24,834 nt of DNA from an uncultured virus (IMG/VR IMGVR_UViG_3300032331_003338) (lineage: Duplodnaviria; Heunggongvirae; Uroviricota; Caudoviricetes), in the IMG/VR virus record IMGVR_UViG_3300032331_003338. The stretch is one strand, 5' to 3'. Under the pieces are notes generated by a model. That model ran no database searches. It was not told where the DNA came from and saw only the letters and a list, made by a program, of their open reading frames with translations. Each line of letters begins with the position of its first letter. Within the stretch, counting starts at the first letter, position 1. This document shows positions 1 to 24,834 of the stretch, one piece after another. Made by a program: the position numbers and the translations under genes.

Positions 1-414
1 TTCTCCGGACAAACACTTCAGGAAGTAGCTGATAAGTACAACTTGACTCGTCAACGAGTTCAGCAAATCGTCAAGAAGATGGGGCCATCTCGTCCCCGCG
101 TTTCGAACGGCGGTCGACATCGTAAGTTTGATTACAAGGTCATCGCTCAGTATGTGGAAGAGAACAAGTCGACGGTTCATGCGACGGCCAATCACTTTGG
201 CTGCTCTATTACCACCATCATGAATGCTCTGTATGCCGAAGGAATCGAGCCGACCAAGAAGCAGAGGTTTACCTCGCTGGTCGTTCAGGACATCGTGACC
301 CGCTATCTTGCCGGCGAAAAGCTTCGCGTCATCGGCGAGTCATACAATACAAGTGCTCAGTACATCAACACTGTGCTGCGCCGTGCCGGAGCTGTTGCCA
401 AGCGTCGTAAGTAA
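1..414 (+). CDS. Multi-HTH DNA-binding protein (5' partial)
   Basis: Frame is open from base 1: TLQEVADKYNLTRQRVQQI is a sigma70 region-4-like HTH; further HTH-like repeats TVHATANHFGCSITTI and KLRVIGESYNTSAQYI. Confidence 0.7.
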   Translation, partial: FSGQTLQEVADKYNLTRQRVQQIVKKMGPSRPRVSNGGRHRKFDYKVIAQYVEENKSTVHATANHFGCSITTIMNALYAEGIEPTKKQRFTSLVVQDIVTRYLAGEKLRVIGESYNTSAQYINTVLRRAGAVAKRRK

Positions 415-684
415 ATGGAAGAGCAGCAGAAGCCACTCATCACTGCGGAAGACGCTAAGGCCTTTACGAAGTATCGCAAGGCCTATGAGCGGCATGCTGG
501 GTATTGTCGCAGGGTTCGTCAGTACGCGAGAATGAATCGGGCGTTTCTTCTCAGTGCTGGATGGCTAGACTGGGCGTTCGAAGAAGCCGGTAAGCCGTTC
601 ATTTACGAAAGTCGATTGCCAGTGTGGACAGAGGAGCAGCTCTTTGCCCTCCAATCTGAGTACGACAGGAAGCAACAGAGATGA
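415..684 (+). CDS. Hypothetical protein
   Basis: ATG directly follows the upstream stop; 89 aa. Confidence 0.6.
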   Translation: MEEQQKPLITAEDAKAFTKYRKAYERHAGYCRRVRQYARMNRAFLLSAGWLDWAFEEAGKPFIYESRLPVWTEEQLFALQSEYDRKQQR

Positions 685-694
685 AAATAGGGGC

Positions 695-724
695 TTGACA
701 GGCCGTCGGCGGGGCTGCTAGTGT
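695..724 (+). promoter_or_regulatory. Sigma70-type promoter
   Basis: GGGGC-TTGACA-18 nt-TAGTGT with extended TG. Confidence 0.7.
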
Positions 725-766
725 GGCCTTGCCGATACTTGTCGGTAGGAAGTGTTAGGAGGAAGT

Positions 767-1216
767 ATGGGATACGACATCTTTTCGCTGCTGCCCAATC
801 GTGAGGCTGCGGCCGAGCACGCCAAGAAGTATCGCTCAATGTGGATTGAGCCAGACGGCTCGTATGCTGAGAAGGCTCCCGATACGCTCTATTTCCGGCT
901 GAACATTTGGGGTATGCCAATGCTCCGAGAGTTCCACGAGGCTATCGGATTCGATGAAGTCAATGAGTGCCTCTACGACAATAGCGGCGATGTCATCAAG
1001 AGCTACCAGTGCCGAGGCCTATCAGAAATGATTGCCAAGATGAGCGACGATGAGATCATTGCCGAAATGAGCGTCATCATCAAGGGGAACGCATACGCCT
1101 CCGACGCAGACAAGGCTGACCCTTCCGAGGAGGCCAAGAGTTGGCTAGGCCTTATCCGAGAGTGGCAAGACTTCCTTGCTGCGTGCGCCGAACTGAAAGG
1201 GTGCGAAGTCCTATGA
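767..1216 (+). CDS. Hypothetical protein
   Basis: AGGAGGAAGT-ATG at 767, in frame with ORF 752..1216. Confidence 0.75.
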   Translation: MGYDIFSLLPNREAAAEHAKKYRSMWIEPDGSYAEKAPDTLYFRLNIWGMPMLREFHEAIGFDEVNECLYDNSGDVIKSYQCRGLSEMIAKMSDDEIIAEMSVIIKGNAYASDADKADPSEEAKSWLGLIREWQDFLAACAELKGCEVL

Positions 1217-1299
1217 TCGAAGTATTCTGGGGCGCAATCATCGGGCTGTGCCTATTGACGCTATCATTAGTTAGCGAGCGTAAGGAGGAGGAAGTATGA
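1213..1299 (+). CDS. 28-aa membrane micro-protein (not in ORF track)
   Basis: MIEVFWGAIIGLCLLTLSLVSERKEEEV; ATGA overlaps with both neighbours. Confidence 0.6.
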   Translation: MIEVFWGAIIGLCLLTLSLVSERKEEEV

Positions 1300-1565
1300 G
1301 GGACTTGACTATCACCTATCACCGAGACCCCGGCCACGGATGGTTTGAGGTCAAGCGTGAGCTGCTGGCCACGCTAGGGATTCAGCATCTCATCACTACA
1401 TTCTCGTTTGAGAAAGGTGATCGAGTATTCCTAGAAGAAGATCAGGACGCTGGCGTATTGGTGCGCTCGCTTGGGGAGCTTGGTATCAAGTACTCCACCG
1501 TGCCGCTCCACACCGATAACGACCATTGGATTAGGGGGCTTGACCGATACCAATACAAGCCCTAA
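1296..1565 (+). CDS. Conserved phage hypothetical protein (DPGHGW...LEEDxD motif)
   Basis: Strong RBS; motif pattern recalled from small phage/plasmid proteins. Confidence 0.75.
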   Translation: MRDLTITYHRDPGHGWFEVKRELLATLGIQHLITTFSFEKGDRVFLEEDQDAGVLVRSLGELGIKYSTVPLHTDNDHWIRGLDRYQYKP

Positions 1566-1568
1566 GAT
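1540..1568 (+). promoter_or_regulatory. Sigma70-type promoter
   Basis: GGGGC-TTGACC-17-TAAGAT, overlapping the upstream gene end. Confidence 0.7.
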
Positions 1569-1608
1569 TGCTTTGCGGCACTTGCCGTAGGGGAATAAGG
1601 AGGAAGCT

Positions 1609-1779
1609 ATGGATGAAGTATGGGGCAAGGAGGATGGCTACTGCGCTTGGTGCGTAGATACCCTCATCATCGGGCAACCGATCTGGGAGTATGGCGTAGA
1701 CTCTCAGGGGGATAGCGTCAAGTACGCTTGCTGTACCAAGTGCGCAGCAGATAGAGAAGTAGAGGAGGAAGCTAGATGA
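1609..1779 (+). CDS. 56-aa zinc-finger micro-protein (not in ORF track)
   Basis: AAGGAGGAAGCT-ATG; CAWC...CTKC; ATGA overlap with next gene. Confidence 0.7.
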   Translation: MDEVWGKEDGYCAWCVDTLIIGQPIWEYGVDSQGDSVKYACCTKCAADREVEEEAR

Positions 1780-2120
1780 GAAAGTACATTGACTTCTGGG
1801 ATAACCTAGACGACTTGTTGCTTCGACTTCATACCGACACGGAGGCCTATGTGATGGGGCCAGAGAAGCTTGGCCGGTGGTGCTGTAATACTTGTTCTGG
1901 TGCGGAGATCAGCTTGATGGCTGAATCCGATAATGTTAGCGATCCTATTATGTTTTACTATCACGACCAGAATAGGGACGACGACGTAGACGAGTGCCAT
2001 CTGGGATGGTCAGGCGGCCAGCGCGCACTCGACCTCATCAAGCACTATTGCGAGTATTACGCATTGGTGTTAGAGTTGCCTGAGAACGAGAGCAAAAAGA
2101 TTCTCGTCAAGTATCAGTAG
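1776..2120 (+). CDS. Hypothetical protein
   Basis: GAGGAGG RBS, coupled start, CCxxC motif. Confidence 0.7.
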   Translation: MRKYIDFWDNLDDLLLRLHTDTEAYVMGPEKLGRWCCNTCSGAEISLMAESDNVSDPIMFYYHDQNRDDDVDECHLGWSGGQRALDLIKHYCEYYALVLELPENESKKILVKYQ

Positions 2121-2128
2121 GAGGAACA

Positions 2129-2599
2129 ATGGGATACTACGTTAGCGGTAGCGGGGATGTACGAATCGCCAAAGAGAAGTTGGAGGCCGCATACGAGGCC
2201 TTGATGAAGCTCAACGATGTTCCTAGCGAAGCAAAGAACGGAGGGTCGTTTGGCGGAGGAGGCCGTACGGCCTCGTGGTTCTCTTGGATGCCAGAAGACC
2301 TCACGACGCTACCGGACGCTAAGGCCGTATTCGATCGTCTTGGTTTTGATACCAAGTATGAGGATGATGGCGGCTTGTTGGTGATGTCGTACGACAACAA
2401 GACAGGACAAGAGGGTGTGTTCTTTGCCGCAGTAGCTCCGTTCATCACGGTCGAGAGCGAGTTCTATTGGACAGGTGAGGATGGTATCCAATACAAGTGG
2501 GAGTTCAGGGATGGCAAGATGATCTGGCTTGATGGTCAGGTGATCTACGCGCACGCGAGGCCATACGGATTGGAGCAAGCCCTTCGTGAGTATGCTTGA
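2129..2599 (+). CDS. Hypothetical phage protein
   Basis: AGGAGGAACA-ATG; 156 aa. Confidence 0.75.
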   Translation: MGYYVSGSGDVRIAKEKLEAAYEALMKLNDVPSEAKNGGSFGGGGRTASWFSWMPEDLTTLPDAKAVFDRLGFDTKYEDDGGLLVMSYDNKTGQEGVFFAAVAPFITVESEFYWTGEDGIQYKWEFRDGKMIWLDGQVIYAHARPYGLEQALREYA

Positions 2600-2624
2600 C
2601 GCGGACTAACAAGTCTGCGACAAT
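2596..2624 (+). promoter_or_regulatory. Sigma70-type promoter
   Basis: TTGACG-17-GACAAT with extended TG. Confidence 0.6.
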
Positions 2625-2685
2625 GCGTAAAGAGAGTTCATCGTTGGCGCAGCCGACGGCTCTCAGCAACAGGAGGAAACGAACA

Positions 2686-3192
2686 ATGAGGAAGCGTAAG
2701 GGAAACTCTATTGCCGAGTCTGGCTTGTGGAACGCCTACGAGTACAAGATGGAGCGCACAATGATTAGCGACAAGGCCGCGTCTATTCGCGTGGAATCGC
2801 CGCGTGAGTTGGCAAGCGTGTTCCGTGAGTTTGCCGATAAGGAGATGAGCGAATCGCTGTTCGTCGTATCGGTTGGCGGCAGGAACAATGTGCTTGGTAT
2901 CCACCGAATCTATCAGGGGACGGCAGTAGGGACTTCGGTTTCTATCGGAGAGATTCTCCGCTCCGCACTTCTGATGGGGGCGGTAGGATTCGCACTCGTT
3001 CACAATCACCCTTCTGGCGATGAGGTAGCGTCAGACGAGGATGTGAACCTTACGAGAGATGTTGAGTTGGGAGCCAAGTTGATGGACTTGATTTTTCTTG
3101 ACCACATTGTCGTAGGTGGTGGGGGTTCGTTTACTTCCATCAGGTCGCAGAAGCCAGACCTGTTCTTGCGGCCAGCCGACAAGAGCAACTAA
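2686..3192 (+). CDS. radC: RadC-like JAB/MPN domain protein
   Basis: E...HNHPSGD..S..D...DH JAB motif; start at ATG 2686 after AGGAGG. Confidence 0.9.
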   Translation: MRKRKGNSIAESGLWNAYEYKMERTMISDKAASIRVESPRELASVFREFADKEMSESLFVVSVGGRNNVLGIHRIYQGTAVGTSVSIGEILRSALLMGAVGFALVHNHPSGDEVASDEDVNLTRDVELGAKLMDLIFLDHIVVGGGGSFTSIRSQKPDLFLRPADKSN

Positions 3193-3202
3193 ATACGTCG
3201 GG

Positions 3203-3272
3203 TCGGTGGTTCCTCCCACCTTCTCGGCCTAACGCCCCTTCGGTGGTTCCTCCCACCGGAGGGGTTCTCTTT
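3203..3272 (+). terminator. Tandem hairpins with an 18-bp direct repeat, ending in an intrinsic terminator
   Basis: TCGGTGGTTCCTCCCACC at 3203-3220 and 3240-3257; second copy lies within a CCCCT...AGGGG stem followed by TTCTCTTT. Confidence 0.7.
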
Positions 3273-3384
3273 GCCCGCAGCTCTATTCGACCTCCTGGCC
3301 ACGCCCGCATAGTTTAGATTCCTTATCATTACCTTATCCAAATATTACTTGACTAGGTGATACCCCATACCCCATAATGGACTG

Positions 3385-3610
3385 ACTACCGGAGCCGCGG
3401 CTCAATGGTAGAGGTGGAGCGTTAGACGAGAGAGCAGTTGCCCCGACCATATTGGGGGAAAGAGATTCATGCGAGGCGACAGCGCCGCTGCTGAAATGGC
3501 GGGGTTGTAGGAACGGAATACCGGACATCAGGGAAGGCCTCCCTAGTGGCTAGGACTCTCGACCGATCAGGAGGTCTGGTGAGCGACGGCTCGTCAGGCC
3601 TCCTTCTCTA
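3385..3610 (+). ncRNA. Putative structured non-coding RNA 1
   Basis: No credible ORF; possible promoter TTGACT-18-CATAAT (3349-3378); stems with G-U pairs; multi-hairpin junction at 3531-3605. Confidence 0.4.
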
Positions 3611-3637
3611 TGTCGTAGGAGCTTTGAGAATAGGGGC

Positions 3638-3666
3638 TTGACGGCCGGCAAATGTTCGTTTAGGAT
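3638..3666 (+). promoter_or_regulatory. Sigma70-type promoter upstream of the non-coding segment
   Basis: GGGGC-TTGACG-17-TAGGAT. Confidence 0.75.
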
Positions 3667-3671
3667 CATCA

Positions 3672-3910
3672 AACGAGCCGCTCTGGTGCCGCTGTGAAAG
3701 TAGCGGGCTTATGGGGCTGCGGCTGGTTGGTAGTTGTAGACAAACTACCCGCGACGATAAGGACGAGCTGTGGGGGTGCCTAACCGACACCTACGCCGTT
3801 CGCAAGAGGCAGCCGGAAGGTGAAGCCTCTCCTCGCAAGAGGATAAGCGTCAAAGGCAGCGAAATGCTTGGGGGGTCGGCCAGATGTGGTGTCTGATCGG
3901 CTCCCCTTCA
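3672..3910 (+). ncRNA. Putative structured non-coding RNA 2
   Basis: Own promoter, no RBS-led ORF; hairpins CCGCTG-TGAAAG-TAGCGG, GGTAGTT..AACTACC, TCCTC-GCAA-GAGGA; long 3' stem at 3870-3906. Confidence 0.55.
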
Positions 3911-3913
3911 CAC

Positions 3914-3942
3914 TTGACGGCGCGAATCGTTAGGTGTAGTTT
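3914..3942 (+). promoter_or_regulatory. Sigma70-type promoter
   Basis: TTGACG-17-TAGTTT. Confidence 0.7.
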
Positions 3943-3983
3943 AGTGATGTCGGGAGTTCCCGATGGATAGCACAGGAGGAAGT

Positions 3984-4265
3984 ATGGACGAGCAGACGAC
4001 TATCGAACACATTGAGGAGTGTGAGTCCAGCTTGGGCGCACCACACGGCACGCCGAAGCTCCGCACCTACAAGTATGGCTGGAACGGCTACGAGAACGCC
4101 TATGAGGGTTCCGAGTGGCTGTGCGATGATTGCTATGAAGCGATGAGTCAGGTTGATGGAGCCGATGAGGTCGTCGCGTATGTATGCTTTGAGTGCGGTA
4201 AAGTTGCGGTCGGTGAGGCGGCCGCTTTGTGCCGCGAGTGCGAGAAGGAGGTGTTTGGTGAGTAG
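3984..4265 (+). CDS. Zn-finger (multiple CxxC) protein
   Basis: GCACAGGAGGAAGT-ATG; CDDC, CFEC, CREC. Confidence 0.7.
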   Translation: MDEQTTIEHIEECESSLGAPHGTPKLRTYKYGWNGYENAYEGSEWLCDDCYEAMSQVDGADEVVAYVCFECGKVAVGEAAALCRECEKEVFGE

Positions 4266-4608
4266 GCAAGACGCGGCTTTCTTTACGCACACGCACGACG
4301 CAGAGGTTCTGTGGAGGCCAGAGGGCAGCAACCCAAAGGAAGTGCGCGTGTACCGAAATGGTGAAATGAGAATCAACTACACGGAGCCGTCAGGTGAAAA
4401 CGTAGTCCTTCGGTATACAGATGACCTAGACGGAAAGGGACTTGATACCGACGAGAAGCTGCGCGCAGCAGAGGAGTCTGGCCTGATCGAGTGGATAAAT
4501 AACGCTTGGTTTGAGGTTGCGTGGGTTGATAATGAGGACGGAGAGATTGTTGATGGAATAGATGAGGCCATTGAGTATGCCAAGAAACTATTGGAGGAGG
4601 AAGTATGA
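4258..4608 (+). CDS. Hypothetical acidic protein
   Basis: AAGGAGG-6-GTG at 4258, in frame with ORF 4153..4608. Confidence 0.7.
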   Translation: MSRQDAAFFTHTHDAEVLWRPEGSNPKEVRVYRNGEMRINYTEPSGENVVLRYTDDLDGKGLDTDEKLRAAEESGLIEWINNAWFEVAWVDNEDGEIVDGIDEAIEYAKKLLEEEV

Positions 4609-4757
4609 GTAGGAACGCTTGTATCTGGTGCGGAACTGAGGTTGAGGACGACCGGCAGTACGAGTTTGCTATCTGTGGTGAGTGCTATGCTGACGCGGCA
4701 CACGCTTCACAGGCCGAAGTAAGGATTGAGGAGATGAGAGATAATGGCGACATTTAG
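4605..4757 (+). CDS. 50-aa zinc-finger micro-protein (not in ORF track)
   Basis: GGAGGAAGT-ATG; CIWC...CGEC. Confidence 0.7.
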   Translation: MSRNACIWCGTEVEDDRQYEFAICGECYADAAHASQAEVRIEEMRDNGDI

Positions 4758-4971
4758 TTTCTACGAGTTCACGGAGGAGGAGGTCATCGGCTTTGTTCGC
4801 GCCCTAGTGCGTGGCGGGGACTTTGCTATTGGGCTTCCGTCAGACGAGGCCATAGATCGCGCACTCGACATCATTGACGAGCCGCATAAATGGTCGCGTG
4901 AGATGACGGCGTGGCGAGCTTCTGGTTCGCCAGAGGCCTATATCTACCAGCCAGAGGCCTTGACGGACTAG
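4744..4971 (+). CDS. Hypothetical protein
   Basis: Overlaps the previous gene; GAGGAG upstream. Confidence 0.6.
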   Translation: MATFSFYEFTEEEVIGFVRALVRGGDFAIGLPSDEAIDRALDIIDEPHKWSREMTAWRASGSPEAYIYQPEALTD

Positions 4972-4988
4972 TCTGGTGGCTGTAAGGT
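4960..4988 (+). promoter_or_regulatory. Sigma70-type promoter
   Basis: TTGACG-17-TAAGGT. Confidence 0.65.
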
Positions 4989-5031
4989 GATGGTATCGGG
5001 GCTTCCCGATAAACGTAGAGAGGAGTACGAG

Positions 5032-5274
5032 ATGGACGAAGGGTTTGAGCAGTCGGTCGAGATTCCGTTCAGCAAGTTCTATGTTGCGGTTGCGCGCAGG
5101 GTTGAGTCCAAGTGCGGCATGACTCCTGACGACCTACCGGACATTGACTTCCGAGCGTTCTATTTGGAGCGCGGCACGATTGAGGAGTATCGAGCAGCAA
5201 TCGCGGAGTGCGTGTACGCCGTGCTGGAAGGCGCAGGATACCCCTTCTCTGATGAGGACGAGTACTACTCATGA
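5032..5274 (+). CDS. Hypothetical protein
   Basis: GAGGAG-ATG at 5032, in frame with ORF 4987..5274. Confidence 0.7.
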   Translation: MDEGFEQSVEIPFSKFYVAVARRVESKCGMTPDDLPDIDFRAFYLERGTIEEYRAAIAECVYAVLEGAGYPFSDEDEYYS

Positions 5275-5483
5275 CTTCGATTTCTGGAAAGAGTGGCCGC
5301 TCGTGGAGTCAGTTCTCAGCTCGTACAAAGGCCGAGTACCTTCGGGAGTCGGCAGCGTGGGAGCGTGAGCAGCGGCGTAGGCTATACATCAAGGGTGCGG
5401 TAGTAGCGGTTGCGTTTGCGGCCTTCGTACTCTTGGTGCTAGGATTCGGCGGCACGACCGATTTCGTGCCAGATATGAGATAG
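5271..5483 (+). CDS. Small single-pass membrane protein
   Basis: ATGA coupling; hydrophobic GAVVAVAFAAFVLLVLGF. Confidence 0.65.
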   Translation: MTSISGKSGRSWSQFSARTKAEYLRESAAWEREQRRRLYIKGAVVAVAFAAFVLLVLGFGGTTDFVPDMR

Positions 5484-5491
5484 GAGGAACT

Positions 5492-5758
5492 ATGCGAGGC
5501 GAGGAACTATACGAACTTAGGGACGCTGGCTATCTGAAAGTCGAGCTGCGCGAAGGCCTGTGGGTCGCCCTGATGAGTGAGGACGGCGTGAACTTCGGCG
5601 GTACGCTCTGGAAGCAGTCGGCCTCTGATGGGTTCCACTATTCCGAGGGCTGTACTGCCGGCTATCCTGTGTTTGGATTCGGTATGACTTCGGAGGAGGC
5701 CGCTCGACAGGTGGCCTTGTATATCGCTATGGAGTCGGGCGCTGAGGCCTTGCTCTAA
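5492..5758 (+). CDS. Hypothetical protein
   Basis: AGGAGGAACT-ATG. Confidence 0.7.
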   Translation: MRGEELYELRDAGYLKVELREGLWVALMSEDGVNFGGTLWKQSASDGFHYSEGCTAGYPVFGFGMTSEEAARQVALYIAMESGAEALL

Positions 5759-5761
5759 CGC

Positions 5762-5790
5762 TTGACGCGCAGAACGTAGTCGGCTATTGT
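5762..5790 (+). promoter_or_regulatory. Sigma70-type promoter
   Basis: TTGACG-17-TATTGT. Confidence 0.7.
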
Positions 5791-5831
5791 TCATGAGTCG
5801 GGACTTCCCGATCTAGCACAAGGAGGAGCAC

Positions 5832-6197
5832 ATGAGCGGGTACGCAGTAAAGGTTGAGTCGGGCAAGGTGTCCGTAGTAGATCGCGGCGAAGGCCTCTCT
5901 GGCCTATACGCTGCGACCGATTGCCAGATGATCGAGATAGCAGCCACCGGAAAGATCGCTGGCGTTCCTGTTGCGATTGTCTGCGACGAGGAAGGCCTCC
6001 TGAAGTCCGAGCCAAAAATGAACCTGACCGCGTGTGATGTTGTCGCAGTAGCAACTGAGAGCGCACCGATGTATCTATTCGGCGGCGGCCTTGCTGGTAC
6101 GGTGTCGATCGTTCACGACGACCAGCTCCGCGGGTTCACCGCTGACGAGCGCGACAAGATCGTCGGCATACTCCAAGATGGCGGCTTCCCGATGTAG
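5832..6197 (+). CDS. DUF3846-like protein
   Basis: LY...DC..IE....IVCDEEGLLK...N..A pattern. Confidence 0.6.
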   Translation: MSGYAVKVESGKVSVVDRGEGLSGLYAATDCQMIEIAATGKIAGVPVAIVCDEEGLLKSEPKMNLTACDVVAVATESAPMYLFGGGLAGTVSIVHDDQLRGFTADERDKIVGILQDGGFPM

Positions 6198-6218
6198 TCG
6201 GGGCTGCTCAATGTCTAC

Positions 6219-6256
6219 GAGGCCGTCGGTGTCTGTGCCACCGGCGGTCTCACTTT
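6219..6256 (+). terminator. Terminator-like hairpin with TCTGTGC loop
   Basis: GAGGCCGTCGGTG-TCTGTGC-CACCGGCGGTCTC. Confidence 0.65.
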
Positions 6257-6378
6257 ATCCGCTCATCATTAGGACATCATTATCAGGCCGCTATTATCAG
6301 ACCCCCTACCATAGCCCCCCCCCATACCCCACACCCCATCGCTACCGGTAGGCCGTGCGCTAGGTCGAAACTAGGGGC

Positions 6379-6406
6379 TTGACTTCCGACGCAGACCTGC
6401 TACCTT
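6379..6406 (+). promoter_or_regulatory. Sigma70-type promoter
   Basis: GGGGC-TTGACT-16-TACCTT with extended TG. Confidence 0.65.
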
Positions 6407-6453
6407 CTATGAGTTGGCACTTGCTAACAGCACAGGCACAGGAGGAGGAACAG

Positions 6454-6885
6454 ATGAAAGACCTGACGACACCAGCGCAGAAGTGGCTGCGGGAGTTTCT
6501 CGGAACACAGGCCGTAGGGACTTGCCCTACTTGCCGACAGGCTCTACCAGAAGGCTCGTGCTTTCGGGCGTTCGTTCGCTACGGCGACGGCGATGACCTT
6601 GTGGCCTACACCAAGACTCGCGGTGAGGCTCTGGCCGTCCTGATCGGTTGGCGCGATGACGAGTGTGGCGATTCGTTCTGGGCTGATCGAGCGGAGACCT
6701 GGGAGAGCCTGAGCGTCGCGCAAGCGGTTGCTTTGGAGCACGCACCGGCCGCTCTGGTCGTTGCTGCCAATGCTGACGATAAGGCCTACGATGAACTCTT
6801 GGCCGCAGTCGAGTATGACTTCATCGGGACGCCAATGGTCGGCGCTGTCTGGGTAGACGATCTTACGGCCTACTCGGGCAAGTAG
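6454..6885 (+). CDS. Hypothetical protein with CPTC motif
   Basis: GCACAGGAGGAGG RBS, ATG 6454. Confidence 0.7.
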   Translation: MKDLTTPAQKWLREFLGTQAVGTCPTCRQALPEGSCFRAFVRYGDGDDLVAYTKTRGEALAVLIGWRDDECGDSFWADRAETWESLSVAQAVALEHAPAALVVAANADDKAYDELLAAVEYDFIGTPMVGAVWVDDLTAYSGK

Positions 6886-6902
6886 TCGTCTCCGTTTTCT
6901 AC

Positions 6903-6943
6903 GAGGCCACTCTCCATCTGTGCGGAGGGTGGCCTCTCTCTTT
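6903..6943 (+). terminator. Intrinsic terminator with ATCTGTGC loop
   Basis: GAGGCCACTCTCC-ATCTGTGC-GGAGGGTGGCCTC-TCTCTTT. Confidence 0.75.
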
Positions 6944-7070
6944 GCCTCCAGCTTCACGCGGTCATCATTAGGCCGTCATTATGCTCCCGCTATTACGAGA
7001 CCCCATACCCCATTTCCCCAGACCCCCAGACCCCAGCGTTGCGCGCTCCGCAACACTCGCCACAGGGGGC

Positions 7071-7099
7071 TTGACTTCTGGGCTTGGTGGCTCTACCTT
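7071..7099 (+). promoter_or_regulatory. Sigma70-type promoter
   Basis: GGGGC-TTGACT-17-TACCTT. Confidence 0.7.
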
Positions 7100-7149
7100 G
7101 TAAGAGTCAAGCGGCTTTGCTCCGCAGGACGAGCACAGAGGAGGACACG

Positions 7150-7611
7150 ATGAAGGGTATGACCTACGAGAAGGCACGCGAGGCGTGCCAGAAGGCCGGC
7201 GGTATGTTCGCCGTGTGGACGGCGTGGTCTGCGCCAACCACTCCAAAGCAGTTCGATACTCGCAAGAAGGACGCTGCTAGCCGTGAGGCCACGCACCGCG
7301 CCATTGGTCGAGTCCAGACTTCGGGCGAGCAGATCGTAGACGACAAGGGGCGCGTATCGTTCCTGTTCCGCGCTGCTGGCCAGATCAACCGCGACATACA
7401 CCCAGAGGGCGTGTACCTGACGAAGGCTGGCGATCCGATGGTGGACATCGTGATCTCCGCTCCTACGGAGTACGGCTACACGACGGCCTGTAAGTATTCG
7501 GGAGTGGTCGGCTCTGCCTGTGAGCACCGCCGTCCGTTCCACGCGCACCGCACCATCAACCTCACACGGCTCGTGTCGTGGCTCATCGCAGGAGAGGAGC
7601 AGGTCGGGTAG
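7150..7611 (+). CDS. Hypothetical protein, paralog A of 11980..12432
   Basis: GCACAGAGGAGG RBS; shares long motif blocks with paralog B. Confidence 0.85.
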   Translation: MKGMTYEKAREACQKAGGMFAVWTAWSAPTTPKQFDTRKKDAASREATHRAIGRVQTSGEQIVDDKGRVSFLFRAAGQINRDIHPEGVYLTKAGDPMVDIVISAPTEYGYTTACKYSGVVGSACEHRRPFHAHRTINLTRLVSWLIAGEEQVG

Positions 7612-7631
7612 GTTCGGCCTCTCCACTTCGA

Positions 7632-7672
7632 GCGCACCTCGTCGGGCTTCGGCTCGGCGGGGTGTGTTTTTT
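7632..7672 (+). terminator. Intrinsic terminator (cUUCGg loop)
   Basis: GC-rich stem, CTTCGG loop, T6 tract. Confidence 0.85.
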
Positions 7673-7899
7673 GTAAAAGCTTTACGCGGTCATCATTAGC
7701 GCGCTATTAGATCGACCCCCTACCCCGACCCCCTGCCCCCACTCCCCCCTGCTATTGGTTCGGCTTCCTGTTCTGTCGAGCTGCTATTCATCAGGTCATC
7801 ATTAGGCGGCTATTACTTGACCCCCCATACAATCCCCACTCCCCCCTTACCCCATTGTTGGCTCGGTCGAGTGCTACCGCTCTGGCTCGTCCTGAGGGC

Positions 7900-7928
7900 T
7901 TGACGCATTGACCACTGCCGGTAATACT
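7900..7928 (+). promoter_or_regulatory. Sigma70-type promoter
   Basis: GGGC-TTGACG-17-AATACT. Confidence 0.55.
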
Positions 7929-7976
7929 TGACTGGTCGGGTGGCTATGATCCGCTCGGCTAGCACAGGAGGTCTCT

Positions 7977-8366
7977 ATGTTTAGGTTCTATGTATTCGTG
8001 AGGCGCGTGGTCGATGGGATCGAGGACGCCGTAGGCGACACGCTGACCGCTGCCGGCCCTGACTGGGCGTACGACAAGACTGAGGCTGTCGCTACCGACG
8101 GCGGCTATCCTGAGCCGATGGCTCACTCGGTCGCTCGTGGTATGACCCAGGCTGCGTATGCGCTGCTCGGTGGTCTGGACTTCTTTGTCCAAGAGTACGA
8201 CGCGGAGGATGTCGTGGCAGGGTCGCTGACCCCAGAGGATAAGGAGATGGCGGCGGCTATCGCTATGGGCCTCCTCCCTTCTGACGGCTCGGTAGCCTTC
8301 GTCTCTGGTCTGGTCAATCGAGCAGACGCCAAGCCCTTCTGGTTCGTGGTCGCCGTTCACGACTAG
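7977..8366 (+). CDS. Hypothetical protein
   Basis: GCACAGGAGG RBS; followed by a terminator. Confidence 0.75.
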   Translation: MFRFYVFVRRVVDGIEDAVGDTLTAAGPDWAYDKTEAVATDGGYPEPMAHSVARGMTQAAYALLGGLDFFVQEYDAEDVVAGSLTPEDKEMAAAIAMGLLPSDGSVAFVSGLVNRADAKPFWFVVAVHD

Positions 8367-8388
8367 CCGTACCGGTTGCGGTCATCAG

Positions 8389-8425
8389 AGCCGCCCTCAC
8401 CCTTCGGGGTGGGGGTGGTTTTTTT
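8389..8425 (+). terminator. Intrinsic terminator (cUUCGg loop)
   Basis: GCCGCCCTCACC-CTTCGG-GGTGGGGGTGGT then T tract. Confidence 0.85.
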
Positions 8426-8537
8426 CTTGGGCTATTATCAGGTGGCTATTACGACACCCCTACGACCCCATACCCCACTCCCCCTTACCCCTGCTGCTGT
8501 GGCTCGGCTGTTCCAGCGTCCAGCTCGACTGCTGCTA

Positions 8538-8567
8538 TTGACTTGACCGCGCCCGGCCGTATAGACT
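8538..8567 (+). promoter_or_regulatory. Sigma70-type promoter
   Basis: TTGACT-18-TAGACT. Confidence 0.65.
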
Positions 8568-8618
8568 CATGGAAGTCGAGGGAGTAGGCACAGACCCCTC
8601 TCGGCACAGGAGGTCAAG

Positions 8619-8933
8619 ATGACCGAGCAACAGAAGGCGAGCCTCTGGCTCGTTGAGGTGATTTGGGAGGGCGAGAATCGCCGCTCTTGGTACAACAACC
8701 AGACCGACGCTGACGCGGCGGTGATTGCGCTGGCTTCGGAGTTGGCGGCGTACAATGCCGACACCGCCGAGGACGCATGCGAGTTTCTGCTGGACGACGA
8801 CCGCTCGGCGTGGGTTGATTGCCAAGAGGTCAGGACTTCTGGGGTTTGCCCTCAGTGCGACGCGATGGCTGGGTGGTCTGGCGACTACTGCGAGCCGTGC
8901 GGCTACCAGTTCGGGAATCAACTGAACGACTAA
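8619..8933 (+). CDS. Hypothetical protein with C-terminal zinc ribbon
   Basis: GCACAGGAGG RBS; CPQC...CEPCG. Confidence 0.75.
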   Translation: MTEQQKASLWLVEVIWEGENRRSWYNNQTDADAAVIALASELAAYNADTAEDACEFLLDDDRSAWVDCQEVRTSGVCPQCDAMAGWSGDYCEPCGYQFGNQLND

Positions 8934-8954
8934 CGCGGCCGGGCGAAGGCAACA

Positions 8955-8985
8955 GGAAGCCGTCCCCTTCGGGGGGCGGTTTTTT
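8955..8985 (+). terminator. Intrinsic terminator (cUUCGg loop)
   Basis: GCCGTCCC-CTTCGG-GGGGCGGT then T tract. Confidence 0.85.
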
Positions 8986-9224
8986 GTTAGTCCTATTAGG
9001 TGGAATCATTACCCCTTGACCCCATTACCCCGCACCCCCCTTCACCCCATCATTTCGGTCGGGTTCCGCTACGGCCGGTCGGAGTCAATAGTCGCAGCTC
9101 ATCATTAGCAGTCATCATCATCAGTCATTATCATCAGGCTATTAGACAACCCCTCACCCCAGATTTGGATTTCCCCTTACCCCATCTGGTCGTTGCGTCT
9201 GGTGCGCGATCTGCTGGGTGGGGC

Positions 9225-9253
9225 TTGACGTTGCCCGCACTTCGAACTAGTCT
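9225..9253 (+). promoter_or_regulatory. Sigma70-type promoter
   Basis: GGGGC-TTGACG-17-TAGTCT. Confidence 0.75.
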
Positions 9254-9300
9254 GGTGAGGTCGCAGGTTGGCACAGACCCGAAGCGACACAGGAGGTCAA

Positions 9301-9795
9301 ATGTTCTCAGAAACGAACCTAGAACGGCTCGTTGAGGTACGGGCAGCGATCAAGGCGACGATGGACTCCCTCACCGAGAAGGAGTTCGCCACAGCAGCAG
9401 AGGGCAACACAGACGCCGGGGGCTCTGGTCATCTTGTCGCCGTCCCTGCTGCGTTCTGGAACGACCACACCAGCCGAGACCTTGACGCGGTGTCGGTCGA
9501 GGTGCGGTCATCAAGCGCGGAGTGGGGACTCTATGATGACGGCTCCTATGTCGTCCTGACGATGACTGACGACTCGCTGGCTGAGTTGATGTCTGACTCG
9601 GCGCACTACTCCTCGTCGTTTGATGAGGAGGACTACGGCTCACTCATGGAGTCGGCACGCCGTACCTTCCTCGCGCTCTTGATCCAGTCGGAGGCGGCGC
9701 GTAGCCTGTTGGACTCGCGCACTTCCTACGACAACCTGCGCTGGGCGCTGGGGTTGGAGCGAACGGGTTCCGCCATCATCACGGGTGCGGCATGA
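9301..9795 (+). CDS. Hypothetical protein
   Basis: ACACAGGAGG RBS, ATG 9301. Confidence 0.75.
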   Translation: MFSETNLERLVEVRAAIKATMDSLTEKEFATAAEGNTDAGGSGHLVAVPAAFWNDHTSRDLDAVSVEVRSSSAEWGLYDDGSYVVLTMTDDSLAELMSDSAHYSSSFDEEDYGSLMESARRTFLALLIQSEAARSLLDSRTSYDNLRWALGLERTGSAIITGAA

Positions 9796-10025
9796 CTGCC
9801 GCTGACCGCGCTTCGATGTGCGCCGATTGCGAGCAGGTGCTAGGCGACTCGGCATGGTACGCCGACAACAACGGCGGACTCGGGCTGCTGATGTATTGCG
9901 ACGGCTGCGAGGAGCGAAGGGCTGAACGCTATGGTTGCGCTCTCATCATCGCGGAGGGTTGCGGTTGCGTTCCGAGTGGCGCTGACTGCGCCTGTGGTTG
10001 CGGAGGCTCTGGCTTGCTTCGTTGA
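9792..10025 (+). CDS. Cys-rich small protein
   Basis: ATGA coupling; CADC, CDGC, CGC..CACGC. Confidence 0.65.
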   Translation: MTAADRASMCADCEQVLGDSAWYADNNGGLGLLMYCDGCEERRAERYGCALIIAEGCGCVPSGADCACGCGGSGLLR

Positions 10026-10044
10026 CCGCACTTCGACCTAAGGC

Positions 10045-10080
10045 TCGCCCTCACTCTTTCGGGAGTGGGGGCGATTCTTT
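10045..10080 (+). terminator. Intrinsic terminator
   Basis: TCGCCCTCACTC-TTTCGG-GAGTGGGGGCGA-TTCTTT. Confidence 0.8.
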
Positions 10081-10414
10081 ACCCCGGGGTTTAGGTAGGG
10101 CCATCATCAGGCAACGCCTACCCCGACCCCCTACCCCATTCGTCAGGCTTGTTTATCAGGTCGTTCATCAGGGGTGTGCTGATACCCCCTCACCCCAGTT
10201 CGTCGCTCTCCGTCGTTCCTACGGGGTCGTTTTTCTGGCGCGCAGCTGCTAACCCCGGGGTTCACGCTCACTCAGGAATGATCGAGCCACAGTCATCAGT
10301 CGTCATTCATCAGTCATCATTCATGACCTACTCCATACCCCTATCCCCATTTCCCCTTACCCCGTGCGCTCGGACTGCTAGGTCGATGTACGGGCAGCAG
10401 CTCGCAACAGCACC

Positions 10415-10443
10415 TTGACTTCTGGTGCGGCCTACTTTACTCT
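10415..10443 (+). promoter_or_regulatory. Sigma70-type promoter
   Basis: TTGACT-17-TACTCT. Confidence 0.7.
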
Positions 10444-10490
10444 CTAAGAGTCGGTGGCTGGCACAGACCCGATCCGACATGGAGGTACAG

Positions 10491-10571
10491 ATGGAAATGG
10501 TAAAGGACTCACTAGCGATGGCGACGTTCCTATTCGGGATGCTGCTGCTCCTCATCTGGGGTGGCTTCTAA
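10491..10571 (+). CDS. 26-aa hydrophobic micro-protein (not in ORF track)
   Basis: GGAGG-5-ATG; MEMVKDSLAMATFLFGMLLLLIWGGF; TAATG overlap with next gene. Confidence 0.6.
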   Translation: MEMVKDSLAMATFLFGMLLLLIWGGF

Positions 10572-10774
10572 TGTACGGCCGCTACGAGTGCAGCAACCAG
10601 AGAACCATCAAGGACGAAGCCGGCTTCTCGGTCTATTCTGGCCAGTGCATCAACGAAACAGAGAGGGTCTATGCGTACTACGAGTACGACGGATCTGATG
10701 GCGTGAAGCCACTCTGTGATCCTTGTGCGCTAGAACTGATGGCTGAGGGCGAGCGACTCGTTCCTGCTAACTAG
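10571..10774 (+). CDS. Small Cys-containing hypothetical protein
   Basis: ATG in TAATG overlap, in frame with ORF 10454..10774; CDPC. Confidence 0.65.
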   Translation: MYGRYECSNQRTIKDEAGFSVYSGQCINETERVYAYYEYDGSDGVKPLCDPCALELMAEGERLVPAN

Positions 10775-10802
10775 CCCACTCCTGCCGCAGCTGCGGCGCT
10801 AC

Positions 10803-10843
10803 GACCCCCTCTACCAACTGTGCGGTAGGGGGGGTCTTTCTTT
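10803..10843 (+). terminator. Intrinsic terminator with AACTGTGC loop
   Basis: GACCCCCTCTACC-AACTGTGC-GGTAGGGGGGGTC-TTTCTTT. Confidence 0.8.
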
Positions 10844-10984
10844 GTCGGCCTCATTATTGTTAGGTCAGTCATTACTCATTAGGTGATCCCCTATACCCCT
10901 CGTCCCCTTACCCCGACTGCTAGGGCTAGTGCTGATGGGGGCTGTCTAGCGGCGAGCTTTCGCGTTGCGCCTGGTGCGTAGTGC

Positions 10985-11013
10985 TTGCGCTTTCCTGCTG
11001 ATGTGTTTAGACT
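10985..11013 (+). promoter_or_regulatory. Sigma70-type promoter
   Basis: TTGCGC-17-TAGACT; leader hairpin CTATCAGCG..CGCTGATAG follows. Confidence 0.6.
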
Positions 11014-11058
11014 CTAACTATCAGCGGCAATGCTTCGCTGATAGCACAGGAGGGAACG

Positions 11059-11574
11059 ATGAACGGAACGAGCGAAACCGGCGTACGGGCAGCAGTCGCA
11101 CGAGCCGAGGCGTTGGCTCAGTATCCAGAGAACCCAACGGCGGTGATGATCCGACCCGTTGAGAGCCTACACGGGCAGGTGTTCGCAGAGCCGACGAGCA
11201 TTATGCTCTCGGTCTTTCTTGCGCCTCGCGTTGGGATCGTATTGGAGCAGGGCGACCTCTGGCGGCAGCCCGTCAAGGTTGAGAGCCGAGTCGGCAATGG
11301 TGGCACCTTCACCTATACGGCGGTGCTGATCGGTAAGGCGGCACCCCAGAACGAGGCGATCCTCTGGCAGGGTGGCAACGCCCCGATGATGGGGTGGCTA
11401 CCCCTTGATGTAGCCGAGTGGGGCGAGGATCACGCTATCGCGTGGTGGATCGCGTCCTGCTACGACGCTGCTAGTGGGGACGCCTATGCGCTCCACCGTC
11501 AGGCAGTCCGCAACATTACGGCACAGGCGCGTGCCGCCTACGAGACCCAGAACGGAGAACCCGCTCCCTTCTGA
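11059..11574 (+). CDS. Hypothetical protein
   Basis: GCACAGGAGG RBS; terminator downstream. Confidence 0.75.
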   Translation: MNGTSETGVRAAVARAEALAQYPENPTAVMIRPVESLHGQVFAEPTSIMLSVFLAPRVGIVLEQGDLWRQPVKVESRVGNGGTFTYTAVLIGKAAPQNEAILWQGGNAPMMGWLPLDVAEWGEDHAIAWWIASCYDAASGDAYALHRQAVRNITAQARAAYETQNGEPAPF

Positions 11575-11597
11575 TCGTCGCCGGAGTCAGGGCAACG

Positions 11598-11630
11598 GAG
11601 CCGATCCCTTCGGGGGTCGGCTCTTTTGTT
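11598..11630 (+). terminator. Intrinsic terminator (cUUCGg loop)
   Basis: GAGCCGATCC-CTTCGG-GGGTCGGCTC-TTTT. Confidence 0.85.
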
Positions 11631-11979
11631 AGGTCATCATCAGTTCATCATCAGGAGCCAGTCGTTCCCCTTACCCCTTACCCCTAGCCGTTGGTCGCTC
11701 CCATCGAGCCTCGGTCAATGCGCGGCGAGTCCTCCCGATGTGGTCAGCGCCGGAGCGGGGTCAATAGATTCACCTAGTAGCTATCATCGGGCAACCTATT
11801 AGGTCAGTCATCAGTATCAGTTATCAGGCGCACCCCTTACCCCCCCCTTACCCCGCACGCATAGGGCGAGTCCGGCGCAGGGGCAACCCGCACCGCCTAC
11901 CCCTTGCGCTGCCCTGTGTTGTGGTAGTCTTAGGGTGTCGGCAGGAGATACCAGCCGACTAGCACAGAGGAGGCACAGG

Positions 11980-12432
11980 ATGAAGGCAGGGATGACCTTC
12001 GCAGCCGCTAGGGCGGCAGCAGCAAAGAGCGGCGGGATGTTCGTCTCGCTTACTGGGTGGAGCGCGCCGACCTCGGAGAAAGTCCGGGAGAAGCGACGCG
12101 AAGCGGCAGCAGGGCGAGCCGCCGAACACCGCGCCATCGGGCGCGTGAAGGTGGAAGCCGAAGCCGAGAACGGCGTGGTGCTGTTCCGCGTAGCGGGTCA
12201 AGTGAACCGCGACGAACACCCTGAGGGCGTGTACCTCAACAAGAAGGGCGAGCCTTGCGTTGGTATCGTCATCGGAGCGCCGACCGAGTACGGCTACACA
12301 ACCGCGTGCCCATACGCAGGGAAGGAAGGGAGCGCATGCGAAATGCGCCGACCCTTCCACGCGCACCGCACCATCAACCTCACGCGCTTGGTGGCGTGGG
12401 TGATTGCGGGGGAGGAGCAGCCGCTCGGCTGA
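11980..12432 (+). CDS. Hypothetical protein, paralog B of 7150..7611
   Basis: GCACAGAGGAGG RBS; upstream extended -10 TG-G-TAGTCT at 11922-11930. Confidence 0.85.
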   Translation: MKAGMTFAAARAAAAKSGGMFVSLTGWSAPTSEKVREKRREAAAGRAAEHRAIGRVKVEAEAENGVVLFRVAGQVNRDEHPEGVYLNKKGEPCVGIVIGAPTEYGYTTACPYAGKEGSACEMRRPFHAHRTINLTRLVAWVIAGEEQPLG

Positions 12433-12448
12433 ACCGCGCCAGAGTTCT

Positions 12449-12489
12449 GAGGAGCCTCCGCCCTAGTGGCGGGGGCTTCTCTCTTTTCT
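12449..12489 (+). terminator. Intrinsic terminator
   Basis: GAGGAGCCTCCGCC..GGCGGGGGCTTCTC followed by TCTTTT. Confidence 0.75.
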
Positions 12490-12715
12490 GAGCTGGACGA
12501 GTGGCATACCAGAGGTTGCCCACCCATCGATTTTGCTGGCCAGTCATGCCCCCCTGCTATGCCCCAACCCCTCATAATCCCCCGTTGCCCCCACCCCGGT
12601 ATGCGTGCGCTACGTACGCACCAACATTGCACCACTCCGTAGCCTTTCAACCCCCTTCGTCCCAATAAAAAAGCCTAGGCACAAGGCCCAGGCGCTAATT
12701 TTTTTTTACAGAAAA

Positions 12716-13114
12716 TTATCTACAGGCGAGCGAGATCCTTCGGCATGCCCTGCACTCTCTCCGGCCCCGTGGAGTCCGGTAGGTGTTCTCGTCCGTCCAC
12801 TCATGCTTCCTTCTGCAGTGTGTGATACGTCCAGTAGCTGCAAGACCACGGCGGATATTGACCGTGCGCGTCACAGGCTCCAGGTGTATCACATTGACGC
12901 ACTTACGGACCCTACAGAGGTGGTCAATCTCCAGGCCCTTGGGGATAGGCCCGACCTCAAAGGTATACGCCCACCTGTGTGCACGGAATCGCTTCCCTTC
13001 GTGCATGAATCCACCGTATCCGTCTGGGTCAAGAGTACCGGTCCATTCATGGCAGCCCGTGAGGTCATTCACATACACATGTTTTCGGAAACGTATCGCC
13101 GATTCTAAATGCAT
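12716..13114 (-). CDS. HNH endonuclease (HNH_3-like) with C-terminal Zn-binding domain
   Basis: AHRWAY..GPIPKGLEIDHLCRVRKCVN..HLE; THC..KHE..ENTY..RECRAC. Confidence 0.9.
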   Translation of the reverse strand: MHLESAIRFRKHVYVNDLTGCHEWTGTLDPDGYGGFMHEGKRFRAHRWAYTFEVGPIPKGLEIDHLCRVRKCVNVIHLEPVTRTVNIRRGLAATGRITHCRRKHEWTDENTYRTPRGRRECRACRRISLACR

Positions 13115-13229
13115 ATCTACGATGTGTACACGGAATGCACGTTTATCTGGGGCCCGGCCGCGGCGCTAGACCCCCCCAATATGCCCCTAGGAGCCACGGA
13201 GAGCGACGCAATATGGGGGGCTACTGTCA

Positions 13230-13541
13230 TTACGCCCCGATACGTCGAATCATGTCCTCTGCCGTGATAAATCCATTGAAGGATTTTGGCGAGGAGGTTG
13301 CCCCATTGGTGTAGATAACACAGGGGACGCTCTTGATACCGTACTCTTGAACAAGGCGTGGTTGCTCGTCAACGTTGACCTTAATAATATTAATGTTAGG
13401 ACGAATCACCTTGAGCTTTTCCAGCTCTACATTGATGGCGACGCACGGTCGGCACCATGGAGCCCAGAAATCAACAATGGTTGGTCCCTTTGCCATCTCT
13501 TGCGTGAGGGTTGCTGTCGTCATTTCAATTACTTGTGTCAT
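13230..13541 (-). CDS. trxA: Thioredoxin
   Basis: DFWAPWCRPC active site, KVNVDE, IKSVP; start ATG 13541 after AAGGAG. Confidence 0.9.
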   Translation of the reverse strand: MTQVIEMTTATLTQEMAKGPTIVDFWAPWCRPCVAINVELEKLKVIRPNINIIKVNVDEQPRLVQEYGIKSVPCVIYTNGATSSPKSFNGFITAEDMIRRIGA

Positions 13542-13676
13542 GCGGGTCTCCTTAGGGATGGCAAGAGGGGGCTGGATCGCTCCAACCCCCTCAGGATTGA
13601 TTGGTGGTTCCTCAACCCGACAGAGACAAGAATCTTTTAAAAACTGTGACATTTCGGAATGAGGCCGTTTATCCTA

Positions 13677-13898
13677 TCAATTAACGTTGCGGGATGCAAT
13701 ACCACGACGAGAGCGCAACGATGTTATATCGTCCACCGGATCACCAATTTTCTCCGCAATCTTCGCCATCGTGTTAACAAGTTCGGAAATCACTGGCAAA
13801 ACCTTTCGCAGTAGCTTTTCACGGTCCACACCGGAATCCATCGTCTGTAGCTTCTGTAGATCTTCTGCAATCTCCTGCAAATCATAATTCTTTGGCAT
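13677..13898 (-). CDS. Hypothetical protein
   Basis: Coupled to the ssb stop; 73 aa, helical. Confidence 0.65.
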   Translation of the reverse strand: MPKNYDLQEIAEDLQKLQTMDSGVDREKLLRKVLPVISELVNTMAKIAEKIGDPVDDITSLRSRRGIASRNVN

Positions 13899-14290
13899 TA
13901 GAACGGAAGCTCTTCAAGCGACTGCTGCATATCTGCACGAGAGGAGCTTGCCTGCACCTCTGAATCACCCTGCTTCTTCGAGCGGCTCAGCACCTGAATG
14001 TACTTTGCTGTGATGGAGATTTCGGTATGCTCCACGTCGTTCTTATCGCTCCACGAGCTGATTTCTGGTGTGCCTTCAATCCAGATAAGGTCACCCTTCT
14101 GGACAATCTTATCGGCTAGCTCGGCTCGTCCGTCCCAACACGTGACCGGATACCACGTCGACTTCTCTTCACCATTTGCATCTTTTCCGCCATGAACGGC
14201 GACATTGAAGTTTGCTACTGGTCGGCCCTTCTGCGTTGCGCGAACAACTGGGCGAGCACCTACATATCCTATCAACTGTACCTTAATCAT
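13898..14290 (-). CDS. ssb: Single-stranded DNA-binding protein
   Basis: OB-fold pattern (LIGYVGARP, F.VAV, W, KGD.I.IEG), acidic C-terminal ELPF. Confidence 0.93.
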   Translation of the reverse strand: MIKVQLIGYVGARPVVRATQKGRPVANFNVAVHGGKDANGEEKSTWYPVTCWDGRAELADKIVQKGDLIWIEGTPEISSWSDKNDVEHTEISITAKYIQVLSRSKKQGDSEVQASSSRADMQQSLEELPF

Positions 14291-14657
14291 CTTCTACTAC
14301 CTCACTAATTCTAAGTACGAGTTTTTCTTCGTCGCACTTCTTCTTCAGGGCCCACACACGCGGCATGAACCGTGCATCATTAACTCCGATACCCAACGCA
14401 ATCGCGTCAAGTGTCAGTTTTAGAATGTTGTCTGCATCGATGCCACGCTTCACGTAGATCCACACATCAACGACGAGCATTGTATCACGACCGCACTCCC
14501 ATTGTTGCTCCGCCTTTGCGGCTGAAGCGATAACGGAAACGATCTTCTTCCACTGCTTGGCATCTCGTGTCATGTAGATATACGATTTTCGTGCGCGATA
14601 CGCAGCATTCCAGCTTGGCGGACGACCGTGAATCGTCAGCTCAAGCGCATCGGCCAC
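14283..14657 (-). CDS. rusA: RusA-like Holliday junction resolvase
   Basis: PPSWN..Y; DADNILKLTLDAI...NDA catalytic pattern. Confidence 0.85.
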   Translation of the reverse strand: MADALELTIHGRPPSWNAAYRARKSYIYMTRDAKQWKKIVSVIASAAKAEQQWECGRDTMLVVDVWIYVKRGIDADNILKLTLDAIALGIGVNDARFMPRVWALKKKCDEEKLVLRISEVVEDD

Positions 14658-15353
14658 TTATTTAGCCGACTTTCGCAATCCTGGACGTAAATCTTTCCCC
14701 GAAACCTCAACAACAGTGCACGTTTCCAGCAACCTGGAGACCGTCGCGCCGTATCCTAGGTCGTACAACTCGTTGACTGACCTATTTGATGTGACAATCG
14801 TTGGGAGCATGGCCGAATACCGGCTCTCAACGAGCACATAGAGGCGTTCAGTCGCCCAATCGGTAGCTTTCTCCTTGCCAAAATCGTCAAGGACTACTAG
14901 CGGAGCCCTTTTGCAGCTGTACTGAAAGTCATCTTGGGCCTCAGCATCATCAAATTTGAATGATGTGCGGATAGCGTCGAGAAAAATCGGTACATTGAAG
15001 AACTTTGCCCCTGCTAGGCCGCCCTGAATACGCTGATTCAGCGCAGCTGCGGCTAAATAGGTCTTCCCAGTGCCGGGAGTTCCCAGCAAAAAGAACCCCT
15101 GGTCCAGTAGTGGCTTGTCGGCCCACTCAAGAACGACTTTTCCAGCGCGTGATTCCCGAATATCAGGAAGCAACGACGCAAGCGAGGCGTTCTGGTAGCG
15201 AATCGGTACGCCCGACTGATTAATTCTCTGGTAGGCGACCTCTGGGGTCGGCACCGTTGAGACTCCCTTGACTTGGCCATTGGACATGATCGTCACAAAG
15301 TCCAAATCGGGGATGATTGACGAAACTTTCTCGAACTTACTACTTTTCGACAT
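14658..15353 (-). CDS. DnaC/IstB-like AAA+ helicase loader
   Basis: Walker A GTPGTGKT, Walker B VLDDFGKE, RY...PTIVTSN, SRL; exact start uncertain. Confidence 0.88.
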   Translation of the reverse strand: MSKSSKFEKVSSIIPDLDFVTIMSNGQVKGVSTVPTPEVAYQRINQSGVPIRYQNASLASLLPDIRESRAGKVVLEWADKPLLDQGFFLLGTPGTGKTYLAAAALNQRIQGGLAGAKFFNVPIFLDAIRTSFKFDDAEAQDDFQYSCKRAPLVVLDDFGKEKATDWATERLYVLVESRYSAMLPTIVTSNRSVNELYDLGYGATVSRLLETCTVVEVSGKDLRPGLRKSAK

Positions 15354-15642
15354 ACTGATCGTAGTCCTCCTTACGGCTGCTAACGTCATCTGACCACTTC
15401 CTTGTCATTGACAGCTTCTTCACATACGCAAACGGATCGCCGCTAACATCGCGGATCGCCGCTTCGCAAATTGCCGACATCAGTGCAGGGATTCCACCCG
15501 GAAATGATGCCATTAACTGCGCAATGCGCCCATAATCACTTCGCTTCATCTCTTTTCCTGTGACCTCCGTGAAGAAGTCACCGATCTTTCCTTGTCTATT
15601 GCTTGAGTGCTCAATTTCTACGCGCCACTGCGCTAGTGTCAT
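15340..15642 (-). CDS. DnaD-like replication protein (putative)
   Basis: ATG 15642 overlaps the upstream stop; AI.EAA...PFAYVKKL...KW resembles the DnaD YxxxILxxW motif; adjacent to DnaC. Confidence 0.5.
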   Translation of the reverse strand: MTLAQWRVEIEHSSNRQGKIGDFFTEVTGKEMKRSDYGRIAQLMASFPGGIPALMSAICEAAIRDVSGDPFAYVKKLSMTRKWSDDVSSRKEDYDQYVEK

Positions 15643-16520
15643 CGTCCGAGCTTGTCCAGCGTGCTGTTCCTGACTCCTGGGAGCATTTCCAGCATCCTTT
15701 TTTGCGTGTCCGGTAGCTTTTGTGGATGAGATTCCCATTGGTTGCACAATCTCCTATATTCACATGTTGCATGCACAAATGCGGTCGGATTTGGGTAAAT
15801 TGCGCCCTTTTCTCGCGCATCGAGGATCGCTCGGACCGTAACGTAGAGCTGATCGATGTCATCCTGCGTTCGTGTCGTAATGCGTCGCTCAACATTCGGA
15901 CCCTTTGAGTGCTTAGAGACAATGTTGAACGTCACCTTTGGGTCGTGGCCAAGATTTTGACGTACTGCGTTCACATAGGCGGTCGCCTGGGCATCTCCGT
16001 GCTCTCGCCCGGCCTCCCACTTGCGGTCCGCCGTCTTGTGCTCTACGACATCATTCTCTTTGGTCACCATGTCGAGCACCGACTTGAGCTGGATTGGCAA
16101 CTTGCCAAGCCTGCTGTGTTCGATGTCAGACATAAAGGTCCGCTCCACAGAGCTTGCAATCCAGTCGTCGCCTTCTAGGAGCGCCGCCTTGAGCATGTCC
16201 TCACCCAATGCGCTTTCGCTGATTGGGTTCTTCTCCTTCTCCTGGGTCCAATCGATCGTTGCCGACTCCTTAGCGTATGTCGACTTGAACGCATCAATTG
16301 CAGGGGTAAGGTCGCCGCTCTTTTTGCCGCCGGCAAACGGCTCGTACCAACTTGCCAGTCCGGCATGCACCGATGTACCGAGCGCAAAGAAACTTGTCTG
16401 CTTGCTCGTCCATAGGCCCATTCCGTACCGGTACCACCAGCGCAGCGGACACGCCATAAACTCGCGGATCTCGCTGACGCTGATGTGCTTCTTTTCTAGC
16501 GTACTGTCTGGTAGTTGCAT
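15639..16520 (-). CDS. PD-(D/E)XK (RecB/Cas4-like) exonuclease
   Basis: S.S.I..F..CP..W, GT.VH, E, LD..EHKT, QxxxY, C-terminal Cys cluster. Confidence 0.88.
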   Translation of the reverse strand: MQLPDSTLEKKHISVSEIREFMACPLRWWYRYGMGLWTSKQTSFFALGTSVHAGLASWYEPFAGGKKSGDLTPAIDAFKSTYAKESATIDWTQEKEKNPISESALGEDMLKAALLEGDDWIASSVERTFMSDIEHSRLGKLPIQLKSVLDMVTKENDVVEHKTADRKWEAGREHGDAQATAYVNAVRQNLGHDPKVTFNIVSKHSKGPNVERRITTRTQDDIDQLYVTVRAILDAREKGAIYPNPTAFVHATCEYRRLCNQWESHPQKLPDTQKRMLEMLPGVRNSTLDKLGR

Positions 16521-17128
16521 CAGGCGAAGTCAGCTTTGCGCGCGTTGTAGAACACTGCTAGCCACTTCTTTGCATCAGCACCGAGCTTTGAAGAGGCGAT
16601 CTGCTGGGCAACGGTATTAAGGTCCGTAATGGACGCCGATCCGTTGATAGCCTCTCGCCAGTCGATCAACTCGTCTGTTGGCTCAAATACTTCAGCCGCG
16701 GCCCGAAGGATCTCTTCGTCCTTGGACTTTATGACTTCACGCTTAACAACGGTATCCCCGCCCTTGGCGCGAATCTCGTCTCCTGAGGCAATCCGCTTGG
16801 ACGGAAGGCCTGCCATTACCAGCGCTCGGCCAACAGCGGACGTTTCGCAGTTCTCAATCTCTGAGCCGCGAGTGTACGGTGTTGCCCCTGGGATCTGCAT
16901 GGCGCTATGGCCGGTACCTGCCGGTCGGTCGTCAATAAACCCAAGCTCATCCTCTGGTCCGGAATCTCCCTTCGCCCCGCGATAGGCTCGGGCCTCAATG
17001 ACTACGCGCTTCTCATTGTGCTCAATGATGCGTGTCTCAATTCGTCCGTTTGGATACGCCTCGTACCATGCACGAATGCGTTCTGCGACATCAACGTAAT
17101 CCTTTAGTGCGCTCTTATCGAATGCCAT
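16520..17128 (-). CDS. Rad52/Sak-like ssDNA annealing protein
   Basis: YVDVAERI...ENCETSAVGRAL..G motif; next to exonuclease. Confidence 0.7.
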   Translation of the reverse strand: MAFDKSALKDYVDVAERIRAWYEAYPNGRIETRIIEHNEKRVVIEARAYRGAKGDSGPEDELGFIDDRPAGTGHSAMQIPGATPYTRGSEIENCETSAVGRALVMAGLPSKRIASGDEIRAKGGDTVVKREVIKSKDEEILRAAAEVFEPTDELIDWREAINGSASITDLNTVAQQIASSKLGADAKKWLAVFYNARKADFA

Positions 17129-17143
17129 TACTAACTCCTTCTC

Positions 17144-17389
17144 TTACTTATGTCCGAAAAGCTCGGACTCACTTAACCCCAGGTATTCTGCCAACCGCTT
17201 CCGCATCTCTGCGGTCATCGGAGCATGGCCATACTGCACCTGGTTCAGATAGCCATATGATACACCAAGGTGCATAGCGACCCAACGTCGCTTCACCCCA
17301 GACTCCTTAATTAAACGCCATACCTTGGCGTTCTCTTCTCGCTGCTGATCCCGCAGCTCTTTATTAGCGATACCGCTCTGCTTACTCAA
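17144..17389 (-). CDS. XRE/Cro-type HTH regulator
   Basis: WVAMHLGVSYGYLNQV..G...LAEYLG....LF. Confidence 0.8.
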   Translation of the reverse strand: MSKQSGIANKELRDQQREENAKVWRLIKESGVKRRWVAMHLGVSYGYLNQVQYGHAPMTAEMRKRLAEYLGLSESELFGHK

Positions 17390-17666
17390 GTTGCCCCTCC
17401 GAAGTTGGTAGCGCTGGGGTTACGCCAGTCTTGACCCACTCTTCAATGGCACACGTTGCACCCTCGCAAATAAGCCACCATGTTTCTGGGTCGGTTCCGG
17501 CAAATTCCCCGTTGCGCATTTCGTCGCGGATGCTGGCCCACAACTCTGGTGCCATTGCCTCTCGCAACTCTAGGTCTAGTGCGTCTTCAACCATTGTACT
17601 AATAATCAATGACGCCGATTTTACGCCTTGCTCGACGCTTTGAGGATCGATATGTCCGTCACTCAT
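17382..17666 (-). CDS. Hypothetical protein
   Basis: In the operon, overlapping neighbours, GGGAG RBS. Confidence 0.65.
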   Translation of the reverse strand: MSDGHIDPQSVEQGVKSASLIISTMVEDALDLELREAMAPELWASIRDEMRNGEFAGTDPETWWLICEGATCAIEEWVKTGVTPALPTSEGQLE

Positions 17667-17907
17667 GGAGCTCCCTCCCTGTTGGCGGAGCTTCGTCGTA
17701 TCCTTCGATCACGTCGTCAAGTATTCCGCCATTATTCCTAAGGATGTGATTCATGCACTCAGTGTGCACGCCTGTCCCAGCAGAAAAGATTTTGATTTCT
17801 CCTAGGGGCAAGAAGTTTCCACGCTTTATTCGCGTCGTTGATCGATTAGGGCAGCCCTGATAGGAGCACCCTCCATCGCCCGGGTACGTTATCGCTGGAT
17901 TACGCAT
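17659..17907 (-). CDS. Hypothetical protein (possible C/C/H/C Zn site)
   Basis: GGAGGGG RBS; CSYQGC...HTEC. Confidence 0.6.
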   Translation of the reverse strand: MRNPAITYPGDGGCSYQGCPNRSTTRIKRGNFLPLGEIKIFSAGTGVHTECMNHILRNNGGILDDVIEGYDEAPPTGRELHE

Positions 17908-18193
17908 TGATCCCCTCCAAATACTTCCTGAGCAGTGGCTTCCACGTTTTGGATGCCTCTGTTTTTACACGATGGTGGTATCCACACAGTACCACCAAGT
18001 TTCCAAGTGAGCTGGGCCCACGTTTTCCAAACCCTGCGTTATCAACGTGATCTAACTCAAGGGATACGGTTGACCCAGAGCCAAACTGGCTTCCGCACGG
18101 CTTTGGCATTCCGACCAGTGGGCCGACGCACGTTTTATCGCGCTTCATCACTGCAAATCGGAGCTCTGGAGTTACCGGGTCCTTGTGTGACAT
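17900..18193 (-). CDS. Small HNH endonuclease
   Basis: RD..C...LELDHV...NLVVLCGYHHRVKT. Confidence 0.85.
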   Translation of the reverse strand: MSHKDPVTPELRFAVMKRDKTCVGPLVGMPKPCGSQFGSGSTVSLELDHVDNAGFGKRGPSSLGNLVVLCGYHHRVKTEASKTWKPLLRKYLEGINA

Positions 18194-18199
18194 AACAAG

Positions 18200-18208
18200 A
18201 TTCTATCA
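18200..18208 (-). promoter_or_regulatory. Extended -10 promoter, likely leaderless
   Basis: TG-A-TAGAAT 6 nt before ATG 18193, no SD. Confidence 0.55.
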
Positions 18209-18210
18209 CA

Positions 18211-19344
18211 TCAGATTTCGCGGTGCAACCTCATGTTTTCTACTATCCTGAGGCCAATCCACTCTGCCACGAGGCTGGCAACCCCGTTTCCGCATGCATC
18301 TGCCCGTACTGTTTCATTAGTTCTGTCAAGTAACGGGTGCTCCATGCACGCGCCGCTCTGGACTAGGTGTTGACCGAAAACGCCAGAGGATGAAAAGGCC
18401 GTAAGGGTGCTATAGGAGCCGTCCTCAGTCCATCGCTCAAAGAACCCATTGTTCTGGCTTCTCTCTATTTTGCGGAACAATCGAAGCTCGGGCCCGTTTG
18501 AATTTGGAAGGGCTACGATTTTGTGCGCTTGGCGTGTAGACGTCGGAATCCTCTCACCAGCGTGTGCCCGTCCGGCCACCCCATCAGCCGCTCCATTTCT
18601 AGCGTAGTCAACCTTCGCAAAATCAAGCGAGGCTGGTCGATAGTTTCCTGGATCTTCTGGTACAGGTCCGGCGTAAAGCCGATCTTCGGACCAGCTGGCG
18701 TGCTCACGACCGAGCGCCCAAGGTAGTTCTGGGCCTCCTCTCGTGTCAAGAAGAACCTCGCCGGCACGAGCGGTTCCAAGATGTCCAAGAAGGAAGACTC
18801 TACGGCGCGGCTGCGGCACTGGGCGCCTTCGCCCATGCAGTTCACAGCTTCCGGCGCTCGACGCATCAATAGTTCGCCACGAAACGCCATACCCGAGTTC
18901 ATCCATTTCCTGGAGGAGTCTCCCCATGTCCCTGCCTTTGTTTGAGGTGAGGAGTCCGGGGACGTTTTCGAGGAGGACCCACTCTGGCCCGAAGGACTCG
19001 ACGAGATTGAGGAACGAGAACGCGAGGACCGAGCGATCACCAGTAAACCCCCTGCGCTTTCCTGCTGAGCTTAAGTCTTGGCATGGGAACCCAGCCGACC
19101 ATAGAGTAGCATTTTGCCATGCCTCTCCCGTTCGTTCAGTGCCAATGGATGTGATGTCTCCGAGATTCTTTAGGTGAGGCCACCTTGCGGCAAGAACAGC
19201 TGACTGGTAGCCAGCATTTTCACACAGGGCAACAGTTGACCATCCTGCCGCCTCTAGTCCAAGGTCGATACCGCCAACCCCACTAAATGTGGAGAAGTGG
19301 CTAAGGCTTTTTGCGTCTCTTGGACTTTTTCGGCTGCTCATCAT
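18211..19344 (-). CDS. C5 cytosine DNA methyltransferase, alpha polypeptide
   Basis: Motif I FSGVGG, IV GFPCQ, VI ENV, VIII Q.R.RVF, X GNGV; motif IX absent; start ATG 19344/19341 uncertain. Confidence 0.9.
   Translation of the reverse strand: MMSSRKSPRDAKSLSHFSTFSGVGGIDLGLEAAGWSTVALCENAGYQSAVLAARWPHLKNLGDITSIGTERTGEAWQNATLWSAGFPCQDLSSAGKRRGFTGDRSVLAFSFLNLVESFGPEWVLLENVPGLLTSNKGRDMGRLLQEMDELGYGVSWRTIDASSAGSCELHGRRRPVPQPRRRVFLLGHLGTARAGEVLLDTRGGPELPWALGREHASWSEDRLYAGPVPEDPGNYRPASLDFAKVDYARNGAADGVAGRAHAGERIPTSTRQAHKIVALPNSNGPELRLFRKIERSQNNGFFERWTEDGSYSTLTAFSSSGVFGQHLVQSGACMEHPLLDRTNETVRADACGNGVASLVAEWIGLRIVENMRLHREI
18513..19040 (-). CDS. C5 methyltransferase beta polypeptide, nested in an alternative frame
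   Basis: AGGGGG-7-GTG start; contains motif IX RRLTTLEMERLMGWPDGHT. Confidence 0.75.
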   Translation of the reverse strand: MIARSSRSRSSISSSPSGQSGSSSKTSPDSSPQTKAGTWGDSSRKWMNSGMAFRGELLMRRAPEAVNCMGEGAQCRSRAVESSFLDILEPLVPARFFLTREEAQNYLGRSVVSTPAGPKIGFTPDLYQKIQETIDQPRLILRRLTTLEMERLMGWPDGHTLVRGFRRLHAKRTKS

Positions 19345-19444
19345 CAGGCAGTTTAGCACTTTGCTGTGGGATGTCCCCTGCCTTGCGTAGCGCCCTACAC
19401 GGCATGCAGAAGCAGGGCTGTGAGTGGTATAGCTTCTCTGCCAT
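19301..19444 (-). CDS. 47-aa basic micro-protein with CxCxxC (not in ORF track)
   Basis: TAATG overlap with the portal stop; MAEKLYHSQPCFCMPCRALRK...KKSKRRKKP. Confidence 0.5.
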   Translation of the reverse strand: MAEKLYHSQPCFCMPCRALRKAGDIPQQSAKLPDDEQPKKSKRRKKP

Positions 19445-21600
19445 TACCGCTTCTCGCGGGCTTCAACCTGTCGCATGATCTTGTTTGCCCAGCCTTGACC
19501 CGGGTTCCCGCCCCAGAGGGCCCAGGCAATACGGCCAGCAGATGGGTAGCCGTCTTCGCCCTGATTGAATCCCTCGCCCTGCTTGTCAACCTCGTGTCTG
19601 GCAAGGAATGCACGCATCTTGCGAACACGCGGGATTGTCATTTTTCCGCTAATCAGCATGTTGGCAGTAACCTGACCTGGACCGATGCCGCCACGGCCAA
19701 ACTCTTTTCGCCAAGCGAGACCACGTGTCGCCTCGGCCTTCACAGCAGCTGGGACACCTAGGTTGATTCCAGAATAATCTGTTGCAGCGTAATTCTTTGA
19801 AATATCCTCTGGGCCGTGAACATTTTGCGCCCCGGCTGCCTGATAGGCCTCGCGGACCGCTGGGTCATTCTCAATTGCTTCAACAACAGGACCGTGATCC
19901 TTGAGAATATGAGAAATCCTATCTCTCTTGAATTGCAGGCCTGCCCCGGCCGGGAAATCAGACAGGTAAAGCTCGTCATGTGGTACGTCATTCTCTTCAA
20001 GCCAAGCGCGAGTTTCGTCAAGGCGCTTGATAGATCGTGCGCTAACAATAAATATTCGGTGGTTATCTGACTTTTGCTGCAGGTAGCTGACTACTGCTTC
20101 ATTTTCTTCGTCGCTTCCATCTTGGGTTGTAAGGGTTCCATCAATGTCGCACACAATGATTTGATCTCCGGCAGCTTTAGCAGTCTGCGACTGTGGAGCA
20201 TTAGCCGGTGCATTGTCCGGAACTATGTCCTCGCCCTGCTCTGGTGACGGGGTTCCCTGCGGGTTATTTCCTGTCGGAGGAGTATCTTGCGGCTCAACCT
20301 CGCCCTTGGAAATAATGTTCTCAAGGTATTTCATGTACACCGACATTGGCATGTAGCCCTGCGGTGATGGGAGCCAAATCTCTTCCCCAATATCGCCAAT
20401 ACCGTCTTGGCCTCGCTCTCGCAGGGCATCATTAAGGCGAAGCCACGGAAGGCCGGCAAGTGAGGCCTTGTAGTAGTCGGCCATTTCTGCTTGGTCCTGC
20501 ATCCCCATTCCGGTAAATGAGAATCGAAGGTTTTCATCGTAGCGCCAGACGATTTCTCTGGTCATAAACTCAGCAATAAGCTCCATTAGCGGCTTGATAC
20601 CGTTGTCCTGCGTAAACTTTGCCGCAACCTGTGAAGAGCTTCGGTTCATGTCAAACCCAATGCCGATATCCTGCGGCTGGACCGCAAACACGGCGCAAAT
20701 CTTTCGGGCAAGGTATACCTGCCACTCCATGAATTGCATGTCGCGGTTGCTTGAGGCCAACGGCATCCACTGCATACCCTTGCCACCGCCAGTAATTGCT
20801 ATCTGGCTTCGACCGGCAATCTCTGCGTCCCAATATGCCCGGAATGCGTCTACCTGATCTGCGCGGACGCCCTCACCAAGGTGCAAAACTCCGGGAGGTG
20901 CGGCGGCCATAACGGCCTTTGCATTGTATGCGGCTGCGGCAAGGTCGGCCTCGATCGTTTCAGCCAGAACCTCAAGCGGAGAAAGTCCGAGTGGCGTATA
21001 GGTCACCGGGTTTGAGATAATAACTAGCAGCTCGTGGTTTAGGTATCGCGCAATCTCCCTGCCGTCATCGGCAAACTCATAGTAGCGGGGCGCGTTAGGG
21101 TCAGTTCCGTCCCAACCAGAATCGAAGACAATCTTCGATGCATCCTTTGCATAAAGCGATGCCACCGGGCGGTTGTAAGAACCTATCCGCCCGCCGTTCG
21201 TCGCCTCTACCTCGATGACGCCCTGATCCAAGACCAGAATGTCTTCGATGACCGGCTCCATCAGAGATCGCCAGGAATCCATTCGCTCATTAGGCCTGCG
21301 CAACAGCTCCTTGATTTGAGCGATCTTCTTTGTGTTTGGATTAGTTTCAGAGTCTATGCCAATGATGTCCCACTTGGCCTGGCTGATTTGAGTCCTGCGA
21401 AGATTGATGGCAGCGCGAATCCATGGGTTTGTCCTCGACCAGCGACGAAGCTGCTGTGTGCTGCGCTTTGCATGATGGGTAACGCCAGCAACGCCTCGAG
21501 CATAAGGCGCGGAGTCATACTCCGGGGTGGTGGAAATTGCGTTCGTTACTACTTCTCCGCGACCAAATAGTCGGCTAAAGAGTGAGCGGCCCTCTGCCAT
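19444..21600 (-). CDS. Portal protein fused to a HAD-family phosphatase and an uncharacterised C-terminal domain
   Basis: HK97-type portal motifs (LL.RPN, GLSPL, DMQFME...RKICAVF.V.P..IG); HAD motif DIDGTL, IVSAR; C-terminal IAWALWGG domain. Confidence 0.85.
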   Translation of the reverse strand: MAEGRSLFSRLFGRGEVVTNAISTTPEYDSAPYARGVAGVTHHAKRSTQQLRRWSRTNPWIRAAINLRRTQISQAKWDIIGIDSETNPNTKKIAQIKELLRRPNERMDSWRSLMEPVIEDILVLDQGVIEVEATNGGRIGSYNRPVASLYAKDASKIVFDSGWDGTDPNAPRYYEFADDGREIARYLNHELLVIISNPVTYTPLGLSPLEVLAETIEADLAAAAYNAKAVMAAAPPGVLHLGEGVRADQVDAFRAYWDAEIAGRSQIAITGGGKGMQWMPLASSNRDMQFMEWQVYLARKICAVFAVQPQDIGIGFDMNRSSSQVAAKFTQDNGIKPLMELIAEFMTREIVWRYDENLRFSFTGMGMQDQAEMADYYKASLAGLPWLRLNDALRERGQDGIGDIGEEIWLPSPQGYMPMSVYMKYLENIISKGEVEPQDTPPTGNNPQGTPSPEQGEDIVPDNAPANAPQSQTAKAAGDQIIVCDIDGTLTTQDGSDEENEAVVSYLQQKSDNHRIFIVSARSIKRLDETRAWLEENDVPHDELYLSDFPAGAGLQFKRDRISHILKDHGPVVEAIENDPAVREAYQAAGAQNVHGPEDISKNYAATDYSGINLGVPAAVKAEATRGLAWRKEFGRGGIGPGQVTANMLISGKMTIPRVRKMRAFLARHEVDKQGEGFNQGEDGYPSAGRIAWALWGGNPGQGWANKIMRQVEAREKR

Positions 21601-21603
21601 GTA

Positions 21604-21825
21604 TTACCTTCCTGACTTGCTGCGCTTCACGGCTGACCAGAAAATGTCATCAGTCATGCGTCGGTTAATAATGTCCTGCATTTGTACTTTTGTGCAAGAG
21701 ACGACCCGTCTACCACCTCGATATCCTACAGTATGGGCCAACAGGTACCTACCCCACCACGACGGAACAACGGTGGTGCCGTCCTCAAATTCTACCTCAA
21801 TTGTGTTCTCAATGCCGGGGATCAC
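21604..21825 (-). CDS. Hypothetical protein
   Basis: GTGA coupling with upstream gene; ends 3 nt before the portal start. Confidence 0.6.
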   Translation of the reverse strand: MIPGIENTIEVEFEDGTTVVPSWWGRYLLAHTVGYRGGRRVVSCTKVQMQDIINRRMTDDIFWSAVKRSKSGR

Positions 21826-22247
21826 TCAGCTACGTCCTCTTCAATCCCGTCAATTGCATCTTGGTCCTTAAACATTTGCTCAATATCAAGTTGGTGCTTT
21901 CTTTGCTGCGGAACTGATCTGCGGGCCTTGTGCAAGTCTTGATAGCACCACTTGCAAACATTATACCTCTTCTGGCCCTTGGCCCTTGGGACCATTGGCT
22001 CTGGGGTTAGCTCAGTGATAAGATGCTGTCCATCTGGTCCGGCCATAATGCCGCAAGAGGCGCACTGCGGATGGGAGCGTTTCAGCTTCTGGTAGGTGTC
22101 CAAAACCGGGGTGATTGTCTTGTGAAGGCGGATCAGAGAGGACGCAAGTTCGCGTATCTCCTTGCCGCGCTCCCGTATTTCAGAGCAAAGGGTGCAGCTG
22201 GATGCGTCCGCCTCTAGTCCCAAATGGGCATAATGCTCGTCACTCAT
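21822..22247 (-). CDS. Zn-finger/coiled-coil hypothetical protein
   Basis: CTLC, CASC, CKWC; first gene of the leftward operon. Confidence 0.7.
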   Translation of the reverse strand: MSDEHYAHLGLEADASSCTLCSEIRERGKEIRELASSLIRLHKTITPVLDTYQKLKRSHPQCASCGIMAGPDGQHLITELTPEPMVPRAKGQKRYNVCKWCYQDLHKARRSVPQQRKHQLDIEQMFKDQDAIDGIEEDVAE

Positions 22248-22253
22248 ATTTGA

Positions 22254-22262
22254 ATGGTAGCA
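22254..22262 (-). promoter_or_regulatory. Extended -10 promoter, likely leaderless
   Basis: TG-C-TACCAT 6 nt before ATG 22247, no SD. Confidence 0.55.
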
Positions 22263-22410
22263 GTAAACACCAATGACAGGATAAAAAGGTTATTGTAGAA
22301 TGTCCACGTATTGTCCGTGTGATGCTTTGTTTGGTAAAGAATCCTAAACATTCGTCATTACATTTCTTGTATCGCGGTGTTACCTTACGATATCAGAGAT
22401 TATTATTGTA

Positions 22411-22443
22411 TTGACGCAGATGTCGTCGGACATCAGTATGTCC
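22411..22443 (+). promoter_or_regulatory. Promoter of head genes with overlapping inverted repeats
   Basis: TTGACG-17-CAGTAT; GATGTC-N4-GACATC and GGACAT-N4-ATGTCC. Confidence 0.5.
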
Positions 22444-22463
22444 GGGTACCTAGGGAGGTCATT

Positions 22464-24194
22464 GTGGATTTTAAAGTCTTTACAAACGCCTTAAAGGCGT
22501 ATGAGGGGCCAAACGGCGACCTCTTCGTAACGGGAACTACTTCATCAACAATCCGAGACCTGCATGGCGATGAGATGACACTCAACGCTATTGAAACCAT
22601 GGCTAACACAGCCAAGCAGAACATGACAATCTTCCTTAACCACAATTACAATGTTCCGCAAGACCTCTTCGGCTCGGTAAAAGATGCTCGAGTTGTAAAG
22701 CGATACGATGTCGAGTCAAATTCCGAAGTCTACGATCTTGACATTGACGTCTTGGTGTGCAAAGAGGACGAAAACCCAGAAGCCATGCGCGCCTTCAAGG
22801 CCATCAAGCGCGGCGTGAAGCTTGGCTTGTCCATCGGGGCTCGTGTTGACCGCGTTTCAAAGAAGAAGGACGCCAGGACGGGCGACGATACATACGTTAT
22901 TGACGCTGTTAAGCTGATGGAGGCATCCGTAGTCGGCATTCCGGCCAATCAGCGCTCATACCTTCAGAATGCCCTCAAGAGCCTAAAGGCTGCTGAGCAG
23001 TCTGGCGAACTTGTGGTTAACCATAAGGCCGCAACGGATTTGTCCGAGGGCGACTTTGTATCATGGGGCTCCAGCGGCGGAACGGCGCGAGGGCGCATTG
23101 AGCACGTCATGCGCGAGGGAACCCTTGGGGTTCCTGACTCTGATTTCAAAATTGAGGCTACCCCAGAAGATCCAGCTGCACTTATTAGAATTTGGAGCAG
23201 GTCTAACGACGAGTGGGCAGAGACCGACAAGTTGGTTGGCCACAAGTGCTCTACTCTTCGAAAGATTGACTCGCTTAAGGGCATCTTTGACCTTGAGGAG
23301 TCAACAGAGATTGACTCCAGCCCAGCAGTTTCGATTGACGCTGCGGGGATTGTTGATGGATATGAGCAAAAGGGGGATGTGGATAGTTCCGCTAATTCCT
23401 TGCTCGCTGAAGGAGAAATTATCGTGGGAGACGCTGAAAAGGCTACTCGGGTGACCGTCACTGTCACGCAAAGTGACGATAAGGAGACAAAGAAGCCCGA
23501 GGCCAGTGAAAATATCCAAGATGAGGCCGTATCGGCTGCATCTGACGTTTCTAAGTCCGAGCAGGAGAGCCCCGTTGAGGCAGAGACGGCAGTTGATGTT
23601 GCCCCAGAGGCAGATCCAGCTGTCGAGGCTCCTGTCGAGGTCCCTGTTGAGGCCCCTGTTGACGAGCCCGTAGAGGCCCCTGTCGAGGAGCCAGTTGTGG
23701 AAGAGGTAAATGCCGCACATGAGGCCCTTCAGGCCCTTGGCGCAGTGCTCGTCCGCGCAAGCGCTGGTGAGCGCGCGCACATTTTGTCTAAGGTTGCTGA
23801 ATTCGCTGATGGCGAAACTGCAACTGTGGCTGAGGCAGAGGTTGCCGAAGCCGTTGTCACCGAGGGTGAGCCTGTCGCCGATGAGGCACAGGAGGTCGCC
23901 CAGGAAATTGTTGAGGCCAATGGCCTTGATGAGGTAACTGCCATCGCTAAATCTGCGCTGGATGCAGCCTTTGCGGCACAGCAGGAGGTCAGCTTGATTA
24001 AGTCACAGCTTACCGAACTGATTGCCCAGAAGGCCAAGGTCGAGTCTGATCTTGCGAAGGCGCTTGATGTCGTTGGTCGACTGATGGATCTTCCGTCTGG
24101 TCGAAAGGCGTACTCAAGTGCATCGAATAGTTCAGGGACGAAGGCCCCATGGCTTTCTCCCGTAATTCAGCGAATGCTGGACAGCCAGGAGTAA
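22464..24194 (+). CDS. Prohead protease fused to a Tudor-like (HVA1/DUF2945-like) domain and an acidic scaffold region
   Basis: GGGAGG-5-GTG; H (NHN), GLSIG, E.SVV.IPAN protease motifs; GDFVSW.SSGG.ARGRI; acidic repeats and coiled coil. Confidence 0.82.
   Translation: MDFKVFTNALKAYEGPNGDLFVTGTTSSTIRDLHGDEMTLNAIETMANTAKQNMTIFLNHNYNVPQDLFGSVKDARVVKRYDVESNSEVYDLDIDVLVCKEDENPEAMRAFKAIKRGVKLGLSIGARVDRVSKKKDARTGDDTYVIDAVKLMEASVVGIPANQRSYLQNALKSLKAAEQSGELVVNHKAATDLSEGDFVSWGSSGGTARGRIEHVMREGTLGVPDSDFKIEATPEDPAALIRIWSRSNDEWAETDKLVGHKCSTLRKIDSLKGIFDLEESTEIDSSPAVSIDAAGIVDGYEQKGDVDSSANSLLAEGEIIVGDAEKATRVTVTVTQSDDKETKKPEASENIQDEAVSAASDVSKSEQESPVEAETAVDVAPEADPAVEAPVEVPVEAPVDEPVEAPVEEPVVEEVNAAHEALQALGAVLVRASAGERAHILSKVAEFADGETATVAEAEVAEAVVTEGEPVADEAQEVAQEIVEANGLDEVTAIAKSALDAAFAAQQEVSLIKSQLTELIAQKAKVESDLAKALDVVGRLMDLPSGRKAYSSASNSSGTKAPWLSPVIQRMLDSQE
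23617..23700 (+). repeat. 12-nt coding tandem repeat (PVE-x)
   Basis: CCTGTCGAGGNN-like units encoding PAVEAPVEVPVEAPVDEPVEAPVEEPVV. Confidence 0.8.
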
Positions 24195-24198
24195 AAAA

Positions 24199-24834
24199 AT
24201 GAGTGAACTTAACGAAAAGTTGCAGGAAGTGCAGAAGGGTCTGGATGACCTCGGCGCTGCCCCGCACCTTGTTGGCCGTGTTGCCGACGAGAGTATTGAT
24301 GTAGCCGAGGCCTATGCAACTCAGCGCGAACTTCGCAAGAAGTTCTCGAAGATGAGCCGCACAGAGCTTGGCGAAATGCTTGACATCCAGGCAACCCGCG
24401 AAGGCGGGAAGCAGGCTTCTTCGGACGTTCTTAACCGCCTTGCGGTTGCGAACCCGAACATTGCCAAGCTTCTTGACTCGACGGGCGGCACGGCTCTTAT
24501 CCGACAGGACCTTGAGCCAATTCTTTACGCTTTGTTCGTAAAGAAGTTCCCATTCTTTGAGCGCCTGCGCAAGGAGCCGGCAAACGGCCTCGTGCACGCA
24601 TTCAATCAGCAGTCAGCCTTTGGCGATGCAGTCTTCCAGACGGAGACCGGCACCGTTACAGACGACGTAAACACCTATGCGCGACAGACGACCAACGTGG
24701 CCGTCCTCGCAACCCGCCGTGGTATCACCCTGAAGTCGCAGTTTGCGATTACCCAGGGCGGCGCTCCGGGGCAGCAGGGCCTTTCGACTGAGCTTGAGGG
24801 TGGCGTAACCGCTATCGCCAAGAAGCTTCAGAAG
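24199..24834 (+). CDS. Major capsid protein (3' partial, not in ORF track)
   Basis: AGGAG RBS; frame open to window end; GGTALIRQDLEP..; position directly after protease/scaffold. Confidence 0.8.
   Translation, partial: MSELNEKLQEVQKGLDDLGAAPHLVGRVADESIDVAEAYATQRELRKKFSKMSRTELGEMLDIQATREGGKQASSDVLNRLAVANPNIAKLLDSTGGTALIRQDLEPILYALFVKKFPFFERLRKEPANGLVHAFNQQSAFGDAVFQTETGTVTDDVNTYARQTTNVAVLATRRGITLKSQFAITQGGAPGQQGLSTELEGGVTAIAKKLQK

What the first reader, a model, noticed from the sequence alone, without database searches (positions are those of the whole stretch)
6215..10843. Terminator loops complementary to the 5' leader motif (CTGTGC vs GCACAG)
Seen: three terminator hairpins (6219, 6903, 10803) have different stems but share a preceding CTACGA and a loop containing CTGTGC (6233, 6918, 10818). 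This is the reverse complement of the GCACAG motif in cassette leaders. The radC unit lacks GCACAG (it has CAGGAGGAA) and instead has TTCCTC loops. Inference: 3'-to-5' or trans loop-leader pairing could silence translation of complete transcripts, as in 5'-3' pairing of hok or aapA type I toxin mRNAs. Alternatively these are inverted DNA sites bracketing a cassette.
Basis: partly seen in the sequence, partly recalled or inferred. Interest (0 to 1): 0.7.

Follow-up and report, generated by a model that had tools for sequence, protein, structure and literature searches.

The report
Phage terminator loops antisense to leaders
In a freshwater phage's array of small early genes, a few transcription-terminator hairpins carry a conserved loop that is the exact complement of a box next to the ribosome-binding site of the early mRNAs, which suggests built-in RNA-RNA control of early translation.

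Summary
Three 13-bp hairpins (6219-6251, 6903-6936, 10803-10836) follow CTAC, begin with GA, and have 7-8-nt loops ending in CTGTGC. They sit in an uncultured phage's early-gene array, where each cassette has a sigma70-like promoter, a 5' hairpin, a GCACAG box touching the SD, a small ORF and a terminator.

The hairpins form a family found in many related phage contigs: 16 distinct sequences, 204/204 stem cells paired, 7/15 pairs with compensatory changes. A scan that left the loop free found only the 8-mer or short loops, with no intermediates.

GCACAG is the commonest non-SD leader hexamer in this clade only. A sister clade has GAGTG-box leaders and CACTC loops. Anti-SD loops in radC-type 3'UTRs track each genome's own SD flank.

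Complementarity therefore looks selected, which favours RNA pairing. A hok/aapA-type cis lock is not supported: pairing is only 6-7 nt, and only 8 of 29 family transcripts with the loop have GCACAG in their own leader, against 21 of 26 with TTCG terminators. Action in trans or on downstream leaders is more likely. A DNA-site reading is disfavoured.

No RNA data exist, so the function is inferred. The closest precedents are icaR 3'UTR-SD pairing and sRNA terminator-loop seeds.

The parts
6215..6259 (+). T1: CTAC box, 13-bp hairpin 6219-6251 with loop TCTGTGC (6232-6238), and a weak T-tail. It follows the DUF3846 gene 5832-6197.
   Evidence: MFE -24.7 kcal/mol; conserved in L081/L082; positional homologue in G005 has different inner stem pairs and the same loop core
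6899..6946 (+). T2: CTAC box, 13-bp hairpin 6903-6936 with loop ATCTGTGC (6916-6923), and tail TCTCTTTG. It follows the 143-aa gene 6454-6885.
   Evidence: compensatory T-A to C-G change in L082; homologue in G006 with two compensated pairs
10799..10846 (+). T3: CTAC box, 13-bp hairpin 10803-10836 with an unrelated stem and loop AACTGTGC (10816-10823), and tail TTTCTTTG. It ends the accessory cassette 10491-10774.
   Evidence: the whole cassette 10365-10887 is absent from the two nearest relatives
3945..3986 (+). Leader of gene 3984: 5' hairpin, then TAGCACAGGAGG (GCACAG 3970-3975).
5797..5834 (+). Leader of the DUF3846 gene, which is T1's own transcript. The box is the one-mismatch variant GCACAA (5816-5821).
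   Evidence: duplex only -6.4 to -6.9 kcal/mol
6414..6456 (+). Leader of gene 6454: two tandem boxes, GCACAGGCACAGGAGG (6430-6441).
7104..7152 (+). Leader of gene 7150: GAGCACAGAGGAGG (box 7133-7138).
7932..7979 (+). Leader of gene 7977: 12-bp 5' hairpin 7932-7962, followed directly by CACAGGAGG (box 7962-7967).
8575..8621 (+). Leader of gene 8619: GGCACAGACCC in the apical part of a leader hairpin (8587-8597), plus a second box at 8604-8609 beside the SD.
9260..9303 (+). Leader of gene 9301: GGCACAGACCC presented in a hairpin loop (box 9271-9276). GACACAGGAGG lies beside the SD.
10450..10493 (+). Leader of the T3 cassette: GGCACAGACCC in a hairpin (box 10461-10466).
11018..11061 (+). Leader of gene 11059: 10-bp 5' hairpin, then CACAGGAGGG (box 11044-11049).
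11932..11982 (+). Leader of gene 11980: ACTAGCACAGAGGAGGCACAGG (boxes 11962-11967 and 11973-11978).
3199..3273 (+). radC 3'UTR: two hairpins (3199-3226 and terminator 3234-3265). Each presents TTCCTC(C), the complement of radC's SD region.
   Evidence: duplex -10.8, opening 0.5 kcal/mol with radC's own leader
2672..2688 (+). radC ribosome-binding site: GGAGGAA (2672-2678) and the start codon at 2686.

Best explanation
The three hairpins are intrinsic-terminator-type 3' hairpins of early phage mRNAs. Their enlarged 7-8-nt loops present CUGUGC as an antisense seed.

The seed can form 6-7 base pairs with the GCACAG(R) box. That box lies between the 5' stabiliser hairpin and the SD of most early mRNAs of this phage clade, overlaps the SD by 1-2 nt, and in some leaders is itself presented in a hairpin loop, which would allow loop-loop kissing.

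I infer that pairing lowers or coordinates translation, and perhaps stability, of the early cassette mRNAs. It would act mainly in trans, or on the next leader in read-through RNA. The actor would be either the full mRNA or a stable 3' hairpin fragment of the few cassettes that carry the loop.

The radC cassette uses the same principle in cis. Its two 3'UTR loops are antisense to its own SD.

Shown: the hairpins, their family, stem covariation with a constant loop, clade-specific complementarity, and favourable duplex energies. Inferred: that the RNAs meet in the cell, the direction of the effect (repression), and trans versus read-through action.
For: (1) The hairpin family is real and the loop is constrained.
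- There are 16 distinct CTGTGC-loop hairpins. All 204 of 204 stem cells are paired, 7 of 15 pairs change on both sides, and 0 of 500 shuffles reach the observed values. The loop-closing pair is C-G, G-C or A-U.
- A scan defined by outer stem only, with the loop free, found family loops of ATCTGTGC (10 loci, 5 stems), AACTGTGC (1) or short loops: TTCG (4 loci), plus a possible ACG (1). A GTCG variant was also seen in G005. No one-letter variants of the 8-mer appeared.

(2) GCACAG is the commonest non-SD leader hexamer in the window (7/14 leaders), G002 (10/21) and G005 (5/10), and is present in 4/12 in G006.

(3) Clade specificity. ATCTGTGC has a complement of 6 nt or more in 7/14, 11/21, 5/10 and 4/12 leaders of the window, G002, G005 and G006. 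It has none in 0/36, 0/13, 0/24 and 0/18 leaders of G007, G008, G009 and G011, and those genomes have no CTGTGC-loop terminator.

(4) Covariation between clades.
- G007 leaders carry AGAGTG (15/36). Its large-loop terminator has TGCACTC, with a complement of 5 nt or more in 19/36 of its own leaders and 0-1 elsewhere. Random 7-mers reach this with P=0.0086.
- G007's relative L385 has a different stem and loop TCACACTC, which keeps CACTC.

(5) Anti-SD loops follow their own SD flank.
- Window: TTCCTCC against GGAGGAA.
- G002: CTCCTCC against GAGGAG.
- G005 group: AGTCCTCC against GGAGGACT. In G005 this octamer is followed by a start codon only once on that strand, at radC itself.
- G007: GTCCTCC against GGAGGAC (9/36 own leaders, 1 or fewer elsewhere).
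- L385: TGCACCTCC against GGAGGTGC(A) (9/12 own leaders).
- G008: ATTCTCCA against TGGAGA/GGAGAA (9/13 own leaders).

(6) Energetics. Loop-leader duplexes are -9.5 to -10.7 kcal/mol for 9 of 10 leaders (T1 and T2 loops), with opening costs of 1.5-4.3 kcal/mol. Only 5 of 500 shuffled loops and 2 of 500 random 8-mers reach the observed mean. The box is unpaired or in apical loops in most predicted leader folds.

(7) Precedents. The terminator loop of the Listeria sRNA LhrC pairs with the lapB SD region (PMC4132741, passages read). A 3'UTR UCCCCUG motif pairs with the SD of icaR mRNA (PMC3868564, abstract read).
Against: - There are no RNA data of any kind, so transcript ends, abundance and pairing are untested.
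- Six to seven base pairs is short.
- Within the window's clade both motifs are invariant. Covariation for CTGTGC/GCACAG itself rests on comparison with one sister clade (two genomes, a 5-nt core).
- Only 3 of about 10 cassettes carry the loop. Orthologous genes in relatives end in TTCG loops on the same stem, so the loop is dispensable at any one position.
- T1's own leader has GCACAA.
- Counter-examples exist. In L369 the radC loop is TTCCTCC with leader GGAGGACT. In G004 the CTCATCC loop has no complement in the preceding RBS, although G006 has 7/7. In G009, TCTCCATC matches only 1/24 of its own leaders. Five other large loops (TTCTTGTT, CATTATGC, CAAGCA, GTGAAA, CGGGCA) match nothing.
- Leader sets came from a regular-expression gene finder and early regions chosen by eye.
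- Related contigs are not independent samples.
Confidence: 0.55

Rival explanations
1. The loop is read by a protein or tunes termination or 3'-end stability. Candidates are a phage or host RNA-binding factor, an RNase, or RNA polymerase pausing. On this view the complementarity to the leader box is incidental.
For: A constant loop on covarying stems fits a protein-binding site as well as a pairing seed. The loop is swapped for TTCG on the same stem in some relatives, as expected for an optional module. One study of E. coli sRNAs reports terminator loops acting 'likely without base-pairing' (PMC11979758; abstract and section headings seen).
Against: This does not explain why the loop core is the exact reverse complement of the clade's commonest non-SD leader hexamer. 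It also does not explain why the sister clade's loops complement that clade's different box, or why anti-SD loops follow their own SD flanks. No candidate protein was identified, and the small ORFs have no Pfam hits.
Confidence: 0.2
2. A cis 5'-3' lock of each complete transcript, as in hok or aapA type I toxin mRNAs. The loop would pair with the leader of the same mRNA and keep it untranslated until it is processed.
For: T2's and T3's own leaders carry the box. The radC unit does look cis: in G005 the 8-nt complement of its loop, followed by a start codon, occurs only at radC's own RBS on that strand. The T3 cassette begins with a 27-aa hydrophobic ORF (read).
Against: - In 18 sources, only 8 of 29 CTGTGC-terminated transcripts with a detected leader have GCACAG in their own first leader, against 21 of 26 TTCG-terminated ones. 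For example, the cassette with the 15-bp-stem variant of the hairpin has a GTAGTAGGAAGGAAGG leader.
- T1's own leader is mismatched.
- Pairing is 6-7 nt, not an extended fbi/tac-like helix.
- T1 and T2 follow a DUF3846 protein and a 143-aa protein.
- No promoter-like site lies on the minus strand in 5800-11000.
Confidence: 0.1
3. Common descent and recombination without function. The hairpin and the leader module spread through the array by PeSL-like shuffling, and the loop has simply not had time to diverge.
For: Modules clearly move. Cassette 10365-10887 is missing in the nearest relatives, flanked by a repeated C-rich block. In G002 the gene upstream of T1 is replaced, and homology resumes at CTACGAGG. 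Regulatory cassettes that drive shuffling are known in T4-type phages (PMC2839356; abstract and one section read).
Against: Stems changed at 8 of 15 pairs, and flanks vary, while the six loop-core positions did not change. When the loop does change, it is replaced wholesale by a short loop. Drift also does not predict complementarity to the leader box in two clades.
Confidence: 0.1
4. DNA-level inverted sites (GCACAG/CTGTGC) for a DNA-binding protein or recombinase that brackets cassettes or promoters.
For: On DNA the two motifs are the same site in opposite orientation, and T1/T2/T3 each lie about 200 bp upstream of a box-bearing leader.
Against: - Only 6-7 bp are shared.
- The site always sits at the apex of a hairpin, and the partner always sits beside an SD. 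Both are RNA-level positions.
- Most cassettes have a box but no loop.
- No tyrosine recombinase was found in 0 of 4 related records, three of them 94-100% complete, while the control rang in 14 of 14.
- The analogous loops elsewhere complement the SD itself.
Confidence: 0.03

Closest known systems
icaR mRNA 3'UTR-5'UTR pairing in Staphylococcus aureus (PMC3868564; abstract read)
   Same: A short pyrimidine-rich motif in the 3'UTR is complementary to the SD region of an mRNA and blocks initiation. The radC cassette here matches this design in cis, with a 7-8-nt complement to its own RBS.
   Different: Here the motif sits in the loop of the terminator hairpin itself. For CTGTGC the target is a box beside the SD, not the SD. 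The targets are mostly other mRNAs. The setting is a phage early-gene array. RNase III involvement is unknown.
sRNA terminator loops used as seeds: Listeria LhrC-lapB (PMC4132741; passages read) and E. coli SdsR/RseX/ArrS-fepA (PMC11979758; abstract read)
   Same: The loop of an intrinsic terminator takes part in regulating a target mRNA at or near its translation initiation region.
   Different: Those are dedicated sRNAs. Here the loops belong to protein-coding early mRNAs. For fepA the authors consider base-pairing unlikely. No chaperone or RNase dependence can be assessed here.
hok/sok and aapA/IsoA type I toxin mRNAs (recalled, not looked up)
   Same: The idea that the 3' end of an mRNA pairs with its 5' region to keep it untranslated.
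   Different: Pairing is only 6-7 nt, no antisense sRNA promoter was seen, and T1 and T2 follow non-toxin-like proteins. In relatives, most loop-bearing transcripts also lack the box in their own leader.
PeSL (promoter-early stem-loop) regulatory cassettes of T4-type phages (PMC2839356; abstract and section 13 read)
   Same: Dense intergenic modules of a sigma70-like early promoter, a terminator stem-loop and an SD flank small ORFans. Recombination between the modules makes indels and replacements between close relatives, as seen here.
   Different: No loop-leader complementarity is described in the abstract and section 13 that I read. This phage is not T4-type: its portal is about 24% identical to SPO1-like Bacillus phages. 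Its modules are longer and carry extra TCATCA and C-rich repeats.
Antisense kissing-loop control in plasmids, such as CopA/CopT and RNA I/RNA II (recalled)
   Same: A 6-7-nt loop-loop contact as the first step. Three window leaders and their homologues present GGCACAGA in a hairpin loop.
   Different: There is no overlapping antisense transcription, and whether the contact extends beyond the loop is unclear.

Membership tests
Intrinsic (Rho-independent) terminator | G+C-rich hairpin shortly after a stop codon | tested here: met
   Stems of 13 pairs, 9 of them G-C, lie 21-28 nt after the stops at 6197, 6885 and 10774. MFE is -24.7 to -27.7 kcal/mol.
Intrinsic (Rho-independent) terminator | U-rich tract directly after the stem | tested here: inconclusive
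   T2 and T3 pass the scan's rule of 5 T in 8. T1 is not listed; its tail is ACTTTATCC. All three tails are interrupted by C and are weaker than those of the TTCG terminators.
Intrinsic (Rho-independent) terminator | Transcript 3' ends map there | not testable with these tools
   No RNA holder was listed. The runs that were laid are contigs only.
hok/sok or aapA-type type I toxin mRNA | Small hydrophobic toxin ORF | tested here: inconclusive
   T1 and T2 follow 121-aa (DUF3846) and 143-aa proteins. The T3 operon begins with a 27-aa hydrophobic ORF (10491-10573, read), but nothing else ties it to a toxin.
hok/sok or aapA-type type I toxin mRNA | Extended 5'-3' complementarity within the same mRNA | tested here: not met
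   Only 6-7 nt pair. The own leader carries the box in 8 of 29 loop-bearing transcripts of the family.
hok/sok or aapA-type type I toxin mRNA | Antisense sRNA gene opposite the leader | tested here: not met
   The only minus-strand promoter-like site in 1-14000 is at 13130-13102. This is a consensus scan only.
icaR-type 3'UTR anti-SD pairing | 3'UTR motif complementary to the SD region of the same mRNA | tested here: met
   Met for the radC unit: TTCCTCC against GGAGGAA in the window, and AGTCCTCC against GGAGGACT in the G005 group, unique to radC's RBS in G005. For CTGTGC the complement abuts the SD and is mostly on other mRNAs.
icaR-type 3'UTR anti-SD pairing | Pairing blocks initiation and creates an RNase III substrate | not testable with these tools
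   This needs toeprinting or RNase assays.
sRNA-like terminator-loop seed | Terminator loop complementary to target translation initiation regions, specific to its own genome | tested here: met
   Own-versus-other-genome matrices and duplex energies against shuffled loops.
sRNA-like terminator-loop seed | A separate small RNA, or a stable 3' fragment, accumulates | not testable with these tools
   No RNA data. Rfam gave 0 matches in the window.
PeSL-like mobile regulatory cassette | Early promoter plus stem-loop plus SD modules flank ORFans, and recombination between them makes indels | tested here: met
   Architecture. A 523-bp cassette indel between repeated C-rich blocks. Gene replacement with homology resuming at the hairpin. 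This is an analogy only, because the phage is not T4-type.
Integron attC or site-specific recombination sites | A recombinase gene, and a site at every cassette boundary | tested here: not met
   PF00589 was found in 0 of 4 related records while the control rang in 14 of 14. Only 3 of about 10 cassettes have the hairpin type.
T7 RNA polymerase class II pause/termination signal (ATCTGTT; recalled) | The phage encodes a single-subunit RNA polymerase | tested here: inconclusive
   PF00940 was found in 0 of 4 related records, but the control genomes were silent too. The cassette promoters are sigma70-like, which argues for host polymerase.

The most novel reading that the evidence does not exclude
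This phage group runs a distributed riboregulatory code built into its own mRNA ends. The 3' terminator hairpins of the first few early transcripts would act as trans-acting antisense loops on a private address box (GCACAG here, GAGTG in a sister clade) or on the SD flank of the remaining early mRNAs. That would time or cap early translation without any dedicated sRNA gene or repressor protein. Loop and box would co-evolve, so each clade keeps its own code while cassettes are shuffled freely.
Probability: 0.35. Interest if true: 0.8.

Novelty: new variant of a known kind. Interest (0 to 1): 0.65.

Why it matters
If the pairing is real, intrinsic terminators of ordinary phage mRNAs would double as regulators of other mRNAs' translation. 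This would add to sRNA terminator loops and the single icaR-type case, and it would occur in a virus, where early-gene shut-off is usually ascribed to proteins.

It would explain why some terminators keep costly 8-nt loops. It would also give a sequence rule, loop equals antisense of the genome's own initiation-region box, that can be searched for in any phage genome.

The idea can be tested directly with reporters and compensatory mutations, because both partners are only 6-8 nt long. If the pairing is not real, the finding still documents a widespread, structurally well-supported hairpin family with a constrained loop in freshwater phages.

Tried and rejected
- **Whole genome of the window:** not held. 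I worked with the nearest records instead.
- **Megablast of 5800-11100 against named phages:** no match.
- **Earlier notes of this scan:** none.
- **80 loci around portal relatives:** these cover mostly structural genes. No CTGTGC loop was found outside the window among 359 hairpins.
- **Relatives of the 67-aa protein of the T3 cassette:** only two weak 22-residue hits, of no use.
- **Pattern 'promoter plus CACAGGAGG':** 45 stretches, but only two contigs (the near-identical record and G002) had multiple hits. The rest are single chance hits.
- **RNA evidence:** no RNA holder was listed. Four runs were laid (two labelled RNA-Seq, one flagged 'probably DNA' by the tool and one a guess, plus two DNA). 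All are short contigs and show no ends or joints of use.
- **Rfam at gathering thresholds:** 0 matches. **tRNA/tmRNA:** 0.
- **T7 class II signal idea** (loop shares ATCTGT with the recalled ATCTGTT): no single-subunit polymerase in 0 of 4 records, though the control was silent. The promoters are sigma70-like, so I set this aside.
- **Integron-like or recombinase reading:** rejected.
- **16S 3'-end mimicry as the reason for the anti-SD loops:** rejected. The loop flanks follow each phage's own SD flank (GGAGGAA, GGAGGACT, GGAGGAC, GGAGGTGC) rather than one fixed rRNA sequence.
- **CTAC box pairing with GTAG/TAG in leaders:** considered. The order of the elements does not fit a colinear duplex, so it is left unexplained.
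- **Extension of pairing into the 5' arm** (the CUCC of some stems against GGAG): present only in stems whose inner 5' arm is C/T-rich (the ACTCTCC and GTCGCTCCC types), so it was not used.
- **Literature:** two full-text searches found no paper describing phage mRNA terminator loops complementary to leaders. The library lacks most subscription journals.

Full report
**What the window is**

The window belongs to an uncultured tailed phage. Pfam finds:
- a portal protein (19444-21600, minus strand),
- a prohead protease (22377-24194),
- a C5 cytosine methylase,
- a PD-(D/E)XK nuclease,
- an IstB-like ATPase,
- a RadC-like JAB protein (2596-3192).

The portal is about 24% identical to portals of SPO1-like Bacillus phages. 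More than 140 IMG/VR contigs encode 53-100% identical portals. Runs that hold the DNA are labelled freshwater, lake-water and wastewater metagenomes.

The nearest record (handle G003) is about 98% identical to the window, not identical. No named phage matches at the DNA level.

From about 3200 to 12500 the + strand carries an array of small genes. Each cassette has:
- a GGGGCTTGAC-type -35 region with a TAnnnT -10 hexamer 16-18 nt later,
- a leader that starts with a hairpin,
- a strong SD,
- a short ORF, mostly without a Pfam match,
- a hairpin terminator,
- then TCATCA/CTATTA and C-rich repeats before the next promoter.

**The observation**

- T1: stem 6219-6251, loop TCTGTGC.
- T2: stem 6903-6936, loop ATCTGTGC.
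- T3: stem 10803-10836, loop AACTGTGC.

Each has 13 uninterrupted pairs, is preceded by CTAC, begins with GA and ends with TC, and has a C-interrupted T-tail. They are the only + strand hairpins in the window with 13 or more pairs and a 7-8-nt loop. The other cassette terminators have TTCG tetraloops, at 7630, 8387, 8951, 10045 and 11597.

The hexamer count alone is at chance level: 22 on both strands against 15.4 +/- 3.5, with 4 of 100 shuffles reaching it. The signal is positional. 3 of the 6 CTGTGC copies are loop ends. 12 of the 16 + strand GCACAG copies lie within 40 nt upstream of cassette start codons.

The radC unit has the leader CAACAGGAGGAAACG and two 3'UTR hairpins that present TTCCTC(C).

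**A hairpin family with a constrained loop**

The closest relatives keep T1 and T2. T1's G-U pair becomes G-C. In G002, T2 shows a compensated T-A to C-G change.

More distant genomes (portal 75-78% identical) carry the same kind of hairpin after homologous genes, with several compensated stem changes and the same loop.

A pattern scan of IMG/VR found 59 stretches. Many contigs hold two or three copies.

I collected 16 distinct hairpin sequences, plus one G006 variant that I left out of the alignment because it would not align. On the alignment:
- 204 of 204 stem cells form standard pairs.
- 7 of 15 pairs show changes on both sides.
- None of 500 shuffles reaches any of the five measures.
- Slid controls drop to 41-66% paired.
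- The loop-closing pair is C-G, G-C or A-U.

Those rows were chosen by the motif, so loop constancy there is by construction. The fair test is a scan defined by the outer stem only (GAGGCCGTC...GGCGGCCTC). Among the full hairpins, family members had:
- ATCTGTGC in 10 loci on 5 stems,
- AACTGTGC in 1 locus,
- a short loop otherwise: TTCG on the same stem in 4 loci, plus a possible ACG in 1 locus.

A GTCG version on the same outer stem occurs in G005.

No one-letter variant of the 8-mer was seen. The loop is therefore either kept intact or replaced wholesale, which points to selection on its sequence.

**The leader box**

In the window, G002, G005 and G006, the stretch between the 5' hairpin and the SD reads (T)AGCACAG(G/A). 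The SD itself differs between genomes (GGAGGAGG, GGAAGGAAGG, AGAGGAG).

GCACAG is the commonest non-SD hexamer in the leaders of the window (7/14), G002 (10/21) and G005 (5/10), and occurs in 4/12 in G006.

A second leader type places GGCACAGACCC in the apical part of a hairpin whose outer stem varies.

More distant relatives (G007, G008, G009, G011) have no GCACAG leaders and no CTGTGC-loop terminators.

**Is the complementarity selected?**

For each large loop I counted the leaders that hold a perfect complement, in its own genome and in the others.

- ATCTGTGC has a complement of 6 nt or more in 7/14, 11/21, 5/10 and 4/12 leaders of its own clade. It has 0 in G007, G008, G009 and G011. It also has 0/14 in G004, whose contig ends at the start of the array.
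- G007 leaders carry AGAGTG (15/36). Its one large-loop terminator has TGCACTC, with a complement of 5 nt or more in 19/36 of its own leaders against 0-1 elsewhere. Random 7-mers reach this with P=0.0086.
- G007's only fetched relative is L385, at 66% protein identity. It has a different stem and loop TCACACTC, which keeps CACTC, and its leaders carry (G)AGTG(T).

The 3'UTR hairpins with anti-SD loops follow their own SD flank:
- Window: TTCCTCC against GGAGGAA.
- G002: CTCCTCC against GAGGAG, an A-U to G-C switch at one pair.
- G005 group: AGTCCTCC against GGAGGACT, 8 of 8. In the complete G005 genome this octamer is followed by a start codon only once on that strand, at radC's own RBS.
- G007: GTCCTCC against GGAGGAC (9/36 own leaders, 1 or fewer elsewhere).
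- L385: TGCACCTCC against GGAGGTGC(A) (9/12 own leaders).
- G008: ATTCTCCA against TGGAGA/GGAGAA (9/13 own leaders).

A leader variant, GGAGGGTT, keeps pairing with AGTCCTCC through two G-U pairs.

Some results run the other way:
- L369 has loop TTCCTCC with leader GGAGGACT.
- G004's CTCATCC loop has no complement in the preceding RBS, although G006 has 7 of 7.
- G009's TCTCCATC matches 1/24 of its own leaders.
- Five other large loops match nothing.

The leader sets came from a simple pattern-based gene finder and from early regions I delimited by eye. Many contigs are close relatives, so the counts are not independent.

**Energetics**

The T1 and T2 loops form 6-7-bp duplexes of -9.5 to -10.7 kcal/mol with 9 of 10 window leaders. 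T3's loop gives slightly weaker values, -8.9 to -9.6. Leader opening costs are 1.5-4.3 kcal/mol.

The exception is T1's own leader, which reads GCACAA.

Only 5 of 500 shuffled loops and 2 of 500 random 8-mers reach the observed mean.

The U before CUGUGC can pair with either the G or the A that follows the box.

**Cis or trans?**

In 18 sources (the window, three genomes and 14 family contigs), I compared each terminator with its own first leader:

| Terminator type | Own first leader has GCACAG | First downstream leader has GCACAG |
|---|---|---|
| CTGTGC loop | 8 of 29 | 23 of 33 |
| TTCG loop | 21 of 26 | 15 of 18 |

Reading one contig in full shows why. The first cassette has the 15-bp-stem variant of the hairpin and a GTAGTAGGAAGGAAGG leader. 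The DUF3846 cassette has a near-miss box (ACACAG). Later cassettes have the box and TTCG terminators.

So the loop-bearing and box-bearing transcripts are largely different sets. This speaks against a hok-type self-lock. It favours action in trans, or on the next leader in read-through RNA. The radC unit, by contrast, looks cis.

**Rivals**

- *Protein-binding or termination-tuning loop.* This fits the constant loop, but it does not explain complementarity in two clades or the SD-flank tracking.
- *DNA-level inverted sites.* These are unlikely. Only 6-7 bp are shared. The motifs always sit at RNA-level positions, a hairpin apex and the side of an SD. No tyrosine recombinase was found in 0 of 4 related records, while the control rang in 14 of 14.
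- *Neutral hitch-hiking with shuffled modules.* This is real as a process. Cassette 10365-10887 is missing in G003 and G002 between repeated C-rich blocks. A gene replacement in G002 has homology resuming at CTACGAGG. It does not explain an unchanged loop on changed stems.
- *T7-type class II signal.* The resemblance to the recalled ATCTGTT was set aside. No single-subunit polymerase was found, though the control was silent, and the promoters are host-type.

**Comparison with what is known**

- The nearest mechanism in print is icaR, where a 3'UTR UCCCCUG motif pairs with the SD of the same mRNA (PMC3868564, abstract).
- sRNA terminator loops also take part in target recognition: LhrC-lapB (PMC4132741, passages), and for fepA 'likely without base-pairing' (PMC11979758, abstract and headings).
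- The cassette architecture and its shuffling resemble the PeSL regulatory cassettes of T4-type phages (PMC2839356, abstract and section 13). That paper's abstract and section 13 mention no loop-leader relation.
- Two full-text searches found no description of phage mRNA terminator loops antisense to leaders. The library lacks most subscription journals.

**Verdict**

The hairpins are a well-supported structural family with a constrained loop. Their complementarity to a clade-specific leader box is very unlikely to be chance.

RNA pairing that modulates early translation is the best explanation (about 0.55), probably in trans. The hok/aapA analogy and the DNA-site alternative are not supported. 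No expression or pairing data exist, so function remains inferred.

I rate it a new variant of a known kind, with interest 0.65.

Noticed in passing
window 6255-6345, 6950-7050, 7690-7850, 8430-8500, 8990-9180, 10090-10360, 10840-10910, 11625-11860: Every gap between a terminator and the next promoter holds TCATCA(TT)AGG/CTATTA repeats followed by C-rich CCCCWTACCCC blocks. These are G-runs on the other strand and could form G-quadruplexes. The blocks recur in related genomes.
   Followed up: no
window 10365-10887: The whole T3 cassette (leader, 27-aa ORF, 67-aa Cys-rich ORF, terminator) is absent from the 98%-identical record G003 and from G002. The flanks share a repeated C-rich block (CCCCTTACCCCG), which suggests gain or loss by recombination between intergenic repeats.
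   Followed up: partly
window 3300-3960: An ORF-poor stretch after radC has two promoter-like sites (3349-3378 and 3638-3666) and a 16-bp hairpin at 3569-3604. It may be a non-coding RNA. Rfam and tRNA searches found nothing.
   Followed up: partly
window 10491-10573 and 1214-1299; L347 15533-15603; L385 about 3606-3676: Very small hydrophobic ORFs (23-28 aa, some starting MIEVFWG/MIEIFWG). In G007 and L385 this ORF is the last one before the double 3'UTR hairpin with anti-SD and CACTC loops.
   Followed up: no
window 12449-12481 and 11958-11962: The terminator of gene 11980-12432 has a 5-nt loop, CTAGT. Its complement ACTAG lies in that gene's own leader, just 5' of GCACAG. At 5 nt this could be chance.
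   Followed up: no
window 7150-7611 and 11980-12432: Two paralogous genes in the array. Their 3' parts hit the same places in related loci. In relatives the orthologue ends in a CTGTGC-loop terminator with a 15-bp stem; here the two copies end in TTCG and CTAGT loops.
   Followed up: partly
3'UTRs in several clades (window 6215, 6899, 10799; G007 about 15620; radC 3'UTRs of L363-L378; G006 about 80908): A CTAC(G) box sits at the 5' foot of otherwise unrelated 3'UTR hairpins in several clades. In some relatives it directly follows the radC stop codon (TAACTACGA). Its role is unexplained.
   Followed up: partly
window 19444-21600 (minus strand): The portal protein carries a C-terminal extension with weak haloacid-dehalogenase-like matches (residues about 480-590).
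   Followed up: no
window 12640-12720: The + strand early array ends here, facing a minus-strand terminator (12693-12673) and an A/T-rich stretch. This is the convergent boundary with the minus-strand gene block.
   Followed up: no

Follow-up and report, generated by a model that had tools for sequence, protein, structure and literature searches.

An oriented C-run repeat as a candidate joint module between early-gene cassettes in an uncultured freshwater phage

Introduction

The window analysed here is the whole 24,834-nucleotide stretch of IMG/VR record IMGVR_UViG_3300032331_003338, and it is phage DNA. One block of small genes in the window is punctuated by a repeat that reads on the plus strand as short triplets followed by runs of C, and on the minus strand as G tracts and tandem stop codons. 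The question is what such a strand-asymmetric element does. A sequence-only reading described the repeat and listed several candidate functions, including G-quadruplexes, Rho-loading insulators, protein-binding sites and antisense minigenes. These are weighed below against the architecture, conservation and composition of the element.

Copy number, strand and composition

The motif itself was confirmed, with its C-run arrays, minus-strand stops and placement all reproduced. A pattern scan of the window for CCCC-N2-5-CCCC-N2-5-CCCC returned 27 matches spanning 6318–12597, all on the plus strand (27/27), and the enrichment over shuffled sequence is clear (0.06 ± 0.28 expected, maximum 2 among 100 dinucleotide shuffles). 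Counted on the plus strand, there are 14 composite copies, in which (TCA/TTA/CTA)n triplets are followed by two to six C4 runs; the earlier description had the orientation right, with about 13 copies of three to five runs. The quoted CCCCTTACCCCTTACCCC lies exactly at 11667–11684, and the minus strand of 6968–6979 reads ATGACGGCCTAA, also as quoted. The statement that 12700–24834 holds no copy is nearly correct, save for a single two-run cluster at 13171–13187 that has no other part of the motif. The copies are as follows.

6253–6337, plus strand: element 1, four C runs at 6302–6337, after a hairpin (read by eye) behind gene A; TCATCATTAGG / TCATTATCAGG / CTATTATCAGA stand before the C runs (repeat families D2 and D3)
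6952–7034, plus strand: element 2, five C runs at 7001–7034, 16 nt past terminator stem 6903–6936
7680–7749, plus strand: element 3, five C runs at 7716–7749, 17 nt past terminator stem 7646–7663
7786–7853, plus strand: element 4, four C runs at 7821–7853, second unit in the spacer of element 3
8426–8491, plus strand: element 5, five C runs at 8457–8491, 4 nt past terminator 8387–8422
8989–9048, plus strand: element 6, five C runs at 9012–9048, behind terminator 8958–8985
9096–9183, plus strand: element 7, four C runs at 9150–9183, second unit, with long (TCA)n-type repeats
10099–10137, plus strand: element 8, three C runs at 10121–10137, behind terminator 10045–10074; flanks rearranged in the nearest relative
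10154–10196, plus strand: element 9, a weak unit, two C runs at 10185–10196, then a small terminator at 10208–10236
10291–10363, plus strand: element 10, four C runs at 10338–10363, left side of a 551-bp gain/loss joint
10850–10914, plus strand: element 11, C runs at 10888–10914, inside a movable cassette
11627–11684, plus strand: element 12, three C runs at 11667–11684, 3 nt past terminator 11597–11624
11780–11854, plus strand: element 13, three C runs at 11833–11854 including one C8, second unit
12536–12665, plus strand: element 14, six C runs at 12549–12597, no TCA repeats, an extra C-rich tract; ends the plus-strand block ahead of a two-way terminator at 12668–12708
3318–3373, plus strand: partial outlying copy, TTATCATTA..., then TTGACT, CCCCATACCCC and CATAAT, with its C runs in the spacer of a predicted promoter (10/12 consensus positions)

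Together the 14 elements comprise 935 nt, with 42% C, 13% G and a YC dimer density of 0.32 (0.14 in the window). Runs of at least three in-frame TCA/TTA/CTA triplets, equivalent to tandem minus-strand stops, number 18 on the plus strand and 1 on the minus strand (1.06 ± 1.0 expected from shuffles), and 12 of the 18 fall within element spacers. The elements contain 115 stops on the minus strand and 19 on the plus strand. Shuffling the bases of each element (n = 500) gave 50.0 ± 5.5 minus-strand stops, with a maximum of 67, and in 11 of the 14 elements each of the three minus-strand frames contains stops.

Architecture of the joints

The block is a series of small orphan genes, every one of which has a sigma-70-like promoter, a leader hairpin, a Shine-Dalgarno site and a terminator of its own. 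A scan of 5800–13000 found 19 terminator-like sites (3.8 ± 1.9 expected), which in the block resolve to nine distinct plus-strand places, and each called terminator of the block has an element behind it. The element starts 3–25 nt past the stem at seven of these nine places, and 55 and 65 nt past it at the remaining two. A terminator hairpin precedes ten of the 14 elements, counting the one read by eye before element 1; the other four are second units. The cassette promoters are listed below.

6379–6406, plus strand: example of a cassette promoter, TTGACT, 16 nt, TACCTT
7071–7099, 7900–7928, 8538–8567, 9225–9253, 10415–10443 and 10985–11013, plus strand: other cassette promoters

The -35 box lies 36–51 nt past the end of the preceding unit at five of six located promoters, and 70 nt past it at the sixth, a placement that would also fit an upstream promoter element. 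The motif very probably forms the central module of a composite joint that fills the spacers between the early-gene cassettes, each self-contained, of this uncultured freshwater phage. Within a joint the order is intrinsic terminator, (TCA/TTA/CTA)n, (CCCC-N-N-A)n heptads, sigma-70-like promoter, leader hairpin, GCACAGGAGG and small orphan gene. The sequence-only reading, partly right about function, had missed this composite setting and the movement of whole cassettes by recombination at the element.

Conservation in related phages

In contigs of related lake phages the element marks the equivalent block, and it is always the coding strand that carries it. The 85.7-kb complete record G002 has 26 three-run matches on the minus strand within 5405–12133 and 1 on the plus strand, and minus- and plus-strand counts are 28/0 in G003, 28/0 in G001, 0/62 in G005 and 40/0 in G006. 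When arrays in 25 related records were oriented by their cassette genes, 293 followed the coding strand and 45 were opposed to it; the 45 include G-rich terminator stems. The module is restricted to the early-gene block, where its orientation is always that of the coding strand, and conservation is higher in its C runs than in its loops. Between G002 and G003, identity is 97.9% at C-run positions (5/238 changed), 97.1% in the upstream G-free part, 93.3% in other intergenic DNA and 88.8% in loops (14/125 changed). None of the six substitutions in the upstream G-free part is to G. The coding strands of G002, G003 and G005 carry G-free runs of 50–80 nt, whereas no C-free run of at least 30 nt was found in G002 or G003. 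Some of the G-free runs are CT-rich and have no C4 runs, which points to avoidance of G rather than to C4 geometry. The upstream repeats of the window lineage contain AGG and are therefore not G-free.

Array geometry is loose, as close relatives differ by single units. The gap fraction between G002 and G003 is 12.5–13% in arrays and 1.9% in other intergenic DNA, and run X3 differs from the window by deletions of 10, 7 and 6 nt at 6317, 7729 and 7841. Arrays hold two to eight heptads, and the count differs even between near-identical genomes. The heptad loop is 3 nt long and usually ends in A. In lineage L041/L043/L059, alignment gave 33 distinct units with fixed spacing and variable intervening sequence (T6-7 C, 6–7 nt, CTATTA, 12–14 nt, (A)TT, C5-7 ATA C5-6), and here the ATA is almost invariant. 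A profile of these 33 units matched the window at 8413–8476 (E 0.0012, the best match, at element 5) and 6283–6330 (E 0.019), as well as G002 (E 8.8e-5), all on the plus strand; the control stretches, from lambda and a Limnohabitans phage, gave no match.

Cassette gain, loss and reordering

At the joints, entire cassettes have been gained or lost and their order has changed. A 551-bp cassette is missing from the nearest relative (G001), and one contig of a separate, independent metagenome run (X5) also lacks it.

10364–10914, plus strand: movable cassette, with promoter 10415–10443, ORFs 10491–10571 and 10571–10774, terminator 10803–10836 and element 11

The joint runs from 10351 to 10903, skipping 551 positions, with 13 shared letters that lie within the common C-run repeat. 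Cassette order and copy number vary across seven relatives: the order is A B C D E F G H C in the window, A B C H E F C in G002, A C B F C D E H C in L043 and C A B C E D F C in G005. Recombination at the composite joint is likely. Low-complexity direct-repeat arrays can pair in many registers, and so could serve as crossover points for cassette shuffling.

Possible functions of the module

Might recombination be the whole purpose? The repeats would then be selected mainly or only as joints, where register-free microhomology allows cassettes to be excised, inserted and reordered, or would be slippage-prone selfish repeats, with no role in transcription. The 551-bp joint, the shuffled cassettes and the changing unit numbers speak for this, as do the phage-encoded PD-(D/E)XK exonuclease and SSB, and every copy is a direct repeat, as deletion and insertion (not inversion) require. 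Recombination is indifferent to strand, however, and explains neither the constant match of C-rich and coding strand across all records, nor the avoidance of G, nor the C-rich tract at the end of the block, which has no cassette after it. Identity between units is also short (at most ~14–16 nt), and homology as long or longer is available in the promoters, leaders and terminators of the joints, which makes this account rather improbable. A different view starts from the regular heptads, the near-invariant ATA and the spacing of CTATTA, which look like sequence-specific recognition. The T run, CTATTA and CCCC(C)ATACCCC(C) boxes might be bound, on DNA or on the non-template strand, by a phage or host protein that works directionally as a roadblock or regulator, in the manner of stoperators in cluster A mycobacteriophages, or the boxes might be a promoter for a phage-modified polymerase. 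The fixed-spacing units, the profile matches and the slower change of C runs than of loops agree with this, the box spacing resembles that of an UP element, -35 and -10, and in the outlying copy (3349–3378) the C runs fall within a predicted promoter. The variable heptad number nevertheless fits poorly with a fixed protein footprint or promoter geometry. In addition, six of the 14 window units have no downstream promoter or gene, the last array faces only a terminator, and the boxes match the sigma-70 consensus poorly. Sigma-70 region 2 was not found in G002 or G003; T7-type polymerase gave no match in G002, G003 or any control genome, hence this result is empty. Protein recognition is a doubtful but live alternative.

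The two remaining proposals concern the minus strand. A G-quadruplex on this (template) strand, or a plus-strand i-motif, might block polymerases, replication or injection. At least four C4 runs with short loops occur in 10 of the 14 window arrays, and G4Hunter windows at or below -1.5 coincided with 13 of the 14 elements, with two windows at or above +1.5. The property is not family-wide, though: at least four tracts are present in only 114 of 293 arrays in the 25 related records and in none of 58 in lineage L041/L042/L043/L059, which nonetheless keeps the element. Close relatives tolerate the loss of units, and neither the TCA-type repeats upstream nor the G-free CT tracts have any potential to form a quadruplex, leaving this proposal very unlikely. 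The elements might instead act on antisense RNA entering from the converging block, with Shine-Dalgarno-like G runs and three-frame tandem stops that abort translation or form start-stop minigenes. The stop excess is indeed above composition, and the TCAT-TCA-type repeats of relatives give TGA in all three frames when reverse complemented. Yet stops and starts are expected, since any C-free strand is rich in both, and, read by eye, the distance between the last G run and the first ATG follows no regular pattern. Lineage L043 has a single double stop per unit, the terminator at 12668–12708 already protects the block from converging transcripts, and fourteen copies would be superfluous for such guarding; this is the most improbable of the proposals.

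The Rho-loading insulator suggested by the sequence-only reading fits best. The elements are the block's most C-rich, G-poor and unstructured sense RNA. Predicted folding energies are -0.04 to -0.14 kcal/mol per nt in 13 of the 14 elements (-0.27 in element 9), with a block mean of -0.29 ± 0.10, and 70-nt windows above -0.12 all lie on elements, save a few in C-rich tracts beside elements 7 and 14. All eight plus-strand C>G bubbles in the window with a maximum of at least 25% lie on element spacers (102–335 nt, areas 1728–4955), by a criterion calibrated with E. coli Rho on E. coli and Salmonella DNA, where such bubbles are common. The strongest (12511–12806, area 4955) is at element 14, where the plus-strand block meets the converging minus-strand block, and in other lineages the bubbles likewise lie on spacers. 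To our knowledge, cyanobacteria lack Rho; the Synechococcus control gave no match in the Rho search. Nadiras 2018 (PMC6144790) reports that the tested templates with a bubble >78 bp or an area >700 all elicited Rho termination in vitro; the eight bubbles here lie above both values.

Under the Rho-loading explanation, the module would act on polymerases that have run past the terminator. The RNA made beyond it would be C-rich, G-poor and nearly unstructured, with few start codons and no Shine-Dalgarno site by eye, which is the composition of a rut site. Rho could then load at the module and free the polymerase before the next promoter or the converging gene block. Back-up termination would thus fit the composition, and Rho loading as the selected function is proposed tentatively, at distinctly less than even chances. 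The minus-strand G tracts and part of the stop density follow from sense-strand composition. The rest of the stop excess stems from the repeated TCA-type triplets; with stops at more than twice the compositional expectation, the excess is not accounted for by Rho loading. The regularity of heptads and boxes likewise goes beyond what a rut site needs.

Comparison with known systems

The joint module is new, and its nearest known counterpart is the promoter-early stem-loop (PeSL) cassettes of T4-type myoviruses. Going by the PeSL descriptions, both systems flank orphan early genes with composite intergenic joints made of a terminator and a sigma-70-like promoter. They share an AT-rich stretch ahead of the promoter and poly-G/poly-C tracts in stems, and in each of them cassettes are deleted, inserted and reordered among close relatives through recombination from joint to joint (Arbiol et al. 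2010, PMC2839356; Comeau et al. 2014, PMC4122927). The joints here are much longer, and those descriptions mention no strand-specific, G-poor (YYA)n + (CCCCNNA)n module, inside which the mapped crossover falls. The phage is also unrelated, as no near DNA match was found and its portal is ~25% identical to those of Bacillus SPO1-like phages. As a pointer to the host, the sole genome match is weak: a 1070-bp contig in a Phycisphaerales MAG bin (portal identity 46%).

Like the rut sites of lambda tR1 (rutA and rutB; 34% C and 5% G by the NC_001416 annotation), the elements are C-rich, G-poor, unstructured and untranslated in sense RNA, with a composition at least as skewed. Known rut sites have neither consensus nor periodicity, whereas the elements are regular heptad arrays with conserved boxes, directly behind an intrinsic terminator and in 14 copies.

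A stoperator is a single 13-bp site to which the immunity repressor binds, and such sites are distributed genome-wide. In the cited accounts they share with the elements an asymmetric form, a transcription-oriented placement at many intergenic sites and a presumed role in stopping elongation (PMC9283540, PMC6550527). The arrays here differ in being variable in length and limited to one early block.

The module probably halts stray transcription. The best explanation in its entirety, a composite joint whose arrays would load Rho on read-through transcripts and also provide crossover points between early-gene cassettes, falls a little short of even chances.

One-stranded C-run arrays behind early terminators

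The C-run motif described in the sequence-only reading is real: 14 plus-strand arrays, each with two to six runs of at least four C, lie between 6302 and 12597. Matches to the three-run pattern (CCCCN{2,5}CCCCN{2,5}CCCC) number 27, all on the plus strand and all within 6318-12597, compared with 0.06 ± 0.28 in shuffles. Triplet repeats stand ahead of each array (e.g., TCATCATTAGG, CTATTA, TTATCAGG), and their TCA, TTA and CTA triplets are TGA, TAA and TAG on the minus strand. The tandem minus-strand stops reported in that reading also held up, given that runs of at least three in-frame TCA/TTA/CTA triplets occur 18 times on the plus strand and once on the minus strand, with about one expected; 12 of the 18 fall within element spacers. 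The 14 elements (935 nt) contain 115 minus-strand stops versus 50.0 ± 5.5 predicted from their own base composition, and stops are present in all three minus-strand frames in 11 of them. Start codons in the same DNA number 15 on the plus strand versus 67 on the minus strand.

The placement of the elements follows the terminators. At seven of the nine called plus-strand terminator places the element begins 3-25 nt past the stem, and at the other two it begins 55 and 65 nt past it. A tenth element comes after a hairpin recognised by eye, and the remaining four are second units of the same spacer. Two further features lie outside the block of early genes:

3318-3373, plus strand: partial copy of the element, inside a predicted promoter
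13171-13187: bare two-run cluster

Full-text searches of one literature library with motif strings and topics turned up no account of a phage element of this kind, and the motif-string matches listed were unrelated (e.g., mitochondrial promoters).

The cassette block

The block itself (5832-12432) is a row of small plus-strand genes, A, B, C, D, E, F/F2, G1/G2, H and C2. None of the nine cassette proteins tested belongs to a Pfam family, and one of ten tested matches PHROGs, in a family of unknown function. The layout of the cassettes is constant, with a promoter, a leader hairpin, GCACAGGAGG, the ORF and a GC-rich hairpin followed by a T tract. Promoters in the spacers are sigma-70-like (TTGACN/TTGCGC, 16-18 nt, TAnnnT), and a scan called 19 terminator-like sites where 3.8 ± 1.9 were expected. 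All cassette leaders (e.g., 8584-8617, 9260-9300, 10450-10479) comprise a short hairpin such as GTCG...CGAC and then (G)CACAGGAGG directly before the start codon; they fall within repeat families D14, D16 and D19, and a GCACAG box is also seen.

Several other features of this region were observed. The genes at 7150-7611 and 11980-12432 are paralogous orphans (families D4 and D8; 73-84% DNA identity over parts), of which relatives have two to three copies at differing block positions. An isolated small hairpin with a T tract (CTCCGTCGTTCCTACGGGGTCGTTTTT; 10197-10236) lies in a spacer with no gene ahead of it. It is kept in two relatives, G001 and G002, and may represent either a small RNA or what remains of a cassette since lost. 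A hydrophobic 26-residue ORF (MEMVKDSLAMATFLFGMLLLLIWGGF; 10491-10571) within the movable 551-bp cassette has a stop that overlaps the next start (TAATG). The stretch 3349-3960 contains a predicted promoter (TTGACT, 18 nt, CATAAT) that agrees with the consensus at 10 of 12 positions. The ~330-600 nt after it have no convincing ORF and may encode an unknown non-coding RNA; Rfam gave no match in the window, this stretch included, at E up to 0.1.

The motif GGGCAAC/T is strand-biased in six relatives (9-13 copies on the coding strand versus 2-5 on the other), with counts of 7 versus 9 in the window and 3 versus 1 in the contig L039. It often stands directly ahead of a terminator stem (reverse strand of L033, the record also called G002, at 6576, 8032 and 8966; window, 11590) and therefore possibly belongs to a terminator module that has been duplicated. 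A likeness of CGGTAGCG to the RfaH ops site was considered and rejected, as neither CCGGTAG nor CGGTAGCG is strand-biased.

Relatives of the phage and forms of the element

The gene content of the window is that of a phage, comprising a portal (19444-21600, minus strand), a C5 cytosine methyltransferase, a PD-(D/E)XK exonuclease, a DnaC-like loader, an SSB, an HNH endonuclease, a prohead protease fusion and the beginning of a major head protein. No near DNA match was found among 50,697 isolated phage records. The best portal matches are Bacillus SPO1-like phages at ~25% identity, and protein searches with the portal, protease fusion and exonuclease led to distant phages only. Sequencing runs containing the window DNA are lake and freshwater metagenomes, and two labelled RNA-Seq are probably DNA. 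A scan of a genome collection gave one match, a 1070-bp MAG contig with a related portal fragment, which was not taken as a host call. In the complete relative G002 and in G003, sigma-70 region 2 was not found; a search of both for a T7-type polymerase also gave no match and is uninformative, because the control genomes gave none either.

The C-terminal part of the 718-aa portal (~residues 465-595) matches HAD-type hydrolase and polynucleotide-kinase families, an unusual fusion. The 605-aa protein encoded at 22377-24194 joins a prohead protease region to an Hva1_TUDOR-like domain, which scores 23.2 bits, under Pfam's own cut-off of 24.1 bits. This domain is the sole part of the protein common to Roseobacter phage CRP-811 and Limnohabitans phage DC31, and the C-run pattern is absent from DC31.

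About 25 related contigs were collected by scanning viral contigs with one 18-mer and then with cassette protein C. The motif is conserved in these relatives, on one strand and, in whole records, in one block of ~7-9 kb.

Three-run matches per strand in relatives of the window
G001 (nearest relative, ~97% identical to the window): 28 vs. 0
G002 (85.7 kb, complete): 26 on minus, within 5405-12133; 1 on plus
G003: 28 vs. 0
G005: 0 vs. 62
G006: 40 vs. 0

In 25 records oriented by their cassette genes, the coding strand carries 293 arrays of at least two runs and the opposite strand 45, which include G-rich terminator stems. Loops of 3 nt account for 430 of 668, with ATA commonest, then ACA, TTA and AGA; the heptad is therefore approximately N-N-A-CCCC. 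The form in G002, G003 and G005 has an upstream part of (TCATTCA/TCATCA)n and is G-free over 50-80 nt. The contigs L041, L043 and L059 have a sharply defined unit with two C runs only (T6-7 C, 6-7 nt, CTATTA, 12-14 nt, (A)TT, C5-7 ATA C5-6). A profile of this unit matches the window on the plus strand only, at 8413-8476 (E 0.0012) and 6283-6330 (E 0.019), and has no match in two control stretches; the forms are thus related. The reverse strand of L033 also has G-free tracts with no C4 run in the same spacers, and one of these tracts is at the block end (6833-6880, 50 nt, CT-rich; 10629-10704, 76 nt, also containing A). Tandem arrays of CCCCTTA-type heptads were seen in the unrelated viral contigs L004, L007, L008, L010, L025 and L032, some facing an inverted GGGGTAA array; these were rejected as the same element, being plain tandem repeats that lack the terminator, TCA and promoter layout.

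Conservation was measured in the alignment of G002 with G003, which are 89% identical overall. Identity is 97.9% at C-run positions and 97.1% in the upstream G-free part, compared with 93.3% in other intergenic DNA, 88.8% in the loops and 84.4% in coding DNA, and the six changes in the G-free part never introduce a G. Gaps occupy 12.5-13% of arrays versus 1.9% elsewhere in the spacers. In a lake run, a relative of 93-95% identity has 10-, 7- and 6-nt deletions within the arrays at 6317, 7729 and 7841. These identities and in-array deletions show that the C runs and the lack of G are kept and that unit number is free.

Recombination at the joints

Cassettes are gained, lost and reordered at the joints, where terminator, triplet repeats, C-run heptads, promoter and leader hairpin meet. 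One complete cassette with its own element (10364-10914) is missing from G001, whose joint falls within the shared CCCCTTACCCCG. An independent freshwater run contains a contig with the same joint, passing from 10351 to 10903 with 551 bp skipped and 13 shared letters. Further rearrangements adjoin the array at 10085-10150, and cassette order and copy number vary across seven relatives.

Cassette order in the window and its relatives
Window: A B C D E F G H C
G002, G003: A B C H E F C
G005, L051: C A B C E D F C
L043: A C B F C D E H C
L063: A C B E C F2 F

The same indel and reordering behaviour is described for T4-type PeSL joints in excerpts from two papers (PMC2839356; PMC4122927). The likeness covers the pairing, in intergenic DNA, of a sigma-70-like early promoter with a terminator stem-loop, the flanking of orphan, non-core genes of a variable region, and the cassette indels and reordering that joint recombination produces between relatives. 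However, the window phage falls outside the T4-type group, and the excerpted PeSL description does not mention a G-poor triplet-plus-heptad module. The window joint is thus an analogue of PeSL and not a member, given the lack of a near DNA match and a portal nearest to SPO1-like phages.

Rho loading and alternative roles

The tie to the coding strand, the position behind terminators and the loose geometry indicate that the probable target of the element is either read-through RNA or the polymerase during transcription. Its composition is 42% C and 13% G, and YC density is 0.32, compared with 0.14 for the window; the annotated lambda rutA and rutB have 34% C and 5% G. All eight plus-strand window bubbles (C excess over G) with a maximum of at least 25% sit on element spacers, with lengths of 102-335 nt and areas of 1728-4955. 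In the excerpted text of Nadiras et al. (2018; PMC6144790), every tested template with a bubble longer than 78 bp or an area above 700 elicited Rho termination in vitro; the measure, computed here on the non-template strand with a 78-nt window, was calibrated on enterobacteria. Three other lineages, the two-run lineage included, give the same bubble result. For 13 of the 14 elements, predicted RNA folding gives -0.04 to -0.14 kcal/mol per nt, compared with -0.29 ± 0.10 on average over the block, and the least-structured 70-nt windows of the block are all on elements, apart from a few in adjoining C-rich tracts. A G-free sense strand holds no ATG, GTG, TTG or Shine-Dalgarno site, so its RNA would be ribosome-free.

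From the bubbles, YC richness, low folding, presumably ribosome-free RNA and the fit of strand and position, we infer that the module may be a Rho-loading back-up terminator and insulator. Of the roles proposed in the sequence-only reading, the C-rich Rho-loading insulator is the best fit. The element shares the composition of rut sites and is far more regular than those known. Composition is favoured over C4 geometry as the relevant property, because some CT-rich, G-free tracts of G002 have no C4 run. The plus-strand block meets a converging minus-strand block at the strongest tract (12511-12806), the place where a back-up stop would be most useful. Rho is encoded in the MAG with the related portal fragment (E 5.8e-33), and the link of that MAG to the phage is one 1070-bp binned contig.

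A sequence-specific protein site or phage-specific promoter would account for the fixed boxes of one lineage and the narrow distance to the -35 box (36-51 nt at all but one of the six promoters located). However, unit number is variable and some units have nothing downstream, and we consider this role doubtful, if worth keeping in mind. Stoperators are defined by one asymmetric site of fixed length and a repressor; here fixed boxes occur in one lineage and arrays of variable length elsewhere. That the joints recombine is clear, but recombination as the only role explains neither the strand rule nor the avoidance of G, and is unlikely.

Folding of the DNA into a G-quadruplex or i-motif had been suggested by the tracts, and 10 of the 14 window arrays indeed have at least four with short loops. 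This does not extend to the family, in which 114 of 293 arrays across the 25 related records, and none of 58 in one lineage, have that number, making such a structure a very improbable basis for the element. A role as antisense stop or minigene directly accounts for the excess of minus-strand stops, as no other reading does. Nevertheless, it would require antisense transcription across the two-way terminator at 12668-12708 and the elements have no regular spacing, while the proposed start-stop minigenes with an antisense Shine-Dalgarno site failed on the inconsistent distance, as read by eye, from G run to ATG. This role has hardly any likelihood.

Implications

The observation is solid, and its mechanism is partly resolved. 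A tentative proposal, which we put forward as speculation, is that evolvable arrays of heptad C runs and YYA triplets behind each early terminator form a purpose-built modular insulator, read as single strand by Rho (a 'super-rut') or by a dedicated poly-C-type factor, that makes each cassette autonomous in its transcription. The same arrays would be a register-free universal joint for swapping cassettes from phage to phage, integron-like without an integrase. The regularity of the heptads may hint at an unknown single-strand binding factor. If the back-up terminator reading is right, the module would be a compact natural part that couples an intrinsic terminator to a strong factor-loading tract, and one-stranded C-run arrays after terminators would be a signature of host-takeover gene blocks in metagenomic phage contigs. 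It would also provide a testable model of how many strong early phage promoters are kept from mutual interference, and would extend PeSL-type shuffling, so far T4-type, to an unrelated lineage of lake phages with a different joint.
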